A stretch of 37,752 bases of DNA from Escherichia phage T7. The DNA lies in sequence record MZ375255.1. One strand, given 5' to 3'. Of this stretch, positions 1 through 37,752 are shown piece by piece; positions within the stretch are counted from its first letter, which is position 1, and each line of letters opens with the position of its first letter. The translations under genes and the position numbers were made by a program. The notes under the pieces are model-generated. The model did not search any database. It saw nothing but the letters and a program-made list of their open reading frames with translations, and was not told the origin of the DNA.

Positions 1-140
1 TCTCACAGTGTACGGACCTAAAGTTCCCCATAGGGGTACCTAAAGCCCAGCCAATCACCTAAAGTCAACCTTCGGTTGACCTTGAGGGTTCCCTAAGGGT
101 TTGTCTTTGGGTGTTACCTTGAGTGTCTCTCTGTGTCCCT
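1..140 (+). repeat. Left direct terminal repeat (TR), 140 bp, identical to 37613..37752
   Basis: Exact 140-nt identity between window start and end; begins TCTCACAGTGTACGG as in T7 TR. Confidence 0.95.
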
Positions 141-153
141 CTCTGTTACAGTC

Positions 154-320
154 TCCTAAAGTATCCTCCTAAAGTCACCTCCTAACGTCCATCCTAAAGC
201 CAACACCTAAAGCCTTCACCTAAAGACCCATCAAGTCAACGCCTATCTTAAAGTTTAAACATAAAGACCAGACCTAAAGACCAGACCTAAAGACACTACA
301 TAAAGACCAGACCTAAAGAC
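154..320 (+). repeat. Left-end array of short imperfect CCTAAAG-type repeats between TR and phiOL
   Basis: Repeated cctaaag / acctaaagacc units visible; matches T7 left-end repeat region. Confidence 0.6.
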
Positions 321-367
321 GCCTTGTTGTTAGCCATAAAGTGATAACCTTTAATCATTGTCTTTAT

Positions 368-390
368 TAATACAACTCACTATAGGGAGA
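368..390 (+). promoter_or_regulatory. T7 RNAP promoter phiOL
   Basis: TAATACAACTCACTATAGGGAGA; 22/23 match to consensus, A at -11. Confidence 0.8.
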
Positions 391-441
391 GACAACTTAA
401 AGAGACTTAAAAGATTAATTTAAAATTTATCAAAAAGAGTA

Positions 442-478
442 TTGACTTAAAGTCTAACCTATAGGATACTTACAGCCA
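442..478 (+). promoter_or_regulatory. E. coli sigma70 early promoter A1
   Basis: TTGACT (442-447) and GATACT (465-470) with 17-bp spacer. Confidence 0.85.
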
Positions 479-568
479 TCGAGAGGGACACGGCGAATAG
501 CCATCCCAATCGACACCGGGGTCAACCGGATAAGTAGACAGCCTGATAAGTCGCACGAAAAACAGGTA

Positions 569-606
569 TTGACAACATGAAGTAACATGCAGTAAGATAC
601 AAATCG
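569..606 (+). promoter_or_regulatory. E. coli sigma70 early promoter A2
   Basis: TTGACA (569-574), TAAGAT -10, canonical spacing. Confidence 0.85.
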
Positions 607-693
607 CTAGGTAACACTAGCAGCGTCAACCGGGCGCACAGTGCCTTCTAGGTGACTTAAGCGCACCACGGCACATAAGGTGAAACAAAACGG

Positions 694-730
694 TTGACAA
701 CATGAAGTAAACACGGTACGATGTACCACA
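694..730 (+). promoter_or_regulatory. E. coli sigma70 early promoter A3
   Basis: TTGACA (694-699), TACGAT -10 (717-722). Confidence 0.85.
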
Positions 731-841
731 TGAAACGACAGTGAGTCACCACACTGAAAGGTGATGCGGTCTAACGAAACCTGACCTAAGACGCTCTTTA
801 ACAATCTGGTAAATAGCTCTTGAGTGCATGACTAGCGGATA

Positions 842-885
842 ACTCAAGGGTATCGCAAGGTGCCCTTTATGATATTCACTAATAA
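842..885 (+). promoter_or_regulatory. RNase III processing site R0.3 (hairpin upstream of gene 0.3)
   Basis: caagggtatcgcaaggtgccctttatga hairpin motif shared with other R sites in window. Confidence 0.5.
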
Positions 886-904
886 CTGCACGAGGTAACA
901 CAAG

Positions 905-1258
905 ATGGCTATGTCTAACATGACTTACAACAACGTTTTCGACCACGCTTACGAAATGCTGAAAGAAAACATCCGTTATGATGACATCCGTGACACTGAT
1001 GACCTGCACGATGCTATTCACATGGCTGCCGATAATGCAGTTCCGCACTACTACGCTGACATCTTTAGCGTAATGGCAAGTGAGGGCATTGACCTTGAGT
1101 TCGAAGACTCTGGTCTGATGCCTGACACCAAGGACGTAATCCGCATCCTGCAAGCGCGTATCTATGAGCAATTAACGATTGACCTCTGGGAAGACGCAGA
1201 AGACTTGCTCAATGAATACTTGGAGGAAGTCGAGGAGTACGAGGAGGATGAAGAGTAA
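905..1258 (+). CDS. 0.3: Ocr, DNA-mimic anti-restriction protein (117 aa)
   Basis: 117-aa highly acidic protein ending [11 protein letters not shown]; first gene after A1-A3. Confidence 0.97.
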
Positions 1259-1389
1259 TGTCTACTACCAACGTGCAATACGGTCTGACCGCTCAAACTG
1301 TACTTTTCTATAGCGACATGGGGCGGCGTGGCATAGACGAAAGGAAAAGGTTAAAGCCAAGAAACTCGCCGCACTTGAACAGGCACTAG
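1258..1389 (+). pseudogene. 0.4: Chimeric remnant of gene 0.4: first ~21 codons fused out of frame to 3' end of gene 0.6 by deletion
   Basis: ATG overlaps ocr stop (TAATG); [21 protein letters not shown] then unrelated 22 residues to stop at 1387-1389. Confidence 0.7.
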
Positions 1390-1437
1390 CCAACACACTG
1401 AACGCTATCTCATAACGAACATAAAGGACACAATGCA

Positions 1438-2517
1438 ATGAACATTACCGACATCATGAACGCTATCGACGCAATCAAAGCACTGCCAATCTGTGAACTT
1501 GACAAGCGTCAAGGTATGCTTATCGACTTACTGGTCGAGATGGTCAACAGCGAGACGTGTGATGGCGAGCTAACCGAACTAAATCAGGCACTTGAGCATC
1601 AAGATTGGTGGACTACCTTGAAGTGTCTCACGGCTGACGCAGGGTTCAAGATGCTCGGTAATGGTCACTTCTCGGCTGCTTATAGTCACCCGCTGCTACC
1701 TAACAGAGTGATTAAGGTGGGCTTTAAGAAAGAGGATTCAGGCGCAGCCTATACCGCATTCTGCCGCATGTATCAGGGTCGTCCTGGTATCCCTAACGTC
1801 TACGATGTACAGCGCCACGCTGGATGCTATACGGTGGTACTTGACGCACTTAAGGATTGCGAGCGTTTCAACAATGATGCCCATTATAAATACGCTGAGA
1901 TTGCAAGCGACATCATTGATTGCAATTCGGATGAGCATGATGAGTTAACTGGATGGGATGGTGAGTTTGTTGAAACTTGTAAACTAATCCGCAAGTTCTT
2001 TGAGGGCATCGCCTCATTCGACATGCATAGCGGGAACATCATGTTCTCAAATGGAGACGTACCATACATCACCGACCCGGTATCATTCTCGCAGAAGAAA
2101 GACGGTGGCGCATTCAGCATCGACCCTGAGGAACTCATCAAGGAAGTCGAGGAAGTCGCACGACAGAAAGAAATTGACCGCGCTAAGGCCCGTAAAGAAC
2201 GTCACGAGGGGCGCTTAGAGGCACGCAGATTCAAACGTCGCAACCGCAAGGCACGTAAAGCACACAAAGCTAAGCGCGAAAGAATGCTTGCTGCGTGGCG
2301 ATGGGCTGAACGTCAAGAACGGCGTAACCATGAGGTAGCTGTAGATGTACTAGGAAGAACCAATAACGCTATGCTCTGGGTCAACATGTTCTCTGGGGAC
2401 TTTAAGGCGCTTGAGGAACGAATCGCGCTGCACTGGCGTAATGCTGACCGGATGGCTATCGCTAATGGTCTTACGCTCAACATTGATAAGCAACTTGACG
2501 CAATGTTAATGGGCTGA
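1438..2517 (+). CDS. 0.7: Gp0.7 Ser/Thr protein kinase / host transcription shutoff (359 aa)
   Basis: 359-aa ORF with basic K/R-rich C-terminal half; position and size as T7 0.7. Confidence 0.95.
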
Positions 2518-2523
2518 TAGTCT

Positions 2524-2570
2524 TATCTTACAGGTCATCTGCGGGTGGCCTGAATAGGTACGATTTACTA
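2524..2570 (+). promoter_or_regulatory. RNase III processing site R1
   Basis: Hairpin-forming region immediately upstream of gene 1 RBS. Confidence 0.5.
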
Positions 2571-2587
2571 ACTGGAAGAGGCACTAA

Positions 2588-5239
2588 ATGAACACGATTA
2601 ACATCGCTAAGAACGACTTCTCTGACATCGAACTGGCTGCTATCCCGTTCAACACTCTGGCTGACCATTACGGTGAGCGTTTAGCTCGCGAACAGTTGGC
2701 CCTTGAGCATGAGTCTTACGAGATGGGTGAAGCACGCTTCCGCAAGATGTTTGAGCGTCAACTTAAAGCTGGTGAGGTTGCGGATAACGCTGCCGCCAAG
2801 CCTCTCATCACTACCCTACTCCCTAAGATGATTGCACGCATCAACGACTGGTTTGAGGAAGTGAAAGCTAAGCGCGGCAAGCGCCCGACAGCCTTCCAGT
2901 TCCTGCAAGAAATCAAGCCGGAAGCCGTAGCGTACATCACCATTAAGACCACTCTGGCTTGCCTAACCAGTGCTGACAATACAACCGTTCAGGCTGTAGC
3001 AAGCGCAATCGGTCGGGCCATTGAGGACGAGGCTCGCTTCGGTCGTATCCGTGACCTTGAAGCTAAGCACTTCAAGAAAAACGTTGAGGAACAACTCAAC
3101 AAGCGCGTAGGGCACGTCTACAAGAAAGCATTTATGCGAGTTGTCGAGGCTGACATGCTCTCTAAGGGTCTACTCGGTGGCGAGGCGTGGTCTTCGTGGC
3201 ATAAGGAAGACTCTATTCATGTAGGAGTACGCTGCATCGAGATGCTCATTGAGTCAACCGGAATGGTTAGCTTACACCGCCAAAATGCTGGCGTAGTAGG
3301 TCAAGACTCTGAGACTATCGAACTCGCACCTGAATACGCTGAGGCTATCGCAACCCGTGCAGGTGCGCTGGCTGGCATCTCTCCGATGTTCCAACCTTGC
3401 GTAGTTCCTCCTAAGCCGTGGACTGGCATTACTGGTGGTGGCTATTGGGCTAACGGTCGTCGTCCTCTGGCGCTGGTGCGTACTCACAGTAAGAAAGCAC
3501 TGATGCGCTACGAAGACGTTTACATGCCTGAGGTGTACAAAGCGATTAACATTGCGCAAAACACCGCATGGAAAATCAACAAGAAAGTCCTAGCGGTCGC
3601 CAACGTAATCACCAAGTGGAAGCATTGTCCGGTCGAGGACATCCCTGCGATTGAGCGTGAAGAACTCCCGATGAAACCGGAAGACATCGACATGAATCCT
3701 GAGGCTCTCACCGCGTGGAAACGTGCTGCCGCTGCTGTGTACCGCAAGGACAAGGCTCGCAAGTCTCGCCGTATCAGCCTTGAGTTCATGCTTGAGCAAG
3801 CCAATAAGTTTGCTAACCATAAGGCCATCTGGTTCCCTTACAACATGGACTGGCGCGGTCGTGTTTACGCTGTGTCAATGTTCAACCCGCAAGGTAACGA
3901 TATGACCAAAGGACTGCTTACGCTGGCGAAAGGTAAACCAATCGGTAAGGAAGGTTACTACTGGCTGAAAATCCACGGTGCAAACTGTGCGGGTGTCGAT
4001 AAGGTTCCGTTCCCTGAGCGCATCAAGTTCATTGAGGAAAACCACGAGAACATCATGGCTTGCGCTAAGTCTCCACTGGAGAACACTTGGTGGGCTGAGC
4101 AAGATTCTCCGTTCTGCTTCCTTGCGTTCTGCTTTGAGTACGCTGGGGTACAGCACCACGGCCTGAGCTATAACTGCTCCCTTCCGCTGGCGTTTGACGG
4201 GTCTTGCTCTGGCATCCAGCACTTCTCCGCGATGCTCCGAGATGAGGTAGGTGGTCGCGCGGTTAACTTGCTTCCTAGTGAAACCGTTCAGGACATCTAC
4301 GGGATTGTTGCTAAGAAAGTCAACGAGATTCTACAAGCAGACGCAATCAATGGGACCGATAACGAAGTAGTTACCGTGACCGATGAGAACACTGGTGAAA
4401 TCTCTGAGAAAGTCAAGCTGGGCACTAAGGCACTGGCTGGTCAATGGCTGGCTTACGGTGTTACTCGCAGTGTGACTAAGCGTTCAGTCATGACGCTGGC
4501 TTACGGGTCCAAAGAGTTCGGCTTCCGTCAACAAGTGCTGGAAGATACCATTCAGCCAGCTATTGATTCCGGCAAGGGTCTGATGTTCACTCAGCCGAAT
4601 CAGGCTGCTGGATACATGGCTAAGCTGATTTGGGAATCTGTGAGCGTGACGGTGGTAGCTGCGGTTGAAGCAATGAACTGGCTTAAGTCTGCTGCTAAGC
4701 TGCTGGCTGCTGAGGTCAAAGATAAGAAGACTGGAGAGATTCTTCGCAAGCGTTGCGCTGTGCATTGGGTAACTCCTGATGGTTTCCCTGTGTGGCAGGA
4801 ATACAAGAAGCCTATTCAGACGCGCTTGAACCTGATGTTCCTCGGTCAGTTCCGCTTACAGCCTACCATTAACACCAACAAAGATAGCGAGATTGATGCA
4901 CACAAACAGGAGTCTGGTATCGCTCCTAACTTTGTACACAGCCAAGACGGTAGCCACCTTCGTAAGACTGTAGTGTGGGCACACGAGAAGTACGGAATCG
5001 AATCTTTTGCACTGATTCACGACTCCTTCGGTACCATTCCGGCTGACGCTGCGAACCTGTTCAAAGCAGTGCGCGAAACTATGGTTGACACATATGAGTC
5101 TTGTGATGTACTGGCTGATTTCTACGACCAGTTCGCTGACCAGTTGCACGAGTCTCAATTGGACAAAATGCCAGCACTTCCGGCTAAAGGTAACTTGAAC
5201 CTCCGTGACATCTTAGAGTCGGACTTCGCGTTCGCGTAA
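2588..5239 (+). CDS. 1: T7 RNA polymerase (883 aa)
   Basis: 883-aa ORF MNTINIAKNDFSDIELAAIPFNTLADHYGERLAREQ..., ends FAFA. Confidence 0.99.
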   Translation: MNTINIAKNDFSDIELAAIPFNTLADHYGERLAREQLALEHESYEMGEARFRKMFERQLKAGEVADNAAAKPLITTLLPKMIARINDWFEEVKAKRGKRPTAFQFLQEIKPEAVAYITIKTTLACLTSADNTTVQAVASAIGRAIEDEARFGRIRDLEAKHFKKNVEEQLNKRVGHVYKKAFMRVVEADMLSKGLLGGEAWSSWHKEDSIHVGVRCIEMLIESTGMVSLHRQNAGVVGQDSETIELAPEYAEAIATRAGALAGISPMFQPCVVPPKPWTGITGGGYWANGRRPLALVRTHSKKALMRYEDVYMPEVYKAINIAQNTAWKINKKVLAVANVITKWKHCPVEDIPAIEREELPMKPEDIDMNPEALTAWKRAAAAVYRKDKARKSRRISLEFMLEQANKFANHKAIWFPYNMDWRGRVYAVSMFNPQGNDMTKGLLTLAKGKPIGKEGYYWLKIHGANCAGVDKVPFPERIKFIEENHENIMACAKSPLENTWWAEQDSPFCFLAFCFEYAGVQHHGLSYNCSLPLAFDGSCSGIQHFSAMLRDEVGGRAVNLLPSETVQDIYGIVAKKVNEILQADAINGTDNEVVTVTDENTGEISEKVKLGTKALAGQWLAYGVTRSVTKRSVMTLAYGSKEFGFRQQVLEDTIQPAIDSGKGLMFTQPNQAAGYMAKLIWESVSVTVVAAVEAMNWLKSAAKLLAAEVKDKKTGEILRKRCAVHWVTPDGFPVWQEYKKPIQTRLNLMFLGQFRLQPTINTNKDSEIDAHKQESGIAPNFVHSQDGSHLRKTVVWAHEKYGIESFALIHDSFGTIPADAANLFKAVRETMVDTYESCDVLADFYDQFADQLHESQLDKMPALPAKGNLNLRDILESDFAFA

Positions 5240-5247
5240 CGCCAAAT

Positions 5248-5270
5248 CAATACGACTCACTATAGAGGGA
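5248..5270 (+). promoter_or_regulatory. T7 promoter phi1.1A
   Basis: CAATACGACTCACTATAGAGGGA. Confidence 0.85.
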
Positions 5271-5274
5271 CAAA

Positions 5275-5315
5275 CTCAAGGTCATTCGCAAGAGTGGCCT
5301 TTATGATTGACCTTC
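5275..5315 (+). promoter_or_regulatory. RNase III site R1.1
   Basis: caaggtcattcgcaagagtggcctttatga hairpin motif. Confidence 0.5.
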
Positions 5316-5322
5316 TTCCGGT

Positions 5323-5345
5323 TAATACGACTCACTATAGGAGAA
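5323..5345 (+). promoter_or_regulatory. T7 promoter phi1.1B
   Basis: TAATACGACTCACTATAGGAGAA. Confidence 0.9.
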
Positions 5346-5423
5346 CCTTAAGGTTTAACTTTAAGACCCTTAAGTGTTAATTAGAGATTTAAATTAAAGA
5401 ATTACTAAGAGAGGACTTTAAGT

Positions 5424-5552
5424 ATGCGTAACTTCGAAAAGATGACCAAACGTTCTAACCGTAATGCTCGTGACTTCGAGGCAACCAAAGGTCGCAAGTT
5501 GAATAAGACTAAGCGTGACCGCTCTCACAAGCGTAGCTGGGAGGGTCAGTAA
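5424..5552 (+). CDS. 1.1: Gp1.1, small basic protein (42 aa)
   Basis: MRNFEKMTKRSNRNARDFEATKGRKLNKTKRDRSHKRSWEGQ; RBS gagg upstream. Confidence 0.85.
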   Translation: MRNFEKMTKRSNRNARDFEATKGRKLNKTKRDRSHKRSWEGQ

Positions 5553-5553
5553 G

Positions 5554-5811
5554 ATGGGACGTTTATATAGTGGTAATCTGGCAGCATTCAAGGCAGCAAC
5601 AAACAAGCTGTTCCAGTTAGACTTAGCGGTCATTTATGATGACTGGTATGATGCCTATACAAGAAAAGATTGCATACGGTTACGTATTGAGGACAGGAGT
5701 GGAAACCTGATTGATACTAGCACCTTCTACCACCACGACGAGGACGTTCTGTTCAATATGTGTACTGATTGGTTGAACCATATGTATGACCAGTTGAAGG
5801 ACTGGAAGTAA
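5554..5811 (+). CDS. 1.2: Gp1.2, inhibitor of host dGTP triphosphohydrolase (85 aa)
   Basis: MGRLYSGNLAAFK...; stop TAA is first 3 nt of phi1.3. Confidence 0.9.
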   Translation: MGRLYSGNLAAFKAATNKLFQLDLAVIYDDWYDAYTRKDCIRLRIEDRSGNLIDTSTFYHHDEDVLFNMCTDWLNHMYDQLKDWK

Positions 5812-5831
5812 TACGACTCAGTATAGGGACA
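5809..5831 (+). promoter_or_regulatory. T7 promoter phi1.3
   Basis: TAATACGACTCAGTATAGGGACA. Confidence 0.9.
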
Positions 5832-5835
5832 ATGC

Positions 5836-5876
5836 TTAAGGTCGCTCTCTAGGAGTGGCCTTAGTCATTTAACCAA
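5836..5876 (+). promoter_or_regulatory. RNase III site R1.3
   Basis: taaggtcgctctctaggagtggcctt hairpin motif. Confidence 0.5.
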
Positions 5877-5891
5877 TAGGAGATAAACATT

Positions 5892-6971
5892 ATGATGAAC
5901 ATTAAGACTAACCCGTTTAAAGCCGTGTCTTTCGTAGAGTCTGCCATTAAGAAGGCTCTGGATAACGCTGGGTATCTTATCGCTGAAATCAAGTACGATG
6001 GTGTACGCGGGAACATCTGCGTAGACAATACTGCTAACAGTTACTGGCTCTCTCGTGTATCTAAAACGATTCCGGCACTGGAGCACTTAAACGGGTTTGA
6101 TGTTCGCTGGAAGCGTCTACTGAACGATGACCGTTGCTTCTACAAAGATGGCTTTATGCTTGATGGGGAACTCATGGTCAAGGGCGTAGACTTTAACACA
6201 GGGTCCGGCCTACTGCGTACCAAATGGACTGACACGAAGAACCAAGAGTTCCATGAAGAGTTATTCGTTGAACCAATCCGTAAGAAAGATAAAGTTCCCT
6301 TTAAGCTGCACACTGGACACCTTCACATAAAACTGTACGCTATCCTCCCGCTGCACATCGTGGAGTCTGGAGAAGACTGTGATGTCATGACGTTGCTCAT
6401 GCAGGAACACGTTAAGAACATGCTGCCTCTGCTACAGGAATACTTCCCTGAAATCGAATGGCAAGCGGCTGAATCTTACGAGGTCTACGATATGGTAGAA
6501 CTACAGCAACTGTACGAGCAGAAGCGAGCAGAAGGCCATGAGGGTCTCATTGTGAAAGACCCGATGTGTATCTATAAGCGCGGTAAGAAATCTGGCTGGT
6601 GGAAAATGAAACCTGAGAACGAAGCTGACGGTATCATTCAGGGTCTGGTATGGGGTACAAAAGGTCTGGCTAATGAAGGTAAAGTGATTGGTTTTGAGGT
6701 GCTTCTTGAGAGTGGTCGTTTAGTTAACGCCACGAATATCTCTCGCGCCTTAATGGATGAGTTCACTGAGACAGTAAAAGAGGCCACCCTAAGTCAATGG
6801 GGATTCTTTAGCCCATACGGTATTGGCGACAACGATGCTTGTACTATTAACCCTTACGATGGCTGGGCGTGTCAAATTAGCTACATGGAGGAAACACCTG
6901 ATGGCTCTTTGCGGCACCCATCGTTCGTAATGTTCCGTGGCACCGAGGACAACCCTCAAGAGAAAATGTAA
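5892..6971 (+). CDS. 1.3: ATP-dependent DNA ligase (359 aa)
   Basis: Adenylation motif KYDGVRG near N-terminus; 359 aa. Confidence 0.97.
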   Translation: MMNIKTNPFKAVSFVESAIKKALDNAGYLIAEIKYDGVRGNICVDNTANSYWLSRVSKTIPALEHLNGFDVRWKRLLNDDRCFYKDGFMLDGELMVKGVDFNTGSGLLRTKWTDTKNQEFHEELFVEPIRKKDKVPFKLHTGHLHIKLYAILPLHIVESGEDCDVMTLLMQEHVKNMLPLLQEYFPEIEWQAAESYEVYDMVELQQLYEQKRAEGHEGLIVKDPMCIYKRGKKSGWWKMKPENEADGIIQGLVWGTKGLANEGKVIGFEVLLESGRLVNATNISRALMDEFTETVKEATLSQWGFFSPYGIGDNDACTINPYDGWACQISYMEETPDGSLRHPSFVMFRGTEDNPQEKM

Positions 6972-6976
6972 TCACA

Positions 6977-7010
6977 CTGGCTCACCTTCGGGTGGGCCTT
7001 TCTGCGTTTA
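6977..7010 (+). terminator. Early terminator TE (rho-independent, for E. coli RNAP)
   Basis: GC-rich hairpin ggctcacc-ttcg-ggtgggcc followed by T-rich tract. Confidence 0.85.
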
Positions 7011-7021
7011 TAAGGAGACAC

Positions 7022-7044
7022 TTTTACGACTCACTAAAGGAGGT
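7022..7044 (+). promoter_or_regulatory. T7 promoter phi1.5, with non-native T at -16 and -15
   Basis: TTTTACGACTCACTAAAGGAGGT; -14..+6 match phi1.5, upstream 3 nt replaced at deletion junction. Confidence 0.75.
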
Positions 7045-7051
7045 ACACACC

Positions 7052-7141
7052 ATGATGTACTTAATGCCATTACTCATCGTCATTGTAGGATGCCTTGCGC
7101 TCCACTGTAGCGATGATGATATGCCAGATGGTCACGCTTAA
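7052..7141 (+). CDS. 1.5: Gp1.5 (29 aa)
   Basis: 30-codon ORF with RBS aggagg; stop TAA is start of phi1.6. Confidence 0.75.
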   Translation: MMYLMPLLIVIVGCLALHCSDDDMPDGHA

Positions 7142-7161
7142 TACGACTCACTAAAGGAGAC
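7139..7161 (+). promoter_or_regulatory. T7 promoter phi1.6
   Basis: TAATACGACTCACTAAAGGAGAC. Confidence 0.9.
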
Positions 7162-7166
7162 ACTAT

Positions 7167-7427
7167 ATGTTTCGACTTCATTACAACAAAAGCGTTAAGA
7201 ATTTCACGGTTCGCCGTGCTGACCGTTCAATCGTATGTGCGAGCGAGCGCCGAGCTAAGATACCTCTTATTGGTAACACAGTTCCTTTGGCACCGAGCGT
7301 CCACATCATTATCACCCGTGGTGACTTTGAGAAAGCAATAGACAAGAAACGTCCGGTTCTTAGTGTGGCAGTGACCCGCTTCCCGTTCGTCCGTCTGTTA
7401 CTCAAACGAATCAAGGAGGTGTTCTGA
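7167..7427 (+). CDS. 1.6: Gp1.6 (86 aa)
   Basis: ORF with RBS immediately after phi1.6. Confidence 0.85.
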
Positions 7428-8009
7428 TGGGACTGTTAGATGGTGAAGCCTGGGAAAAAGAAAACCCGCCAGTACAAGCAACTGGGTGTATAGCTTGCTT
7501 AGAGAAAGATGACCGTTATCCACACACCTGTAACAAAGGAGCTAACGATATGACCGAACGTGAACAAGAGATGATCATTAAGTTGATAGACAATAATGAA
7601 GGTCGCCCAGATGATTTGAATGGCTGCGGTATTCTCTGCTCCAATGTCCCTTGCCACCTCTGCCCCGCAAATAACGATCAAAAGATAACCTTAGGTGAAA
7701 TCCGAGCGATGGACCCACGTAAACCACATCTGAATAAACCTGAGGTAACTCCTACAGATGACCAGCCTTCCGCTGAGACAATCGAAGGTGTCACTAAGCC
7801 TTCCCACTACATGCTGTTTGACGACATTGAGGCTATCGAAGTGATTGCTCGTTCAATGACCGTTGAGCAGTTCAAGGGATACTGCTTCGGTAACATCTTA
7901 AAGTACAGACTACGTGCTGGTAAGAAGTCAGAGTTAGCGTACTTAGAGAAAGACCTAGCGAAAGCAGACTTCTATAAAGAACTCTTTGAGAAACATAAGG
8001 ATAAATGTT

Positions 8010-8017
<8 letters not shown>
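7427..8017 (+). CDS. 1.7: Gp1.7 nucleoside monophosphate kinase (196 aa)
   Basis: 196-aa ORF overlapping 1.6 stop; size and position as T7 1.7. Confidence 0.9.
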
Positions 8018-8350
<333 letters not shown>

Positions 8351-8353
<3 letters not shown>

Positions 8354-8373
8354 TACGACTCACTATTAGGGAA
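8351..8373 (+). promoter_or_regulatory. T7 promoter phi2.5 (A-initiating)
   Basis: TAATACGACTCACTATTAGGGAA. Confidence 0.9.
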
Positions 8374-8418
8374 GACTCCCTCTGAGAAACCAAACGAAAC
8401 CTAAAGGAGATTAACATT

Positions 8419-9117
8419 ATGGCTAAGAAGATTTTCACCTCTGCGCTGGGTACCGCTGAACCTTACGCTTACATCGCCAAGCCGGACTACGGCAACGAAG
8501 AGCGTGGCTTTGGGAACCCTCGTGGTGTCTATAAAGTTGACCTGACTATTCCCAACAAAGACCCGCGCTGCCAGCGTATGGTCGATGAAATCGTGAAGTG
8601 TCACGAAGAGGCTTATGCTGCTGCCGTTGAGGAATACGAAGCTAATCCACCTGCTGTAGCTCGTGGTAAGAAACCGCTGAAACCGTATGAGGGTGACATG
8701 CCGTTCTTCGATAACGGTGACGGTACGACTACCTTTAAGTTCAAATGCTACGCGTCTTTCCAAGACAAGAAGACCAAAGAGACCAAGCACATCAATCTGG
8801 TTGTGGTTGACTCAAAAGGTAAGAAGATGGAAGACGTTCCGATTATCGGTGGTGGCTCTAAGCTGAAAGTTAAATATTCTCTGGTTCCATACAAGTGGAA
8901 CACTGCTGTAGGTGCGAGCGTTAAGCTGCAACTGGAATCCGTGATGCTGGTCGAACTGGCTACCTTTGGTGGCGGTGAAGACGATTGGGCTGACGAAGTT
9001 GAAGAGAACGGCTATGTTGCCTCTGGTTCTGCCAAAGCGAGCAAACCACGCGACGAAGAAAGCTGGGACGAAGACGACGAAGAGTCCGAGGAAGCAGACG
9101 AAGACGGAGACTTCTAA
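8419..9117 (+). CDS. 2.5: Single-stranded DNA-binding protein (232 aa)
   Basis: Acidic C-terminal tail ...DEESEEADEDGDF. Confidence 0.97.
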   Translation: MAKKIFTSALGTAEPYAYIAKPDYGNEERGFGNPRGVYKVDLTIPNKDPRCQRMVDEIVKCHEEAYAAAVEEYEANPPAVARGKKPLKPYEGDMPFFDNGDGTTTFKFKCYASFQDKKTKETKHINLVVVDSKGKKMEDVPIIGGGSKLKVKYSLVPYKWNTAVGASVKLQLESVMLVELATFGGGEDDWADEVEENGYVASGSAKASKPRDEESWDEDDEESEEADEDGDF

Positions 9118-9537
9118 GTGGAACTGCGGGAGAAAATCCTTGAGCGAATCAAGGTGACTTCCTCTGGGTGTTGGGAGTGGCAGGGCGCTACGAACAATAA
9201 AGGGTACGGGCAGGTGTGGTGCAGCAATACCGGAAAGGTTGTCTACTGTCATCGCGTAATGTCTAATGCTCCGAAAGGTTCTACCGTCCTGCACTCCTGT
9301 GATAATCCATTATGTTGTAACCCTGAACACCGTTCCATAGGAACTCCAAAAGAGAACTCCACTGACATGGTAAATAAGGGTCGCTCACACAAGGGGTATA
9401 AACTTTCAGACGAAGACGTAATGGCAATCATGGAGTCCAGCGAGTCCAATGTATCCTTAGCTCGCACCTATGGTGTCTCCCAACAGACTATTTGTGATAT
9501 ACGCAAAGGGAGGCGACATGGCAGGTTACGGCGCTAA
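9118..9537 (+). CDS. 2.8: Gp2.8, HNH-motif protein, paralog of gp7.7 (139 aa, GTG start)
   Basis: GTG start directly after 2.5 stop; HSCDNPLCCNPEH motif; clear similarity to 17872..18264. Confidence 0.8.
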   Translation: MELREKILERIKVTSSGCWEWQGATNNKGYGQVWCSNTGKVVYCHRVMSNAPKGSTVLHSCDNPLCCNPEHRSIGTPKENSTDMVNKGRSHKGYKLSDEDVMAIMESSESNVSLARTYGVSQQTICDIRKGRRHGRLRR

Positions 9538-9985
9538 AGGAATCCGAAAGGTTGGAGCGTTTCGCTCTGGCCTAGAGGACAAGGTTTCAAAGCAGTTGGA
9601 ATCAAAAGGTATTAAATTCGAGTATGAAGAGTGGAAAGTGCCTTATGTAATTCCGGCGAGCAATCACACTTACACTCCAGACTTCTTACTTCCAAACGGT
9701 ATATTCGTTGAGACAAAGGGTCTGTGGGAAAGCGATGATAGAAAGAAGCACTTATTAATTAGGGAGCAGCACCCCGAGCTAGACATCCGTATTGTCTTCT
9801 CAAGCTCACGTACTAAGTTATACAAAGGTTCTCCAACGTCTTATGGAGAGTTCTGCGAAAAGCATGGTATTAAGTTCGCTGATAAACTGATACCTGCTGA
9901 GTGGATAAAGGAACCCAAGAAGGAGGTCCCCTTTGATAGATTAAAAGGAAAGGAGGAAAGAAATAATGGCTCGTGTACAGTTTAA
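9518..9985 (+). CDS. 3: Endonuclease I (Holliday junction resolvase), C-terminus altered by 1-nt frameshift (155 aa vs 149 aa native)
   Basis: MAGYGAKGIRKV...; ends ...DRLKGKEERNNGSCTV instead of ...DRLKRKGGKK; A4 run at 9943-9946. Confidence 0.85.
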   Translation: MAGYGAKGIRKVGAFRSGLEDKVSKQLESKGIKFEYEEWKVPYVIPASNHTYTPDFLLPNGIFVETKGLWESDDRKKHLLIREQHPELDIRIVFSSSRTKLYKGSPTSYGEFCEKHGIKFADKLIPAEWIKEPKKEVPFDRLKGKEERNNGSCTV

Positions 9986-10421
9986 ACAACGTGAATCTAC
10001 TGACGCAATCTTTGTTCACTGCTCGGCTACCAAGCCAAGTCAGAATGTTGGTGTCCGTGAGATTCGCCAGTGGCACAAAGAGCAGGGTTGGCTCGATGTG
10101 GGATACCACTTTATCATCAAGCGAGACGGTACTGTGGAGGCAGGACGAGATGAGATGGCTGTAGGCTCTCACGCTAAGGGTTACAACCACAACTCTATCG
10201 GCGTCTGCCTTGTTGGTGGTATCGACGATAAAGGTAAGTTCGACGCTAACTTTACGCCAGCCCAAATGCAATCCCTTCGCTCACTGCTTGTCACACTGCT
10301 GGCTAAGTACGAAGGCGCTGTGCTTCGCGCCCATCATGAGGTGGCGCCGAAGGCTTGCCCTTCGTTCGACCTTAAGCGTTGGTGGGAGAAGAACGAACTG
10401 GTCACTTCTGACCGTGGATAA
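9966..10421 (+). CDS. 3.5: T7 lysozyme (N-acetylmuramoyl-L-alanine amidase; T7 RNAP inhibitor), 151 aa
   Basis: MARVQFKQRESTDAIFVHCSATKPS...; 151 aa. Confidence 0.97.
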   Translation: MARVQFKQRESTDAIFVHCSATKPSQNVGVREIRQWHKEQGWLDVGYHFIIKRDGTVEAGRDEMAVGSHAKGYNHNSIGVCLVGGIDDKGKFDANFTPAQMQSLRSLLVTLLAKYEGAVLRAHHEVAPKACPSFDLKRWWEKNELVTSDRG

Positions 10422-12291
<1,870 letters not shown>

Positions 12292-12294
<3 letters not shown>

Positions 12295-12314
12295 TACGAC
12301 TCACTAAAGGAGAC
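12292..12314 (+). promoter_or_regulatory. T7 promoter phi4.3
   Basis: TAATACGACTCACTAAAGGAGAC. Confidence 0.9.
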
Positions 12315-12319
12315 ACACC

Positions 12320-12334
12320 AAATTCTTTGAGTAA
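12320..12334 (+). pseudogene. 4.3: Gene 4.3 remnant (last ~15 nt only; start codon and body deleted)
   Basis: phi4.3 followed after 5 nt by aaattctttgagtaa and then gene 4.5 RBS; no ORF present. Confidence 0.55.
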
Positions 12335-12353
12335 TCAAACAGGAGAAACCATT

Positions 12354-12623
12354 ATGTCTAACGTAGCTGAAACTATCCGTCTATCCGATACAGCTGACCA
12401 GTGGAACCGTCGAGTCCACATCAACGTTCGCAACGGTAAGGCGACTATGGTTTACCGCTGGAAGGACTCTAAGTCCTCTAAGAATCACACTCAGCGTATG
12501 ACGTTGACAGATGAGCAAGCACTGCGTCTGGTCAATGCGCTTACCAAAGCTGCCGTGACAGCAATTCATGAAGCTGGTCGCGTCAATGAAGCTATGGCTA
12601 TCCTCGACAAGATTGATAACTAA
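12354..12623 (+). CDS. 4.5: Gp4.5 (89 aa)
   Basis: MSNVAETIRLSDTADQWNRRVHINV...; RBS caggagaaacc. Confidence 0.85.
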   Translation: MSNVAETIRLSDTADQWNRRVHINVRNGKATMVYRWKDSKSSKNHTQRMTLTDEQALRLVNALTKAAVTAIHEAGRVNEAMAILDKIDN

Positions 12624-12667
12624 GAGTGGTATCCTCAAGGTCGCCAAAGTGGTGGCCTTCATGAATA
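12624..12667 (+). promoter_or_regulatory. RNase III site R4.7
   Basis: gagtggtatcctcaaggtcgccaaagtggtggccttcatga hairpin. Confidence 0.55.
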
Positions 12668-12690
12668 CTATTCGACTCACTATAGGAGAT
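12668..12690 (+). promoter_or_regulatory. T7 promoter phi4.7 (now directly upstream of gene 5)
   Basis: CTATTCGACTCACTATAGGAGAT. Confidence 0.8.
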
Positions 12691-12714
12691 ATTACCTCAA
12701 TAGGAGAAATCAAT

Positions 12715-14829
12715 ATGATCGTTTCTGACATCGAAGCTAACGCCCTCTTAGAGAGCGTCACTAAGTTCCACTGCGGGGTTATCTACGACTACTCCACCGC
12801 TGAGTACGTAAGCTACCGTCCGAGTGACTTCGGTGCGTATCTGGATGCGCTGGAAGCCGAGGTTGCACGAGGCGGTCTTATTGTGTTCCACAACGGTCAC
12901 AAGTATGACGTTCCTGCATTGACCAAACTGGCAAAGTTGCAATTGAACCGAGAGTTCCACCTTCCTCGTGAGAACTGTATTGACACCCTTGTGTTGTCAC
13001 GTTTGATTCATTCCAACCTCAAGGACACCGATATGGGTCTTCTGCGTTCCGGCAAGTTGCCCGGAAAACGCTTTGGGTCTCACGCTTTGGAGGCGTGGGG
13101 TTATCGCTTAGGCGAGATGAAGGGTGAATACAAAGACGACTTTAAGCGTATGCTTGAAGAGCAGGGTGAAGAATACGTTGACGGAATGGAGTGGTGGAAC
13201 TTCAACGAAGAGATGATGGACTATAACGTTCAGGACGTTGTGGTAACTAAAGCTCTCCTTGAGAAGCTACTCTCTGACAAACATTACTTCCCTCCTGAGA
13301 TTGACTTTACGGACGTAGGATACACTACGTTCTGGTCAGAATCCCTTGAGGCCGTTGACATTGAACATCGTGCTGCATGGCTGCTCGCTAAACAAGAGCG
13401 CAACGGGTTCCCGTTTGACACAAAAGCAATCGAAGAGTTGTACGTAGAGTTAGCTGCTCGCCGCTCTGAGTTGCTCCGTAAATTGACCGAAACGTTCGGC
13501 TCGTGGTATCAGCCTAAAGGTGGCACTGAGATGTTCTGCCATCCGCGAACAGGTAAGCCACTACCTAAATACCCTCGCATTAAGACACCTAAAGTTGGTG
13601 GTATCTTTAAGAAGCCTAAGAACAAGGCACAGCGAGAAGGCCGTGAGCCTTGCGAACTTGATACCCGCGAGTACGTTGCTGGTGCTCCTTACACCCCAGT
13701 TGAACATGTTGTGTTTAACCCTTCGTCTCGTGACCACATTCAGAAGAAACTCCAAGAGGCTGGGTGGGTCCCGACCAAGTACACCGATAAGGGTGCTCCT
13801 GTGGTGGACGATGAGGTACTCGAAGGAGTACGTGTAGATGACCCTGAGAAGCAAGCCGCTATCGACCTCATTAAAGAGTACTTGATGATTCAGAAGCGAA
13901 TCGGACAGTCTGCTGAGGGAGACACAGCATGGCTTCGTTATGTTGCTGAGGATGGTAAGATTCATGGTTCTGTTAACCCTAATGGAGCAGTTACGGGTCG
14001 TGCGACCCATGCGTTCCCAAACCTTGCGCAAATTCCGGGTGTACGTTCTCCTTATGGAGAGCAGTGTCGCGCTGCTTTTGGCGCTGAGCACCATTTGGAT
14101 GGGATAACTGGTAAGCCTTGGGTTCAGGCTGGCATCGACGCATCCGGTCTTGAGCTACGCTGCTTGGCTCACTTCATGGCTCGCTTTGATAACGGCGAGT
14201 ACGCTCACGAGATTCTTAACGGCGACATCCACACTAAGAACCAGATAGCTGCTGAACTACCTACCCGAGATAACGCTAAGACGTTCATCTATGGGTTCCT
14301 CTATGGTGCTGGTGATGAGAAGATTGGACAGATTGTTGGTGCTGGTAAAGAGCGCGGTAAGGAACTCAAGAAGAAATTCCTTGAGAACACCCCCGCGATT
14401 GCAGCACTCCGCGAGTCTATCCAACAGACACTTGTCGAGTCCTCTCAATGGGTAGCTGGTGAGCAACAAGTCAAGTGGAAACGCCGCTGGATTAAAGGTC
14501 TGGATGGTCGTAAGGTACACGTTCGTAGTCCTCACGCTGCCTTGAATACCCTACTGCAATCTGCTGGTGCTCTCATCTGCAAACTGTGGATTATCAAGAC
14601 CGAAGAGATGCTCGTAGAGAAAGGCTTGAAGCATGGCTGGGATGGGGACTTTGCGTACATGGCATGGGTACATGATGAAATCCAAGTAGGCTGCCGTACC
14701 GAAGAGATTGCTCAGGTGGTCATTGAGACCGCACAAGAAGCGATGCGCTGGGTTGGAGACCACTGGAACTTCCGGTGTCTTCTGGATACCGAAGGTAAGA
14801 TGGGTCCTAATTGGGCGATTTGCCACTGA
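12715..14829 (+). CDS. 5: DNA polymerase gp5 (704 aa)
   Basis: [12 protein letters not shown] (exo motif DxE), family A polymerase motifs; RBS aggagaaatcaat. Confidence 0.98.
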
Positions 14830-14844
14830 TACAGGAGGCTACTC

Positions 14845-14863
14845 CAAAGGCATAAAACTATAG
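14845..14863 (+). pseudogene. 5.3: Gene 5.3 remnant (last 19 nt incl. stop TAG; rest deleted)
   Basis: Only 45 nt separate gene 5 stop and gene 5.5 start; no ORF. Confidence 0.6.
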
Positions 14864-14874
14864 GAGAAATTATT

Positions 14875-15174
14875 ATGGCTATGACAAAGAAATTTAAAGT
14901 GTCCTTCGACGTTACCGCAAAGATGTCGTCTGACGTTCAGGCAATCTTAGAGAAAGATATGCTGCATCTATGTAAGCAGGTCGGCTCAGGTGCGATTGTC
15001 CCCAATGGTAAACAGAAGGAAATGATTGTCCAGTTCCTGACACACGGTATGGAAGGATTGATGACATTCGTAGTACGTACATCATTTCGTGAGGCCATTA
15101 AGGACATGCACGAAGAGTATGCAGATAAGGACTCTTTCAAACAATCTCCTGCAACAGTACGGGAGGTGTTCTGA
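14875..15174 (+). CDS. 5.5: Gp5.5, H-NS-binding protein (99 aa)
   Basis: MAMTKKFKVSFDVTAKMSSDVQAILEKDMLHLCKQVG...; 99 aa. Confidence 0.92.
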   Translation: MAMTKKFKVSFDVTAKMSSDVQAILEKDMLHLCKQVGSGAIVPNGKQKEMIVQFLTHGMEGLMTFVVRTSFREAIKDMHEEYADKDSFKQSPATVREVF

Positions 15175-15383
15175 TGTCTGACTACCTGAAAGTGCTGCAA
15201 GCAATCAAAAGTTGCCCTAAGACTTTCCAGTCCAACTATGTACGGAACAATGCGAGCCTCGTAGCGGAGGCCGCTTCCCGTGGTCACATCTCGTGCCTGA
15301 CTACTAGTGGACGTAACGGTGGCGCTTGGGAAATCACTGCTTCCGGTACTCGCTTTCTGAAACGAATGGGAGGATGTGTCTAA
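15174..15383 (+). CDS. 5.7: Gp5.7, inhibitor of host sigma-S (69 aa)
   Basis: MSDYLKVLQAIKSCPKTFQSNYVRNNASL...; overlaps 5.5 stop. Confidence 0.9.
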   Translation: MSDYLKVLQAIKSCPKTFQSNYVRNNASLVAEAASRGHISCLTTSGRNGGAWEITASGTRFLKRMGGCV

Positions 15384-15541
15384 TGTCTCGTGACCTTGTG
15401 ACTATTCCACGCGATGTGTGGAACGATATACAGGGCTACATCGACTCTCTGGAACGTGAGAACGATAGCCTTAAGAATCAACTAATGGAAGCTGACGAAT
15501 ACGTAGCGGAACTAGAGGAGAAACTTAATGGCACTTCTTGA
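15383..15541 (+). CDS. 5.9: Gp5.9, RecBCD inhibitor (52 aa)
   Basis: MSRDLVTIPRDVWNDIQGYIDSLERENDSLKNQLMEADEYVAELEEKLNGTS; acidic. Confidence 0.9.
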   Translation: MSRDLVTIPRDVWNDIQGYIDSLERENDSLKNQLMEADEYVAELEEKLNGTS

Positions 15542-16430
15542 CCTTAAACAATTCTATGAGTTACGTGAAGGCTGCGACGACAAGGGTATCCTTGTGATGG
15601 ACGGCGACTGGCTGGTCTTCCAAGCTATGAGTGCTGCTGAGTTTGATGCCTCTTGGGAGGAAGAGATTTGGCACCGATGCTGTGACCACGCTAAGGCCCG
15701 TCAGATTCTTGAGGATTCCATTAAGTCCTACGAGACCCGTAAGAAGGCTTGGGCAGGTGCTCCAATTGTCCTTGCGTTCACCGATAGTGTTAACTGGCGT
15801 AAAGAACTGGTTGACCCGAACTATAAGGCTAACCGTAAGGCCGTGAAGAAACCTGTAGGGTACTTTGAGTTCCTTGATGCTCTCTTTGAGCGCGAAGAGT
15901 TCTATTGCATCCGTGAGCCTATGCTTGAGGGTGATGACGTTATGGGAGTTATTGCTTCCAATCCGTCTGCCTTCGGTGCTCGTAAGGCTGTAATCATCTC
16001 TTGCGATAAGGACTTTAAGACCATCCCTAACTGTGACTTCCTGTGGTGTACCACTGGTAACATCCTGACTCAGACCGAAGAGTCCGCTGACTGGTGGCAC
16101 CTCTTCCAGACCATCAAGGGTGACATCACTGATGGTTACTCAGGGATTGCTGGATGGGGTGATACCGCCGAGGACTTCTTGAATAACCCGTTCATAACCG
16201 AGCCTAAAACGTCTGTGCTTAAGTCCGGTAAGAACAAAGGCCAAGAGGTTACTAAATGGGTTAAACGCGACCCTGAGCCTCATGAGACGCTTTGGGACTG
16301 CATTAAGTCCATTGGCGCGAAGGCTGGTATGACCGAAGAGGATATTATCAAGCAGGGCCAAATGGCTCGAATCCTACGGTTCAACGAGTACAACTTTATT
16401 GACAAGGAGATTTACCTGTGGAGACCGTAG
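15528..16430 (+). CDS. 6: 5'-3' exonuclease gp6 (300 aa)
   Basis: 300-aa ORF, FEN/5'-3' exonuclease family; overlaps 5.9 end. Confidence 0.95.
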   Translation: MALLDLKQFYELREGCDDKGILVMDGDWLVFQAMSAAEFDASWEEEIWHRCCDHAKARQILEDSIKSYETRKKAWAGAPIVLAFTDSVNWRKELVDPNYKANRKAVKKPVGYFEFLDALFEREEFYCIREPMLEGDDVMGVIASNPSAFGARKAVIISCDKDFKTIPNCDFLWCTTGNILTQTEESADWWHLFQTIKGDITDGYSGIAGWGDTAEDFLNNPFITEPKTSVLKSGKNKGQEVTKWVKRDPEPHETLWDCIKSIGAKAGMTEEDIIKQGQMARILRFNEYNFIDKEIYLWRP

Positions 16431-16530
16431 CGTATATTGGTCTGGGTCTTTGTGTTCTCGGAGTGTGCCTCATTTCGTGGGGCCTTTGGGACTTAGCCAG
16501 AATAATCAAGTCGTTACACGACACTAAGTG
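16418..16530 (+). pseudogene. 6.3: Gene 6.3 region with apparent frame discontinuity (GTG frame stops at 16502-16504; C-terminal coding continues in -1 frame to TGA 16528-16530)
   Basis: GTG-initiated hydrophobic peptide VETVAYIGLGLCVLGVCLISWGLWDLAR then stop; ...IIKSLHDTK* in adjacent frame. Confidence 0.45.
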
Positions 16531-16550
16531 ATAAACTCAAGGTCCCTAAA

Positions 16551-16573
16551 TTAATACGACTCACTATAGGGAG
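16551..16573 (+). promoter_or_regulatory. T7 class III promoter phi6.5
   Basis: TAATACGACTCACTATAGGGAGA. Confidence 0.95.
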
Positions 16574-16628
16574 ATAGGGGCCTTTACGATTATTACTTTA
16601 AGATTTAACTCTAAGAGGAATCTTTATT

Positions 16629-16883
16629 ATGTTAACACCTATTAACCAATTACTTAAGAACCCTAACGATATTCCAGATGTACCTCGTGCAACCGCTGAG
16701 TATCTACAGGTTCGATTCAACTATGCGTACCTCGAAGCGTCTGGTCATATAGGACTTATGCGTGCTAATGGTTGTAGTGAGGCCCACATCTTGGGTTTCA
16801 TTCAGGGCCTACAGTATGCCTCTAACGTCATTGACGAGATTGAGTTACGCAAGGAACAACTAAGAGATGATGGGGAGGATTGA
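16629..16883 (+). CDS. 6.5: Gp6.5 (84 aa)
   Basis: [27 protein letters not shown]...; RBS agaggaatc. Confidence 0.88.
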
Positions 16884-16887
16884 CACT

Positions 16888-17154
16888 ATGTGTTTCTCAC
16901 CGAAAATTAAAACTCCGAAGATGGATACCAATCAGATTCGAGCCGTTGAGCCAGCGCCTCTGACCCAAGAAGTGTCAAGCGTGGAGTTCGGTGGGTCTTC
17001 TGATGAGACGGATACCGAGGGCACCGAAGTGTCTGGACGCAAAGGCCTCAAGGTCGAACGTGATGATTCCGTAGCGAAGTCTAAAGCCAGCGGCAATGGC
17101 TCCGCTCGTATGAAATCTTCCATCCGTAAGTCCGCATTTGGAGGTAAGAAGTGA
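16888..17154 (+). CDS. 6.7: Gp6.7 head/ejected protein (88 aa)
   Basis: MCFSPKIKTPKMDTNQIRAVEPAPL...; 88 aa. Confidence 0.88.
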   Translation: MCFSPKIKTPKMDTNQIRAVEPAPLTQEVSSVEFGGSSDETDTEGTEVSGRKGLKVERDDSVAKSKASGNGSARMKSSIRKSAFGGKK

Positions 17155-17555
17155 TGTCTGAGTTCACATGTGTGGAGGCTAAGAGTCGCTTCCGTGCAAT
17201 CCGGTGGACTGTGGAACACCTTGGGTTGCCTAAAGGATTCGAAGGACACTTTGTGGGCTACAGCCTCTACGTAGACGAAGTGATGGACATGTCTGGTTGC
17301 CGTGAAGAGTACATTCTGGACTCTACCGGAAAACATGTAGCGTACTTCGCGTGGTGCGTAAGCTGTGACATTCACCACAAAGGAGACATTCTGGATGTAA
17401 CGTCCGTTGTCATTAATCCTGAGGCAGACTCTAAGGGCTTACAGCGATTCCTAGCGAAACGCTTTAAGTACCTTGCGGAACTCCACGATTGCGATTGGGT
17501 GTCTCGTTGTAAGCATGAAGGCGAGACAATGCGTGTATACTTTAAGGAGGTATAA
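17154..17555 (+). CDS. 7: Gp7 host-range/virion protein (133 aa)
   Basis: 133-aa ORF overlapping 6.7 stop (TGATG). Confidence 0.88.
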   Translation: MSEFTCVEAKSRFRAIRWTVEHLGLPKGFEGHFVGYSLYVDEVMDMSGCREEYILDSTGKHVAYFAWCVSCDIHHKGDILDVTSVVINPEADSKGLQRFLAKRFKYLAELHDCDWVSRCKHEGETMRVYFKEV

Positions 17556-17558
17556 GTT

Positions 17559-17858
17559 ATGGGTAAGAAAGTTAAGAAGGCCGTGAAGAAAGTCCCCAAG
17601 TCCGTTAAGAAAGTCGTTAAGGAAGGGGCTAGTCCGGTTAAACAGGTTGCTGGCGGTCTAGCTGGTCTGGCTGGTGGTACTGGTGAAGCACAGATGGTGG
17701 AAGTACCACAAGCTGCCGCACAGATTGTTGACGTACCTGAGAAAGAGGTTTCCACTGAGGACGAAGCACAGACAGAAAGCGGACGCAAGAAAGCTCGTGC
17801 TGGCGGTAAGAAATCCTTGAGTGTAGCCCGTAGCTCCGGTGGCGGTATCAACATTTAA
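17559..17858 (+). CDS. 7.3: Gp7.3 tail-associated protein (99 aa)
   Basis: MGKKVKKAVKKVPKSVKKVVKEG... lysine-rich 99-aa ORF. Confidence 0.9.
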   Translation: MGKKVKKAVKKVPKSVKKVVKEGASPVKQVAGGLAGLAGGTGEAQMVEVPQAAAQIVDVPEKEVSTEDEAQTESGRKKARAGGKKSLSVARSSGGGINI

Positions 17859-17871
17859 TCAGGAGGTTATC

Positions 17872-18264
17872 GTGGAAGACTGCATTGAATGGACCGGAGG
17901 TGTCAACTCTAAGGGTTATGGTCGTAAGTGGGTTAATGGTAAACTTGTGACTCCACATAGGCACATCTATGAGGAGACATATGGTCCAGTTCCAACAGGA
18001 ATTGTGGTGATGCATATCTGCGATAACCCTAGGTGCTATAACATAAAGCACCTTACGCTTGGAACTCCAAAGGATAATTCCGAGGACATGGTTACCAAAG
18101 GTAGACAGGCTAAAGGAGAGGAACTAAGCAAGAAACTTACAGAGTCAGACGTTCTCGCTATACGCTCTTCAACCTTAAGCCACCGCTCCTTAGGAGAACT
18201 GTATGGAGTCAGTCAATCAACCATAACGCGAATACTACAGCGTAAGACATGGAGACACATTTAA
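17872..18264 (+). CDS. 7.7: Gp7.7, HNH-motif protein, paralog of gp2.8 (130 aa, GTG start)
   Basis: RBS aggagg then GTG; HICDNPRCYNIKH motif; similarity to gp2.8. Confidence 0.8.
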   Translation: MEDCIEWTGGVNSKGYGRKWVNGKLVTPHRHIYEETYGPVPTGIVVMHICDNPRCYNIKHLTLGTPKDNSEDMVTKGRQAKGEELSKKLTESDVLAIRSSTLSHRSLGELYGVSQSTITRILQRKTWRHI

Positions 18265-19874
18265 TGGCTGAGAAACGAACAGGACTTGCGGAGGATGGCG
18301 CAAAGTCTGTCTATGAGCGTTTAAAGAACGACCGTGCTCCCTATGAGACACGCGCTCAGAATTGCGCTCAATATACCATCCCATCATTGTTCCCTAAGGA
18401 CTCCGATAACGCCTCTACAGATTATCAAACTCCGTGGCAAGCCGTGGGCGCTCGTGGTCTGAACAATCTAGCCTCTAAGCTCATGCTGGCTCTATTCCCT
18501 ATGCAGACTTGGATGCGACTTACTATATCTGAATATGAAGCAAAGCAGTTACTGAGCGACCCCGATGGACTCGCTAAGGTCGATGAGGGCCTCTCGATGG
18601 TAGAGCGTATCATCATGAACTACATTGAGTCTAACAGTTACCGCGTGACTCTCTTTGAGGCTCTCAAACAGTTAGTCGTAGCTGGTAACGTCCTGCTGTA
18701 CCTACCGGAACCGGAAGGGTCAAACTATAATCCCATGAAGCTGTACCGATTGTCTTCTTATGTGGTCCAACGAGACGCATTCGGCAACGTTCTGCAAATG
18801 GTGACTCGTGACCAGATAGCTTTTGGTGCTCTCCCTGAGGACATCCGTAAGGCTGTAGAAGGTCAAGGTGGTGAGAAGAAAGCTGATGAGACAATCGACG
18901 TGTACACTCACATCTATCTGGATGAGGACTCAGGTGAATACCTCCGATACGAAGAGGTCGAGGGTATGGAAGTCCAAGGCTCCGATGGGACTTATCCTAA
19001 AGAGGCTTGCCCATACATCCCGATTCGGATGGTCAGACTAGATGGTGAATCCTACGGTCGTTCGTACATTGAGGAATACTTAGGTGACTTACGGTCCCTT
19101 GAAAATCTCCAAGAGGCTATCGTCAAGATGTCCATGATTAGCTCTAAGGTTATCGGCTTAGTGAATCCTGCTGGTATCACCCAGCCACGCCGACTGACCA
19201 AAGCTCAGACTGGTGACTTCGTTACTGGTCGTCCAGAAGACATCTCGTTCCTCCAACTGGAGAAGCAAGCAGACTTTACTGTAGCTAAAGCCGTAAGTGA
19301 CGCTATCGAGGCTCGCCTTTCGTTTGCCTTTATGTTGAACTCTGCGGTTCAGCGTACAGGTGAACGTGTGACCGCCGAAGAGATTCGGTATGTAGCTTCT
19401 GAACTTGAAGATACTTTAGGTGGTGTCTACTCTATCCTTTCTCAAGAATTACAATTGCCTCTGGTACGAGTGCTCTTGAAGCAACTACAAGCCACGCAAC
19501 AGATTCCTGAGTTACCTAAGGAAGCCGTAGAGCCAACCATTAGTACAGGTCTGGAAGCAATTGGTCGAGGACAAGACCTTGATAAGCTGGAGCGGTGTGT
19601 CACTGCGTGGGCTGCACTGGCACCTATGCGGGACGACCCTGATATTAACCTTGCGATGATTAAGTTACGTATTGCCAACGCTATCGGTATTGACACTTCT
19701 GGTATTCTACTCACCGAAGAACAGAAGCAACAGAAGATGGCCCAACAGTCTATGCAAATGGGTATGGATAATGGTGCTGCTGCGCTGGCTCAAGGTATGG
19801 CTGCACAAGCTACAGCTTCACCTGAGGCTATGGCTGCTGCCGCTGATTCCGTAGGTTTACAGCCGGGAATTTAA
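18264..19874 (+). CDS. 8: Portal (head-tail connector) protein gp8 (536 aa)
   Basis: MAEKRTGLAEDGAKSVYERLKNDRAPYETRAQNCAQYTIPSLFP...; 536 aa. Confidence 0.97.
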   Translation: MAEKRTGLAEDGAKSVYERLKNDRAPYETRAQNCAQYTIPSLFPKDSDNASTDYQTPWQAVGARGLNNLASKLMLALFPMQTWMRLTISEYEAKQLLSDPDGLAKVDEGLSMVERIIMNYIESNSYRVTLFEALKQLVVAGNVLLYLPEPEGSNYNPMKLYRLSSYVVQRDAFGNVLQMVTRDQIAFGALPEDIRKAVEGQGGEKKADETIDVYTHIYLDEDSGEYLRYEEVEGMEVQGSDGTYPKEACPYIPIRMVRLDGESYGRSYIEEYLGDLRSLENLQEAIVKMSMISSKVIGLVNPAGITQPRRLTKAQTGDFVTGRPEDISFLQLEKQADFTVAKAVSDAIEARLSFAFMLNSAVQRTGERVTAEEIRYVASELEDTLGGVYSILSQELQLPLVRVLLKQLQATQQIPELPKEAVEPTISTGLEAIGRGQDLDKLERCVTAWAALAPMRDDPDINLAMIKLRIANAIGIDTSGILLTEEQKQQKMAQQSMQMGMDNGAAALAQGMAAQATASPEAMAAAADSVGLQPGI

Positions 19875-19894
19875 TACGACTCACTATAGGGAGA
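19872..19894 (+). promoter_or_regulatory. T7 class III promoter phi9
   Basis: TAATACGACTCACTATAGGGAGA. Confidence 0.95.
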
Positions 19895-19973
19895 CCTCAT
19901 CTTTGAAATGAGCGATGACAAGAGGTTGGAGTCCTCGGTCTTCCTGTAGTTCAACTTTAAGGAGACAATAATA

Positions 19974-20897
19974 ATGGCTGAATCTAATGCAGACGTATAT
20001 GCATCTTTTGGCGTGAACTCCGCTGTGATGTCTGGTGGTTCCGTTGAGGAACATGAGCAGAACATGCTGGCTCTTGATGTTGCTGCCCGTGATGGCGATG
20101 ATGCAATCGAGTTAGCGTCAGACGAAGTGGAAACAGAACGTGACCTGTATGACAACTCTGACCCGTTCGGTCAAGAGGATGACGAAGGCCGCATTCAGGT
20201 TCGTATCGGTGATGGCTCTGAGCCGACCGATGTGGACACTGGAGAAGAAGGCGTTGAGGGCACCGAAGGTTCCGAAGAGTTTACCCCACTGGGCGAGACT
20301 CCAGAAGAACTGGTAGCTGCCTCTGAGCAACTTGGTGAGCACGAAGAGGGCTTCCAAGAGATGATTAACATTGCTGCTGAGCGTGGCATGAGTGTCGAGA
20401 CCATTGAGGCTATCCAGCGTGAGTACGAGGAGAACGAAGAGTTGTCCGCCGAGTCCTACGCTAAGCTGGCTGAAATTGGCTACACGAAGGCTTTCATTGA
20501 CTCGTATATCCGTGGTCAAGAAGCTCTGGTGGAGCAGTACGTAAACAGTGTCATTGAGTACGCTGGTGGTCGTGAACGTTTTGATGCACTGTATAACCAC
20601 CTTGAGACGCACAACCCTGAGGCTGCACAGTCGCTGGATAATGCGTTGACCAATCGTGACTTAGCGACCGTTAAGGCTATCATCAACTTGGCTGGTGAGT
20701 CTCGCGCTAAGGCGTTCGGTCGTAAGCCAACTCGTAGTGTGACTAATCGTGCTATTCCGGCTAAACCTCAGGCTACCAAGCGTGAAGGCTTTGCGGACCG
20801 TAGCGAGATGATTAAAGCTATGAGTGACCCTCGGTATCGCACAGATGCCAACTATCGTCGTCAAGTCGAACAGAAAGTAATCGATTCGAACTTCTGA
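19974..20897 (+). CDS. 9: Capsid assembly (scaffolding) protein gp9 (307 aa)
   Basis: Acidic 307-aa ORF MAESNADVYASFGVNSAVMSGG... Confidence 0.95.
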   Translation: MAESNADVYASFGVNSAVMSGGSVEEHEQNMLALDVAARDGDDAIELASDEVETERDLYDNSDPFGQEDDEGRIQVRIGDGSEPTDVDTGEEGVEGTEGSEEFTPLGETPEELVAASEQLGEHEEGFQEMINIAAERGMSVETIEAIQREYEENEELSAESYAKLAEIGYTKAFIDSYIRGQEALVEQYVNSVIEYAGGRERFDALYNHLETHNPEAAQSLDNALTNRDLATVKAIINLAGESRAKAFGRKPTRSVTNRAIPAKPQATKREGFADRSEMIKAMSDPRYRTDANYRRQVEQKVIDSNF

Positions 20898-20910
20898 TAG
20901 ACTTCGAAAT

Positions 20911-20933
20911 TAATACGACTCACTATATGGAGA
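20911..20933 (+). promoter_or_regulatory. T7 class III promoter phi10 carrying T instead of G at +1
   Basis: TAATACGACTCACTATATGGAGA followed by canonical gene 10 leader ccacaacggtttccctctagaaataattttgtttaactttaagaaggagatatacat. Confidence 0.9.
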
Positions 20934-20990
20934 CCACAACGGTTTCCCTCTAGAAATAATTTTGTTTAACTTTAAGAAGGAGATATACAT

Positions 20991-22028
20991 ATGGCTAGCA
21001 TGACTGGTGGACAGCAAATGGGTACTAACCAAGGTAAAGGTGTAGTTGCTGCTGGAGATAAACTGGCGTTGTTCTTGAAGGTATTTGGCGGTGAAGTCCT
21101 GACTGCGTTCGCTCGTACCTCCGTGACCACTTCTCGCCACATGGTACGTTCCATCTCCAGCGGTAAATCCGCTCAGTTCCCTGTTCTGGGTCGCACTCAG
21201 GCAGCGTATCTGGCTCCGGGCGAGAACCTCGACGATAAACGTAAGGACATCAAACACACCGAGAAGGTAATCACCATTGACGGTCTCCTGACGGCTGACG
21301 TTCTGATTTATGATATTGAGGACGCGATGAACCACTACGACGTTCGCTCTGAGTATACCTCTCAGTTGGGTGAATCTCTGGCGATGGCTGCGGATGGTGC
21401 GGTTCTGGCTGAGATTGCCGGTCTGTGTAACGTGGAAAGCAAATATAATGAGAACATCGAGGGCTTAGGTACTGCTACCGTAATTGAGACCACTCAGAAC
21501 AAGGCCGCACTTACCGACCAAGTTGCGCTGGGTAAGGAGATTATTGCGGCTCTGACTAAGGCTCGTGCGGCTCTGACCAAGAACTATGTTCCGGCTGCTG
21601 ACCGTGTGTTCTACTGTGACCCAGATAGCTACTCTGCGATTCTGGCAGCACTGATGCCGAACGCAGCAAACTACGCTGCTCTGATTGACCCTGAGAAGGG
21701 TTCTATCCGCAACGTTATGGGCTTTGAGGTTGTAGAAGTTCCGCACCTCACCGCTGGTGGTGCTGGTACCGCTCGTGAGGGCACTACTGGTCAGAAGCAC
21801 GTCTTCCCTGCCAATAAAGGTGAGGGTAATGTCAAGGTTGCTAAGGACAACGTTATCGGCCTGTTCATGCACCGCTCTGCGGTAGGTACTGTTAAGCTGC
21901 GTGACTTGGCTCTGGAGCGCGCTCGCCGTGCTAACTTCCAAGCGGACCAGATTATCGCTAAGTACGCAATGGGCCACGGTGGTCTTCGCCCAGAAGCTGC
22001 TGGTGCAGTGGTTTTCAAAGTGGAGTAA
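20991..22028 (+). CDS. 10A: Major capsid protein gp10A (345 aa incl. stop count per ORF track)
   Basis: MASMTGGQQMG N-terminus (T7-tag); strong RBS aaggag. Confidence 0.99.
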   Translation: MASMTGGQQMGTNQGKGVVAAGDKLALFLKVFGGEVLTAFARTSVTTSRHMVRSISSGKSAQFPVLGRTQAAYLAPGENLDDKRKDIKHTEKVITIDGLLTADVLIYDIEDAMNHYDVRSEYTSQLGESLAMAADGAVLAEIAGLCNVESKYNENIEGLGTATVIETTQNKAALTDQVALGKEIIAALTKARAALTKNYVPAADRVFYCDPDSYSAILAALMPNAANYAALIDPEKGSIRNVMGFEVVEVPHLTAGGAGTAREGTTGQKHVFPANKGEGNVKVAKDNVIGLFMHRSAVGTVKLRDLALERARRANFQADQIIAKYAMGHGGLRPEAAGAVVFKVE

Positions 22029-22186
22029 TGCTGGGGGTGGCCTCAACGGTCGCTGCTAGTCCCGAAGAGGCGAGTGTTACTTCAACAGAAGAAACCTTAA
22101 CGCCAGCACAGGAGGCCGCACGCACCCGCGCTGCTAACAAAGCCCGAAAGGAAGCTGAGTTGGCTGCTGCCACCGCTGAGCAATAA
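22005..22186 (+). other. 10B: Gene 10 programmed -1 frameshift region and 10B C-terminal extension (ends TAA 22184-22186)
   Basis: Slippery gtggttttcaaag near 10A end; open -1 frame continues to caataa before Tphi. Confidence 0.7.
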
Positions 22187-22235
22187 CTAGCATAACCCCT
22201 TGGGGCCTCTAAACGGGTCTTGAGGGGTTTTTTGC
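22187..22235 (+). terminator. T7 late terminator Tphi
   Basis: ctagcataaccccttggggcctctaaacgggtcttgaggggttttttg hairpin plus U-tract. Confidence 0.97.
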
Positions 22236-22251
22236 TGAAAGGAGGAACTAT

Positions 22252-22842
22252 ATGCGCTCATACGATATGAACGTTGAGACTGCCGCTGAGTTATCAGCTG
22301 TGAACGACATTCTGGCGTCTATCGGTGAACCTCCGGTATCAACGCTGGAAGGTGACGCTAACGCAGATGCAGCGAACGCTCGGCGTATTCTCAACAAGAT
22401 TAACCGACAGATTCAATCTCGTGGATGGACGTTCAACATTGAGGAAGGCATAACGCTACTACCTGATGTTTACTCCAACCTGATTGTATACAGTGACGAC
22501 TATTTATCCCTAATGTCTACTTCCGGTCAATCCATCTACGTTAACCGAGGTGGCTATGTGTATGACCGAACGAGTCAATCAGACCGCTTTGACTCTGGTA
22601 TTACTGTGAACATTATTCGTCTCCGCGACTACGATGAGATGCCTGAGTGCTTCCGTTACTGGATTGTCACCAAGGCTTCCCGTCAGTTCAACAACCGATT
22701 CTTTGGGGAACCGGAAGTAGAGGGTGTACTCCAAGAAGAGGAAGATGAGGCTAGACGTCTCTGCATGGAGTATGAGATGGACTACGGTGGGTACAATATG
22801 CTGGATGGAGATGCGTTCACTTCTGGTCTACTGACTCGCTAA
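22252..22842 (+). CDS. 11: Tail tubular protein A gp11 (196 aa)
   Basis: 196-aa ORF after Tphi with RBS aaaggagg. Confidence 0.95.
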
Positions 22843-22865
22843 CATTAATAAATAAGGAGGCTCTA

Positions 22866-25250
22866 ATGGCACTCATTAGCCAATCAATCAAGAACTTGAA
22901 GGGTGGTATCAGCCAACAGCCTGACATCCTTCGTTATCCAGACCAAGGGTCACGCCAAGTTAACGGTTGGTCTTCGGAGACCGAGGGCCTCCAAAAGCGT
23001 CCACCTCTTGTTTTCTTAAATACACTTGGAGACAACGGTGCGTTAGGTCAAGCTCCGTACATCCACCTGATTAACCGAGATGAGCACGAACAGTATTACG
23101 CTGTGTTCACTGGTAGCGGAATCCGAGTGTTCGACCTTTCTGGTAACGAGAAGCAAGTTAGGTATCCTAACGGTTCCAACTACATCAAGACCGCTAATCC
23201 ACGTAACGACCTGCGAATGGTTACTGTAGCAGACTATACGTTCATCGTTAACCGTAACGTTGTTGCACAGAAGAACACAAAGTCTGTCAACTTACCGAAT
23301 TACAACCCTAATCAAGACGGATTGATTAACGTTCGTGGTGGTCAGTATGGTAGGGAACTAATTGTACACATTAACGGTAAAGACGTTGCGAAGTATAAGA
23401 TACCAGATGGTAGTCAACCTGAACACGTAAACAATACGGATGCCCAATGGTTAGCTGAAGAGTTAGCCAAGCAGATGCGCACTAACTTGTCTGATTGGAC
23501 TGTAAATGTAGGGCAAGGGTTCATCCATGTGACCGCACCTAGTGGTCAACAGATTGACTCCTTCACGACTAAAGATGGCTACGCAGACCAGTTGATTAAC
23601 CCTGTGACCCACTACGCTCAGTCGTTCTCTAAGCTGCCACCTAATGCTCCTAACGGCTACATGGTGAAAATCGTAGGGGACGCCTCTAAGTCTGCCGACC
23701 AGTATTACGTTCGGTATGACGCTGAGCGGAAAGTTTGGACTGAGACTTTAGGTTGGAACACTGAGGACCAAGTTCTATGGGAAACCATGCCACACGCTCT
23801 TGTGCGAGCCGCTGACGGTAATTTCGACTTCAAGTGGCTTGAGTGGTCTCCTAAGTCTTGTGGTGACGTTGACACCAACCCTTGGCCTTCTTTTGTTGGT
23901 TCAAGTATTAACGATGTGTTCTTCTTCCGTAACCGCTTAGGATTCCTTAGTGGGGAGAACATCATATTGAGTCGTACAGCCAAATACTTCAACTTCTACC
24001 CTGCGTCCATTGCGAACCTTAGTGATGACGACCCTATAGACGCAGCTGTGAGTACCAACCGAATAGCAATCCTTAAGTACGCCGTTCCGTTCTCAGAAGA
24101 GTTACTCATCTGGTCCGATGAAGCACAATTCGTCCTGACTGCCTCGGGTACTCTCACATCTAAGTCGGTTGAGTTGAACCTAACGACCCAGTTTGACGTA
24201 CAGGACCGAGCGAGACCTTTTGGGATTGGGCGTAATGTCTACTTTGCTAGTCCGAGGTCCAGCTTCACGTCCATCCACAGGTACTACGCTGTGCAGGATG
24301 TCAGTTCCGTTAAGAATGCTGAGGACATTACATCACACGTTCCTAACTACATCCCTAATGGTGTGTTCAGTATTTGCGGAAGTGGTACGGAAAACTTCTG
24401 TTCGGTACTATCTCACGGGGACCCTAGTAAAATCTTCATGTACAAATTCCTGTACCTGAACGAAGAGTTAAGGCAACAGTCGTGGTCTCATTGGGACTTT
24501 GGGGAAAACGTACAGGTTCTAGCTTGTCAGAGTATCAGCTCAGATATGTATGTGATTCTTCGCAATGAGTTCAATACGTTCCTAGCTAGAATCTCTTTCA
24601 CTAAGAACGCCATTGACTTACAGGGAGAACCCTATCGTGCCTTTATGGACATGAAGATTCGATACACGATTCCTAGTGGAACATACAACGATGACACATT
24701 CACTACCTCTATTCATATTCCAACAATTTATGGTGCAAACTTCGGGAGGGGCAAAATCACTGTATTGGAGCCTGATGGTAAGATAACCGTGTTTGAGCAA
24801 CCTACGGCTGGGTGGAATAGCGACCCTTGGCTGAGACTCAGCGGTAACTTGGAGGGACGCATGGTGTACATTGGGTTCAACATTAACTTCGTATATGAGT
24901 TCTCTAAGTTCCTCATCAAGCAGACTGCCGACGACGGGTCTACCTCCACGGAAGACATTGGGCGCTTACAGTTACGCCGAGCGTGGGTTAACTACGAGAA
25001 CTCTGGTACGTTTGACATTTATGTTGAGAACCAATCGTCTAACTGGAAGTACACAATGGCTGGTGCCCGATTAGGCTCTAACACTCTGAGGGCTGGGAGA
25101 CTGAACTTAGGGACCGGACAATATCGATTCCCTGTGGTTGGTAACGCCAAGTTCAACACTGTATACATCTTGTCAGATGAGACTACCCCTCTGAACATCA
25201 TTGGGTGTGGCTGGGAAGGTAACTACTTACGGAGAAGTTCCGGTATTTAA
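22866..25250 (+). CDS. 12: Tail tubular protein B gp12 (794 aa)
   Basis: 794-aa ORF, RBS aaggagg. Confidence 0.95.
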   Translation: MALISQSIKNLKGGISQQPDILRYPDQGSRQVNGWSSETEGLQKRPPLVFLNTLGDNGALGQAPYIHLINRDEHEQYYAVFTGSGIRVFDLSGNEKQVRYPNGSNYIKTANPRNDLRMVTVADYTFIVNRNVVAQKNTKSVNLPNYNPNQDGLINVRGGQYGRELIVHINGKDVAKYKIPDGSQPEHVNNTDAQWLAEELAKQMRTNLSDWTVNVGQGFIHVTAPSGQQIDSFTTKDGYADQLINPVTHYAQSFSKLPPNAPNGYMVKIVGDASKSADQYYVRYDAERKVWTETLGWNTEDQVLWETMPHALVRAADGNFDFKWLEWSPKSCGDVDTNPWPSFVGSSINDVFFFRNRLGFLSGENIILSRTAKYFNFYPASIANLSDDDPIDAAVSTNRIAILKYAVPFSEELLIWSDEAQFVLTASGTLTSKSVELNLTTQFDVQDRARPFGIGRNVYFASPRSSFTSIHRYYAVQDVSSVKNAEDITSHVPNYIPNGVFSICGSGTENFCSVLSHGDPSKIFMYKFLYLNEELRQQSWSHWDFGENVQVLACQSISSDMYVILRNEFNTFLARISFTKNAIDLQGEPYRAFMDMKIRYTIPSGTYNDDTFTTSIHIPTIYGANFGRGKITVLEPDGKITVFEQPTAGWNSDPWLRLSGNLEGRMVYIGFNINFVYEFSKFLIKQTADDGSTSTEDIGRLQLRRAWVNYENSGTFDIYVENQSSNWKYTMAGARLGSNTLRAGRLNLGTGQYRFPVVGNAKFNTVYILSDETTPLNIIGCGWEGNYLRRSSGI

Positions 25251-25280
25251 TTAAATATTCTCCCTGTGGTGGCTCGAAAT

Positions 25281-25303
25281 TAATACGACTCACTATAGGG
25301 AGA
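25281..25303 (+). promoter_or_regulatory. T7 class III promoter phi13
   Basis: TAATACGACTCACTATAGGGAGA. Confidence 0.95.
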
Positions 25304-25330
25304 ACAATACGACTACGGGAGGGTTTTCTT

Positions 25331-25747
25331 ATGATGACTATAAGACCTACTAAAAGTACAGACTTTGAGGTATTCACTCCGGCTCACCATGACATTCTTG
25401 AAGCTAAGGCTGCTGGTATTGAGCCGAGTTTCCCTGATGCTTCCGAGTGTGTCACGTTGAGCCTCTATGGGTTCCCTCTAGCTATCGGTGGTAACTGCGG
25501 GGACCAGTGCTGGTTCGTTACGAGCGACCAAGTGTGGCGACTTAGTGGAAAGGCTAAGCGAAAGTTCCGTAAGTTAATCATGGAGTATCGCGATAAGATG
25601 CTTGAGAAGTATGATACTCTTTGGAATTACGTATGGGTAGGCAATACGTCCCACATTCGTTTCCTCAAGACTATCGGTGCGGTATTCCATGAAGAGTACA
25701 CACGAGATGGTCAATTTCAGTTATTTACAATCACGAAAGGAGGATAA
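25331..25747 (+). CDS. 13: Internal virion protein A gp13 (138 aa)
   Basis: 138-aa ORF following phi13. Confidence 0.9.
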   Translation: MMTIRPTKSTDFEVFTPAHHDILEAKAAGIEPSFPDASECVTLSLYGFPLAIGGNCGDQCWFVTSDQVWRLSGKAKRKFRKLIMEYRDKMLEKYDTLWNYVWVGNTSHIRFLKTIGAVFHEEYTRDGQFQLFTITKGG

Positions 25748-25751
25748 CCAT

Positions 25752-26342
25752 ATGTGTTGGGCAGCCGCAATACCTATCGCTATATCTGGCGCTCAGGCTA
25801 TCAGTGGTCAGAACGCTCAGGCCAAAATGATTGCCGCTCAGACCGCTGCTGGTCGTCGTCAAGCTATGGAAATCATGAGGCAGACGAACATCCAGAATGC
25901 TGACCTATCGTTGCAAGCTCGAAGTAAACTTGAGGAAGCGTCCGCCGAGTTGACCTCACAGAACATGCAGAAGGTCCAAGCTATTGGGTCTATCCGAGCG
26001 GCTATCGGAGAGAGTATGCTTGAAGGTTCCTCAATGGACCGCATTAAGCGAGTCACAGAAGGACAGTTCATTCGGGAAGCCAATATGGTAACTGAGAACT
26101 ATCGCCGTGACTACCAAGCAATCTTCGCACAGCAACTTGGTGGTACTCAAAGTGCTGCAAGTCAGATTGACGAAATCTATAAGAGCGAACAGAAACAGAA
26201 GAGTAAGCTACAGATGGTTCTGGACCCACTGGCTATCATGGGGTCTTCCGCTGCGAGTGCTTACGCATCCGGTGCGTTCGACTCTAAGTCCACAACTAAG
26301 GCACCTATTGTTGCCGCTAAAGGAACCAAGACGGGGAGGTAA
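25752..26342 (+). CDS. 14: Internal virion (core) protein B gp14 (196 aa)
   Basis: MCWAAAIPIAISGAQAISGQNAQAKM...; RBS aaggagg. Confidence 0.92.
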   Translation: MCWAAAIPIAISGAQAISGQNAQAKMIAAQTAAGRRQAMEIMRQTNIQNADLSLQARSKLEEASAELTSQNMQKVQAIGSIRAAIGESMLEGSSMDRIKRVTEGQFIREANMVTENYRRDYQAIFAQQLGGTQSAASQIDEIYKSEQKQKSKLQMVLDPLAIMGSSAASAYASGAFDSKSTTKAPIVAAKGTKTGR

Positions 26343-26348
26343 TGAGCT

Positions 26349-28592
26349 ATGAGTAAAATTGAATCTGCCCTTCAAGCGGCACAACCGGGACTCTCTCGGT
26401 TACGTGGTGGTGCTGGAGGTATGGGCTATCGTGCAGCAACCACTCAGGCCGAACAGCCAAGGTCAAGCCTATTGGACACCATTGGTCGGTTCGCTAAGGC
26501 TGGTGCCGATATGTATACCGCTAAGGAACAACGAGCACGAGACCTAGCTGATGAACGCTCTAACGAGATTATCCGTAAGCTGACCCCTGAGCAACGTCGA
26601 GAAGCTCTCAACAACGGGACCCTTCTGTATCAGGATGACCCATACGCTATGGAAGCACTCCGAGTCAAGACTGGTCGTAACGCTGCGTATCTTGTGGACG
26701 ATGACGTTATGCAGAAGATAAAAGAGGGTGTCTTCCGTACTCGCGAAGAGATGGAAGAGTATCGCCATAGTCGCCTTCAAGAGGGCGCTAAGGTATACGC
26801 TGAGCAGTTCGGCATCGACCCTGAGGACGTTGATTATCAGCGTGGTTTCAACGGGGACATTACCGAGCGTAACATCTCGCTGTATGGTGCGCATGATAAC
26901 TTCTTGAGCCAGCAAGCTCAGAAGGGCGCTATCATGAACAGCCGAGTGGAACTCAACGGTGTCCTTCAAGACCCTGATATGCTGCGTCGTCCAGACTCTG
27001 CTGACTTCTTTGAGAAGTATATCGACAACGGTCTGGTTACTGGCGCAATCCCATCTGATGCTCAAGCCACACAGCTTATAAGCCAAGCGTTCAGTGACGC
27101 TTCTAGCCGTGCTGGTGGTGCTGACTTCCTGATGCGAGTCGGTGACAAGAAGGTAACACTTAACGGAGCCACTACGACTTACCGAGAGTTGATTGGTGAG
27201 GAACAGTGGAACGCTCTCATGGTCACAGCACAACGTTCTCAGTTTGAGACTGACGCGAAGCTGAACGAGCAGTATCGCTTGAAGATTAACTCTGCGCTGA
27301 ACCAAGAGGACCCAAGGACAGCTTGGGAGATGCTTCAAGGTATCAAGGCTGAACTAGATAAGGTCCAACCTGATGAGCAGATGACACCACAACGTGAGTG
27401 GCTAATCTCCGCACAGGAACAAGTTCAGAATCAGATGAACGCATGGACGAAAGCTCAGGCCAAGGCTCTGGACGATTCCATGAAGTCAATGAACAAACTT
27501 GACGTAATCGACAAGCAATTCCAGAAGCGAATCAACGGTGAGTGGGTCTCAACGGATTTTAAGGATATGCCAGTCAACGAGAACACTGGTGAGTTCAAGC
27601 ATAGCGATATGGTTAACTACGCCAATAAGAAGCTCGCTGAGATTGACAGTATGGACATTCCAGACGGTGCCAAGGATGCTATGAAGTTGAAGTACCTTCA
27701 AGCGGACTCTAAGGACGGAGCATTCCGTACAGCCATCGGAACCATGGTCACTGACGCTGGTCAAGAGTGGTCTGCCGCTGTGATTAACGGTAAGTTACCA
27801 GAACGAACCCCAGCTATGGATGCTCTGCGCAGAATCCGCAATGCTGACCCTCAGTTGATTGCTGCGCTATACCCAGACCAAGCTGAGCTATTCCTGACGA
27901 TGGACATGATGGACAAGCAGGGTATTGACCCTCAGGTTATTCTTGATGCCGACCGACTGACTGTTAAGCGGTCCAAAGAGCAACGCTTTGAGGATGATAA
28001 AGCATTCGAGTCTGCACTGAATGCATCTAAGGCTCCTGAGATTGCCCGTATGCCAGCGTCACTGCGCGAATCTGCACGTAAGATTTATGACTCCGTTAAG
28101 TATCGCTCGGGGAACGAAAGCATGGCTATGGAGCAGATGACCAAGTTCCTTAAGGAATCTACCTACACGTTCACTGGTGATGATGTTGACGGTGATACCG
28201 TTGGTGTGATTCCTAAGAATATGATGCAGGTTAACTCTGACCCGAAATCATGGGAGCAAGGTCGGGATATTCTGGAGGAAGCACGTAAGGGAATCATTGC
28301 GAGCAACCCTTGGATAACCAATAAGCAACTGACCATGTATTCTCAAGGTGACTCCATTTACCTTATGGACACCACAGGTCAAGTCAGAGTCCGATACGAC
28401 AAAGAGTTACTCTCGAAGGTCTGGAGTGAGAACCAGAAGAAACTCGAAGAGAAAGCTCGTGAGAAGGCTCTGGCTGATGTGAACAAGCGAGCACCTATAG
28501 TTGCCGCTACGAAGGCCCGTGAAGCTGCTGCTAAACGAGTCCGAGAGAAACGTAAACAGACTCCTAAGTTCATCTACGGACGTAAGGAGTAA
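26349..28592 (+). CDS. 15: Internal virion (core) protein C gp15 (747 aa)
   Basis: 747-aa ORF. Confidence 0.95.
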   Translation: MSKIESALQAAQPGLSRLRGGAGGMGYRAATTQAEQPRSSLLDTIGRFAKAGADMYTAKEQRARDLADERSNEIIRKLTPEQRREALNNGTLLYQDDPYAMEALRVKTGRNAAYLVDDDVMQKIKEGVFRTREEMEEYRHSRLQEGAKVYAEQFGIDPEDVDYQRGFNGDITERNISLYGAHDNFLSQQAQKGAIMNSRVELNGVLQDPDMLRRPDSADFFEKYIDNGLVTGAIPSDAQATQLISQAFSDASSRAGGADFLMRVGDKKVTLNGATTTYRELIGEEQWNALMVTAQRSQFETDAKLNEQYRLKINSALNQEDPRTAWEMLQGIKAELDKVQPDEQMTPQREWLISAQEQVQNQMNAWTKAQAKALDDSMKSMNKLDVIDKQFQKRINGEWVSTDFKDMPVNENTGEFKHSDMVNYANKKLAEIDSMDIPDGAKDAMKLKYLQADSKDGAFRTAIGTMVTDAGQEWSAAVINGKLPERTPAMDALRRIRNADPQLIAALYPDQAELFLTMDMMDKQGIDPQVILDADRLTVKRSKEQRFEDDKAFESALNASKAPEIARMPASLRESARKIYDSVKYRSGNESMAMEQMTKFLKESTYTFTGDDVDGDTVGVIPKNMMQVNSDPKSWEQGRDILEEARKGIIASNPWITNKQLTMYSQGDSIYLMDTTGQVRVRYDKELLSKVWSENQKKLEEKAREKALADVNKRAPIVAATKAREAAAKRVREKRKQTPKFIYGRKE

Positions 28593-28618
28593 CTAAAGGC
28601 TACATAAGGAGGCCCTAA

Positions 28619-31600
28619 ATGGATAAGTACGATAAGAACGTACCAAGTGATTATGATGGTCTGTTCCAAAAGGCTGCTGATGCCAACGGGGTCTCTTATG
28701 ACCTTTTACGTAAAGTCGCTTGGACAGAATCACGATTTGTGCCTACAGCAAAATCTAAGACTGGACCATTAGGCATGATGCAATTTACCAAGGCAACCGC
28801 TAAGGCCCTCGGTCTGCGAGTTACCGATGGTCCAGACGACGACCGACTGAACCCTGAGTTAGCTATTAATGCTGCCGCTAAGCAACTTGCAGGTCTGGTA
28901 GGGAAGTTTGATGGCGATGAACTCAAAGCTGCCCTTGCGTACAACCAAGGCGAGGGACGCTTGGGTAATCCACAACTTGAGGCGTACTCTAAGGGAGACT
29001 TCGCATCAATCTCTGAGGAGGGACGTAACTACATGCGTAACCTTCTGGATGTTGCTAAGTCACCTATGGCTGGACAGTTGGAAACTTTTGGTGGCATAAC
29101 CCCAAAGGGTAAAGGCATTCCGGCTGAGGTAGGATTGGCTGGAATTGGTCACAAGCAGAAAGTAACACAGGAACTTCCTGAGTCCACAAGTTTTGACGTT
29201 AAGGGTATCGAACAGGAGGCTACGGCGAAACCATTCGCCAAGGACTTTTGGGAGACCCACGGAGAAACACTTGACGAGTACAACAGTCGTTCAACCTTCT
29301 TCGGATTCAAAAATGCTGCCGAAGCTGAACTCTCCAACTCAGTCGCTGGGATGGCTTTCCGTGCTGGTCGTCTCGATAATGGTTTTGATGTGTTTAAAGA
29401 CACCATTACGCCGACTCGCTGGAACTCTCACATCTGGACTCCAGAGGAGTTAGAGAAGATTCGAACAGAGGTTAAGAACCCTGCGTACATCAACGTTGTA
29501 ACTGGTGGTTCCCCTGAGAACCTCGATGACCTCATTAAATTGGCTAACGAGAACTTTGAGAATGACTCCCGCGCTGCCGAGGCTGGCCTAGGTGCCAAAC
29601 TGAGTGCTGGTATTATTGGTGCTGGTGTGGACCCGCTTAGCTATGTTCCTATGGTCGGTGTCACTGGTAAGGGCTTTAAGTTAATCAATAAGGCTCTTGT
29701 AGTTGGTGCCGAAAGTGCTGCTCTGAACGTTGCATCCGAAGGTCTCCGTACCTCCGTAGCTGGTGGTGACGCAGACTATGCGGGTGCTGCCTTAGGTGGC
29801 TTTGTGTTTGGCGCAGGCATGTCTGCAATCAGTGACGCTGTAGCTGCTGGACTGAAACGCAGTAAACCAGAAGCTGAGTTCGACAATGAGTTCATCGGTC
29901 CTATGATGCGATTGGAAGCCCGTGAGACAGCACGAAACGCCAACTCTGCGGACCTCTCTCGGATGAACACTGAGAACATGAAGTTTGAAGGTGAACATAA
30001 TGGTGTCCCTTATGAGGACTTACCAACAGAGAGAGGTGCCGTGGTGTTACATGATGGCTCCGTTCTAAGTGCAAGCAACCCAATCAACCCTAAGACTCTA
30101 AAAGAGTTCTCCGAGGTTGACCCTGAGAAGGCTGCGCGAGGAATCAAACTGGCTGGGTTCACCGAGATTGGCTTGAAGACCTTGGGGTCTGACGATGCTG
30201 ACATCCGTAGAGTGGCTATCGACCTCGTTCGCTCTCCTACTGGTATGCAGTCTGGTGCCTCAGGTAAGTTCGGTGCAACAGCTTCTGACATCCATGAGAG
30301 ACTTCATGGTACTGACCAGCGTACTTATAATGACTTGTACAAAGCAATGTCTGACGCTATGAAAGACCCTGAGTTCTCTACTGGCGGCGCTAAGATGTCC
30401 CGTGAAGAAACTCGATACACTATCTACCGTAGAGCGGCACTAGCTATTGAGCGTCCAGAACTACAGAAGGCACTCACTCCGTCTGAGAGAATCGTTATGG
30501 ACATCATTAAGCGTCACTTTGACACCAAGCGTGAACTTATGGAAAACCCAGCAATATTCGGTAACACAAAGGCTGTGAGTATCTTCCCTGAGAGTCGCCA
30601 CAAAGGTACTTACGTTCCTCACGTATATGACCGTCATGCCAAGGCGCTGATGATTCAACGCTACGGTGCCGAAGGTTTGCAGGAAGGGATTGCCCGCTCA
30701 TGGATGAACAGCTACGTCTCCAGACCTGAGGTCAAGGCCAGAGTCGATGAGATGCTTAAGGAATTACACGGGGTGAAGGAAGTAACACCAGAGATGGTAG
30801 AGAAGTACGCTATGGATAAGGCTTATGGTATCTCCCACTCAGACCAGTTCACCAACAGTTCCATAATAGAAGAGAACATTGAGGGCTTAGTAGGTATCGA
30901 GAATAACTCATTCCTTGAGGCACGTAACTTGTTTGATTCGGACCTATCCATCACTATGCCAGACGGACAGCAATTCTCAGTGAATGACCTAAGGGACTTC
31001 GATATGTTCCGCATCATGCCAGCGTATGACCGCCGTGTCAATAGTGACATCGCCATCATGGGGTCTACTGGTAAAACCACTAAGGAACTTAAGGATGAGA
31101 TTTTGGCTCTCAAAGCGAAAGCTGAGGGAGACGGTAAGAAGACTGGCGAGGTACATGCTTTAATGGATACCGTTAAGATTCTTACTGGTCGTGCTAGACG
31201 CAATCAGGACACTGTGTGGGAAACCTCACTGCGTGCCATCAATGACCTAGGGTTCTTCGCTAAGAACGCCTACATGGGTGCTCAGAACATTACGGAGATT
31301 GCTGGGATGATTGTCACTGGTAACGTTCGTGCTCTAGGGCATGGTATCCCAATTCTGCGTGATACACTCTACAAGTCTAAACCAGTTTCAGCTAAGGAAC
31401 TCAAGGAACTCCATGCGTCTCTGTTCGGGAAGGAGGTGGACCAGTTGATTCGGCCTAAACGTGCTGACATTGTGCAGCGCCTAAGGGAAGCAACTGATAC
31501 CGGACCTGCCGTGGCGAACATCGTAGGGACCTTGAAGTATTCAACACAGGAACTGGCTGCTCGCTCTCCGTGGACTAAGCTACTGAACGGAACCACTAAC

Positions 31601-32575
31601 TACCTTCTGGATGCTGCGCGTCAAGGTATGCTTGGGGATGTTATTAGTGCCACCCTAACAGGTAAGACTACCCGCTGGGAGAAAGAAGGCTTCCTTCGTG
31701 GTGCCTCCGTAACTCCTGAGCAGATGGCTGGCATCAAGTCTCTCATCAAGGAACATATGGTACGCGGTGAGGACGGGAAGTTTACCGTTAAGGACAAGCA
31801 AGCGTTCTCTATGGACCCACGGGCTATGGACTTATGGAGACTGGCTGACAAGGTAGCTGATGAGGCAATGCTGCGTCCACATAAGGTGTCCTTACAGGAT
31901 TCCCATGCGTTCGGAGCACTAGGTAAGATGGTTATGCAGTTTAAGTCTTTCACTATCAAGTCCCTTAACTCTAAGTTCCTGCGAACCTTCTATGATGGAT
32001 ACAAGAACAACCGAGCGATTGACGCTGCGCTGAGCATCATCACCTCTATGGGTCTCGCTGGTGGTTTCTATGCTATGGCTGCACACGTCAGAGCATACGC
32101 TCTGCCTAAGGAGAAACGTAAGGAGTACTTGGAGCGTGCACTGGACCCAACCATGATTGCCCACGCTGCGTTATCTCGTAGTTCTCAATTGGGTGTTCCT
32201 TTGGCTATGGTTGACCTAGTTGGTGGTGTTTTAGGGTTCGAGTCCTCCAAGATGGCTCGCTCTACGATTCTACCTAAGGACACCGTGAAGGAACGTGACC
32301 CAAACAAACCGTACACCTCTAGAGAGGTAATGGGCGCTATGGGTTCAAACCTTCTGGAACAGATGCCTTCGGCTGGCTTTGTGGCTAACGTAGGGGCTAC
32401 CTTAATGAATGCTGCTGGCGTGGTCAACTCACCTAATAAAGCAACCGAGCAGGACTTCATGACTGGTCTTATGAACTCCACAAAAGAGTTAGTACCGAAC
32501 GACCCATTGACTCAACAGCTTGTGTTGAAGATTTATGAGGCGAACGGTGTTAACTTGAGGGAGCGTAGGAAATAA
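28619..32575 (+). CDS. 16: Internal virion protein D gp16 with N-terminal lytic transglycosylase domain (1318 aa)
   Basis: N-terminal SLT-like motif ...AWTESRFVPTAKSKTGPLGMMQF...AYNQGEG; 1318 aa. Confidence 0.97.
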   Translation: MDKYDKNVPSDYDGLFQKAADANGVSYDLLRKVAWTESRFVPTAKSKTGPLGMMQFTKATAKALGLRVTDGPDDDRLNPELAINAAAKQLAGLVGKFDGDELKAALAYNQGEGRLGNPQLEAYSKGDFASISEEGRNYMRNLLDVAKSPMAGQLETFGGITPKGKGIPAEVGLAGIGHKQKVTQELPESTSFDVKGIEQEATAKPFAKDFWETHGETLDEYNSRSTFFGFKNAAEAELSNSVAGMAFRAGRLDNGFDVFKDTITPTRWNSHIWTPEELEKIRTEVKNPAYINVVTGGSPENLDDLIKLANENFENDSRAAEAGLGAKLSAGIIGAGVDPLSYVPMVGVTGKGFKLINKALVVGAESAALNVASEGLRTSVAGGDADYAGAALGGFVFGAGMSAISDAVAAGLKRSKPEAEFDNEFIGPMMRLEARETARNANSADLSRMNTENMKFEGEHNGVPYEDLPTERGAVVLHDGSVLSASNPINPKTLKEFSEVDPEKAARGIKLAGFTEIGLKTLGSDDADIRRVAIDLVRSPTGMQSGASGKFGATASDIHERLHGTDQRTYNDLYKAMSDAMKDPEFSTGGAKMSREETRYTIYRRAALAIERPELQKALTPSERIVMDIIKRHFDTKRELMENPAIFGNTKAVSIFPESRHKGTYVPHVYDRHAKALMIQRYGAEGLQEGIARSWMNSYVSRPEVKARVDEMLKELHGVKEVTPEMVEKYAMDKAYGISHSDQFTNSSIIEENIEGLVGIENNSFLEARNLFDSDLSITMPDGQQFSVNDLRDFDMFRIMPAYDRRVNSDIAIMGSTGKTTKELKDEILALKAKAEGDGKKTGEVHALMDTVKILTGRARRNQDTVWETSLRAINDLGFFAKNAYMGAQNITEIAGMIVTGNVRALGHGIPILRDTLYKSKPVSAKELKELHASLFGKEVDQLIRPKRADIVQRLREATDTGPAVANIVGTLKYSTQELAARSPWTKLLNGTTNYLLDAARQGMLGDVISATLTGKTTRWEKEGFLRGASVTPEQMAGIKSLIKEHMVRGEDGKFTVKDKQAFSMDPRAMDLWRLADKVADEAMLRPHKVSLQDSHAFGALGKMVMQFKSFTIKSLNSKFLRTFYDGYKNNRAIDAALSIITSMGLAGGFYAMAAHVRAYALPKEKRKEYLERALDPTMIAHAALSRSSQLGVPLAMVDLVGGVLGFESSKMARSTILPKDTVKERDPNKPYTSREVMGAMGSNLLEQMPSAGFVANVGATLMNAAGVVNSPNKATEQDFMTGLMNSTKELVPNDPLTQQLVLKIYEANGVNLRERRK

Positions 32576-32595
32576 TACGACTCACTATAGGGAGA
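32573..32595 (+). promoter_or_regulatory. T7 class III promoter phi17
   Basis: TAATACGACTCACTATAGGGAGA. Confidence 0.95.
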
Positions 32596-32647
32596 GGCGA
32601 AATAATCTTCTCCCTGTAGTCTCTTAGATTTACTTTAAGGAGGTCAA

Positions 32648-34309
32648 ATGGCTAACGTAATTAAAACCGTTTTGACTTACCAGTTAGATGGCTCCAATCG
32701 TGATTTTAATATCCCGTTTGAGTATCTAGCCCGTAAGTTCGTAGTGGTAACTCTTATTGGTGTAGACCGAAAGGTCCTTACGATTAATACAGACTATCGC
32801 TTTGCTACACGTACTACTATCTCTCTGACAAAGGCTTGGGGTCCAGCCGATGGCTACACGACCATCGAGTTACGTCGAGTAACCTCCACTACCGACCGAT
32901 TGGTTGACTTTACGGATGGTTCAATCCTCCGCGCGTATGACCTTAACGTCGCTCAGATTCAAACGATGCACGTAGCGGAAGAGGCCCGTGACCTCACTAC
33001 GGATACTATCGGTGTCAATAACGATGGTCACTTGGATGCTCGTGGTCGTCGAATTGTGAACCTAGCGAACGCCGTGGATGACCGCGATGCTGTTCCGTTT
33101 GGTCAACTAAAGACCATGAACCAGAACTCATGGCAAGCACGTAATGAAGCCTTACAGTTCCGTAATGAGGCTGAGACTTTCAGAAACCAAGCGGAGGGCT
33201 TTAAGAACGAGTCCAGTACCAACGCTACGAACACAAAGCAGTGGCGCGATGAGACCAAGGGTTTCCGAGACGAAGCCAAGCGGTTCGAGAATACGGCTGG
33301 TCAATACGCTACATCTGCTGGGAACTCTGCTTCCGCTGCGCATCAATCTGAGGTAAACGCTGAGAACTCTGCCACAGCATCCGCTAACTCTGCTCATTTG
33401 GCAGAACAGCAAGCAGACCGTGCGGAACGTGAGGCAGACAAGCTGGAAAATTACAATGGATTGGCTGGTGCAATTGATAAGGTAGATGGAACCAATGTGT
33501 ACTGGAAAGGAAATATTCACGCTAACGGGCGCCTTTACATGACCACAAACGGTTTTGACTGTGGCCAGTATCAACAGTTCTTTGGTGGTGTCACTAATCG
33601 TTACTCTGTCATGGAGTGGGGAGATGAGAACGGATGGCTGATGTATGTTCAACGTAGAGAGTGGACAACAGCGATAGGCGGTAACATCCAGTTAGTAGTA
33701 AACGGACAGATCATCACCCAAGGTGGAGCCATGACCGGTCAGCTAAAATTGCAGAATGGGCATGTTCTTCAATTAGAGTCCGCATCCGACAAGGCGCACT
33801 ATATTCTATCTAAAGATGGTAACAGGAATAACTGGTACATTGGTAGAGGGTCAGATAACAACAATGACTGTACCTTCCACTCCTATGTACATGGTACGAC
33901 CTTAACACTCAAGCAGGACTATGCAGTAGTTAACAAACACTTCCACGTAGGTCAGGCCGTTGTGGCCACTGATGGTAATATTCAAGGTACTAAGTGGGGA
34001 GGTAAATGGCTGGATGCTTACCTACGTGACAGCTTCGTTGCGAAGTCCAAGGCGTGGACTCAGGTGTGGTCTGGTAGTGCTGGCGGTGGGGTAAGTGTGA
34101 CTGTTTCACAGGATCTCCGCTTCCGCAATATCTGGATTAAGTGTGCCAACAACTCTTGGAACTTCTTCCGTACTGGCCCCGATGGAATCTACTTCATAGC
34201 CTCTGATGGTGGATGGTTACGATTCCAAATACACTCCAACGGTCTCGGATTCAAGAATATTGCAGACAGTCGTTCAGTACCTAATGCAATCATGGTGGAG
34301 AACGAGTAA
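32648..34309 (+). CDS. 17: Tail fiber protein gp17 (553 aa)
   Basis: 553-aa ORF with coiled-coil-like QARNEALQFRNEAETFRNQAEGFKNE repeats. Confidence 0.97.
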   Translation: MANVIKTVLTYQLDGSNRDFNIPFEYLARKFVVVTLIGVDRKVLTINTDYRFATRTTISLTKAWGPADGYTTIELRRVTSTTDRLVDFTDGSILRAYDLNVAQIQTMHVAEEARDLTTDTIGVNNDGHLDARGRRIVNLANAVDDRDAVPFGQLKTMNQNSWQARNEALQFRNEAETFRNQAEGFKNESSTNATNTKQWRDETKGFRDEAKRFENTAGQYATSAGNSASAAHQSEVNAENSATASANSAHLAEQQADRAEREADKLENYNGLAGAIDKVDGTNVYWKGNIHANGRLYMTTNGFDCGQYQQFFGGVTNRYSVMEWGDENGWLMYVQRREWTTAIGGNIQLVVNGQIITQGGAMTGQLKLQNGHVLQLESASDKAHYILSKDGNRNNWYIGRGSDNNNDCTFHSYVHGTTLTLKQDYAVVNKHFHVGQAVVATDGNIQGTKWGGKWLDAYLRDSFVAKSKAWTQVWSGSAGGGVSVTVSQDLRFRNIWIKCANNSWNFFRTGPDGIYFIASDGGWLRFQIHSNGLGFKNIADSRSVPNAIMVENE

Positions 34310-34367
34310 TTGGTAAATCACAAGGAAAGACGTGTAGTCCACGGATGGACTCTCAAGGAGGTACAAG

Positions 34368-34571
34368 GTGCTATCATTAGACTTTAACAACGAATTGATT
34401 AAGGCTGCTCCAATTGTTGGGACGGGTGTAGCAGATGTTAGTGCTCGACTGTTCTTTGGGTTAAGCCTTAACGAATGGTTCTACGTTGCTGCTATCGCCT
34501 ACACAGTGGTTCAGATTGGTGCCAAGGTAGTCGATAAGATGATTGACTGGAAGAAAGCCAATAAGGAGTGA
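34368..34571 (+). CDS. 17.5: Holin gp17.5 (67 aa)
   Basis: Small ORF with hydrophobic segment and charged C-terminus. Confidence 0.9.
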   Translation: MLSLDFNNELIKAAPIVGTGVADVSARLFFGLSLNEWFYVAAIAYTVVQIGAKVVDKMIDWKKANKE

Positions 34572-34576
34572 TATGT

Positions 34577-34846
34577 ATGGAAAAGGATAAGAGCCTTATT
34601 ACATTCTTAGAGATGTTGGACACTGCGATGGCTCAGCGTATGCTTGCGGACCTTTCGGACCATGAGCGTCGCTCTCCGCAACTCTATAATGCTATTAACA
34701 AACTGTTAGACCGCCACAAGTTCCAGATTGGTAAGTTGCAGCCGGATGTTCACATCTTAGGTGGCCTTGCTGGTGCTCTTGAAGAGTACAAAGAGAAAGT
34801 CGGTGATAACGGTCTTACGGATGATGATATTTACACATTACAGTGA
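34577..34846 (+). CDS. 18: Terminase small subunit gp18 (89 aa)
   Basis: MEKDKSLITFLEMLDTAMAQRMLADLSDHERRSPQLYNAINKLLDRHKF... Confidence 0.92.
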   Translation: MEKDKSLITFLEMLDTAMAQRMLADLSDHERRSPQLYNAINKLLDRHKFQIGKLQPDVHILGGLAGALEEYKEKVGDNGLTDDDIYTLQ

Positions 34847-34869
34847 TATACTCAAGGCCACTACAGATA

Positions 34870-34915
34870 GTGGTCTTTATGGATGTCATTGTCTATACGA
34901 GATGCTCCTACGTGA
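34870..34915 (+). promoter_or_regulatory. RNase III site R18.5
   Basis: ctcaaggccactacagatagtggtctttatgga hairpin motif. Confidence 0.5.
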
Positions 34916-34940
34916 AATCTGAAAGTTAACGGGAGGCATT

Positions 34941-35372
34941 ATGCTAGAATTTTTACGTAAGCTAATCCCTTGGGTTCTCGCTGGGATGCTATTCGGGTTA
35001 GGATGGCATCTAGGGTCAGACTCAATGGACGCTAAATGGAAACAGGAGGTACACAATGAGTACGTTAAGAGAGTTGAGGCTGCGAAGAGCACTCAAAGAG
35101 CAATCGATGCGGTATCTGCTAAGTATCAAGAAGACCTTGCCGCGCTGGAAGGGAGCACTGATAGGATTATTTCTGATTTGCGTAGCGACAATAAGCGGTT
35201 GCGCGTCAGAGTCAAAACTACCGGAACCTCCGATGGTCAGTGTGGATTCGAGCCTGATGGTCGAGCCGAACTTGACGACCGAGATGCTAAACGTATTCTC
35301 GCAGTGACCCAGAAGGGTGACGCATGGATTCGTGCGTTACAGGATACTATTCGTGAACTGCAACGTAAGTAG
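34941..35372 (+). CDS. 18.5: i-spanin (Rz-like) gp18.5 (143 aa)
   Basis: N-terminal TM segment then coiled-coil; 143 aa. Confidence 0.9.
   Translation: MLEFLRKLIPWVLAGMLFGLGWHLGSDSMDAKWKQEVHNEYVKRVEAAKSTQRAIDAVSAKYQEDLAALEGSTDRIISDLRSDNKRLRVRVKTTGTSDGQCGFEPDGRAELDDRDAKRILAVTQKGDAWIRALQDTIRELQRK
35056..35307 (+). CDS. 18.7: o-spanin (Rz1-like lipoprotein) gp18.7, embedded in +1 frame of 18.5 (83 aa)
   Basis: Embedded ORF with signal peptide and lipobox-like ...TISGCAS; proline-rich. Confidence 0.8.
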   Translation: MSTLRELRLRRALKEQSMRYLLSIKKTLPRWKGALIGLFLICVATISGCASESKLPEPPMVSVDSSLMVEPNLTTEMLNVFSQ

Positions 35373-35393
35373 GAAATCAAGTAAGGAGGCAAT

Positions 35394-37154
35394 GTGTCTA
35401 CTCAATCCAATCGTAATGCGCTCGTAGTGGCGCAACTGAAAGGAGACTTCGTGGCGTTCCTATTCGTCTTATGGAAGGCGCTAAACCTACCGGTGCCCAC
35501 TAAGTGTCAGATTGACATGGCTAAGGTGCTGGCGAATGGAGACAACAAGAAGTTCATCTTACAGGCTTTCCGTGGTATCGGTAAGTCGTTCATCACATGT
35601 GCGTTCGTTGTGTGGTCCTTATGGAGAGACCCTCAGTTGAAGATACTTATCGTATCAGCCTCTAAGGAGCGTGCAGACGCTAACTCCATCTTTATTAAGA
35701 ACATCATTGACCTGCTGCCATTCCTATCTGAGTTAAAGCCAAGACCCGGACAGCGTGACTCGGTAATCAGCTTTGATGTAGGCCCAGCCAATCCTGACCA
35801 CTCTCCTAGTGTGAAATCAGTAGGTATCACTGGTCAGTTAACTGGTAGCCGTGCTGACATTATCATTGCGGATGACGTTGAGATTCCGTCTAACAGCGCA
35901 ACTATGGGTGCCCGTGAGAAGCTATGGACTCTGGTTCAGGAGTTCGCTGCGTTACTTAAACCGCTGCCTTCCTCTCGCGTTATCTACCTTGGTACACCTC
36001 AGACAGAGATGACTCTCTATAAGGAACTTGAGGATAACCGTGGGTACACAACCATTATCTGGCCTGCTCTGTACCCAAGGACACGTGAAGAGAACCTCTA
36101 TTACTCACAGCGTCTTGCTCCTATGTTACGCGCTGAGTACGATGAGAACCCTGAGGCACTTGCTGGGACTCCAACAGACCCAGTGCGCTTTGACCGTGAT
36201 GACCTGCGCGAGCGTGAGTTGGAATACGGTAAGGCTGGCTTTACGCTACAGTTCATGCTTAACCCTAACCTTAGTGATGCCGAGAAGTACCCGCTGAGGC
36301 TTCGTGACGCTATCGTAGCGGCCTTAGACTTAGAGAAGGCCCCAATGCATTACCAGTGGCTTCCGAACCGTCAGAACATCATTGAGGACCTTCCTAACGT
36401 TGGCCTTAAGGGTGATGACCTGCATACGTACCACGATTGTTCCAACAACTCAGGTCAGTACCAACAGAAGATTCTGGTCATTGACCCTAGTGGTCGCGGT
36501 AAGGACGAAACAGGTTACGCTGTGCTGTACACACTGAACGGTTACATCTACCTTATGGAAGCTGGAGGTTTCCGTGATGGCTACTCCGATAAGACCCTTG
36601 AGTTACTCGCTAAGAAGGCAAAGCAATGGGGAGTCCAGACGGTTGTCTACGAGAGTAACTTCGGTGACGGTATGTTCGGTAAGGTATTCAGTCCTATCCT
36701 TCTTAAACACCACAACTGTGCGATGGAAGAGATTCGTGCCCGTGGTATGAAAGAGATGCGTATTTGCGATACCCTTGAGCCAGTCATGCAGACTCACCGC
36801 CTTGTAATTCGTGATGAGGTCATTAGGGCCGACTACCAGTCCGCTCGTGACGTAGACGGTAAGCATGACGTTAAGTACTCGTTGTTCTACCAGATGACCC
36901 GTATCACTCGTGAGAAAGGCGCTCTGGCTCATGATGACCGATTGGATGCCCTTGCGTTAGGCATTGAGTATCTCCGTGAGTCCATGCAGTTGGATTCCGT
37001 TAAGGTCGAGGGTGAAGTACTTGCTGACTTCCTTGAGGAACACATGATGCGTCCTACGGTTGCTGCTACGCATATCATTGAGATGTCTGTGGGAGGAGTT
37101 GATGTGTACTCTGAGGACGATGAGGGTTACGGTACGTCTTTCATTGAGTGGTGA
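35394..37154 (+). CDS. 19: Terminase large subunit gp19 (586 aa)
   Basis: 586-aa ORF with ATPase P-loop-like FRGIGKS and nuclease domain. Confidence 0.97.
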
Positions 37155-37235
37155 TTTATGCATTAGGACTGCATAGGGATGCACTATAGACCACGGATGG
37201 TCAGTTCTTTAAGTTACTGAAAAGACACGATAAAT

Positions 37236-37258
37236 TAATACGACTCACTATAGGGAGA
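37236..37258 (+). promoter_or_regulatory. T7 class III promoter phiOR
   Basis: TAATACGACTCACTATAGGGAGA. Confidence 0.95.
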
Positions 37259-37412
37259 GGAGGGACGAAAGGTTACTATATAGATACTGAATGAATACTT
37301 ATAGAGTGCATAAAGTATGCATAATGGTGTACCTAGAGTGACCTCTAAGAATGGTGATTATATTGTATTAGTATCACCTTAACTTAAGGACCAACATAAA
37401 GGGAGGAGACTC

Positions 37413-37460
37413 ATGTTCCGCTTATTGTTGAACCTACTGCGGCATAGAGTCAAGTCCTAA
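37413..37460 (+). pseudogene. 19.5: Gene 19.5 truncated to 15 codons by ~189-bp deletion
   Basis: RBS aagggaggag; MFRLLLNLLRHRVKS* where reference gp19.5 is 49 aa. Confidence 0.7.
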
Positions 37461-37612
37461 GGTATACCCATAAAGAGCCTCTAATGGTCTATCCTAAGGT
37501 CTATACCTAAAGATAGGCCATCCTATCAGTGTCACCTAAAGAGGGTCTTAGAGAGGGCCTATGGAGTTCCTATAGGGTCCTTTAAAATATACCATAAAAA
37601 TCTGAGTGACTA
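37456..37612 (+). repeat. Right-end short repeat region (CCTAAAG/CCTAAGG-type) preceding right TR
   Basis: tcctaaggt...tcctaaggt...cctaaag...cctaaag units. Confidence 0.5.
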
Positions 37613-37752
37613 TCTCACAGTGTACGGACCTAAAGTTCCCCATAGGGGTACCTAAAGCCCAGCCAATCACCTAAAGTCAACCTTCGGTTGACCTTGAGGG
37701 TTCCCTAAGGGTTTGTCTTTGGGTGTTACCTTGAGTGTCTCTCTGTGTCCCT
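37613..37752 (+). repeat. Right direct terminal repeat (TR), 140 bp, identical to 1..140
   Basis: Exact identity with window positions 1..140. Confidence 0.95.

Follow-up and report, generated by a model that had tools for sequence, protein, structure and literature searches.

A deletion of bacteriophage T7 genes 0.4–0.6 at an imperfect direct repeat in a genome very probably derived from CRISPR/Cas9 passage

Genes 0.4–0.6 of bacteriophage T7 have been known to be dispensable since the deletion mutants of Studier. Break-stimulated deletion between perfect short direct repeats has reportedly been described for T7 as well, by Kong and Masker in 1994 and by Studier et al. in 1979. As described by Isaev et al. 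2020 (PMC7261183), the H1 allele of Studier is an early-region deletion that removes T7 1256-2735 between 12-bp repeats, generates a '0.3-0.7 fusion' and appears spontaneously when the phage is grown in rich medium. T7 without gene 0.4 is viable, with a titre that is lower by ∼10-fold and with earlier lysis, according to the account of Kiro et al. 2013 given in PMC9372555.

Further deletions come from CRISPR/Cas9 iterative genome-reduction (CiPGr). According to the main text of Yuan et al. 2022 (PMC9825161), T7 went through 300 passages on E. coli MG1655 that carried spCas9 together with a library of plasmids, and each cassette pairs one spacer with two 50-bp homology arms. Whole genes are removed by the 'cassette-gene' design and 100 bp by the 'cassette-100' design, and up to eight spacers per gene are spread along each gene. 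With the cassette-gene library, large (L) and small (S) plaques were sampled each 10 transfers up to transfer 300, and 60 T7 genomes were sequenced. The same text describes 'large fragment' losses at gp0.3-0.6 and gp19.5 as undesigned and 'probably' due to CRISPR escape (PMC9825161), and reports that the optimal T7 mutant was outcompeted by wild type, making up <20% after four transfers.

We analysed the early region of sequence record MZ375255.1, a 37,752-nt stretch of Escherichia phage T7 DNA that we refer to as the window. It begins with the T7 left end and the A1-A3 promoters, followed by ocr, and gene 1 (RNA polymerase) starts at 2588. A first-pass annotation of the letters alone had pointed out that only 179 nt separate the ocr stop from gene 0.7, where reference T7 has about 740, and had proposed a 563-bp loss that joins the gene 0.4 start with the last part of gene 0.6. 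Alignment to T7 bears this out in both size and endpoints: the gap at 1259-1437 is exactly 179 nt, as compared with 742 nt in V01146 (1279-2020). BLAST followed by base-by-base extension shows that window 1..1321 corresponds to T7 1..1341 (numbering is offset by 20 at this flank owing to changes in the terminal repeat) and that the window from 1321 onward corresponds to T7 from 1904 onward, with one G common to both flanks and assignable to either. Absent from the window is T7 1342-1904, or 563 bp relative to V01146. Relative to modern T7 (AY264774; MZ375233), which has one more A at ∼1895/1896, the loss is 564 bp. From 386 to 7024 of the window, the differences from V01146 are confined to three positions in the junction repeat and a substitution at 3138.

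The interval between ocr and gene 0.7 in V01146 holds genes 0.4, 0.5 and 0.6A, a 'possible 0.6B' and the minor E. coli promoter B at 1514. The deleted segment covers gene 0.4 beyond codon 21, all of 0.5, all of 0.6A, most of 0.6B, the R0.5 hairpin and minor promoter B, and the breakpoints lie off gene edges, at codon 22 of gene 0.4 and within the 0.6B ORF, 95 nt before its stop. Alignment, translations and hairpin folding thus agree with the earlier view that gene 0.4 from codon 22, 0.5, 0.6A/B and R0.5 are gone. The 0.4 ATG, which overlaps the ocr stop (1258-1260), is intact as that annotation had stated, and the 21 residues it had read from this start are residues 1-21 of gp0.4 (Table 1). 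The short gap between ocr and 0.7 is therefore a real deletion of T7 genes 0.4–0.6. Because the flanks are essentially identical to T7 and the same junction is found in 31 separately deposited genomes, neither chance nor an assembly artefact accounts for it.

Table 1. Features of the ocr-0.7 region and internal deletions of the window, with T7 positions as in V01146
Feature	Window position	Strand	T7 position	Remarks
ocr (gene 0.3) CDS	905..1258	+	925-1278	intact, 117 aa, stop TAA 1256-1258; no difference from T7
Gene 0.4 5' remnant	1258..1320	+		codons 1-21 of 51; translation equals gp0.4 residues 1-21
Deletion junction	1321..1332	.		sole kept copy of imperfect 12-nt direct repeat, right-hand version GGGCGGCGTGGC
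Fusion ORF	1258..1389	+		43 aa, gp0.4(1-21) then GRRGIDERKRLKPRNSPHLNRH; ends TAG 1387-1389
0.65/0.6B ORF remnant	1323..1415	+		last 30 codons plus stop TAA 1413-1415
Native spacer 5' of gene 0.7	1416..1437	+		includes ribosome-binding site AAAGGACACAATGCAATG; unchanged
Gene 0.7 (protein kinase / host shut-off)	1438..2517	+	2021-3100	intact, 359 aa; no difference from T7
0.4-0.6 deletion			1342-1904	off gene edges; imperfect 12-nt repeat
Gene 1.4 deletion			7608-7763	equals CDS exactly; microhomology 0 nt
Gene 3.8 deletion			11254-11545	within gene; microhomology 0 nt
Gene 4.3 deletion			about 13353-13550	within gene; microhomology 3 nt
Gene 4.7 deletion			13927-14334	equals CDS exactly; microhomology 0 nt
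Gene 5.3 deletion			16483-16820	begins at ATG; microhomology 0 nt
19.5 deletion			about 39420-39617	189 bp; off gene edges; perfect 9-nt repeat ATAGAGTCA

Reading the frames across the junction calls for care with the reference. According to the V01146 annotation, 0.6B runs to 1972 in the frame used by the fusion ORF of the window, and the product would then be an in-frame chimera of gp0.4(1-21) with the C-terminal 22 aa of gp0.6B. We exclude this chimera on the basis of an extra A, the ORF of relatives and the annotation of GU071091. The A at ∼1895 is missing from V01146, V01127 and NC_001604; it is present at ∼1895/1896 in AY264774, a later and independently deposited T7 of 39,938 bp, and in MZ375233, the earliest clone of the mutant series described below. 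By tblastn, the corrected 0.65/0.6B ORF is unbroken in all 28 other T7 records with an intact region among the matches listed, as well as in at least ∼20 relatives among those matches at 86-98% identity, including Shigella phage ESh3, Bas102, NC-A, N30, C5, YpP-R and LPST144. Among the same matches, it falls into two pieces only in V01146, V01127 and NC_001604. GU071091 labels 1781-1999 as '0.6B protein', with the C-terminus ...LNAIS.

Given the extra A, the tail of the fusion ORF corresponds to a non-coding frame of corrected T7, and measured against the real parent type 564 bp are missing. The first-pass reading that the 0.4 start runs into a frame other than that of 0.6B, stopping at 1387-1389, seems wrong on V01146 and holds on the corrected sequence. 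So does its assignment of the frame ending ...LNAIS* (stop 1413-1415) to the C-terminus of 0.6B, which is how 0.6B ends in GU071091. The RefSeq and 1983 T7 sequences (NC_001604 / V01146) are short by one base in 0.6B, and frame calls made against them mislead. After the upstream in-frame stop at 1311-1313, the 0.6B remnant has no ATG, GTG or TTG and is dead for lack of a start codon. The 43-aa fusion peptide, on the other hand, is probably made, since the coupled 0.3-stop/0.4-start is preserved, and it is probably non-functional and expected to be inert.

To place the junction among known phages, we searched 50,697 phage records with an 80-bp probe spanning it. Exact matches are found in 31 records, all of them confined to a mutant series deposited as MZ3752xx and OL9647xx. 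Over a 1,801-bp stretch across the junction, 23 records are 100% identical to the window and a further 8 reach 99.9%. Matching MZ3752xx records are titled 'Mutant Escherichia phage T7 clone T7_nL' or 'T7_nS'. The clone names checked (MZ375233 = T7_10L, 235 = 20L, 237 = 30L, 239 = 40L, 270 = 190S, 273 = 210L) indicate that accession order follows transfer number, with one L and one S clone per time point. This naming and sampling fit the scheme in the main text of PMC9825161, and it is through clone names, numbers and design logic that we connect the deposited genomes with that study. The first 25 kb of the window are 99.9-100% identical to clones 90L-220L, and the closest single-piece matches among those listed are clones of transfers 140-220, none of which matches end to end. 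The earliest clones of the series keep an intact 0.4-0.6 region. Taken together, these comparisons indicate that the genome is a laboratory-derived T7, very probably from the CiPGr passage of Yuan et al. 2022. The exact allele is thus already public in GenBank, and this type of loss is already described.

Counted against V01146, the window contains seven internal deletions, that is, six besides the one at 0.4-0.6 (Table 1). The deletions of 1.4, 4.7, 5.3, 3.8 and 4.3 look designed, with endpoints that would fit template-directed deletion. Only the 0.4-0.6 and 19.5 deletions disregard gene edges, and both of these lie on short direct repeats. The 0.4-0.6 deletion has neither the whole-gene endpoints nor the 100-bp size of a cassette product, being 563/564 bp long, and it is most likely undesigned and mediated by its short repeat. 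The window also shows promoter +1 changes and a polymerase substitution. As the window is an engineered, passaged genome, its oddities are to be read as laboratory selection and not as natural variation.

The repeat at the 0.4-0.6 junction is imperfect. In the parent, the left-hand copy at T7 1341-1352 is GTGCGCTGTGGC and the right-hand copy at T7 1904-1915 is GGGCGGCGTGGC; they agree at 9 of 12 positions, with no more than 5 nt (GTGGC) forming an exact core. The two copies bracket the deleted segment as direct repeats and one of them is left at window 1321-1332. This is not a perfect repeat of ∼9-13 bp, and the unambiguous microhomology at the window junction is 1 nt. The homology is nonetheless not a matter of chance, because an exhaustive count for this region finds flanking identity of at least 9/12 in only 83 of 141,246 registers (6e-4). 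Nor is it a sufficient explanation for the endpoints, given that stronger repeats in the region went unused (for example, one at 1367/1820 matches at 11/12 positions and contains a 10-nt exact core at 1369/1822). These stronger repeats were returned by a repeat search with a 6-nt seed, which did not report the junction repeat with its 5-nt core. Something else, for example the position of the break or the protospacers removed, must have helped to fix the endpoints.

The junction exists in two versions. Type A, the version in the window, retains the right-hand copy and is carried by the 31 records, which run from T7_30L to T7_300S. Type B is found in 10 records (MZ375261, 273, 277, 282, 283, 288 and 289; OL964739-41) that match the probe at 96.3%, with three mismatches. 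We aligned the two parental sites, the window and two type B clones in a five-way comparison, and in these two of the 10 records type B is the same deletion in the same register, with the left-hand copy retained. Mosaic junctions of intermediate identity were not found with the 80-bp probe in the 50,697 phage records.

We think it probable that the window is, as a whole, a CiPGr-derived T7 genome in which an undesigned deletion left the 179-nt stretch as its scar. A Cas9 double-strand break in 0.4, 0.5 or 0.6 would most likely stimulate the deletion, and either the resected ends would anneal at the short repeats or replication would slip between them. One such event would shed most of the Cas9 targets in three dispensable genes and shorten the genome, and could spread as a result. 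Of 66 possible SpCas9 (NGG) protospacers across 0.4-0.6B, 56 are lost with the deletion. The two junction versions each retain a type-specific candidate protospacer, at 1329-1351 in type B only and at 1906-1928 in type A only. At least three different undesigned alleles of 0.4-0.6, independent of one another and each bounded by repeats, appear within 40 transfers of the series, pointing to a strong and directional pressure on this part of the genome. One of the other alleles is a 677-bp deletion (T7_40L, MZ375239 and others) that removes parental 1314-1990 at the repeat CTGACCGCT/CTGAACGCT, identical at 8 of 9 positions. In T7_20L (MZ375235), a 1,480-bp deletion at AGGAAGTCGAGG yields an ocr-0.7 fusion of 231 aa and is the H1 deletion of PMC7261183.

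The main alternative is that slippage occurred spontaneously, without Cas9, and that the product was selected for faster growth in rich medium, as has been proposed for H1. Deletions that owe nothing to Cas9 do occur in this region. AY264775 and AY264776, which we take to be evolved lines from the Bull laboratory and which are older than CRISPR editing, carry deletions that begin inside 0.6A and 0.5. H1 itself is spontaneous, is thought to raise fitness (PMC7261183) and is present in the series at transfer 20, and the earlier lysis of cultures by T7 without 0.4 (PMC9372555) is in keeping with such an advantage. Against a spontaneous origin, the exact junction is restricted to a single passaged series among the records searched, and several undesigned alleles of the targeted genes arose there within a short run of transfers. 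A plain gain in fitness is also not obvious, since the optimal mutant loses to wild type and loss of 0.4 reduces titre. We therefore regard spontaneous slippage as rather unlikely. Escape from a multi-spacer Cas9 library fits better than plain growth advantage because most protospacers are lost at once, the best mutant is outcompeted and the 0.4 deficiency is costly.

A designed deletion, made by homologous recombination with a plasmid cassette, is very improbable. The library experiment presumably targeted 0.4, 0.5 and 0.6, and the five other deletions named above look templated. Cassettes are expected to remove whole genes or 100 bp, however, whereas this deletion takes parts of two genes and two whole ones, starting from codon 22. 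One synthetic template cannot yield both junction variants, which differ at three positions, and the main text of PMC9825161 itself counts losses here as undesigned. That the window represents a natural T7-like phage that always lacked 0.4-0.6, or an assembly artefact, is scarcely credible: early-gene content does vary in natural relatives (coverage of the parental region is 33-74% in several T7-like phages), but the flanks are essentially those of T7, the kept pieces are a truncated 0.4 and a truncated 0.6B, the earliest clones of the series are intact, alignment to reference T7 rejects native spacing, which the first-pass annotation had named as its own refutation, and 41 independently assembled genomes share the deletion.

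Within the preferred explanation, an undesigned deletion in the CiPGr passage, how the two junction versions arose can be considered separately. Types A and B could be the two daughter strands of one single-strand-annealing heteroduplex, formed after a Cas9 break across the 12-nt repeat with its three mismatches, escaping repair and separating when the DNA was next replicated, a suggestion that we put forward tentatively and consider on the unlikely side. Single-strand annealing predicts one repeat version on each strand of such a heteroduplex, and these are exactly the versions seen as types A and B. Type A was first sampled at transfer 30 and type B at transfer 150, and this gap fits equal segregation from one event poorly, unless type B was long rare; a single event would require it to have been rare for >100 transfers. 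A late origin of type B seems unlikely, because retention of the left-hand copy needs a genome that keeps 1342-1352, and among the isolates examined from transfer 20 onward none has an intact 0.4-0.6 region. Independent events at the same repeat and a single event are equally possible. If the heteroduplex reading were true, the paired junctions would be an in vivo footprint of T7 strand annealing on very poor homology and would serve as a practical rule by which CRISPR-escape deletions are predicted when phages are engineered.

We next consider what the deletion would mean for the phage. The gp0.4 protein is a 51-residue FtsZ inhibitor (PMC9372555) predicted to form two antiparallel helices (PMC13423816). 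On this predicted fold, loss of residues 22-51 would take away the second helix, and with residues 1-21 alone remaining the block of FtsZ is very probably lost. The gp0.6 protein disturbs cell shape through MreB (PMC6965359); gp0.5 and the MreB-targeting gp0.6A/B would be absent from the mutant. The first-pass remarks on gp0.4 and FtsZ and on gp0.6 and MreB are consistent with these three reports.

At the RNA level, the parental stretch 1428-1479, which falls within the deletion, forms a long, irregular hairpin on folding (-25.4 kcal/mol, z = -2.85); folding of the 196-nt remnant in the window shows nothing notable (z = 0.19). The hairpin has the form expected of the RNase III site R0.5, which Dunn and Studier reportedly placed at T7 1468 in 1983. 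A scan of the whole window with Rfam at gathering thresholds gave zero matches, and it thus offers no curated family for T7 RNase III sites or other RNA in the window. The R0.3 and R1 regions are the same as in the reference. With the R0.5 cut lost and R0.3 and R1 unchanged, ocr and 0.7 should share one processed early mRNA that extends from R0.3 to R1. The minor host promoter B is lost as well.

The biological weight of the locus is small: this is a real, correctly read and ordinary deletion. What is new lies in the detail of the imperfect repeat and the paired junction variants, together with the reminder of the one-base error of RefSeq T7 in 0.6B, and it is only mildly new. If the deletion is indeed one of CRISPR escape, it would indicate that such deletions in T7 rely on direct repeats that are very short and need not be perfect, which is relevant to the design of Cas9 counter-selection in phages.

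Compared with known systems, the locus is closest to the undesigned 'large fragment' deletions of CiPGr: the junction is identical in 31 clones, and these clones share the background of designed gene deletions seen in the window. The main text of PMC9825161 gives neither the endpoints, the junction repeat nor the two junction variants. The 0.4 knockout of Kiro et al. shares the loss of gp0.4 and concerns a single gene, whereas here 0.5, 0.6A/B and R0.5 are also gone. The 677-bp allele is likewise an undesigned loss of 0.4-0.6 at a short imperfect repeat, with 0.3 and 0.7 intact, and differs in what remains: only ∼9-12 codons of 0.4 and no more than the final 9 nt of 0.6B. Comparison with known early-region deletion mutants, which the first-pass annotation had proposed as a check, separates the allele from H1 and matches it to the mutant T7 clone series. 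H1 resembles the present deletion in losing 0.4, 0.5 and 0.6, in being flanked by a short direct repeat and in being viable. It differs in its length of 1,480 bp, its perfect 12-bp repeats (AGGAAGTCGAGG), its truncated ocr and the loss of two thirds of 0.7. In the window, by contrast, both H1 repeats remain (1224, 2141), ocr and 0.7 are of full length, and the repeat used is a different one with 9/12 identity; the presence of both AGGAAGTCGAGG copies and the lack of a 0.3-0.7 fusion exclude H1 as the identity of this deletion. The systems attributed to Kong and Masker and to Studier are reportedly similar in that one repeat copy is kept and that a double-strand break lying between the two copies could plausibly set off the deletion. 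The repeats in those systems are said to be perfect, whereas here they carry three mismatches in 12 nt and both versions are recovered unmixed.

The window differs from the 1983 T7 reference (V01146) at many positions beyond the deletion of genes 0.4–0.6. Five further deletions, in genes 1.4, 3.8, 4.3, 4.7 and 5.3, look template-designed, that is, like the template-directed cassette deletions of the CRISPR/Cas9 genome reduction described by Yuan et al. 2022 (PMC9825161). At the gene 3.8 junction, T is replaced by A at window position 10513, resulting in a TAA. Missense changes, scored against both V01146 and T7_10L (MZ375233), the earliest clone of the series, cluster in gene 7.3 and gene 16, which encode tail and ejection proteins, and this clustering suggests selection during passage.

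Sequence changes in the window, with T7 coordinates as in V01146
Feature	Window	T7	Detail
Terminal repeats	1-140, 37613-37752	99-116	18 bp missing from each (T7 coordinates)
phiOL promoter	385	405	+1 A to G
RNA polymerase	3138	3721	Q184R, CAA to CGA
Gene 1.4 deletion	7024/7025	7608-7763	exact CDS
Gene 2.8	9332-9333		L72R, dinucleotide change
Gene 3 end	~9940-9965	10682	A5 run one A shorter
Gene 3.8 deletion	10513/10514	11254-11545	
Gene 4.3 deletion	12318-12320	~13353-13550	
Gene 4.7 deletion	12696/12697	13927-14334	exact CDS
Gene 5	13925		K404T
Gene 5.3 deletion	14844/14845	16483-16820	from ATG of 5.3
Gene 7.3	17595, 17631		T13P, R25S
phi10 promoter	20928	22904	+1 G to T
Gene 12	24043		V393A
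Gene 16	31043, 32091, 32196		G809S, K1158R, A1193V
Gene 19.5 deletion	37444-37452		189 bp

Each terminal repeat is 140 bp rather than 160 bp in length. The missing 18 bp lie between GGGTT repeats, a run of five C and a run of five G are each one base shorter, and the left and right copies carry the same changes. Losing one A close to the end of gene 3, which encodes endonuclease I, extends the ORF from 149 to 155 aa, alters the last six residues and carries the ORF across the start of gene 3.5. The frame may truly be shifted, or the missing A may be a sequencing error in the homopolymer.

Two T7 promoters are altered at the initiating base. At phiOL, the change converts TATAAGGAGA to the consensus TATAGGGAGA and is a possible up-mutation. 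At phi10, the strong class III promoter of the major capsid gene, TATAGGGAGA becomes TATATGGAGA, which would be expected to weaken initiation and is odd in a capsid promoter. The phi10 change may be linked to the RNA polymerase Q184R substitution or to the small-plaque phenotype. Both Q184R and the phiOL change are absent from T7_10L.

The comparison also bears on the reference itself. An A missing from the 1983 sequence (V01146 ~1895; also V01127 and NC_001604) is present at position 1896 in both MZ375233 and the later T7 genome AY264774 and, among the matches listed, in all 28 of the other T7 records in which this region is intact; ~20 relatives among those matches likewise have the ORF unbroken. 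The actual 0.6B-region ORF spans 1781-1999 and ends in LANTLNAIS, and the C-terminus given for the RefSeq 'possible gene 0.6B' is therefore wrong.

The loss of gene 19.5 is a second repeat-mediated, undesigned deletion in the window. It removes most of the gene and ~70-80 nt beyond it, is bounded by perfect 9-nt direct repeats (ATAGAGTCA), and agrees with the 'gp19.5' large-fragment class of Yuan et al. Both copies of AGGAAGTCGAGG, the repeat that generates Studier's ocr-0.7 fusion deletion H1, are retained (window 1224 and 2141), and this genome could still undergo that deletion, which is found in the sister clone T7_20L (MZ375235). Another sister clone, T7_40L (MZ375239), carries a different allele at locus 456-464, a 677-bp deletion of genes 0.4–0.6 whose flanking repeats are CTGACCGCT at parent 1305 and CTGAACGCT at parent 1982. 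As in the window's own deletion of these genes, the repeat is short and imperfect and the right-hand copy is kept.

What the first reader, a model, noticed from the sequence alone, without database searches (positions are those of the whole stretch)
7011..7044. Gene 1.4 precisely absent; junction replaces positions -16 and -15 of promoter phi1.5
TE is followed by taaggagacactttTACGACTCACTAAAGGAGG. The gene 1.4 RBS is still present but leads straight into the phi1.5 core. The promoter now begins TTTTACGAC instead of TAATACGAC, because the native TAA at -17..-15 doubled as the gene 1.4 stop codon. Positions -17 to -13 form the AT-rich recognition element, so phi1.5 strength may be altered.
Basis: partly seen in the sequence, partly recalled or inferred. 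Interest (0 to 1): 0.5.

Follow-up and report, generated by a model that had tools for sequence, protein, structure and literature searches.

The report
Engineered T7 gene 1.4 deletion scar
This is a laboratory-made, already published deletion of the small non-essential gene 1.4 from phage T7, whose junction also changes two bases at the upstream edge of the neighbouring promoter phi1.5; it is an ordinary engineering scar, not a new biological feature.

Summary
The window is a complete phage T7 genome of 37,752 bp. It lacks exactly T7 7608-7763, the 156-bp gene 1.4 ORF from ATG through TAA, and the junction lies at window 7024|7025.

That TAA is also positions -17..-15 of promoter phi1.5. The promoter therefore now reads TTTTACGACTCACTAAAGGAGG: -17 is still T, while -16 and -15 are A>T. 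The gene 1.4 ribosome-binding site is left with no start codon.

The deletion is engineered, not natural. It has zero junction microhomology and exact ORF boundaries. An identical junction occurs in 63 GenBank records titled "Mutant Escherichia phage T7 clone T7_xxL", from the CRISPR/Cas9 genome-reduction study of Yuan et al. 2022. The window carries the same seven deletions as clone T7_220L.

The promoter effect has not been measured, but it is probably modest.
- In published in-vitro data, each single A>T change keeps about 68% of wild-type activity.
- The altered site still scores within the range of natural T7 promoters.
- No sequenced clone changed the junction.
- Flanking promoters give redundancy.

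Natural relatives (T3, AH67C600_Q5) also lack gene 1.4, but they keep an intact promoter 5' end.

Verdict: already known, low interest.

The parts
5892..6971 (+). Gene 1.3 (ATP-dependent DNA ligase), intact; upstream neighbour of the feature
   Evidence: 359-aa ORF; corresponds to T7 6475-7554 in the alignment and annotation
6979..7010 (+). Early terminator TE for E. coli RNA polymerase: hairpin GGCUCACC-UUCG-GGUGGGCC (6979-6998) followed by UUUCUGCGUUUA
   Evidence: Annotated TE at T7 7588, which is window 7005. RNA fold gives -15.4 kcal/mol, z = -2.7. The simple terminator scanner did not call it because the T-run is interrupted
7011..7024 (+). Orphaned gene 1.4 ribosome-binding region TAAGGAGACACTTT (SD AAGGAG at 7012-7017), with no start codon after it
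   Evidence: Identical to T7 7594-7607, which precedes the gene 1.4 ATG in the reference
7024..7025 (.). Deletion junction: T7 7607 joined to T7 7764. 156 bp (the gene 1.4 ORF, ATG through TAA) are missing, with 0 bp microhomology
   Evidence: the identical 44-bp junction is present in 63 mutant T7 records
7022..7044 (+). Promoter phi1.5, -17..+6, now TTTTACGACTCACTAAAGGAGGT. +1 = 7039; -16 (7023) and -15 (7024) are A>T; -14..+6 are unchanged
   Evidence: Comparison with the annotated phi1.5 (+1 at T7 7778). Position-weight score 22.8 bits against 33.3 for wild type; natural range 20.8-40.2
7052..7141 (+). Gene 1.5 (29 aa), intact. Its TAA stop (7139-7141) is likewise -17..-15 of phi1.6
   Evidence: Corresponds to T7 7791-7880
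7139..7161 (+). Promoter phi1.6, unchanged (TAATACGACTCACTAAAGGAGAC, +1 = 7156); a redundant class II promoter 117 bp downstream of phi1.5

Best explanation
The feature is the scar of a designed, scarless CRISPR/Cas9 and homologous-recombination deletion of the whole gene 1.4 ORF. It matches the 'cassette-gene' design of the CiPGr genome-reduction experiment of Yuan et al. 2022. The window is a serially passaged, genome-reduced T7 clone from that lineage. In T7 the gene 1.4 stop codon TAA is also -17..-15 of the class II promoter phi1.5. Cutting from ATG through TAA therefore replaced those three bases with the TTT that precedes the gene 1.4 start codon. The net change is A-16T and A-15T, plus a new flank upstream of -17. 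The gene 1.4 Shine-Dalgarno is left stranded between terminator TE and the promoter. Inferred mechanism: T7 RNA polymerase still recognises the site. The specificity-loop contacts (-12..-5) and the initiation region are untouched, and the -17..-13 element is still all A/T. That element is read through the minor groove, which distinguishes A.T from T.A poorly. Promoter strength is probably reduced modestly, to roughly one third to two thirds of wild type. The phenotypic consequence should be small, because genes 1.5-2 are also transcribed from phi1.1A, phi1.1B and phi1.3 upstream and from phi1.6 117 bp downstream. Shown here: the sequence anatomy, the engineered origin, and the persistence of the junction. 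Inferred: the size of the promoter effect.
For: Anatomy: the gap is exactly 156 bp and equals the annotated CDS 7608-7763, with 0 bp microhomology.
Other deletions in the same genome look designed. Gene 4.7 is removed exactly ATG..TAA. The gene 5.3 and gene 4.3 deletions start exactly at their ATG codons (for 4.3, within the alignment's 3-bp placement ambiguity). The undesigned gene 19.5 deletion, by contrast, is flanked by a 9-bp direct repeat.
Origin: the 44-bp junction is found 100% identical in 63 records. All are 'Mutant Escherichia phage T7 clone T7_xxL' (MZ3752xx/OL9647xx), and no record outside that series has it.
The early clone T7_10L still has gene 1.4; T7_30L and every junction-bearing record in the series lack it. 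The window has the same seven deletions as T7_220L.
Promoter effect: A-15 is found in 17/17 and A-16 in 16/17 natural T7 promoters.
Komura et al. 2018 in-vitro data give wild type 142-188 (mean 169), A-15T 115.7 and A-16T 114.5, which is about 68% each. A-16G gives 21.8, so A>T is much milder than A>G at -16. Variants containing TTTT plus further changes still give 15.6-19.6.
The altered site scores 22.8 bits, inside the natural range, and no non-promoter site in T7 exceeds 5 bits.
No reversion or compensatory change at the junction appears in any of the 63 genomes.
Three records match the junction only to +4. In the one inspected, T7_260L, phi1.5 and phi1.6 are fused into a single TTTT-type promoter.
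Against: The -16T/-15T double substitution was not found in the stored part of the published dataset, neither in the consensus background nor in the phi1.5 (T-2A) background. The effect size is therefore an extrapolation from noisy single-barcode measurements. The CiPGr cassette sequences are in supplementary tables that are not held, so the design was not read directly. The paper's main text never mentions gp1.4 and says likely regulatory elements were not targeted. The 63 clones are related by descent, so the unchanged junction is not 63 independent tests. The exact GenBank record of the window was not identified: no listed record is 37,752 bp, and MZ375255 is absent from the collection.
Confidence: 0.9

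Rival explanations
1. The deletion is spontaneous, of the classical T7 type that arises by slippage or recombination between short direct repeats, and only happens to coincide with the gene 1.4 ORF.
For: T7 does generate such deletions. This same genome has one at T7 39420-39608, flanked by a 9-bp repeat ATAGAGTCA, and an 18-bp terminal-repeat deletion with 5 bp of microhomology.
Against: The gene 1.4 junction has 0 bp of microhomology, and its ends fall exactly on the first base of ATG and the last base of TAA. Gene 4.7 shows the same exact-ORF pattern. The junction occurs only in records from the engineering experiment.
Confidence: 0.03
2. The window is a natural T7 relative that never had gene 1.4.
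For: Natural relatives lacking gene 1.4 exist. In Enterobacteria phage AH67C600_Q5, TE runs straight into TAATACGACTCACTATAGGAGA. In T3, TE is followed by ATTAACCCTCACTAACAGGAGA.
Against: Those phages keep the native promoter 5' end and have no orphan Shine-Dalgarno. They are only about 81-88% identical to the window over this region. Outside the deletions the window is 99.9% or more identical to T7 over most of its length (98.1% in the terminal-repeat/left-end block), and it retains the gene 1.4 SD verbatim.
Confidence: 0.01
3. The two substitutions essentially inactivate phi1.5. The region is then served only by read-through from phi1.1A/1.1B/1.3 and by phi1.6.
For: A at -15 is invariant in all 17 T7 promoters, and the position-weight score falls by about 10 bits. 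Measured variants with TTTT plus one or two further substitutions give only 9-12% of wild type. A 2026 model paper lists TAAT at -17 as a rate-increasing motif.
Against: Each single A>T keeps about 68% of activity. The 9-12% variants carry additional substitutions at -13 or -3. The altered site still scores above natural phi4.7, which has T at -16. In the inspected clone T7_260L, the only copy of the phi1.5/phi1.6 pair is the TTTT form.
Confidence: 0.08
4. The change is functionally neutral or even slightly favourable for phi1.5, because the element stays all A/T and the new upstream flank compensates.
For: No reversion is seen in any of the 63 genomes, which span clones named T7_30L to at least T7_260L. 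Minor-groove read-out tolerates A.T to T.A swaps (established structural knowledge, not tested here). Flank effects at -22..-18 are reported.
Against: Both single substitutions measured below all five wild-type replicates. Natural conservation of A at -16 and -15 is near-absolute.
Confidence: 0.2

Closest known systems
CiPGr genome-reduced T7 mutants (Yuan, Shi, Jiang, Ma, Nucleic Acids Res 2022; GenBank MZ375237-MZ375294 and OL9647xx), e.g. clone T7_220L, MZ375275
   Same: Identical gene 1.4 junction. The same seven deletions are present: genes 0.4-0.6, 1.4, 3.8, 4.3, 4.7, 5.3 and 19.5. The terminal-repeat change, phiOL +1 A>G and phi10 +1 G>T are also shared.
   Different: The window differs from T7_220L by about 20 point substitutions and a few 1-2 bp indels. 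Its own accession was not found in the collection.
Wild-type T7 promoter phi1.5 (class II; +1 at 7778 of NC_001604)
   Same: Positions -14 to +6 are identical, including the specificity-loop target and the AAAGGAGG start region. Gene 1.5 and phi1.6 downstream are the same.
   Different: -16 and -15 are T instead of A. The sequence upstream of -17 is now the gene 1.4 leader (GGAGACAC) instead of the gene 1.4 3' end (TTAACTGG). The promoter's -17 now lies about 12 bp after the TE region (window 7010) instead of about 168 bp.
Natural 1.4-less arrangements in T3 and in Teseptimavirus AH67C600_Q5
   Same: The ligase gene, then TE, then the phi1.5-equivalent promoter, with no gene between them.
   Different: The natural versions keep the native promoter 5' end (TAATACG in AH67C600_Q5, ATTAACC in T3) and have no stranded Shine-Dalgarno. 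They are diverged genomes, not T7.
T7 promoter phi4.7 (CTATTCGACTCACTATAGGAGAT)
   Same: It is the only natural T7 promoter with T at -16, and its leave-one-out score (20.8 bits) is lower than that of the altered phi1.5 (22.8). This shows that a deviant AT-rich element is compatible with being an annotated T7 promoter.
   Different: It retains A at -15 and differs at -17 and -13 instead.

Membership tests
T7 RNA polymerase promoter (23-bp element, -17..+6) | Core recognition sequence -12..-5 (CGACTCAC), read by the specificity loop | tested here: met
   Window 7027-7034 CGACTCAC, identical to wild-type phi1.5
T7 RNA polymerase promoter (23-bp element, -17..+6) | Consensus TAATA at -17..-13 (AT-rich recognition element) | tested here: not met
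   Reads TTTTA, so 3 of 5 positions match. It is still exclusively A/T. Natural promoters have A at -15 in 17/17 and A at -16 in 16/17
T7 RNA polymerase promoter (23-bp element, -17..+6) | Unwinding and initiation region -4..+6 as in class II promoters (TAAAGGAGG) | tested here: met
   Unchanged from the reference phi1.5
T7 RNA polymerase promoter (23-bp element, -17..+6) | Overall score separable from background sequence | tested here: met
   22.8 bits. Natural promoters score 20.8-40.2 (leave-one-out), and no other site in the T7 genome exceeds 5 bits
T7 RNA polymerase promoter (23-bp element, -17..+6) | Initiation by T7 RNA polymerase at +1 | not testable with these tools
   Needs run-off transcription or 5'-end mapping. 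Proxy data exist only for the single substitutions in the consensus background
CiPGr 'cassette-gene' engineered deletion (Yuan et al. 2022) | Deletion boundaries coincide with the whole target ORF and show no repeat-mediated signature | tested here: met
   T7 7608-7763 equals the CDS, with 0 bp microhomology
CiPGr 'cassette-gene' engineered deletion (Yuan et al. 2022) | Same junction present in the deposited mutant clones of that study and absent elsewhere | tested here: met
   63 of 63 junction-bearing records belong to the MZ3752xx/OL9647xx 'Mutant Escherichia phage T7 clone' series
CiPGr 'cassette-gene' engineered deletion (Yuan et al. 2022) | Co-occurrence with other designed deletions of non-essential genes | tested here: met
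   Deletions of genes 3.8, 4.3, 4.7 and 5.3 start or end at ORF landmarks. The full deletion set is identical to clone T7_220L
CiPGr 'cassette-gene' engineered deletion (Yuan et al. 2022) | Junction equals the synthesised 2 x 50-bp homology template for gp1.4 | not testable with these tools
   The cassette sequences are in supplementary tables that are not held
Spontaneous T7 deletion between short direct repeats | Short direct repeat at the two endpoints, one copy retained | tested here: not met
   0 bp at the gene 1.4 junction, against 9 bp at the gene 19.5 deletion in the same genome

The most novel reading that the evidence does not exclude
The TTT-for-TAA replacement measurably weakens phi1.5 in vivo. 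The passaged lineage then carried it for hundreds of transfers because class II transcription is over-provisioned, or because other changes fixed in the same lineage rebalanced transcription. Candidates for such changes are phiOL +1 A>G to consensus, phi10 +1 G>T and RNA polymerase Q184R. If so, these 63 genomes would be an unplanned in-vivo experiment on the AT-rich recognition element and on promoter redundancy in T7.
Probability: 0.12. Interest if true: 0.25.

Novelty: already known. Interest (0 to 1): 0.08.

Why it matters
It matters little for biology. The feature is an engineering scar in a published, deposited mutant. The practical lesson is for phage genome design. In T7, 7 of the 17 phage promoters use the upstream gene's TAA stop codon as positions -17..-15: genes 1.2, 1.4, 1.5, 2, 4.2, 8 and 16. 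A 'delete the ORF from start to stop' rule therefore silently edits a promoter. The main text of the source paper does not mention this for gp1.4. The unchanged junction in all sequenced clones suggests that phi1.5 tolerates the change.

Tried and rejected
1. Searching for gene 1.4 elsewhere in the window (blastn-short, tblastn, shared 12-mers) found only chance matches.
2. The simple terminator scan did not call TE because its T-run is interrupted. I used the annotation and an RNA fold instead.
3. I tried to find the window's own GenBank record. No listed record is 37,752 bp, and MZ375255 is not in the collection. The closest record inspected, T7_220L, differs by about 20 SNPs.
4. A full-text search for accession MZ375233 found no paper. 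The source paper was found by topic search instead.
5. I looked for a direct measurement of the -16T/-15T double mutant. It is absent from the stored part of Komura et al. S2 File. A 2026 preprint that measured all 2-bp variants has no supplement held.
6. I looked for gp1.4 phenotype data in the PhageMaP preprint and in the main text of the CiPGr paper; neither has any. The CiPGr supplementary tables are not held.
7. I considered and rejected a spontaneous deletion, a natural 1.4-less relative, and an assembly artefact. The last is unlikely because 63 separately deposited genomes share the junction.

Full report
**What is in the sequence**

Window 6960-7060 reads ...AAAATGTAATCACACTGGCTCACCTTCGGGTGGGCCTTTCTGCGTTTATAAGGAGACACTTTTACGACTCACTAAAGGAGGTACACACCATGATG.... 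The flanking ORFs are T7 RNA polymerase, DNA ligase, and genes 1.5, 1.6 and 1.7.

A megablast search shows the region is 100% identical to phage T7, but it matches the reference in two pieces. Blastn and MAFFT alignments of the whole window against NC_001604 show that the window is a complete T7 genome, terminal repeat to terminal repeat, shortened by a set of deletions.

One of those deletions is T7 7608-7763, which is 156 bp. That is exactly the annotated gene 1.4 CDS. The junction is window 7024|7025 and cannot be shifted in either direction, so there is no microhomology. Gene 1.4 is not found anywhere else in the window.

**The promoter**

phi1.5 is annotated with +1 at T7 7778. Its -17..-15 (7761-7763, TAA) is therefore the gene 1.4 stop codon. 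After the deletion the promoter reads TTTTACGACTCACTAAAGGAGGT, with +1 at window 7039.
- -17 stays T by coincidence.
- -16 (7023) and -15 (7024) change from A to T.
- -14..+6 are untouched.

The gene 1.4 Shine-Dalgarno region (TAAGGAGACACTTT, 7011-7024) remains but has no start codon after it. The TE hairpin lies at 6979-6998, so -17 of phi1.5 now lies about 12 bp beyond the TE region. Only the end coordinate is one base long.

**Origin**

A 44-bp query centred on the junction cannot seed on wild-type T7. It finds 63 records, all 100% identical across the junction, and all from the series MZ3752xx/OL9647xx. Records from this series that I opened are titled 'Mutant Escherichia phage T7 clone T7_30L / T7_220L / T7_260L...'.

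[quoted passage not shown] Populations were passaged 300-600 times on Cas9 library cells.

The clone named T7_10L still has gene 1.4. T7_30L lacks it, as does every junction-bearing record in the series.

The other deletions in the window fit the same picture.
- Gene 4.7 is removed exactly from ATG to TAA.
- The deletions of genes 5.3 and 4.3 begin exactly at their ATG codons (for 4.3, within the 3-bp ambiguity of the alignment).
- The gene 3.8 deletion has no microhomology.
- The deletions described in the paper as undesigned 'large fragments' are also present: gp0.3-0.6 and gp19.5. The gp19.5 deletion is flanked by a 9-bp direct repeat, which is the signature of a spontaneous event.

The window has the same seven deletions as T7_220L and differs from it by about 20 point changes and a few small indels. 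It is therefore a sibling clone. I could not find its own accession.

**Likely functional consequence (inferred)**

Among the 17 T7 promoters, A at -15 is invariant and A at -16 occurs in 16. The exception is phi4.7, which has T at -16.

A leave-one-out position-weight score drops from 33.3 to 22.8 bits. That is still inside the natural range of 20.8-40.2, and far above any non-promoter site in the genome, none of which exceeds 5 bits.

Komura et al. 2018 (PMC5937735) measured barcoded promoter variants in vitro:

| Variant | Activity (RNA reads / DNA reads) | Relative to WT mean |
|---|---|---|
| Wild type (5 barcodes) | 142-188, mean 169 | 100% |
| A-15T | 115.7 | about 68% |
| A-16T | 114.5 | about 68% |
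| A-16G | 21.8 | about 13% |
| T-2A (the phi1.5-type start region; 2 barcodes) | 161 and 138 | about 82-95% |
| TTTT plus A-13G plus T-2A | 19.6 | about 12% |
| TTTT plus A-13T plus A-3G | 15.6 | about 9% |

The exact double mutant is not in the stored part of the table. A 2026 preprint lists TAAT at -17 as a rate-increasing motif.

These data fit established structural knowledge, which I did not test here. The AT-rich recognition loop reads -17..-13 through the minor groove, where A.T and T.A are hard to tell apart. My estimate is a modest weakening, to roughly a third to two thirds of wild type.

The phenotypic effect should be small. T7 RNA polymerase starting at phi1.1A, phi1.1B and phi1.3 reads through this region, and an intact phi1.6 lies 117 bp downstream.

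Two further observations agree with this. None of the 63 genomes shows any change at the junction. Three records match the junction only to +4; in the one I inspected, T7_260L, phi1.5 and phi1.6 have recombined into a single promoter that keeps the TTTT 5' end. The clones are related by descent, so this is weak evidence, not 63 independent trials.

**Comparison with natural genomes**

Gene 1.4 is absent in T3 and in the natural Teseptimavirus AH67C600_Q5. In both, TE is followed directly by the phi1.5-equivalent promoter with its native 5' end and no stranded Shine-Dalgarno. A TE-promoter adjacency is therefore natural. The orphan SD and the TTT are what mark the window as an engineered product.

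**Verdict**

The finding is real and correctly read, but it is an already published laboratory construct. The promoter change is an unremarked side effect of an ORF-exact deletion design: gp1.4 is not mentioned in the main text of the paper. It illustrates a general design hazard, since 7 of 17 T7 promoters share their -17..-15 with an upstream stop codon. The effect on phi1.5 is unmeasured and probably modest. Interest is low.

Noticed in passing
window 20928 (T7 22904): The +1 base of the strong class III promoter phi10 (major capsid gene) is G>T, giving TAATACGACTCACTATA|TGGAGA. The change is shared by 33 records of the same mutant series and absent from the early clone T7_10L. It would be expected to weaken phi10 or shift its start site.
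   Followed up: partly
window 385 (T7 405): The +1 base of promoter phiOL is A>G, which converts TATAAGGAGA to the consensus TATAGGGAGA. The change is shared by 43 records of the series and absent from T7_10L.
   Followed up: partly
window 3138 (T7 3721): T7 RNA polymerase carries a single amino-acid change, Q184R (CAG>CGG), next to the protease-sensitive K179/K180 region. It is absent from T7_10L.
   Followed up: no
window 29-32 and 96|97; repeated at 37641-37644 and 37708|37709: Both terminal repeats carry the same 18-bp deletion (T7 99-116, GGGTTGGGGATGACCCTT, with 5-bp microhomology) and a CATAG>ATA change at T7 30-34.
   Followed up: no
window 1320|1321, 10513|10514, 12317|12318, 12696|12697, 14844|14845, 37443|37444: There are six further deletions: genes 0.4-0.6 (563 bp, 1-bp microhomology), 3.8 (292 bp), 4.3 (198 bp), 4.7 (408 bp, exact ORF), 5.3 (338 bp, starting at the ATG) and 19.5 (189 bp, 9-bp direct repeat ATAGAGTCA).
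   Followed up: yes
L004 (MZ375283, clone T7_260L) 400-450: In this later clone phi1.5 and phi1.6 are fused into one promoter, TTTTACGACTCACTAAAGGAGACACTATATG, with gene 1.5 lost. The likely cause is recombination between the two near-identical promoter cores. MZ375286 and MZ375290 show the same truncated match to the junction query.
   Followed up: partly
window 9942|9943 (T7 10682) and 9332-9333 (T7 10071-10072): A one-base deletion near the 3' end of gene 3 (endonuclease I) changes its C-terminus (...DRLKGKEERNNGSCTV in the window ORF). It is not present in T7_220L, so it may be a real frameshift or a sequencing or assembly error. There is also a TA>GT change in gene 2.8.
   Followed up: no
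T7 reference L002, all 17 phage promoters: In seven promoters (phi1.3, 1.5, 1.6, 2.5, 4.3, 9 and 17) the TAA at -17..-15 is the stop codon of the upstream gene (1.2, 1.4, 1.5, 2, 4.2, 8 and 16). Any start-to-stop ORF deletion of those genes would edit a promoter.
   Followed up: yes
L006 (MZ833439, phage AH67C600_Q5) 520-590; L007 (T3) 340-400: Natural relatives have no gene 1.4. TE abuts the phi1.5-equivalent promoter directly, which suggests gene 1.4 is an accessory insertion specific to T7 and its closest relatives.
   Followed up: partly

Follow-up and report, generated by a model that had tools for sequence, protein, structure and literature searches.

A probable minority allele of T7 gene 3 in which a one-base deletion recodes the endonuclease I tail

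Gene 3 of the phage T7 clone analysed here lacks a single A in its last homopolymer, and the endonuclease I that it encodes ends in a tail different from that of the reference protein. The same shortened run occurs in four of 60 clones from one serial-passage experiment. Our comparisons suggest a genuine −1 deletion, which probably arose by slippage during that passage and was carried along as a tolerated minority allele. The variant is a laboratory allele of a very well-characterised junction-resolving enzyme, already present in three public records, and represents no new gene, family or mechanism.

The window, by which we mean the whole 37,752-bp stretch that was analysed (MZ375255), is a clone from the published CRISPR/Cas9 genome-reduction experiment on T7 (CiPGr; Yuan et al., NAR 2022, PMC9825161). 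In CiPGr, T7 went through 300 transfers on E. coli MG1655 cells equipped with SpCas9 and a cassette library (spacer plus homology arms); L clones, which are the large-plaque, best-killing ones, and S (small-plaque) clones were sampled every 10 transfers, and 60 clones were sequenced on an Illumina HiSeq instrument (PMC9825161). Metagenomes of the populations were sequenced as well, at transfers 20–50 and every 50–100 transfers thereafter. Accession numbers of the clones run in sequence from MZ375233 (10L) to MZ375292 (300S), which by numbering makes MZ375255 clone T7_120L. Alignment with the reference and with sibling clones shows that the window carries engineered deletions together with an early-to-middle set of substitutions, a SNP profile that fits this stage, and on both counts the window is most likely T7_120L.

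The end of gene 3 and the protein it encodes

Positions 9935–9985 of the window read GATAGATTAAAAGGAAAGGAGGAAAGAAATAATGGCTCGTGTACAGTTTAA and include a run of four A residues (A4), where reference T7 (V01146) has one A more (A5). An earlier note, made from the letters of the window, had claimed that a one-base loss in this run recodes the C-terminus of endonuclease I, and both translation and comparison with V01146 bear this out. The features concerned are as follows.

9518..9985, + strand: variant allele of gene 3 (endonuclease I), with 155 codons and TAA; assigned by translation, PF05367 and identity to PDB 2PFJ/1M0D through residue 143
9943..9946, + strand: A4 homopolymer in which the single base was lost; reference T7 has A5 here (10682–10686)
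9947..9982, + strand: codons 144–155 in the shifted frame, G K E E R N N G S C T V in place of R K G G K K in the wild type
9950..9956, + strand: AAGGAGG, the unaltered Shine-Dalgarno sequence for gene 3.5, 9 nt before its ATG; gene 3 now reads it as K145-E146-E147
9964..9968, + strand: TAATG, the wild-type overlap of gene 3 stop and gene 3.5 start; its TAA (9964–9966) is now out of the gene 3 frame
9966..10421, + strand: gene 3.5 (T7 lysozyme/amidase, PF01510), intact, with 20 nt at its 5′ end now shared with the gene 3 reading frame
9983..9985, + strand: new TAA stop of gene 3, ending 20 nt into gene 3.5

Translated from the ATG at 9518 to the TAA at 9983–9985, variant gene 3 yields 155 amino acids ending in ...DRLKGKEERNNGSCTV (also given as ...EVPFDRLKGKEERNNGSCTV), with the tail codons D140 R141 L142 K143 G144 K145 E146 E147 R148 N149 N150 G151 S152 C153 T154 V155 followed by TAA. 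The reference gene (V01146, 10257..10706) encodes 149 amino acids with the C-terminus ...DRLKRKGGKK. Here the earlier note was right in detail: it had given the length of the variant, the length and ending of the T7 protein together with the five A residues that this ending needs, a 20-nt overlap with gene 3.5, and a gene 3.5 ribosome-binding site (RBS) and start left intact downstream of the indel. Indeed, the overlap spans 9966–9985, and both AAGGAGG at 9950–9956 and the ATG at 9966 are unchanged. V01146 is annotated with the last base of gene 3 and the first of gene 3.5 both at 10706, the one base shared within TAATG. The note had also named a four-A run in reference T7 as a finding that would speak against a deletion; the reference run has five.

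GenBank records of sibling clones start endonuclease I at an upstream ATG inside gene 2.8, which gives a protein of 171 aa (166 aa in A5 clones). This reading frame corresponds to window 9470–9985 (9459–9974 in a sibling record) and is also picked by mechanical ORF callers. The T7 reference start of gene 3 corresponds to window 9518, and the ATG at 9470 is not the T7 gene 3 start. Gene 2.8 is left out entirely in the sibling annotations. Several GenBank records are thereby flagged as carrying a frameshifted, mis-started 'endonuclease I' annotation.

Up to the deletion, the protein is that of T7. Residues 1–143 are identical to the wild-type chains in PDB 2PFJ and 1M0D, and Pfam family PF05367 matches residues 1–148 with 282.1 bits against a cut-off of 29.1. 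All of E20, D55, E65 and K67, which we take to be the catalytic residues of T7 endonuclease I, are present in the variant, as is K145, regenerated by chance in the new frame. Together with K40 and K103, which the variant also shares with T7 endonuclease I (PF05367; PDB 1FZR, 1M0D, 2PFJ), K145 forms a basic patch at one end of the DNA channel (Kaczmarczyk et al., Nat Commun 2022, PMC9547003). The gene likewise keeps its place between genes 2.8 and 3.5. What differs from the T7 enzyme is R144G, the replacement of GGKK by EERNNGSCTV, the length (155 vs 149 aa) and the position of the stop inside gene 3.5. Two Glu residues now adjoin K145, six residues are added, and the net charge after L142 falls from +5 in the wild type to +1.

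The tail important for junction binding and sliding is the N-terminal one, of 16 residues (PMC9547003). The searchable literature covers these 16 residues, and we found in it no study of residues 146–149 or of the C-terminal tail; the PhageMaP preprint contains nothing on T7 gene 3. The sequence of PDB 3CAE ends at K145, so that a chain listed without residues 146–149 (GGKK) has been crystallised.

Among the 120 nearest homologues, endonuclease I is 146–152 aa long, and its tail is always short and Lys-rich (4–7 K/R), otherwise varying freely; Gly at the position of R144 is common and occurs naturally in several of them. At 155 aa and a tail charge of +1, the variant falls outside this family trait. 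Judged from these sequences, the composition of the variant tail is outside natural variation, but the change is confined to a terminal segment that varies freely among homologues. The endonucleases I of the T7-like phages PGX1, Berlin, BA14 and MmP1 belong to the same fold family, and their tails are likewise built from K/R/G/E codons in a purine-rich region before the next gene. Unlike the variant tail, these natural tails end before the start of the next gene, at it, or within 4 nt of it.

Gene 3 is a classical essential gene. It lies outside the set of genes that could be removed in the CiPGr experiment (PMC9825161), and all four A4 carriers were picked as large-plaque clones. Since the core is intact, the gene is essential and not removable, and its carriers make large plaques, we infer that the variant enzyme is active and would still resolve four-way junctions as a dimer, perhaps with slightly weaker electrostatic contact to DNA. 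Neither the nuclease core nor the catalytic residues nor the domain-swapped dimer region is touched by the change, which would leave the enzyme functional, and any loss of electrostatic DNA contact would be at most modest and confined to one end of the binding channel. A phage can thus have the final four to six residues of endonuclease I exchanged, most of the basic C-terminal tail among them, and still form large plaques. It is mildly informative that most of this tail is dispensable for plaque formation; otherwise the finding, an ordinary and tolerated mutation, matters little beyond housekeeping.

Occurrence and origin of the deletion

The A4 allele is carried by clones 120L (the window), 180L, 230L and 260L. 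It was present by about transfer 120 and lasted to at least transfer 260, that is, for at least 140 transfers, and accounts for about 10% of late clones; it is absent from the eight clones of transfers 270–300. The carriers are L clones without exception; counted from transfer 120, they make up 4 of 19 L clones against 0 of 19 S clones (two-sided Fisher p = 0.105), an asymmetry that is suggestive only. An alignment of 11 genomes contains no marker private to the four A4 clones, there being no substitution exclusive to them.

Replication slippage in the A5 run during serial passage would be the simplest origin of such an allele. The deletion moves the last codons of gene 3 into the +1 frame, turning R144 into G, regenerating K145 and converting GGKK into EERNNGSCTV. 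Ribosomes translating gene 3 would now cross the RBS and start codon of gene 3.5 and terminate 17 nt further on. Its location at the extreme end of the gene, with six codons to go, would make the frameshift tolerable, and the allele may be near-neutral. Some observations sit less easily with slippage followed by near-neutral persistence. The source paper describes small deletions in T4 populations only, which fits awkwardly with a T7 allele at about 10% of late clones (PMC9825161). The Lys-rich tail in all 120 nearest homologues suggests that its basic character is under some constraint, so the variant may not be fully neutral, and the allele is missing from transfers 270–300. We nevertheless consider a tolerated slippage allele probable. 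A programmed +1 frameshift at A_AAA_AGG in the wild type, which would yield the same tail, was also considered and set aside as unsupported.

Given the conditions of passage, slippage might have supplied an allele that was then enriched because gene 3 thereby lost a Cas9 target at its 3′ end. The phage grew on cells with SpCas9 and a spacer library, spacer or PAM regions account, according to the authors, for ~23% of the point mutations in T7, gp2.5 (usually deemed essential) and gp3.5 are among the genes reported as deleted or disrupted and were evidently targeted, and Figure 6 of the paper includes a class 'essential genes with spacer target' (PMC9825161). A frameshift indel in an essential gene can survive only at such a 3′ end. 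Six NGG protospacers of wild-type T7 overlap the A-run wholly or in part, and in one, TCCCCTTTGATAGATTAAAA|AGG, the run falls within PAM and seed; nearby, a double substitution in gene 2.8 lies 6–7 nt from an AGG PAM. However, about three protospacers are expected by chance over any 5-nt stretch, and six are therefore not discriminating. Gene 3 is, moreover, among the classical essential genes. According to the paper, previously reported essential genes were not targeted (PMC9825161). A4 resembles the escape mutations of Cas9-challenged phages in being a small indel at a site that NGG protospacers cover and in coming from passage on Cas9 cells; unlike them, it did not sweep, remaining at about 10% and disappearing after transfer 260, although an escape allele would be expected to rise. 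On balance, escape from Cas9 is possible but unlikely.

The allele might also have been favoured for its own effects, either through altered translation of gene 3.5, which encodes the lysozyme and RNA-polymerase inhibitor, once the TAATG overlap was lost, or through weaker DNA binding by endonuclease I. That all four carriers are L clones and none S, and that the allele lasted at least 140 transfers, would agree with this, but the L/S split is not significant (p = 0.105) and the allele was never fixed. In the variant, the gene 3 stop and the gene 3.5 start no longer overlap tightly or abut, the new stop lying 17 nt beyond the ATG, against overlaps of 1–4 nt in T7, Berlin, BA14 and PGX1; in the latter three phages, endonuclease I shares a 4-nt ATGA overlap with the next gene. 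Termination-reinitiation predicts weaker coupling in such an arrangement, and some occlusion of the start site. Yet the junction of endonuclease I with the next gene is not strictly conserved, an MmP1-like phage having a 20-nt gap at this point, and gene 3.5 keeps its own strong Shine-Dalgarno sequence, which is unchanged, as is its ATG. Local RNA structure near the gene 3.5 RBS is weak, non-significant and alike in both alleles (z-scores 0.3 and 1.1), and an Rfam scan of 9300–10600 gave no match at E ≤ 1 to a known RNA element such as a frameshift signal. We regard an adaptive role of either kind as decidedly unlikely. There is likewise only a slight chance that the shifted stop changes the amount of T7 lysozyme, the inhibitor of T7 RNA polymerase, and contributes to the large-plaque, fast-killing phenotype of the four carriers. 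If selection did favour the allele, through lysozyme dosage or escape from Cas9, this would give a small but neat example of a frameshift in an essential gene that survives owing to its place at the extreme 3′ end.

Authenticity of the allele and the cassette alternative

The earlier note had left open whether the frameshift is real or a homopolymer error. The evidence favours the former, through recurrence, mixed haplotypes, the lack of any other one-base indel and the use of Illumina sequencing. A 501-bp query around the site retrieves 107 T7-type records at ≥99% identity, of which only MZ375267 (T7_180L), MZ375277 (T7_230L) and MZ375283 (T7_260L), each described as 'Mutant Escherichia phage T7 clone', are identical to the window. 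A 61-bp query centred on the run retrieves 113 records: three, all CiPGr siblings, have A4; 109 differ at ~1 of 61 positions, the difference being an extra A (A5) in every record inspected; and one is more distant.

The three siblings come from the same evolving population as the window and share with it the A4 allele and the identical surrounding 501 bp, but differ in SNPs and deletion haplotypes elsewhere, for instance in the gene 4.2–4.7 region and at position 11811. In the 11-genome alignment, A4 is found with both alleles at 11811 and with both gene 4.2–4.7 deletion haplotypes, as expected for a true allele segregating and recombining in a mixed T7 population; the contemporaneous clones 120S, 130L, 180S, 190L and 230S have A5. 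Whole-genome alignment with the reference shows that the loss of this A is the only 1-nt indel in the unique sequence of the window, the other changes being larger deletions or substitutions. T7 has only 15 homopolymers of at least 5 bases, and 10 of these remain in the window, alongside 167 runs of at least 4 bases, without any other change in length. One-base indels are therefore neither scattered across homopolymers nor confined to one record.

Because it is shared by three sibling clones on different haplotypes and is the sole 1-nt indel in unique sequence, A4 is most likely a genuine minority allele and not a homopolymer error, as read from assembled sequences alone. A sequencing or assembly error in a phage that truly has A5 would agree with the position of the change in a homopolymer and with the outcome of a search of independent Logan/ENA assemblies, in which the 155-aa form was not found; the 171-aa form occurs only in the three GenBank sibling records. 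The source paper, too, reports 1–2-base deletions in population reads of T4 only, with no small deletions in T7 populations and no mention of a frameshift (PMC9825161). An error of this kind would, however, have to strike three more clone assemblies, of other time points, in exactly the same way and leave 56 sibling clones at A5, spare every other run in the window, and arise in Illumina HiSeq data. Consensus errors from A5 to A4 are rare on Illumina. We therefore judge an artefact very unlikely.

Import of a synthesis error from the chip-synthesised left arm of a gene 3.5 deletion cassette, copied in by recombination, is scarcely credible: gp3.5 was a target, the arms were 50 bp long and only 42% of cloned cassettes matched their design (PMC9825161), and a 50-bp left arm should span the A-run, which lies ~20 nt upstream of the gene 3.5 ATG, given that deletion junctions in the window show arms abutting ORFs (gene 1.4, for example, is removed exactly), but gene 3.5 is intact in all four carriers, so the arm error would need to have been transferred without the deletion, by exchanges inside ~25 bp. 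A genuine slippage allele remains the reading that we prefer.

Other changes in the window and sibling clones

Gene 3.8 has lost 292 bp in frame, and its first codons are joined to gene 4A (window 10485–12233). The resulting fusion ORF of 582 aa consists of the primase/helicase with a 16-residue N-terminal extension, and sibling records annotate the entire fusion as DNA primase/helicase. Similarly, the deletion of gene 4.7 leaves an ORF in frame from upstream sequence into gene 5 (window 12568–14829), mechanically of 753 aa; in 180L and 190L an ORF of 738 aa is annotated as DNA polymerase. Gene 5 keeps its RBS and ATG (12716), and the phi4.7 promoter is also still in place, so the N-terminal extension of gene 5 is probably an annotation artefact.

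Both terminal repeats of the window (1–140 and 37613–37752) lack 18 bp (reference 99–116), as they do in 180L, 230L and 260L. Both also contain a small rearranged stretch near 29–34 that is unique to the window when compared with these three clones, and that could be either a real variant or an assembly-end effect.

At window 20928 (reference 22904), the +1 base of the phi10 promoter, which serves the major capsid gene, is changed from TAATACGACTCACTATAGGGAGA to ...TATATGGAGA. The window has this change, as have all eight later clones examined (120S to 260L), but 110L lacks it. It has the look of a fixed, probably adaptive mutation that weakens the strongest promoter of T7.

In the HNH-like gene 2.8, TA is replaced by GT at window 9332–9333 (reference 10071–10072), converting CTA to CGT and Leu to Arg, 6–7 nt upstream of an AGG PAM. 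This dinucleotide substitution, which looks like a Cas9-escape change, is found in the window and in 7 of 9 sibling clones compared (not in 110L or 130L); clone 180S has an additional +G frameshift in the same gene. Gene 2.5 (essential ssDNA-binding protein, reference 9158–9856) carries many different substitutions in different sibling clones, at reference 9161, 9215, 9307/9311/9312, 9394, 9606 and 9741, a pattern in keeping with a succession of escapes from spacers directed against an essential gene.

What the first reader, a model, noticed from the sequence alone, without database searches (positions are those of the whole stretch)
12292..12353. Gene 4.3 deleted; promoter phi4.3 now sits 45 nt upstream of the gene 4.5 start
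phi4.3 (+1 at 12309) is followed by aaattctttgagtaa and the gene 4.5 RBS. The 70-codon gene 4.3 that normally starts right after the promoter is missing (about 198 bp). This shortens the gene 4.5 leader.
Basis: partly seen in the sequence, partly recalled or inferred. Interest (0 to 1): 0.35.

Follow-up and report, generated by a model that had tools for sequence, protein, structure and literature searches.

The report
Engineered gene 4.3 deletion in T7
The window is the complete genome of a laboratory-made, genome-reduced bacteriophage T7 mutant, and the missing gene 4.3 is one of several deliberate knock-outs of dispensable genes, so the finding is correct but ordinary and already published.

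Summary
Compared with reference T7 (NC_001604), the window lacks exactly 198 bp (ref 13352-13549), which is codons 1-66 of gene 4.3. Promoter phi4.3 (window 12292-12314, +1 at 12309) is intact. It is followed by the last four codons plus stop of 4.3 (12320-12334), the gene 4.5 Shine-Dalgarno sequence, and an unchanged gene 4.5 (ATG 12354). The phi4.3-to-4.5 leader shrinks from 243 to 45 nt.

This is not a natural feature. The window is a full T7 genome (37,752 bp) with seven deletions. Four of them start exactly at the ATG of a non-essential gene, and all five single-gene deletions keep the next gene's ribosome-binding site. The exact 4.3 junction occurs in only 28 GenBank records, all titled "Mutant Escherichia phage T7 clone T7_nnL/S". 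It is absent from IMG/VR viral contigs. The window is collinear with clone T7_190S (MZ375270.1) and shares all seven deletions. Clone names, deletion set and design match the CRISPR/Cas9 iterative genome-reduction study (CiPGr; Yuan et al., NAR 2022).

Verdict: a designed, promoter- and RBS-sparing knock-out. It is already known and of low interest. The effect on gp4.5 expression is untested and probably modest.

The parts
1..37752 (+). Complete genome of a genome-reduced T7 mutant (terminal repeats at both ends), 2,185 bp shorter than NC_001604, with seven deletions
   Evidence: Collinear over its full length with MZ375270.1 clone T7_190S.
10533..12233 (+). Gene 4A primase/helicase (upstream neighbour). 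The gene 4.2 ORF (11956-12294) overlaps its 3' end and ends inside the phi4.3 promoter, as in wild type.
12270..12319 (+). Inferred left 50-bp homology arm of the repair template (ref 13302-13351), identical to wild type
   Evidence: Inference from the 2x50-bp HR design. Sequence identity.
12292..12314 (+). T7 RNA polymerase class II promoter phi4.3 (-17 to +6), +1 at 12309, identical to the reference
12318..12320 (.). Deletion junction. CCA is present at both edges in wild type, so the breakpoint can be placed anywhere within these 3 nt. The most economical placement is a deletion of ref 13352-13549, starting at the ATG.
12320..12334 (+). Remnant of gene 4.3: last four codons plus stop (AAA TTC TTT GAG TAA = KFFE*), with no start codon left
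12320..12369 (+). Inferred right 50-bp homology arm (ref 13550-13599), identical to wild type
   Evidence: Inference. Identity.
12341..12345 (+). Shine-Dalgarno AGGAG of gene 4.5, 8 nt before the ATG, unchanged
12354..12623 (+). Gene 4.5 (89 aa), identical to the wild-type protein. Literature: Lon-protease inhibitor that counters a toxin-antitoxin defence.
12668..12696 (+). Promoter phi4.7 (+1 at 12685) up to the second clean junction. Gene 4.7 (ref 13927-14334, exact CDS, 408 bp) is deleted at 12696|12697, and the gene 5 ATG at 12715 keeps its RBS.

Best explanation
The 198-bp gap is a designed knock-out of the non-essential T7 gene 4.3, made by Cas9 counter-selection plus homologous recombination. 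Cas9 guided to protospacers inside gene 4.3 cuts wild-type genomes during infection. Only genomes repaired from a plasmid-borne template of two 50-bp arms escape. The inferred arms are ref 13302-13351, ending just before the ATG, and ref 13550-13599, starting 15 nt before the end of the CDS. The result removes codons 1-66. It leaves promoter phi4.3, a 15-nt untranslatable tail of 4.3, and the Shine-Dalgarno sequence and coding sequence of gene 4.5 untouched. The window is one plaque isolate from the serial-transfer CiPGr experiment (Yuan et al., NAR 2022), in which such deletions accumulated. It also carries deletions of 1.4, 3.8, 4.7 and 5.3 and two larger or spontaneous-type losses (0.4-0.6 and 19.5). 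Consequences: no gp4.3 is made. Transcripts started at phi4.3 now reach the 4.5 ATG after 45 nt instead of 243 nt. Because 4.5 keeps its own RBS, the new leader has no significant structure, and 4.5 is also read from upstream class II promoters, gp4.5 output is probably little changed. Shown: the deletion, its exact boundaries, intact flanks, and its restriction to the mutant series. Inferred: the arm coordinates, the attribution to that study, and the expression consequences.
For: The deletion begins at the 4.3 ATG, as do the deletions of 1.4, 4.7 and 5.3 in the same genome, which have 0 nt of microhomology. Two of these (1.4, 4.7) match the annotated CDS exactly. All 17 SpCas9 protospacer+PAM sites lying wholly inside the deleted segment are absent from the window. 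A 48-nt junction query, with fewer than 28 nt on either side, matches in full only 28 of 50,697 phage records. All 28 are 'Mutant Escherichia phage T7 clone ...' (MZ375240-294 and OL964740). There are 0 exact junction matches in IMG/VR. The window is collinear with T7_190S and shares all seven deletions. Depositor locus tags skip number 26. T7_40S has the 4.3 deletion with 4.7 intact, and T7_70L has the 4.7 deletion with 4.3 intact, so these were independent single-gene events. The paper describes 2x50-bp HR arms, whole-gene 'cassette-gene' designs, large and small plaques picked every 10 transfers, clone names such as T7_300L, gp4.7 and gp5.3 as example deletions, and spontaneous large losses at gp0.3-0.6 and gp19.5. 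The new leader folds no better than shuffles (z = 0.03). No sigma-70-like promoter or terminator is created.
Against: The accession list (Supplementary Table S10) and the cassette design tables are not held, so the link between the GenBank series and the paper is inferred from clone names and content, and so are the exact arm coordinates. No record of exactly 37,752 bp carrying the junction was found in the collection, so the window's own accession is not identified. A 3-nt CCA microhomology sits at the junction. The reason 15 nt of 4.3 were kept is not documented in what I could read.
Confidence: 0.93

Rival explanations
1. Spontaneous deletion by illegitimate recombination or replication slippage at the CCA microhomology, which arose during serial passage and was then inherited by descendants.
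For: A 3-nt CCA repeat is present at both edges. The same genome has a clearly spontaneous-type deletion at 19.5, flanked by a 9-bp direct repeat, and a 563-bp loss in 0.4-0.6 that does not follow gene boundaries. The 28 carriers could share the junction by descent.
Against: The left edge falls exactly at the ATG, and so do three other deletions in the genome, which have no microhomology at all. Three nt of homology is expected by chance about once in 64 junctions and is far shorter than the 9-bp repeat at the spontaneous-type 19.5 deletion. The deletion is in frame and spares both the promoter and the downstream RBS. The experiment supplied a whole-gene HR template for this gene.
Confidence: 0.04
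2. A natural T7 lineage or close relative that never had, or lost in nature, gene 4.3.
For: gp4.5 homologues are found in 808 phage records but gp4.3 homologues in only 362, so distant relatives can carry 4.5 without a detectable 4.3.
Against: Apart from the deletions, the window's long collinear blocks are 99.9-100% identical to T7. A 15-nt tail of T7's own 4.3 remains. No natural isolate in 50,697 records and no IMG/VR contig has the junction. All carriers are labelled as mutants.
Confidence: 0.01
3. Assembly or sequencing artefact that collapsed 198 bp.
For: The record shows likely homopolymer or terminal-repeat assembly noise elsewhere (C5 to C4 and G5 to G4 in the terminal repeat; A5 to A4 in gene 3).
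Against: The same junction appears in 28 independently assembled clone genomes, while others from the same series retain 4.3. No repeat long enough to collapse an assembly flanks the segment. The paper verified such deletions by PCR.
Confidence: 0.01

Closest known systems
Mutant Escherichia phage T7 clone T7_190S (MZ375270.1) and the other 27 junction-carrying clones (MZ375240-294, OL964740.1)
   Same: Identical 4.3 junction. T7_190S is collinear with the window over the whole genome and shares all seven deletions and the phi10 +1 G>T change.
   Different: The window differs from T7_190S by 17 substitutions and a few small indels, including a 10-bp indel near the right end and a 1-nt deletion in gene 3. 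The lengths are 37,752 and 37,751 bp. The window's own accession was not identified.
Wild-type T7 (NC_001604 / V01146), region phi4.3 - gene 4.3 - gene 4.5
   Same: The promoter, the 4.5 RBS, the 4.5 coding sequence and everything downstream through phi4.7 to the 4.7 deletion junction are base-for-base identical.
   Different: Wild type has the 70-codon gene 4.3 between the promoter and 4.5, giving a leader of 243 nt against 45 nt here.
CiPGr whole-gene ('cassette-gene') deletions, Yuan et al., Nucleic Acids Res 2022 (PMC9825161)
   Same: Cas9 plus 2x50-bp HR template, non-essential T7 genes removed one at a time and accumulated over transfers. Clone naming is T7_<transfer><L/S>. The paper names gp4.7 and gp5.3 deletions and large losses at gp0.3-0.6 and gp19.5.
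   Different: Nothing observed differs. The design table and accession table could not be read, so the identity of design and junction was not checked directly.
Other engineered T7 deletions of this region (DCHR deletion of gp4.3-4.7, PMC12664982; PhageMaP gene 4.3 knock-outs, PMC11482910)
   Same: They treat 4.3 as dispensable and remove it by recombination-based engineering.
   Different: DCHR removes the whole 1.02-kb 4.3-4.7 block including 4.5. Here 4.5 and both promoters phi4.3 and phi4.7 are kept, and 4.3 and 4.7 are removed separately.

Membership tests
Bacteriophage T7 (Teseptimavirus T7) genome | Collinear, near-identical sequence to the T7 reference, bounded by direct terminal repeats | tested here: met
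   The long collinear blocks are 99.9-100% identical (the 1.3-kb left-end block is 98.1%). TCTCACAGTGTACGG... is present at both ends.
T7 class II promoter phi4.3 | 23-bp T7 RNA polymerase promoter (-17 to +6) at the position homologous to ref 13341 | tested here: met
   TAATACGACTCACTAAAGGAGACA at 12292-12315 is identical to ref 13324-13347. The deletion starts at +11 to +12.
T7 class II promoter phi4.3 | Transcription actually initiates at +1 (window 12309) in the mutant | not testable with these tools
   Needs 5' RACE or RNA-seq.
CiPGr cassette-gene deletion mutant (Yuan et al. 2022) | The deletion removes the targeted gene's protospacers, so the genome escapes Cas9 | tested here: met
   17 of 17 NGG protospacer sites lying wholly inside ref 13352-13549 are absent from the window.
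CiPGr cassette-gene deletion mutant (Yuan et al. 2022) | Deletion boundaries set by a designed template (gene-limit anchored, flanks unchanged for at least 50 bp each side), not by repeats | tested here: met
   The left edge is at the ATG. The 50 bp on each side are identical to wild type. The same ATG-anchored pattern holds for 1.4, 4.7 and 5.3 with 0-nt microhomology.
CiPGr cassette-gene deletion mutant (Yuan et al. 2022) | The junction equals the published HR template, and the accession is listed in Supplementary Table S10 | not testable with these tools
   No supplementary files are held, and the accession strings are not found in searchable text.
CiPGr cassette-gene deletion mutant (Yuan et al. 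2022) | The same junction is shared with deposited clones named by transfer number and plaque size | tested here: met
   28 records carry it, e.g. T7_40S, T7_190S and T7_5t2. The paper uses T7_300L and T7_100_t2.
Spontaneous T7 deletion between short direct repeats | The deleted segment is flanked by a direct repeat of several bp, one copy retained | tested here: not met
   Only 3 nt (CCA) flank the 4.3 deletion. By contrast, the 19.5 deletion in the same genome has a 9-bp repeat, ATAGAGTCA.

The most novel reading that the evidence does not exclude
The scar may not be neutral. Bringing phi4.3 to 45 nt from the 4.5 ATG, and abolishing translation of 4.3 just upstream, could alter gp4.5 (Lon-inhibitor) dosage. 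That change, rather than loss of gp4.3 alone, could have contributed to the persistence of this allele through later transfers while 4.5 itself was retained between two deleted neighbours.
Probability: 0.1. Interest if true: 0.15.

Novelty: already known. Interest (0 to 1): 0.04.

Why it matters
It matters mainly as a classification result. The window is a synthetic-biology product, so its missing genes and shortened leaders say nothing about natural phage evolution or regulation. The clean, promoter- and RBS-sparing deletion confirms that gene 4.3 is dispensable for T7 growth on laboratory E. coli, which was already established. For a genome scan, recognising such records avoids mistaking engineered scars for biological novelties.

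Tried and rejected
1. I searched the paper library for the accession numbers (MZ375233, MZ375270, MZ375294, OL964739, OL964740, and the prefixes MZ3752 and OL9647). No relevant paper turned up.
2. I tried to read the CiPGr supplementary tables, which hold the accessions and cassette designs. None are held.
3. I looked for the junction in IMG/VR viral contigs and found 0 matches.
4. I tested whether the new 45-nt leader forms a structure that could occlude the RBS. The MFE is -10.6 kcal/mol with z = 0.03, indistinguishable from shuffles. The wild-type context is likewise unstructured, with z = 0.40.
5. I scanned the junction region for newly created host-type promoters or intrinsic terminators and found none.
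6. I considered spontaneous repeat-mediated deletion and rejected it for the 4.3 deletion: it has only 3 nt of homology and its left edge sits at the ATG. The 19.5 deletion fits that mechanism.
7. I considered natural absence of 4.3 and rejected it. It is common only in distant relatives, not in T7-identical genomes.
8. The MAFFT alignment misplaces the gap to the left, so I took the exact boundaries from the anchored extension instead.

Full report
**1. What is in the sequence**

Reading the window shows the following, in order:
- the end of gene 4 (stop at 12233);
- the overlapping gene 4.2 ORF, ending at 12294;
- TAATACGACTCACTAAAGGAGACA starting at 12292, so the initiating G is at 12309;
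- gagacacacc, then aaattctttgagtaa (12320-12334);
- atcaaacAGGAGaaaccatt, then ATG at 12354.

The ATG at 12354 opens an 89-codon ORF that ends at 12623.

**2. Comparison with T7**

The region matches T7 records at 100% identity, but in two pieces that span 329 bp for a 131-bp query. In the annotated reference:
- phi4.3 is at 13341;
- gene 4.3 is at 13352-13564 (70 codons, 'not essential in T7');
- gene 4.5 is at 13584-13853.

Whole-genome BLAST and anchored junction extension give window 10511-12320 = ref 11543-13352 and window 12318-12696 = ref 13548-13926.

- Exactly 198 bp are missing.
- The breakpoint is ambiguous within CCA.
- The simplest placement is a deletion of ref 13352-13549, which is the ATG through codon 66.
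- The retained aaattctttgagtaa encodes the last four residues (KFFE) plus the stop of gp4.3.
- gp4.5 is unchanged.
- The phi4.3-to-4.5 leader falls from 243 to 45 nt.

**3. What the window is**

It begins and ends with the T7 terminal repeat and is 2,185 bp shorter than NC_001604. The shortfall comes from seven deletions plus small losses in the terminal repeats:

| Deletion | Reference coordinates | Size | Notes |
|---|---|---|---|
| 0.4-0.6 | about 1342-1904 | 563 bp | 1-nt microhomology |
| 1.4 | 7608-7763 | 156 bp | exact CDS |
| 3.8 | 11254-11545 | 292 bp | |
| 4.3 | 13352-13549 | 198 bp | |
| 4.7 | 13927-14334 | 408 bp | exact CDS |
| 5.3 | 16483-16820 | 338 bp | starts at the ATG |
| 19.5 | between 9-bp direct repeats | 189 bp | repeat ATAGAGTCA |

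Four deletions (1.4, 4.3, 4.7, 5.3) start exactly at the ATG of a non-essential gene. The three others in this group have no microhomology. All five single-gene deletions, including 3.8, preserve the Shine-Dalgarno sequence of the next gene. This is the signature of design, not of illegitimate recombination.

**4. Provenance**

I used a 48-nt junction query built so that neither side alone could seed megablast. It matched in full only 28 of 50,697 phage records: MZ375240 to MZ375294 (27 records) and OL964740.1.

- All inspected records are titled 'Mutant Escherichia phage T7 clone T7_40S / T7_190S / T7_5t2'.
- Their locus tags keep the wild-type numbering and skip number 26, which is gene 4.3.
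- Natural T7-like phages matched only the right-hand 28 nt, inside their intact gene 4.3.
- IMG/VR has no exact match to the junction.
- The window aligns end to end with T7_190S, shares all seven deletions, and differs by 17 substitutions and a few indels. It is a sister isolate.
- T7_40S has the 4.3 deletion with 4.7 intact, and T7_70L has the 4.7 deletion with 4.3 intact. The two deletions were acquired independently, one gene at a time.

The matching study is Yuan et al., Nucleic Acids Res 2022 (PMC9825161). [quoted passage not shown]

- Each 200-bp cassette carries a spacer and a 2x50-bp homologous-recombination template.
- 'Cassette-gene' designs delete an entire gene.
- Structural genes, essential genes and 'likely regulatory elements' were not targeted.
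- T7 was serially transferred 300 times. Eight large (L) and eight small (S) plaques were picked every 10 transfers, and 60 T7 mutants were sequenced.
- The paper names clones T7_300L and T7_100_t2.
- It uses the gp4.7 and gp5.3 deletions as examples.
- It reports spontaneous large losses at gp0.3-0.6, gp4.3-4.7 and gp19.5.

All of this fits the window. The accession list sits in a supplementary table that is not held, and text searches for the accessions found nothing. The attribution is therefore a strong inference, not a direct read-out.

**5. Mechanism**

Shown:
- All 17 SpCas9 protospacer+PAM sites lying wholly inside the deleted 198 bp are absent from the window, so the genome escapes any guide against gene 4.3.
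- The 50 bp on either side of the junction are identical to wild type.

Inferred:
- The repair template was ref 13302-13351 joined to 13550-13599.
- The 15-nt tail was kept to leave the region upstream of gene 4.5 undisturbed. The 5.3 deletion likewise leaves 19 nt, and the 3.8 deletion leaves 45 nt that contain the gene 4A RBS and start.

**6. Consequences**

- No gp4.3 can be made, because no start codon remains.
- The promoter (-17 to +6) and the first 11 transcribed nucleotides are unchanged, so phi4.3 should still fire. This is inferred and not testable here.
- The new 5' leader has no significant secondary structure (MFE -10.6 kcal/mol, z = 0.03). The wild-type context is also unstructured.
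- No host-type promoter or terminator is created.
- From established knowledge of T7, class II genes are also transcribed from upstream class II promoters with no terminator before Tphi. Gene 4.5 mRNA therefore does not depend on phi4.3 alone.
- I conclude that gp4.5 output is probably little affected. Loss of any translational coupling to 4.3, whose stop lies 19 nt upstream of the 4.5 ATG, cannot be excluded.

Literature context:
- gp4.5 inhibits Lon and thereby counters a toxin-antitoxin defence.
- gp4.3 has no known function in PHROGs.
- A 2024 preprint predicts that gp4.3 and gp4.5 are weak counters of a RADAR system, with about a 70% loss of plating efficiency on deletion.
- Deleting gp4.3-4.7 is a routine demonstration in newer engineering methods.

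**7. Rival explanations**

- **Spontaneous deletion at the CCA microhomology.** This is disfavoured by the ATG-anchored edge, the same pattern at three other genes without any homology, and the availability of a designed template.
- **Natural absence of 4.3.** It occurs in distant relatives (gp4.5 in 808 records against gp4.3 in 362). It does not occur in any genome that is otherwise T7-identical.
- **Assembly artefact.** This is excluded because 28 independent records carry the junction while siblings from the same series retain 4.3.

**8. Verdict**

The finding is real and correctly interpreted. It is a designed knock-out in a published, deposited laboratory mutant, so it is already known and of low interest.

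The more curious items are side observations, listed separately:
- A phi10 +1 G>T substitution is confined to the later clones of the series.
- The 1.4 deletion clips the first bases of promoter phi1.5.
- The 3.8 deletion fuses the 3.8 start codon in frame to gene 4A.

Noticed in passing
window 20928 (phi10 promoter, ref 22904): The +1 G of the strong class III promoter phi10 (major capsid gene) is changed to T (TATAGGGAGA to TATATGGAGA). A 61-nt query matches at 100% only 33 records, all MZ375256-MZ375294, the later accessions of the mutant series. It is absent from MZ375233 and from every other T7 record listed, all of which show one mismatch. The change is therefore confined to this series, consistent with arising and spreading during serial transfer, and may tune late-gene expression.
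   Followed up: partly
window 7022-7046 (phi1.5 promoter; 1.4 deletion junction at 7024|7025): The exact-CDS deletion of gene 1.4 also removes its TAA stop codon, which forms positions -17 to -15 of promoter phi1.5. The promoter now starts TTTTACGACTCAC... instead of TAATACGACTCAC..., so -16 and -15 change from AA to TT. This may weaken phi1.5.
   Followed up: partly
window 10485-10535 (3.8 deletion junction at 10513|10514): The 292-bp deletion inside gene 3.8 puts the 3.8 ATG, whose RBS and promoter phi3.8 are intact, in frame with gene 4A. This creates a 582-aa [25 protein letters not shown]..., so a primase/helicase with a 16-residue N-terminal extension may be made alongside normal 4A and 4B. 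The sibling GenBank record annotates the fused ORF as the primase/helicase.
   Followed up: partly
window ~9943 (gene 3, endonuclease I; ref 10682): A 1-nt deletion in an A5 run changes the last residues of endonuclease I (RKGGKK* becomes GKEERNNGSCTV*) and extends the ORF to 9985, across the gene 3.5 start. It is not present in sibling T7_190S. It could be a real frameshift or a homopolymer sequencing error.
   Followed up: partly
window 1-140 and 37613-37752 (terminal repeats): Both terminal repeats are 140 nt instead of 160 nt. They have lost 18 nt between GGGTT repeats, and C5 and G5 are shortened to C4 and G4. Sibling T7_190S has 143-nt repeats. This may be real or an end-assembly artefact.
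   Followed up: no
window 37444-37452 (19.5 deletion) and 1321 (0.4-0.6 deletion): The two deletions that do not follow gene boundaries look spontaneous. The 189 bp at gene 19.5 lie between 9-bp direct repeats (ATAGAGTCA). The 563 bp from mid-0.4 into 0.6B have 1-nt microhomology. The paper reports undesigned large-fragment losses at gp0.3-0.6 and gp19.5.
   Followed up: partly
window 385 (phiOL promoter +1, ref 405): A to G at the annotated +1 of phiOL (TATAAGGAGA becomes TATAGGGAGA, closer to consensus). It is shared with sibling T7_190S. I did not check whether it predates the experiment.
   Followed up: no
window 12568-12717: After the 4.7 deletion, the sequence upstream of gene 5 is open and in frame, giving a 753-aa ORF from an ATG at 12568. 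Sibling records annotate the DNA polymerase with a start upstream of the true gene 5 ATG, overlapping the end of 4.5. The true gene 5 start, with its RBS, is at 12715. This is an annotation artefact, not biology.
   Followed up: yes

Follow-up and report, generated by a model that had tools for sequence, protein, structure and literature searches.

Gene 4.7 is precisely missing and R4.7 and phi4.7 lie immediately upstream of the DNA polymerase gene in a phage T7 genome with seven deletions

The window analysed here, a whole stretch of 37,752 nt, is a genome of phage T7, about 99.9% identical to and collinear with the reference V01146 apart from seven deletions. At the locus under study, gene 4.5 (12354..12623, plus strand) is intact, with an open reading frame (ORF) of 89 amino acids (MSNVAETIRL...KIDN) for the toxin-antitoxin inhibitor Gp4.5, which matches Pfam PF17574 (E = 2e-62) and is 100% identical to T7 13584-13853. 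The next gene on the same strand is gene 5 (12715..14829), encoding a DNA polymerase of 704 amino acids with its native start (MIVSD) and one substitution relative to T7, K404T. The stop codon of gene 4.5 (TAA, 12621-12623) forms the left border of a spacer that runs to the gene 5 ATG at 12715. An earlier note on this DNA had placed 91 nt between the two genes and had put the R4.7 hairpin, the promoter phi4.7 (+1 at 12685), and the gene 5 ribosome-binding site (RBS) within them; the spacer does measure 91 nt (12624-12714) and all three elements were located there.

The R4.7 RNase III processing hairpin (12624..12673, plus strand) is unchanged from T7 and is predicted to form a stable, irregular hairpin (-23.1 kcal/mol; z = -4.05; 0 of 200 shuffled sequences as stable), sited 3' of gene 4.5, where the wild type has gene 4.7 next. 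There is no Rfam family for R4.7, and an Rfam scan of positions 12200-13000 gave no match at E ≤ 1. R4.7 is named among the RNase cleavage sites of T7 (PMC6938266), and cleavage there by host RNase III is established in the literature for the wild-type phage.

The T7 RNA polymerase class II promoter phi4.7 (-17 to +6; 12668..12690, plus strand) was placed by a match to the promoter core and by the T7 annotation. Its core, CGACTCACTATAGG, lies at 12673-12686 with 0 mismatches and is one of 14 such sites in the window, against 0.01 expected; the +1 is G12685, to which the annotated T7 +1 (13915) maps. The promoter block is 100% identical to T7 and positions +1 to +12 are unchanged, with the sequence departing from T7 only from +13 on, and T7 RNA polymerase is predicted to start at G12685 in the deletion context. 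The first transcribed bases, GGAGAT (12685-12690), constitute the former Shine-Dalgarno element of gene 4.7, now orphaned, while the Shine-Dalgarno element of gene 5, AGGAGAAA (12702..12709, plus strand; T7 14340-14347), is native and is retained to the right of the deletion junction. The elements that remain at the locus (R4.7, phi4.7, and the gene 5 Shine-Dalgarno and start) are base-for-base the same as in wild-type T7 (V01146 13584-16467).

What separates the two genomes at this locus is gene 4.7 itself. The earlier note had proposed an alignment to T7 as the check on its claim that the 408-bp ORF is absent with junctions at its start and stop codons, and that alignment bears the claim out at single-base resolution, with the two V01146 blocks adjoining without gene 4.7 between them. 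In BLAST, window positions 12318-12696 correspond to T7 13548-13926 (100% over 379 nt) and positions 12697-14844 correspond to T7 14335-16482, with 1 mismatch in 2,148 nt that falls ~1.2 kb from the junction. The missing segment, T7 13927-14334, is the annotated coding sequence from ATG through TAA. The junction (12696..12697, plus strand) brings T7 13926 directly against T7 14335, scarless and free of inserted bases. Unlike bases stand at the two breakpoints (c|A at the left one, A|t at the right one), so the junction cannot be slid and the microhomology is 0 bp. Two features of the locus bear on its origin: the flanks match T7 over arms of at least 50 bp around the loss of a whole annotated gene with neither scar nor marker, and there is no direct repeat (0 bp) of the kind that would mark a repeat-mediated event. 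The earlier structural reading of the excision is supported at every number.

In wild-type T7, the phi4.7 leader is separated from the gene 5 ATG by the 408 bp of gene 4.7 and a further 18 nt, which makes gene 5 the second cistron; in the window it is the first. It follows from this arrangement that gene 5 would be the promoter-proximal cistron on both the phi4.7-initiated and the R4.7-processed mRNA. The distance from the +1 to the ATG agrees with the 30-nt leader that had been claimed, the transcript itself being a prediction, and these 30 nt carry two Shine-Dalgarno-like elements. If the R4.7 cut is at T7 13892 (Dunn and Studier 1983), which is assumed here and corresponds to about window 12662, the processed gene 5 mRNA is predicted to have a leader of roughly 53 nt. 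Expression of gene 5 may be altered by the loss of gene 4.7. The predicted folds give no grounds for occlusion of the gene 5 RBS: structure in the leader initiated at phi4.7 is not significant (z = 0.14), and both the Shine-Dalgarno element and the ATG are unpaired in the centroid. In the wild-type context, the minimum-energy fold weakly pairs part of the gene 5 RBS region and the centroid does not. These predicted folds provide no basis for a large change in gene 5 translation. A scan for sigma-70 promoters found none and a scan for terminators found a sole terminator-like site within gene 5, so no such new element was made at the junction.

The excision also changes the reading frame context of the polymerase. 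Wild-type gene 4.7 is in the gene 5 frame, which its TAA closes 6 codons before the polymerase ATG. This TAA was the sole in-frame stop nearby, and without it the frame stays open as far upstream as an ATG at 12568, 49 codons away, with a second in-frame upstream ATG at 12661, inside the R4.7 hairpin. Because the in-frame stop is lost, sibling records (see below) start the polymerase at a TTG corresponding to window position 12613, 34 codons upstream; this TTG has no obvious Shine-Dalgarno element and lies inside gene 4.5, and it is therefore regarded as an annotation artefact. It is conceivable, though quite unlikely, that the loss of gene 4.7 affects gp5 itself, either through an N-terminal extension of 18 amino acids (from ATG 12661) or 49 amino acids (from ATG 12568) on read-through RNA that escapes RNase III, or through a shift in gp5 dosage that contributes to plaque size or selects for K404T. 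A longer gp5 made from unprocessed read-through RNA is improbable.

The gene 4.7 deletion is one of seven in the window, which together leave nine genes missing (0.4, 0.5, 0.6, 1.4, 3.8, 4.3, 4.7, 5.3, and 19.5; about 2.1 kb in total). The deletions fall visibly into two classes: scarless deletions at gene boundaries without homology, and deletions at short direct repeats typical of spontaneous loss. Four of the seven (1.4, 4.3, 4.7, and 5.3) start exactly at an ATG and are scarless. Like that of gene 4.7, the deletion of gene 1.4 (T7 7608-7763, 156 bp; window 7024..7025, plus strand) runs exactly from ATG to TAA with no microhomology. Those of gene 4.3 (T7 13352-13549, 198 bp; window 12316..12320, plus strand) and gene 5.3 (T7 16483-16820, 338 bp; window 14844..14845, plus strand) both begin at the ATG and end just short of the RBS of the next gene, the former keeping the last 15 nt along with the gene 4.5 RBS and having a junction that is ambiguous by 3 nt, the latter keeping the last 19 nt with the gene 5.5 RBS and having no microhomology. 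The deletion of gene 4.3 brings phi4.3 directly before the RBS of gene 4.5, closely mirroring phi4.7 and gene 5. In gene 3.8 the deletion (T7 11254-11545, 292 bp; window 10513..10514, plus strand) is internal to the gene and spares the start region of gene 4A; since it does not start at the annotated ATG, one simple rule does not cover every deletion. The remaining two are associated with direct repeats: genes 0.4-0.6 (about T7 1341-1903 missing, 563 bp; window 1321-1332) with a repeat of about 12 bp, and gene 19.5 (189 bp within about T7 39420-39617; window 37444-37452) with the 9-bp repeat ATAGAGTCA.

The exact 4.7 junction recurs in other deposited genomes. A 50-nt junction probe, with 25 nt per side and either half too short to seed a match alone, matched 15 of 50,697 phage records, all of them in the MZ3752xx accession run. 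The four of these records that were examined are titled "Mutant Escherichia phage T7 clone" (MZ375260, T7_140S; MZ375267, T7_180L; MZ375270, T7_190S; and MZ375273, T7_210L) and share the window's 4.7 junction over the 50 nt tested, while other records of the same run keep gene 4.7. Compared end to end, MZ375270, MZ375260, and MZ375273 are collinear with the window, 99.9% identical, and without any other large rearrangement. The window differs from these three full records by 17-24 substitutions and a few small indels and is thus a sibling clone, not base-identical to them. A pair of further records, OL964749/50, lack only 100 bp at the 4.7 locus, which fits the second, 'cassette-100' design of Yuan et al.

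These mutant clones resemble those of a published genome-reduction study, CiPGr (Yuan, Shi, Jiang, Ma, Nucleic Acids Res 2022, PMC9825161), in which hosts carry Cas9 and a plasmid library of 200-bp cassettes, each of which pairs a spacer with a repair template that has two arms of 50 bp, for the deletion of whole genes. The design avoids regulatory elements, and T7 gp4.7 and gp5.3 are its worked examples. Plaques of two sizes, large (L) and small (S), were sampled at intervals of 10 transfers, and sequencing covered 60 T7 mutants; over transfers 1-100 T7 lost nine genes (2 kbp), deletions of gp4.7 were detected in the populations by PCR, and spontaneous 'large fragment' losses were reported at gp0.3-0.6, gp4.3-4.7, and gp19.5 (PMC9825161). 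The clone names T7_140S, 180L, 190S, and 210L fit this sampling scheme, and the two repeat-mediated deletions of the window (0.4-0.6 and 19.5) lie at two of the three loci of spontaneous loss in that study. The MZ3752xx records are tied to Yuan et al. by this fit of clone names, design, and counts. Taken together, the window is very probably a genome-reduced laboratory mutant of T7, one clone of the CiPGr series, from which gene 4.7 was excised by the Cas9/HR 'cassette-gene' method.

A spontaneous deletion, produced by slippage or illegitimate recombination at short repeats and favoured by a shorter genome or the loss of a costly gene, is one alternative explanation: T7 selected for growth under heat does lose this region spontaneously, by deletions that span 769-1,019 bp of genes 4.2-4.7 (Cole, Tran, Ellington, Virus Evol 2021, PMC8923235), and the window itself holds the two deletions of the spontaneous type described above. 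Gene 4.7 is gone from the heat-adapted phages too, and both cases show that it is dispensable. However, the deletions reported by Cole et al. have 7-10 bp of homology at their ends, with intergenic repeats of 7-8 bp (TAATCAA, AGGAGAAA, and TTCTTGA), and the two that remove whole genes take 4.5, R4.7, and phi4.7 along with 4.7 (PMC8923235), whereas the deletion in the window has 0 bp of homology, spares all three, has both ends on the codon boundaries of one gene, and is accompanied by three other deletions in the same genome that also start exactly at an ATG. The heat-adaptation deletions were therefore rejected as a source of the 4.7 junction, and a spontaneous origin is very unlikely.

Descent from a natural relative of T7 that never carried gene 4.7 could draw on the status of gp4.7 as an accessory gene, its 135-amino-acid product having no match to a Pfam family and a function described as unknown (PMC12798971). 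Against this, neither diverged flanks nor environmental isolates with the junction were found: the flanking blocks are those of T7 (379 of 379 nt to the left, 1 mismatch in 2,148 nt to the right), the junction is confined to the MZ3752xx mutant records, and 559 phage records, virtually all close relatives of T7 among them, have a gp4.7 homologue, making such an ancestry scarcely credible. Collapse of 408 bp through an assembly or sequencing artefact, which might be suspected from other possible assembly oddities in the window (at both ends a terminal repeat 20 bp shorter, and in a gene 3 homopolymer a change of 1 nt) and which the earlier note had named as what would overturn its reading, was ruled out for practical purposes by the 15 separate deposits with the junction beside others of the same run that retain gene 4.7, by the absence of any repeat flanking the deleted segment that could cause a collapse, and by the PCR evidence for gp4.7 deletions in the CiPGr populations (PMC9825161).

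Under excision by the 'cassette-gene' method, Cas9 would have cut inside gene 4.7 and the break would have been repaired from a plasmid-borne template whose two 50-bp arms abut the ATG and the stop codon of the gene. As every protospacer in gene 4.7 would be lost in the product, the recombinant would be immune to Cas9 and would for that reason be enriched over serial transfers. Such a repair product would keep R4.7, phi4.7, and the gene 5 RBS in the 91-nt spacer and would turn gene 5 into the first cistron. This Cas9/HR route is what we infer from an architecture, an identity to T7, and a shared junction that were each observed directly. The excision of gene 4.7 is very probably a published laboratory construct and is not natural variation. 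Gene 4.7 is on the list of non-essential T7 genes, and other methods have since been used to delete it (PMC12153263). In the SMART Red-ccdB T7 chassis (mBio 2025, PMC12153263) the same non-essential block, drawn from the same list of non-essential genes, was likewise lost scarlessly by engineering, but there gp4.3-gp4.7 were taken out as one block by recombineering on cloned fragments, not as single genes by Cas9 selection.

Beyond the deletions, the window carries a number of smaller changes, several of which are common to the compared siblings. In the DNA polymerase, K404T (window 13925, T7 15563) is present in MZ375260 and MZ375273 and absent from MZ375270, and thus shows no strict linkage to the deletion of gene 4.7. 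The promoter of the major capsid gene, phi10, has a G>T change at +1 (TATAGG to TATATG; window 20928, T7 22904) that is common to MZ375270, MZ375260, and MZ375273 and hence arose in the evolving lineage; with the initiating nucleotide of the strongest T7 promoter altered, reduced transcription of the capsid gene would be expected. At phiOL the annotated +1 has changed from A to G (window 385, T7 405), and the site now matches the consensus TATAGG. A dinucleotide change in gene 2.8 (TA to GT; window 9332-9333, T7 10071-10072) and eight more substitutions in genes 7.3, 11, 12, 16, and 17 (17595, 17631, 22709, 24043, 31043, 32091, 32196, and 33287) are for the most part common to sibling clones and are probably lineage mutations from serial transfer.

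Two further differences concern repeated sequence. In gene 3 (endonuclease I) a run of five A is reduced to four (window 9943-9946, T7 10678-10682), giving a frameshift about 8 codons before the stop, so that the ORF runs into the start of gene 3.5 and stops at 9985. A 50-nt probe detected this shortened run in MZ375267, MZ375277, and MZ375283 as well; it may be a genuine mutation or a miscall that recurs at this homopolymer. At 140 bp (window 1-140 and 37613-37752), the terminal repeat is shorter than the 160 bp of T7 and the 142-143 bp of the siblings, with the loss relative to T7 alike at both ends and consisting of an 18-bp stretch (T7 99-116) and two single bases. A genuine deletion that was copied from one end to the other could explain this shortening, as could an effect of assembly.

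For those who re-use the sibling records, the DNA polymerase is annotated 34 codons too long there, since the deletion removed the in-frame stop. Scans of genomes should recognise engineered ones, which are marked in this case by exact ATG-to-stop excisions without microhomology, beside spontaneous deletions that bear repeats. As an ordinary and very probably engineered deletion, the excision carries little biological weight; what it says of T7 is that the phage can do without gene 4.7 in the laboratory and that phi4.7, R4.7, and the gene 5 RBS tolerate being juxtaposed, as the genome-reduction paper had already shown.

What the first reader, a model, noticed from the sequence alone, without database searches (positions are those of the whole stretch)
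14830..14874. Gene 5.3 deleted except its last 19 nt
45 nt lie between gene 5 and gene 5.5, where reference has a 118-codon gene 5.3. The retained tail caaaggcataaaactatag plus the intergenic region preserves the gene 5.5 RBS (aggagaaattatt). The deletion begins exactly where the gene 5.3 ATG should be.
Basis: partly seen in the sequence, partly recalled or inferred. Interest (0 to 1): 0.35.

Follow-up and report, generated by a model that had tools for sequence, protein, structure and literature searches.

The report
Engineered gene 5.3 deletion in T7
The window is a laboratory genome-reduced bacteriophage T7, and the short gap between its DNA polymerase gene and gene 5.5 is the scar of a published CRISPR-guided deletion of the dispensable nuclease-like gene 5.3, so it is real but already known.

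Summary
Gene 5 stops at 14829 and gene 5.5 starts at 14875, 45 nt later. Reference T7 (NC_001604) has 383 nt there, including gene 5.3. The missing block is T7 16483-16820 (338 nt). It starts at the A of the 5.3 ATG and leaves the last 19 nt of 5.3. The junction (14844|14845) has no microhomology.

The whole window is T7 carrying seven deletions. It is collinear end to end with GenBank MZ375270, "Mutant Escherichia phage T7 clone T7_190S". At least 40 sibling records carry the identical junction. By clone naming and deletion content (the accession table was not readable), these appear to be the CiPGr clones of Yuan et al. 2022 (PMC9825161). That method uses Cas9 counter-selection plus 50-bp homology arms designed to delete whole genes, and the paper names gp5.3 as the deletion that became dominant.

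The 19-nt tail was probably kept because the 5.3 stop codon (TAG, 14861-14863) overlaps the gene 5.5 Shine-Dalgarno sequence (AGGAG, 14862-14866).

gp5.3 is a PD-(D/E)XK endonuclease-family protein found only sporadically in T7-like phages. Phage 13a naturally has no gene in this slot.

Verdict: a known engineered scar, of low interest.

The parts
12715..14829 (+). Gene 5 (T7 DNA polymerase), intact. The stop TGA is at 14827-14829. It carries K404T (window 13925).
14830..14844 (+). Retained gene 5.3 leader (T7 16468-16482). Its Shine-Dalgarno AGGAGG (14833-14838) is now orphaned, with no start codon downstream at a usable spacing.
14844..14845 (.). Deletion junction. T7 16482 is joined to T7 16821, 338 nt are missing, and there is no microhomology.
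14845..14863 (+). Retained last 19 nt of gene 5.3, including its TAG stop (14861-14863).
14862..14866 (+). Gene 5.5 Shine-Dalgarno AGGAG. It overlaps the AG of the 5.3 stop codon and lies 8 nt upstream of the ATG.
   Evidence: conserved in the natural empty site of phage 13a
14875..15174 (+). Gene 5.5 (H-NS-interacting protein), intact and identical to T7.

Best explanation
The 45-nt interval is the scar of a designed, donor-templated deletion of T7 gene 5.3. [quoted passage not shown] Cas9 guided to protospacers inside gene 5.3 cuts wild-type genomes. Genomes repaired from a plasmid donor lose the gene and all its protospacers, escape cutting, and sweep the population. By inference, the donor had two 50-bp arms, T7 16433-16482 and T7 16821-16870. 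The loss is tolerated because gp5.3 is an accessory PD-(D/E)XK endonuclease-like protein. The region has no promoter or terminator: genes 5 to 6.3 are read from upstream class II promoters. The last 19 nt of 5.3 were kept so that 30 nt upstream of the gene 5.5 ATG stay native. An ATG-to-TAG deletion would have clipped the gene 5.5 Shine-Dalgarno sequence, which overlaps the 5.3 stop codon. What is shown: the deletion boundaries, the lack of microhomology, identity with deposited mutant clones, and the published method. What is inferred: the exact donor arms and the reason for the 19-nt tail.
For: Searches give the deletion as T7 16483-16820 with zero microhomology, starting at the A of the ATG. 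One search shows that the same genome has other ORF-landmark deletions without microhomology: gene 1.4 (7608-7763, exactly ATG to stop) and gene 4.7 (13927-14334, exactly ATG to stop). Its 19.5 deletion, by contrast, has a 9-nt direct repeat. In one search, the 40 best hits span the junction at 100% identity in one piece. All 40 are Escherichia phage T7 records in the MZ3752xx and OL9647xx series. Searches show these are titled 'Mutant Escherichia phage T7 clone T7_140S / T7_100S / T7_5t2 / T7_190S'. One search shows the window aligns to MZ375270 (T7_190S) in a single 37.7-kb piece at 99.9% identity, with the same deletions. [quoted passage not shown] Searches find no T7 promoter, convincing sigma-70 promoter or terminator at the site. 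Searches place gp5.3 in Pfam PF11645 PDDEXK_5 (E = 1e-10), with a weak match to PDB 2OST. One search finds gp5.3 homologues in only 100 phage records, whereas the gene 5/5.5 region matches 691. Searches show that phage 13a naturally lacks any gene here.
Against: The paper's supplementary cassette list and accession table are not held. I therefore could not match the junction to the designed donor, or confirm the accession-to-paper link other than by clone naming and content. The paper says 'entire gene', yet 19 nt remain. The amount retained upstream of the next gene also varies between deletions in this genome (18, 19, 27, 30 and about 34 nt), so no single design rule is evident. The window is not identical to any record I compared: it has 17 SNPs against T7_190S.
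Confidence: 0.95

Rival explanations
1. The deletion arose spontaneously by illegitimate recombination or replication slippage during passage. This is the classical route to T7 deletions between short direct repeats.
For:: the same genome does carry deletions of that type. The 19.5 deletion has a 9-nt direct repeat, ATAGAGTCA. The 0.4-0.6 deletion lies between imperfectly similar 12-mers; the paper reports undesigned large deletions in these two regions.
Against:: the 5.3 junction has no shared base at all. Its left end is exactly the first base of the ATG, as in the 1.4 and 4.7 deletions; the identical junction recurs in dozens of clones; clone T7_100S shares the same left boundary but has a different right end, which fits a fixed left homology arm.
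Confidence: 0.03
2. The phage is a natural T7-like isolate that never had gene 5.3, i.e. an ancestral empty site.
For:: Teseptimavirus 13a has only 19 nt between gene 5 and gene 5.5; gp5.3 is sporadic among relatives. T3 has an unrelated HNH endonuclease gene in the same slot.
Against:: the window keeps the 15-nt 5.3 leader, with its Shine-Dalgarno sequence, and 19 nt of 5.3 coding sequence. The 13a empty site lacks most of this. The flanks are 100% T7, and the genome is 99.9% identical to T7 outside the deletions.
Confidence: 0.01
3. The gap is an assembly or sequencing artefact that collapsed the region.
For: The records contain small homopolymer and terminal-repeat indels that could be sequencing noise.
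Against:: many independently sequenced clones carry the same junction, while early-transfer clones of the same series still have 5.3; the paper confirmed the deletion by PCR; no repeat exists that could collapse an assembly here.
Confidence: 0.01

Closest known systems
CiPGr 'cassette-gene' deletions in T7 (Yuan, Shi, Jiang and Ma, Nucleic Acids Res 2022, PMC9825161; GenBank MZ375233-MZ375294 and OL9647xx)
   Same: The 5.3 junction is identical. The window carries the same deletions as clone T7_190S, which align in one piece. The clone-naming scheme matches. The paper names gp5.3 as a deletion that became dominant.
   Different: The window differs from the nearest record I compared (T7_190S) by 17 SNPs and a few small indels. 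It is a sibling clone, not that record.
Natural empty site between gene 5 and gene 5.5 in Escherichia phage 13a (NC_011045)
   Same: Gene 5 is followed directly by gene 5.5. The ...CTATAGGAGAAATTATT-ATG translation-initiation region is the same.
   Different: Phage 13a has a 19-nt spacer. The window has 45 nt, because it keeps the 5.3 leader with an orphan Shine-Dalgarno sequence, plus 12 more nt of the 5.3 tail.
Classical spontaneous T7 deletions between short direct repeats (established T7 genetics from the Studier laboratory; cited from my own knowledge)
   Same: They also remove non-essential genes and are viable. Two deletions of this kind sit in the same window (0.4-0.6 and 19.5).
   Different: The 5.3 junction has no repeat and sits on ORF landmarks.
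Recombinant T7-B (PV223880 and related records)
   Same: It has the same 45-nt gene 5 to 5.5 spacing and the same breakpoints.
   Different: The first retained base is A instead of C (CTACTC|AAAAGG). I did not trace the provenance of this record.

Membership tests
CiPGr cassette-gene engineered deletion (Cas9 plus 50-bp-arm donor) | Deletion boundaries placed on ORF landmarks rather than on repeats | tested here: met
   The left end is the A of the 5.3 ATG (T7 16483). The right end is 30 nt upstream of the 5.5 ATG. There is zero microhomology.
CiPGr cassette-gene engineered deletion (Cas9 plus 50-bp-arm donor) | Co-occurrence with other designed single-gene deletions in the same genome | tested here: met
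   Genes 1.4 and 4.7 are deleted exactly from ATG to stop. Genes 3.8 and 4.3 are deleted internally.
CiPGr cassette-gene engineered deletion (Cas9 plus 50-bp-arm donor) | Identical junction in the clones deposited from that experiment | tested here: met
   The 40 best hits span the junction at 100% identity in one piece. The records are titled 'Mutant Escherichia phage T7 clone T7_140S/190S...'. The window is collinear over its full length with T7_190S.
CiPGr cassette-gene engineered deletion (Cas9 plus 50-bp-arm donor) | Junction equals the synthesized homology template for gp5.3 | not testable with these tools
   The supplementary cassette tables are not held.
Spontaneous direct-repeat-mediated deletion | A short direct repeat at both ends of the deleted segment, with one copy retained | tested here: not met
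   The 5.3 junction has 0 nt of overlap, compared with 9 nt at the 19.5 deletion in the same genome.
Naturally 5.3-less Teseptimavirus (13a-type empty site) | No remnant of the 5.3 leader or coding sequence between gene 5 and gene 5.5 | tested here: not met
   The window retains 15 nt of the 5.3 leader and 19 nt of 5.3 coding sequence, all identical to T7.
PD-(D/E)XK endonuclease, Pfam PF11645 PDDEXK_5 (the deleted gene's product, gp5.3) | Match to the family profile above the curated threshold | tested here: met
   The score is 42.1 bits against a cut-off of 26.1, E = 1.1e-10. There is a weak match to PDB 2OST, 'Putative endonuclease', E = 0.013. Nuclease or homing activity was not tested.

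The most novel reading that the evidence does not exclude
The residual scar may not be neutral. The orphaned 5.3 Shine-Dalgarno sequence (AGGAGG, 14833-14838) lies 36 nt upstream of the gene 5.5 ATG. The junction also creates CUCC (14842-14845), which is complementary to the 5.5 Shine-Dalgarno GGAG. Together these could change gp5.5/5.7/5.9 translation, as a standby ribosome site or a weak occluding hairpin. That could have contributed to the rapid sweep of the 5.3 deletion, beyond mere loss of a costly selfish nuclease gene.
Probability: 0.05. Interest if true: 0.2.

Novelty: already known. Interest (0 to 1): 0.07.

Why it matters
It matters mainly for bookkeeping. It identifies the window as a laboratory-engineered, serially passaged T7, not a natural isolate. 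Gene absences and odd junctions elsewhere in the window should therefore be read as design scars or passage mutations. It also illustrates a practical design point. Where a stop codon overlaps the next gene's Shine-Dalgarno sequence, a 'whole-gene' deletion has to leave a tail. Finally, it agrees with natural variation: the slot between gene 5 and gene 5.5 is empty in 13a, holds an HNH gene in T3, and holds a PD-(D/E)XK gene in T7. That pattern marks the slot as a landing site for dispensable, endonuclease-type genes.

Tried and rejected
- **Accession search:** I searched the paper library for MZ375249, MZ375260, MZ375294 and OL964739 and found nothing.
- **Supplements:** I tried to read the CiPGr supplements for cassette sequences and the accession table, but none are held.
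- **gp5.3 fitness data:** I looked in the PhageMaP preprint for fitness data on gp5.3 and found no mention.
- **Hidden regulatory element:** I looked for one in the deleted or retained DNA. The T7 promoter consensus scan finds nothing within 1.7 kb of the junction. The sigma-70 and terminator scan gives only two weak minus-strand promoter-like hits and no terminator. The ACTATAGGAGA in the tail resembles only the -5 to +6 part of a T7 promoter and lacks the upstream specificity region, so I rejected it as a promoter.
- **RBS accessibility:** I tested whether the new junction changes access to the gene 5.5 RBS. Mean pairing probability over -15..+3 is 0.47, against 0.46 in wild type, so no meaningful difference is predicted.
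- **Design rule:** I tried to derive one rule for how much sequence is kept upstream of the next gene. The values vary (18, 19, 27, 30 and about 34 nt), so no rule could be stated.

Full report
**Observation.** Gene 5 (DNA polymerase) ends with TGA at 14827-14829, and gene 5.5 starts with ATG at 14875. The interval 14830-14874 is therefore 45 nt. In reference T7 (NC_001604), gene 5 ends at 16467, gene 5.3 occupies 16483-16839 (118 codons), and gene 5.5 starts at 16851, giving a 383-nt interval. A direct alignment shows one clean gap with perfectly identical flanks. A junction analysis places the deletion at T7 16483-16820 (338 nt) with no base of overlap between the two ends, so the breakpoint is unambiguous. 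The deletion starts at the A of the 5.3 ATG. The retained tail, caaaggcataaaactatag (14845-14863), is the last 19 nt of 5.3 including its TAG.

**Anatomy of the scar.**
- 14830-14844 is the untouched 5.3 leader. Its strong Shine-Dalgarno AGGAGG (14833-14838) now has no start codon.
- 14845-14863 is the 5.3 tail.
- The gene 5.5 Shine-Dalgarno AGGAG (14862-14866) overlaps the AG of the 5.3 TAG stop (14861-14863) and sits 8 nt before the ATG.
- An ATG-to-stop deletion would have left ...CTACTC|GAGAAATT... and truncated that Shine-Dalgarno sequence. Keeping 19 nt leaves exactly 30 native nt upstream of gene 5.5. This reading follows from the sequence, but the designers' motive is my inference.
- No T7 promoter lies within 1.7 kb of the junction. 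The nearest consensus match downstream is phi6.5 at 16552.
- The generic scan gives no terminator and only two weak minus-strand sigma-70-like hits.
- Nothing regulatory that is annotated in the reference lies in 16483-16820.
- Predicted RNA accessibility of the 5.5 initiation region is unchanged, 0.47 against 0.46. This holds although the junction creates a CUCC that can pair with the GGAG.

**What the window is.** A whole-window BLAST against T7 shows 99.9% identity interrupted by seven deletions:

| Gene(s) affected | T7 coordinates or size | Junction character |
|---|---|---|
| 0.4-0.6 | 563 nt | imperfect 12-mer similarity |
| 1.4 | 7608-7763 | exactly ATG to stop |
| 3.8 | 11254-11545 | no repeat once a blastn-extended mismatch is removed |
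| 4.3 | 198 nt | 3-nt ambiguity |
| 4.7 | 13927-14334 | exactly ATG to stop |
| 5.3 | 16483-16820 | no microhomology |
| 19.5 | 189 nt | 9-nt direct repeat ATAGAGTCA |

The deletions therefore fall into two classes: repeat-free ones set on ORF landmarks, and repeat-associated ones.

**Origin.**
- The 1.1-kb stretch spanning the junction matches the 40 best-hit phage records at 100% identity in a single piece. All 40 are Escherichia phage T7 records in the MZ3752xx and OL9647xx series.
- The records I opened are titled 'Mutant Escherichia phage T7 clone T7_140S', 'T7_100S', 'T7_190S' and 'T7_5t2'.
- The window aligns to T7_190S (MZ375270, 37,751 bp) in one 37.7-kb piece. The two differ by 17 SNPs and a few small indels, and carry the same deletions.
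- A 60-nt junction probe separates the records. About half of the 106 matching T7 records have the intact gene (two pieces about 340 nt apart). The rest have the junction in one piece, and every single-piece record listed lies in the MZ3752xx, OL9647xx or PV2238xx series (those opened are titled 'Mutant ... clone'), not among natural isolates.
- The naming (transfer number plus L or S for large or small plaque) and the content match Yuan et al. 2022 (PMC9825161).
- That paper describes CiPGr. On-chip cassettes carry a Cas9 spacer and a 2 x 50-bp homology template. 'Cassette-gene' versions were designed to delete entire genes. T7 was passaged 300 times on library cells, and plaques were picked every 10 transfers.
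- The paper singles out gp5.3. Its deletion was followed by PCR and became dominant in the population.
- It also reports undesigned large deletions at gp0.3-0.6 and gp19.5. These correspond to the repeat-associated deletions seen here.
- I could not read the supplementary cassette list or accession table. The link therefore rests on record titles, naming and content.

**Mechanism.** Cas9 cuts protospacers inside 5.3. Genomes repaired from the plasmid donor lose the gene and the targets, and so outgrow the cut wild type. This much is shown by the paper. By inference, the donor arms are T7 16433-16482 and 16821-16870. Clone T7_100S has the same left boundary but a right end inside gene 5.5. That fits a fixed left arm with an aberrant right-hand resolution. 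The deletion is viable for two reasons. Genes 5 to 6.3 are co-transcribed from upstream class II promoters, each with its own ribosome-binding site. In addition, gp5.3 is accessory.

**What was lost.** gp5.3 matches Pfam PF11645 (PDDEXK_5, PD-(D/E)XK endonuclease) at 42 bits, E = 1e-10. It falls in a PHROG of unknown function. It matches PDB 2OST weakly, E = 0.013. From memory, 2OST is the intron-encoded homing endonuclease I-Ssp6803I; the tool names it only 'Putative endonuclease'. Homologues occur in only 100 phage records, 57 of them T7 itself. The flanking gene 5/5.5 region, by contrast, matches 691 records. In T3 the same slot holds an unrelated HNH endonuclease gene. In phage 13a the slot is empty, with a 19-nt spacer sharing the CTATAGGAGAAATTATT-ATG initiation region. 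Gene 5.3 therefore looks like a dispensable, possibly mobile, endonuclease gene. The engineered deletion approximates an arrangement that already exists in nature.

**Rivals.**
- Spontaneous repeat-mediated deletion is disfavoured. There is no microhomology, the breakpoint sits at the ATG, and the junction recurs across clones.
- Ancestral absence is excluded by the retained 5.3 leader and tail.
- An assembly artefact is excluded by the many independent clones and the paper's PCR.

**Verdict.** The finding is real, correctly described and fully explained by a published engineering experiment. Novelty: already known. Interest is low. The only unexcluded non-trivial idea is that the orphan Shine-Dalgarno sequence or the junction CUCC tunes gene 5.5 translation, and nothing here supports it.

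Noticed in passing
window 7024|7025 (T7 7608-7763): The exact ATG-to-TAA deletion of gene 1.4 also removes the TAA that forms positions -17 to -15 of T7 promoter phi1.5. The promoter now reads TTTTACGACTCACTAAAGGAGG, with -16 and -15 changed from A to T, which may weaken it.
   Followed up: partly
window 10485-12233, junction 10513|10514: The gene 3.8 deletion (T7 11254-11545) keeps the first 29 nt of 3.8 and fuses them in frame to the gene 4A leader. The result is an ORF that would add 16 residues ([16 protein letters not shown]) to the N-terminus of the primase-helicase if translation starts at the 3.8 start site. The native 4A RBS and ATG are still present.
   Followed up: partly
window 20928 (T7 22904): There is a G to T substitution at the +1 transcription start of the phi10 promoter, the major capsid gene promoter. 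The sequence now reads CACTATATGGAGA. It may be a passage-selected change in capsid expression.
   Followed up: no
window about 9943 (T7 10678-10682): One A is lost from an A5 run near the end of gene 3 (endonuclease I). The C-terminus changes from RKGGKK* to GKEERNNGSCTV*. The change is absent from sibling clone T7_190S, so it could be real or a homopolymer sequencing error.
   Followed up: partly
window 1-140 and 37613-37752: Both terminal repeats lack the same 18 nt (T7 99-116), plus two single bases. The repeat is therefore 140 nt rather than 160 nt.
   Followed up: no
window about 1320-1333 and 37444-37452: The 563-nt deletion in genes 0.4-0.6 lies between imperfectly similar 12-mers. The 189-nt deletion in gene 19.5 lies between 9-nt direct repeats (ATAGAGTCA). 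Both look spontaneous, and they match the undesigned 'large fragment' losses the CiPGr paper reports.
   Followed up: partly
window 13925 (T7 15563): An A to C change gives K404T in the T7 DNA polymerase. It is not present in sibling clone T7_190S.
   Followed up: no
L005 (MZ375252, T7_100S) and L004 (PV223880, T7-B): T7_100S has the same left breakpoint, but its deletion runs 16 nt into gene 5.5 and removes that gene's RBS and start codon. T7-B has the same breakpoints, with C to A at the first retained base. Both are variant outcomes at the same engineered site.
   Followed up: partly
window 12568-14829 and the GenBank annotation of the sibling clones: After the 4.7 deletion, the reading frame upstream of gene 5 is open. 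Mechanical ORF calling, and the deposited annotation (for example 12616..14832 in T7_140S), therefore extend the DNA polymerase N-terminally by 35-49 codons. The native start is at window 12715.
   Followed up: partly

Follow-up and report, generated by a model that had tools for sequence, protein, structure and literature searches.

The stretch of DNA analysed here (the window) comprises 37,752 nucleotides of sequence record MZ375255.1, from Escherichia phage T7. At the locus under study, the class III promoter phi10, the strongest late promoter of T7, lies 5' of the late gene 10, which encodes the major capsid protein, and the other class III promoters phi6.5 and phi9 lie upstream of it (Table 1). 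A direct read of positions 20911-20933 gives TAATACGACTCACTATATGGAGA, followed downstream by CCACAACGG...AAGGAGATATACATATG. In the alignment to the T7 reference genome NC_001604, position 20928 maps to 22904, the annotated phi10 start, which is a G in the reference and a T in the window. The site is orthologous to reference phi10, and the gene for the cognate RNA polymerase (RNAP), gene 1, is present in the same window at 2588-5239. A scan of the window with the 23-nt class III consensus, in which up to 3 mismatches were allowed, found 10 sites against 0 expected by chance. Five of them match the consensus exactly, namely phi6.5 (16552), phi9 (19872), phi13 (25281), phi17 (32573) and phiOR (37236), as had been stated in an earlier note made from the sequence alone. 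The T at +1 of phi10, to which that note drew attention, is the one mismatch of this promoter to the consensus, and the possibility raised there that reference T7 might itself carry T is answered by the G of NC_001604.

With regard to the individual elements of the promoter, the binding element from -17 to -5 (TAATACGACTCAC) is exact at 20911-20923 and the melting element from -4 to -1 reads TATA at 20924-20927. The initiating G of the class III motif GGGAGA is replaced by T at 20928, followed by GGAGA from +2 to +6. With 22 of 23 bases retained, phi10 of the window is a mutant derivative of a class III promoter and not a new promoter class. Among the 17 promoters of reference T7, the +1 base is G in 15, A in phiOL and phi2.5, and T in none. 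Wild-type phi10, the promoter used in pET vectors, shares with the window its position 5' of gene 10, the bases from -17 to -1 and from +2 to +6, the leader and the ribosome-binding site. It has G at +1, whereas phi10 of the window has T, and natural T7 promoters have no pyrimidine at this position; unlike phi10 of the window, phi2.5 and phiOL start with the purine A. A scan of 20911-20933 for an E. coli-type promoter arising from the G>T change found no sigma-70-like site.

Table 1. Features of the phi10 region and related elements (window coordinates).
Feature	Position	Strand	Basis or remark
phi10 class III promoter, -17 to +6, variant TAATACGACTCACTATA-T-GGAGA	20911..20933	+	Reference 22887-22909, annotated phi10
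Mutation phi10 +1 G>T	20928..20928	+	Reference 22904; common to 34 other clone genomes
Probable residual start at +2/+3 GG (transcript pppGGAGACC...)	20929..20930	+	Suggested by the GTP preference of T7 RNAP and by Imburgio et al. 2000
5' hairpin of gene 10 leader RNA	20928..20948	+	8 bp in wild type, 7 bp in the window; terminal G-C pair gone
Gene 10 Shine-Dalgarno (AAGGAG) and ATG, unaltered in the window	20977..20993	+	
Gene 10A, major capsid protein CDS	20991..22028	+	Coordinate map; reference 22967-24004
phi9, exact consensus, source of gene 10 read-through transcripts	19872..19894	+	Scan; Paff 2018
phi6.5, exact consensus, first class III promoter upstream	16552..16574	+	Scan
Gene 9 (scaffold) CDS, between phi9 and phi10	19974..20897	+	Coordinate map
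Tphi terminator	22194..22229	+	15-pair stem, then T run
phiOL with +1 A>G (window 385, reference 405), toward consensus	368..390	+	Scan, alignment
Gene 1, T7 RNA polymerase, with Q184R (window 3138, reference 3721)	2588..5239	+	

The origin of the window could be traced by megablast to a series of records named 'Mutant Escherichia phage T7 clone T7_nnnL/S' (MZ375233-MZ375294). These belong to a study of Cas9-assisted iterative genome reduction (CiPGr), in which T7 was taken through 300 transfers on an MG1655 host equipped with Cas9, lambda Red and a plasmid library of spacers and repair templates (Yuan et al. 2022, PMC9825161). In that study, 60 clones were sequenced, at intervals of 10 transfers, and were labelled L for large plaques and strong killing or S for small plaques and weak killing (Yuan et al. 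2022, PMC9825161). By the accession order of the series, which was confirmed on 20 of its records, MZ375255 is probably clone T7_120L. Outside seven deletions, which take out genes 0.4-0.6, 1.4, 3.8, 4.3, 4.7, 5.3 and 19.5, the window is more than 99.9% identical to NC_001604. Its seven deletion junctions are those of clones 140S, 190S and 200L, and it carries point mutations specific to the lineage (among them gene 1 Q184R, gp7.3 T13P/R25S and gp16 K1158R/A1193V).

A 71-nt query spanning position 20928 was found without mismatch in 33 records, every one of them from the CiPGr series, and clone 250L also carries the T at +1 (hereafter +1T) together with a second change in phi10, for a total of 34 other carriers. 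The substitution appears in none of the 22 regular clones of transfers 10-110, nor in the extra clone T7_100L.2, which also has G, and then in 34 of the 38 clones of transfers 120-300 (the exceptions being 140L, 150L, 170L and 220S), including 10 out of 10 at transfers 260-300, and additionally in 300L.2; as the clones were drawn from a single evolving population, or from mixtures of two, these counts do not represent independent events. The mutation, its inheritance and its rise to fixation are directly established by these genomes: +1T arose once in the CiPGr line and was then fixed. An error of sequencing or assembly, which the earlier note had also entertained, has nothing in its favour except that the difference is a single base. 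However, the same T is present in 34 other genomes of one lineage that were separately sequenced and independently assembled, its time course is coherent, and contemporaneous clones with G came through the same sequencing pipeline. An error is excluded on these grounds, with a probability that is practically nil, and it is virtually certain that +1T is a genuine mutation.

Outside the series, no exact match was found in 50,697 phage records, other T7 and T7-like phages included, and the 21-mer with +1T is absent from IMG/VR, the JGI metagenomes and the GTDB genomes, which rules out a natural polymorphism. Records OL964742 and OL964744, considered as T7 isolates, correspond to Salmonella phage seszw. 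An association of +1T with small-plaque clones was discarded as well, since, while both alleles were segregating, +1T was present in 11 of 14 L and 13 of 14 S clones, which is no meaningful difference. The main text of Yuan et al. 2022, its supplementary mutation and spacer tables aside, makes no mention of T7 promoters, position 22904 or phi10, and literature searches on the accession and on '22904' returned nothing relevant.

Initiation by T7 RNAP depends on the initiating GTP, with a high Km and specific polymerase contacts (review PMC11617373). The effect of the G+1T substitution in the consensus promoter can be read from the S2 file of Komura 2018, which reports an in vitro barcoded screen with wild-type polymerase. 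In this file, the substituted promoter (TAATACGACTCACTATATG) yielded 13.8 RNA/DNA reads from one barcode, and the wild type averaged 169 +/- 19 over five barcodes, three of the individual values being 176-188. The substitution accordingly retains ~8% of wild-type activity in vitro, a figure that comes from one barcode and from wild-type polymerase, whereas the RNAP of the window phage carries Q184R. In the same file G+1A retains ~40% of wild-type activity and the -6 A>G substitution ~28%, and the portion of the table that runs down to background holds no value for G-11A or G+2T. Furthermore, transcripts are reported to have heterogeneous 5' ends when A, U or C takes the place of the +1 G (PMC3683919). 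The reduced or shifted initiation that the earlier note had predicted for phi10 is in agreement with both the activity in vitro and the heterogeneous 5' ends. The +1T is very probably a strong promoter-down change, the size of the loss being taken from the literature. Promoters substituted at +1 in this manner reportedly start mainly at the next G.

The viability of T7 devoid of phi10 is likewise documented in the literature. In Paff 2018, the replacement of phi10 by an arbitrary sequence in a wild-type background gave a viable phage with a small, non-significant loss of fitness. The share of 10A RNA due to phi9 was similar to that due to phi10, the double knockout of phi9 and phi10 lowered 10A RNA by 84-86% and also decreased the RNA of genes 11 and 12, and changes near the gene 10 start appeared when expression was too low (Paff 2018). 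The window likely represents a near-knockout of phi10. Both it and the phage of Paff 2018 would have lost phi10 function and remained viable, with gene 10 expressed from upstream promoters, and both the knockout and the CiPGr series present accompanying changes at RNAP residues 95/96 and adjoining the gene 10 start. The two differ in that the former was a deliberate promoter replacement that decreased fitness, whereas in CiPGr one spontaneous base change spread unaided. With regard to the in vitro variants (Komura et al. 2018; Imburgio et al. 2000), the substitution and its consensus context are identical to those of the window, with the measured ~8% described above. Those variants were placed on synthetic templates, whereas that of the window resides in a replicating phage, whose RNAP has Q184R and in which it ousted the wild-type allele in ~150 transfers.

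Between phi6.5 and gene 11, Tphi, downstream of gene 10, is the sole strong terminator-like hairpin, and the terminator scan found none before gene 10 in the interval from phi6.5 or phi9 to phi10. The RNA of genes 10, 11 and 12 would be expected to undergo a substantial but non-lethal drop. Capsid expression would be lower, as the earlier note had considered possible; the intact phi9 and phi6.5 promoters, the lack of a terminator ahead of gene 10 and the viability of the phi10 knockout make a buffering of this effect probable. In the leader, the predicted energy of the 5' hairpin is -19.3 kcal/mol in the wild type and -15.6 kcal/mol in the window. The G>T change also creates an ATG at 20927-20929, which opens an upstream ORF of 8 codons (METTTVSL) that ends at the TAG of the XbaI site (20951-20953). 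No Shine-Dalgarno sequence is found in the leader before the new AUG at 20927.

Of the ~68 deposited genomes of the study, 23 (20 whole and 3 partial) were compared to the reference in full or in part, and the rest by means of short exact-match queries. In phi9, phi10 and phi13 together, at least 8 independent hits were found, phi10 +1T among them, and these parallel hits in the capsid module are also a direct observation. Isolate T7_1t2 (OL964749) has a phi10 +2 G>T change (TATAGTGAGA; reference 22905) in addition to a phi13 +6 A>C change (reference 27279). It presents deletions of ~100 bp, as is typical of the second (cassette-100) library, and is probably the optimal mutant T7_100_t2 of Yuan et al. 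2022. Its +2 G>T change struck the initiation dinucleotide of phi10 independently of +1T. The -11 G>A change occurred separately in phi9 (reference 21854; 300L.2), in phi10 (22893; 250L, on top of +1T) and in phi13 (27263), where it was present in seven clones of transfers 130-220 and then disappeared. Position -11 of the promoter is touched by residue N748 of RNAP, and phiOL natively has A there. Additionally, clone 220S carries an insertion of G at +7 of phi13.

Upstream and downstream of phi10, two further changes recur. The first of these, phi9 -6 A>G (21859G), is found in 100L.2, 140L, 150L, 170L, 5t1 and 5t2. The other, 22966 T>C, affects the base 5' of the gene 10 ATG (CATATG to CACATG; equivalent to window position 20990) and is found in 170L, 220S, 230S, 250L and the fast killers 5t2 and 5t3; it is absent from the window. 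In the four late clones that lack +1T, phi9 -6G, 22966C or both are present, and the clones without +1T from transfer 100 onwards have another change in the capsid module. In the genomes compared, phi9 -6G and phi10 +1T never occur together. After 300 transfers, phi6.5, phi17 and phiOR show no change in any genome examined.

These promoter changes were set against the 170 distinct point variants detected in the 20 genomes. Ten variants fall within the 391 promoter bases, where 1.7 would be expected (P=9e-6), seven of them in phi9, phi10 or phi13, where 0.3 would be expected (P=2e-5, corrected for the choice of three promoters), and three in phi10 (corrected P=2.5e-3). Regarding the mutation spectrum, G>T/C>A is the commonest type, with 50 of 164 substitutions, and is enriched ~2-fold at a G followed by a G, which is an oxidative-damage-like signature. 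The +1 and +2 positions of the GGG are mutation-prone for this reason. The bias accounts for the type of change and not for its concentration at phi10, given that the genome has 663 GGG sites. Gene conversion between promoter copies was rejected as a source of +1T and +2T, since no T7 promoter has T at these positions; it could be the source of the phiOL change to the consensus and of a -11A copied from phiOL.

The phiOL promoter of the window reads TAATACAACTCACTATAGGGAGA, and its +1G, a change that the earlier note does not mention, is found in 43 records of the series, the earliest at transfer 30. The reverse exchange, G+1A in the consensus promoter, is the one that retains ~40% of wild-type activity in vitro. 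In clones 150L and 170L, phiOL has also acquired -11 A>G (reference 394), which results in a perfect class III consensus. The change at +1 of phiOL, from A to G, thus runs in the opposite direction to the change at +1 of phi10 in the same genome. With regard to the polymerase, Q184R is present in all clones examined from transfer 100 onwards, including the window and T7_1t2, and V137A, R96C, S241A, E245G and P862S were gained later. Several of these changes fall in elements that contact the promoter, with residue 96 in the AT-rich recognition loop. Residues 241 and 245 are located in the intercalating hairpin (PMC11617373). Promoters and polymerase may be co-evolving in this lineage.

The following sequence of events is proposed for phi10. 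A G>T transversion at its initiating base arose in the CiPGr line at approximately transfers 110-120 and subsequently became fixed, with the window among the earliest carriers. T7 RNAP needs a purine, preferably GTP, at +1, and a T at this position would cost most of the promoter activity, to judge from the ~8% left in vitro on the consensus promoter. The leftover transcripts would most likely start at the +2 G, a shift that we infer, with pppGGAGACC... as their 5' end and a leader hairpin one base pair shorter. Genes 10, 11 and 12 would then be transcribed chiefly by read-through from phi9 and phi6.5, and the phage would stay viable with less capsid-module RNA. The substitution would most likely have spread in response to a regime or a genetic background in which lower or rebalanced promoter output in the capsid module was favoured. 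With moderate confidence, we infer that selection on capsid-module transcription, acting at 22904, was responsible for the spread of +1T.

Several observations bear on this proposal. The substitution is found on several deletion and SNP backgrounds, and already at transfer 120 it was present on both deletion alleles of the 0.4-0.6 region and on different flanking SNP haplotypes. In the genomes compared, no variant specific to +1T other than +1T itself was found within 3 kb. Against selection, +1T is missing from all six fast-killer isolates, which were selected on a plasmid-free host, and in competition on such a host the best mutant lost to wild-type T7 (Yuan et al. 2022, PMC9825161). Any benefit of +1T must be specific to the background or the regime, because the loss of phi10 is mildly costly in the wild type, wild-type T7 beat the best mutant and the fast killers lack +1T. 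Furthermore, the direction of selection on the capsid module is uncertain, since the start-proximal changes of Paff 2018 arose when expression was too low, and 22966C could act either way. A wider pattern can be put forward tentatively, as a possibility that falls somewhat short of an even chance: a reproducible adaptive retuning in which phi9, phi10 and phi13 were weakened (at +1, +2, -6 and three times at -11), phiOL was improved (+1 A>G, -11 A>G) and RNAP was changed (R96C; S241A, E245G). If this were true, the wild-type strength of the class III promoters would not be optimal once the genome, the host or the regime changes, and the promoter-polymerase pair would co-evolve on a laboratory time scale.

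The main rival to selection at phi10 is hitchhiking or drift, whereby +1T would be a real promoter-down change, neutral or slightly deleterious, that was fixed because it was linked to deletions or point mutations of benefit, or through the bottlenecks that recur with Cas9 killing at each transfer. Such a passenger would be tolerable given the small cost of the phi10 knockout (Paff 2018), and the regime strongly selects Cas9-resistant deletions (PMC9825161), with which it could have been carried along. Promoter alleles also seem to fluctuate in this population, as seen for phi13 -11A, which climbed to seven clones and then vanished, and G>T at runs of G is a frequent mutation. However, +1T is seen on many recombinant backgrounds and no variant within 3 kb segregates with it, which speaks against a passenger, and so do the over-representation of promoter hits and their concentration in phi9, phi10 and phi13, the independent +2T in phi10, and the alternative capsid-module changes borne by the clones that lack +1T. 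On this evidence hitchhiking or drift appears unlikely, yet it carries real weight.

The two other readings attribute the change to Cas9 or to the RNA itself. In the former, +1T would be an escape mutation that destroys the AGG PAM at -1 to +2 of a spacer that cuts class III promoters, with the protospacer at -21 to -2 (candidate protospacers AAATTAATACGACTCACTAT and TCACTATAGGGAGACCACAA). The geometry fits +1T, in the PAM, as well as -6G and -11A, in the protospacer seed, and spacer or PAM regions hold ~23% of the point mutations reported for T7 (Yuan et al. 2022, PMC9825161). Nevertheless, the deletion junctions track standard CDS boundaries, which points to designs inside genes, and the non-promoter T7 protospacers differ from every protospacer that covers 22904 by at least 6-8 mismatches, of which 2-3 fall in the seed. 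Such a spacer would be a perfect match at phi6.5, phi13 and phiOR, yet phi6.5, phi17 and phiOR remained intact after 300 transfers; the phiOL +1 A>G change creates the same PAM and still spread, and +2T and 22966C would be left unexplained. Escape from Cas9 is thus very improbable. The same slight probability is given to an effect at the RNA level, in which a weaker leader hairpin on all gene 10 transcripts and an upstream AUG on read-through transcripts would alter mRNA stability or translation. The predicted loss of the terminal G-C pair, worth ~3.7 kcal/mol, and the ATG with its short ORF, which are visible in the sequence, would be compatible with it. On the other hand, the new AUG lacks a Shine-Dalgarno sequence and sits within the hairpin, the hits at -11 and -6 lie upstream of the phi10 and phi9 starts and cannot act in this way, and the promoter effect measured in vitro in the S2 file of Komura 2018 is large. 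Selection on capsid-module transcription is retained as the preferred explanation.

Part of this picture was already known, from in vitro work on this very substitution and from an engineered T7 devoid of phi10. The spontaneous origin of +1T and its fixation in a viable lineage are new, and the surrounding parallel changes in promoters and polymerase are apparently unreported. Recombinant expression and in vitro transcription rely heavily on T7 promoters, phi10 foremost, and the natural invariance of these promoters is usually taken to mean that maximum strength is the optimum, to which the CiPGr lineage offers a counter-example. If +1T was driven by selection, the lineage would constitute a natural experiment on the capsid transcription requirement of T7 and would provide ready-made alleles to tune late expression in engineered T7. 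It would also call for caution in phage genome minimisation, where regulatory retuning could take place alongside gene loss and be invisible in gene-content maps. If +1T was a mere passenger, its fixation would still show that phi10 is largely dispensable while phi9 is intact.

Other features of the window and the series are recorded here as separate observations. The designed deletion of gene 1.4 (reference 7608-7763) clips the first three bases of the promoter phi1.5 (window 7022-7044), so that positions -17 to -15, formerly TAA, read TTT in all clones with this deletion. In gene 3, which encodes endonuclease I, a deletion of one base in an A run near the 3' end (window 9943, reference 10682) is found in the window only; either it shifts the reading frame of the final few codons or it is a sequencing error in the homopolymer. 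An adjacent TA>GT change in gene 2.8 (window 9332-9333, reference 10071-10072; L72R) is shared by 13 of the compared genomes and could be an escape from Cas9 in a targeted non-essential gene. Two deletion alleles exist for the 0.4-0.6 region (reference 1353-1903 and 1314-1980) and two for the 4.3-4.7 region (reference 13278-14272, and 13353-13547 plus 13927-14334). These alternative alleles persist side by side for more than 150 transfers and are reshuffled relative to one another and to point mutations, which indicates frequent recombination or recurrent templated deletion. The left terminal repeat has an 18-nt deletion (reference 99-116, window ~97), apparently mirrored in the right copy (window ~37713). 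Point changes are present at window positions 141 (reference 161) and 216 (reference 236), the latter in the -10 region of the leftward E. coli promoter A0, and larger rearrangements are found in other clones at reference 195-305.

Follow-up and report, generated by a model that had tools for sequence, protein, structure and literature searches.

A 189-bp deletion between 9-bp direct repeats truncates gene 19.5 and removes a probable M-hairpin at the right end of a phage T7 genome

Introduction

In the Escherichia phage T7 genome of record MZ375255.1 (37,752 nucleotides, the whole of which is called the window here), gene 19.5 begins normally at the right end and reaches a stop after 15 codons. 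This raises the questions of how the short gene arose, what was lost together with it, and why the loss was retained. The window is phage T7 less 2185 bp, and its 3' end holds gene 19, the promoter phiOR, the start of gene 19.5 and the terminal repeat. The records nearest to it are named "Mutant Escherichia phage T7 clone T7_nnL/S" (MZ375233-294). The CiPGr study (Yuan et al, 2022; PMC9825161) took T7 through 300 passages on E. coli MG1655 with Cas9, lambda Red and a plasmid library, in which each plasmid carried a spacer and two 50-bp arms for the deletion of a whole gene or of 100 bp. We conclude that the window is very probably a laboratory T7 from the CiPGr passages, in which an undesigned 189-bp deletion between repeats truncated gene 19.5, removed the probable M-hairpin and was then selected during passage.

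Results and Discussion

The deletion lies between the only two copies of a 9-bp repeat

The window was aligned with the T7 reference NC_001604 and walked base by base, and the segment at ref 39420-39608, equivalently 39429-39617, was found to be absent. A loss that the earlier note had put at about 189 bp is thus exact to the base, and its figure of 200 nt from the ATG of gene 19.5 to the right terminal repeat (37413 to 37613), against 389 nt in the reference (39389 to 39778), was reproduced. The features of the region, in window coordinates, are as follows.

35394-37154, plus strand: gene 19 (large terminase), intact and upstream, from the ORF list and annotation
37236-37258, plus strand: T7 promoter phiOR, TAATACGACTCACTATAGGGAGA, intact, an exact match to the consensus, annotated at ref 39229
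37399-37408, plus strand: RBS of gene 19.5, AAGGGAGGAG, intact and the same as in the reference, read from the sequence
37413-37460, plus strand: truncated gene 19.5, MFRLLLNLLRHRVKS followed by a stop, by translation
37444-37452, no strand: retained single copy of the 9-bp direct repeat ATAGAGTCA, which is the deletion junction, from 9-mer counts and alignment
37453-37612, no strand: unique right-end sequence kept from the junction to the terminal repeat, identical to ref 39618-39777, by alignment
37613-37752, no strand: right terminal repeat, 140 bp against 160 in the reference, by alignment

The promoter phiOR now stands 189 bp nearer to the terminal repeat. The junction homology is 9 bp, ATAGAGTCA, a sequence present in the T7 genome at the two breakpoints (ref 39420 and 39609) and nowhere else, and present once in the window (37444). 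The left breakpoint of the parent reads CTGCGGC-ATAGAGTCA-CCTACC and the right one CATCCCT-ATAGAGTCA-AGTCC; the spacing between the copies equals the length of the deletion, and exactly one copy is left, as in a deletion between direct repeats. An AGAGTCA-like motif had been suggested for both sides of the gap. The reference does carry a repeat on both sides; it is the 9-bp ATAGAGTCA and not the suggested 7-mer. When 2 million random deletions of 50-1000 bp were drawn from the T7 genome, a fraction of 6e-5 had a junction homology of 9 bp or more, and the homology is therefore longer than expected by chance. The ATAGAGTCA repeats mediated the 189-bp deletion, and this is secure.

Gene 19.5 keeps its start and loses most of its product

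The start and RBS of gene 19.5 are normal and translation of 37413-37460 ends after 15 codons, as had been read before. The truncated frame is composed of 13 native codons and two new ones (K and S) before the stop, and these 15 codons stand for the 49 of the wild type, whose product has 49 aa. The deleted interval runs from codon 11 (codons 11-49) to 70 bp past the native stop, and the predicted membrane segment of gp19.5 is lost by the truncation. The gene is not natively this short: it has 49-50 codons in T7, Vi06, Ebrios, T3-like and KP32-like phages, and gp19.5 matches PHROG 2193, a family without an assigned function, over its full length. In an account given in PMC2680503, gp19.5 was proposed as a secondary holin-like factor.

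A conserved palindrome is removed with the gene

The deleted DNA also contains an imperfect 41-bp palindrome at ref 39568-39608, with arms of 19 nt each (39568-39586 and 39590-39608) around a 3-nt loop. The 189-bp deletion ends on the last base of this palindrome, which is gone entirely. Its centre, ref 39588, is 190 bp left of the terminal repeat, and a search of ref 39380-39790 found no second local inverted repeat. The M-hairpin was reportedly placed by Chung et al. in 1990 at "about 190 bp left of the terminal repeat". Because of this position, and because the literature as represented in PMC2680503 places the M-hairpin adjacent to gene 19.5, the palindrome is probably the M-hairpin, a concatemer-processing element. 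The earlier note had described the deleted segment as near packaging and processing signals, which is right for the location and understated for the effect, since the whole conserved palindrome beside gene 19.5 was removed.

More than 100 other T7-like records carry the wild-type 41-mer without a change, and the same hairpin architecture, ending on ATCCCT, is present in T3-like and KP32-like phages, making three genera in all. Of the 15 hairpin pairs compared between the T7 and T3-like types, 4 show compensatory double changes and none is broken. Folding of the 221-nt deleted region as a whole was no better than that of shuffled sequence (z = 0.39), and only the local 41-nt hairpin stood out; Rfam gave no match in the region. 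From gene 19.5 to the terminal repeat, no non-coding stretch is better conserved among Teseptimavirus, Teetrevirus and Przondovirus than the block CACCACTYCATCCCTNTANAGTCAA (ref 39593-39620), which consists of the right arm of the palindrome and the right repeat copy. Read on the minus strand, this block is similar to a T7 promoter with 2 bp missing.

The deletion arose undesigned and spread in the CiPGr passage series

The clones of the CiPGr study are named by transfer number and by large (L) or small (S) plaque (PMC9825161). Odd accessions were found to be L clones and even ones S clones in 13 anchor records, and since MZ375255, the one accession absent among the sibling records, falls in the slot of 120L, the window probably belongs to the CiPGr series as clone T7_120L and is probably itself a large-plaque clone. 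The link between these records and the study is based on the clone names and on the methods given in PMC9825161. A 41-mer spanning the junction was found in 41 records, all within MZ375238-292. The same 41-mer was not found in IMG/VR or metagenome contigs, where the wild-type right junction is present in 16 IMG/VR contigs. The deletion appears earliest in T7_30S and, from transfer 180, no clone is without it. Among the clones of transfers 30-170, 14 of the 15 with small plaques carry it and 2 of the 15 with large plaques do (Fisher p = 2e-5), an association confounded by lineage, as the clones with the deletion mostly carry A161C at the concatemer junction and the others mostly T162C.

T7 recombines freely in mixed infections. 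The deletion co-occurs with three left-end deletions and three concatemer-junction alleles, and because of such recombination these allele backgrounds do not separate a single origin from repeated ones.

That the short gene is an assembly artefact or a natural allele of gene 19.5 is scarcely credible. The series genomes were assembled de novo from short reads (PMC9825161), and some homopolymer differences in the terminal repeat may indeed be errors of that kind. However, a repeat of 9 bp is too short to make a de Bruijn assembly collapse 189 bp, the junction is present in 41 independent assemblies and absent from the other 19 passage-series clones, which were handled by the same pipeline, and the loss of gp19.5 was also seen by metagenomic sequencing of the passaged populations (PMC9825161). 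As for a natural allele, the junction is in no natural record or contig searched, and the relatives encode 49-50 aa.

The other deletions of the window bear on whether the loss was designed. There are six of them. The earlier note had set the loss in gene 19.5 apart from ORF-precise deletions elsewhere, and this contrast largely stands: genes 1.4 and 4.7 are removed exactly by ORF, but the deletions in genes 3.8, 4.3 and 5.3 are only design-like, with junction homology of 0-3 bp, and a second undesigned deletion of 563 bp (ref 1341-1903, window 1321/1322) covers genes 0.4-0.6 with 1 bp of homology. As all gene-sized deletions of the window but one are otherwise design-like, an edit of gene 19.5 from a homology template of the CiPGr library might be supposed here as well. 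This is most improbable. The 189-bp deletion is neither 100 bp long nor bounded by an ORF, since it opens at codon 11 and closes 70 bp beyond the stop. Its junction homology of 9 bp stands against 0-3 bp at designed edits, and the authors list gp19.5 among the "large fragments that we did not design", for which they suggested CRISPR escape as the cause (PMC9825161). The deletion had earlier been called a spontaneous one between direct repeats; it is undesigned and repeat-mediated, with which the source paper agrees (PMC9825161), but it arose and spread during Cas9-driven serial passage.

Undesigned losses are also seen elsewhere in sibling genomes. T7_30S, T7_1t1 and T7_1t3 have a 1480-bp loss in the early region (ref 1244-2723) between 13-bp repeats, AGGAAGTCGAGGA, and T7_50S has a 676-bp early loss between CTGA repeats.

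Cas9 guides as a possible agent of selection

Designed 100-bp deletions in T7_1t1 and T7_1t3 follow a layout of 40 bp, a 20-nt protospacer and 40 bp in 5 of 5 cases. Applying this rule to the designed deletion of ref 39565-39664 in the same two clones, we infer a library guide at ref 39605-39624 with PAM AGG, in non-coding DNA outside gene 19.5 and over the right repeat copy. In the window it is represented by one feature.

37440-37462, plus strand: remnant of the inferred Cas9 target, the guide being deduced from the 40+20+40 geometry

The target at the junction after the deletion reads CGGCATAGAGTCAAGTCCTA-AGG. Its PAM and the 16 PAM-proximal bases are intact and bases 17-19 are changed (5' CCCT to CGGC), so that the PAM and seed survive the deletion and escape from this guide would be partial at best. 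The deletion as an end-joining product of a cut by this guide was also considered and is excluded, as AGTC is kept to the left of the cut. Over the wider interval, the deletion destroys 24 of the 26 NGG protospacers with a cut site between 39389 and 39621, and would thus evade any guides in that interval in a single step.

CRISPR escape as the whole story would have library guides cutting in the interval, the 9-bp repeats annealing with the help of T7 gp6/gp2.5 and of lambda Red on the Cas9 plasmid, and the product spreading because it has lost several protospacers. We consider this quite possible, if somewhat short of an even chance. It is favoured by the paper itself, which blames the undesigned losses on escape mutations and places lambda Red on the Cas9 plasmid (PMC9825161), by the designed deletion that puts a guide at 39605-39624, by the 24 of 26 lost protospacers, and by the substitutions C39596T (clone 70L) and C39606A (clone 30L), which would alter the PAM and seed of a minus-strand guide that is possible at 39599-39618. 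On the other hand, the point mutations of the siblings all miss the seed and PAM of the guide at 39605-39624, the commonest alleles of the palindrome (T39591C and ATC39590-92TTG) are outside every NGG protospacer or PAM, none of the 7 sequenced siblings without the deletion is changed inside gene 19.5, and no clone from the whole-gene library has a designed edit at this site.

Sibling genomes carry convergent lesions in the palindrome

All 14 sequenced clones of transfers 30-170 that lack the deletion have a point mutation in the palindrome, and within the series the wild-type 41-mer is kept only at transfers 10-20. The lesions other than the 189-bp deletion, in reference coordinates, are listed below.

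C39606A: clone 30L
A39572G with ATC39590-92TTG: clone 40L
ATC39590-92TTG: clone 50L
C39596T: clone 70L
T39591C: clones 60L, 80L, 100L, 100S, 110L and 130L-170L, and also, outside transfers 30-170, MZ375293 and OL964739 (12 records)
A39585G: T7_5t3, outside the main passage series
39565-39664, designed 100-bp deletion: T7_1t1 and T7_1t3, without junction homology and outside annotated genes, removing the palindrome
~39366-39719, deletion of ~354 bp: T7_300L.2 (MZ375294), a later clone

The deletion in T7_300L.2 takes the whole of gene 19.5 and its RBS, together with the palindrome and the conserved block that lies right of it, and leaves ~58 bp before the terminal repeat. In the same clone, a short stretch at ref ~39304-39313 appears to have been copied from 39724-39743.

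These lesions raise the possibility that the M-hairpin was costly under the CiPGr regime and that the 189-bp deletion was the most accessible way of removing it, an explanation that we regard as tentative and somewhat unlikely. In its favour, nine distinct lesions fall on the 41 bp of the palindrome, three of them deletions (189, 100 and ~354 bp) and the other six point alleles. Furthermore, all 7 mutated positions are paired in the predicted hairpin, every allele destabilises it by 1.1-3.3 kcal/mol, and A39585G and T39591C strike the two partners of one base pair. Two changes elsewhere in these genomes point the same way, namely the alteration of the adjoining pause signal ATCTGTT at the concatemer junction in four ways and the T7 RNA polymerase substitution Q184R in 6 of 7 fully compared series genomes. 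Against a cost of the palindrome, 64-78% of random substitutions also destabilise the hairpin, the element is conserved in nature, and its deletion is said in the account of PMC2680503 to impair processing. In addition, no such mutations are found in other lab-evolved T7 records, and the four concatemer-junction alleles could be escape mutations too (protospacer 161-180). A bias of the palindrome mutations towards the stem or towards extra destabilisation was looked for against random substitutions and was rejected as not significant.

The pause signal itself, the class II T7 RNA polymerase pause/termination signal ATCTGTT at window 141-147 (ref 161-167), reads CTCTGTT in the window (A161C). 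Across the series its alleles are A161C (34 records), T162C (18 records), T164G (50S) and T167A (100S), and A161C, T162C and T164G were not found in T7 records outside the CiPGr study. A possible minus-strand protospacer spans 161-180 (PAM 158-160), and the four alleles occupy its seed positions 1, 2, 4 and 7; because they fall on seed bases as well as on the signal, selection on pausing and escape from Cas9 are not separable at ATCTGTT. Q184R in the window is at position 3138 (ref 3721), and the substitution is also present in clones 40S, 50S, 90L, 100S and T7_1t1. It lies near residues ~172-173, a region implicated in recognition of class II signals.

A repeat-mediated loss, probably under strong selection

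Returning to the preferred reading, a repeat-mediated deletion later selected in passage, the 189-bp deletion would form between the only two copies of ATAGAGTCA and leave one of them, either by slipped-strand mispairing in replication or by single-strand annealing after a break between the repeats. The palindrome, which borders the right repeat copy, would plausibly favour slippage. For annealing, the break could have been made by another guide or during natural hairpin processing. The deletion then rose in passage, probably through strong selection on the interval from gene 19.5 to the palindrome. The candidate agents of that selection are a cost of the palindrome and Cas9 guides directed at the interval, singly or together.

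The event is an ordinary repeat-mediated deletion of a class long known in T7. Deletions of T7 between short direct repeats were reportedly described by Studier et al. in 1979, Pierce, Kong and Masker in 1991 and Kong and Masker in 1994, and both double-strand breaks and palindromes located between the repeats are said to promote them. As in that work, the DNA between short repeats was lost here and one copy kept, with a palindrome abutting the right copy; the earlier events, however, were in the early region or in engineered reporters, whereas the present one is at the right end beside concatemer-processing signals.

The loss of gp19.5 is likewise already recorded by the makers of the phage, and the viable loss of gene 19.5 together with the M-hairpin has been known since 1996 through work cited in PMC2680503. 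According to that source, a T7 without gene 19.5 and the M-hairpin adjacent to it remains viable, lyses late and forms small plaques (Kim & Chung, 1996, Virology 216:20; Kim et al [Kim, Kim & Chung], 1997, Virology 236:37). As far as that mutant is described there, the window resembles it in being viable with the function of gene 19.5 and the adjacent probable hairpin element lost, and the enrichment of the deletion in small-plaque clones recalls its small plaques and late lysis. This enrichment fits the published phenotype but is confounded by lineage, because the two groups of clones differ at the concatemer junction. Unlike the 1996 mutant, the present allele arose by itself in Cas9-driven passage and in a genome with six other deletions.

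The deletion also resembles the CEMs of Yuan et al (2022; PMC9825161), as an undesigned loss under Cas9 pressure in which most protospacers of the interval are gone, and differs from a proven CEM in that the PAM and seed of the inferred guide survive. With the designed CiPGr edits it shares the experiment and the genome, and the sibling designed deletion of 39565-39664 removes the same palindrome. Those edits, unlike the 189-bp deletion, show little or no homology at their junctions, and they either follow the ends of an ORF or take exactly 100 bp around a central protospacer.

For genome minimisation, T7 39420-39608 can be lost with viability kept, and a sibling shows the same for ~39366-39719; the DNA so lost includes a hairpin conserved across three genera. 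If the lesions are not Cas9 escapes, terminal-repeat duplication through the hairpin and pause would be dispensable in some regimes. That the at least nine independent hairpin lesions, the pause-signal mutations, Q184R and the shortening of the terminal repeat are indeed not Cas9 escape, and that the canonical hairpin/pause route is thus dispensable or even counter-selected in some growth regimes, seems to us unlikely. To this reading belongs the suggestion that small plaques come from the loss of gp19.5 and not from that of the hairpin, because the point mutants of the hairpin are large-plaque clones. The convergent damage to hairpin and pause site in publicly available siblings could be used to test the long-standing hairpin-primed model of T7 terminal-repeat duplication.

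Other changes in the window

The terminal repeat has lost 18 bp between GGGTT repeats and 1 bp in each of two homopolymers, and the left repeat (1-140) shows these changes too. In both repeats CCCCCATAGGGGG is shortened to CCCCATAGGGG; the 1-bp homopolymer changes may be errors of short-read assembly. Several other lengths of the terminal repeat are found among the siblings.

Two promoters are altered. At window 385 (ref 405), phiOL is changed from TATAAGGAGA to TATAGGGAGA, toward the consensus, as it is in several siblings, and T7_1t1 and T7_1t3 have instead tandem duplications of 42 or 63 bp of the phiOL region (ref 396). In phi10, a strong late promoter, the G at +1 is replaced by T (window 20928, ref 22904; TATAGGGAGA to TATATGGAGA), a change that is absent from T7_90L.

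At window 9943-9946 (ref 10682-10686), a run of five A residues near the end of gene 3 is reduced to four, which could be a homopolymer sequencing error. Gene 3 encodes endonuclease I, which cuts junctions and cruciforms, and with the shorter run its last six residues change from RKGGKK to GKEERNNGSCTV.
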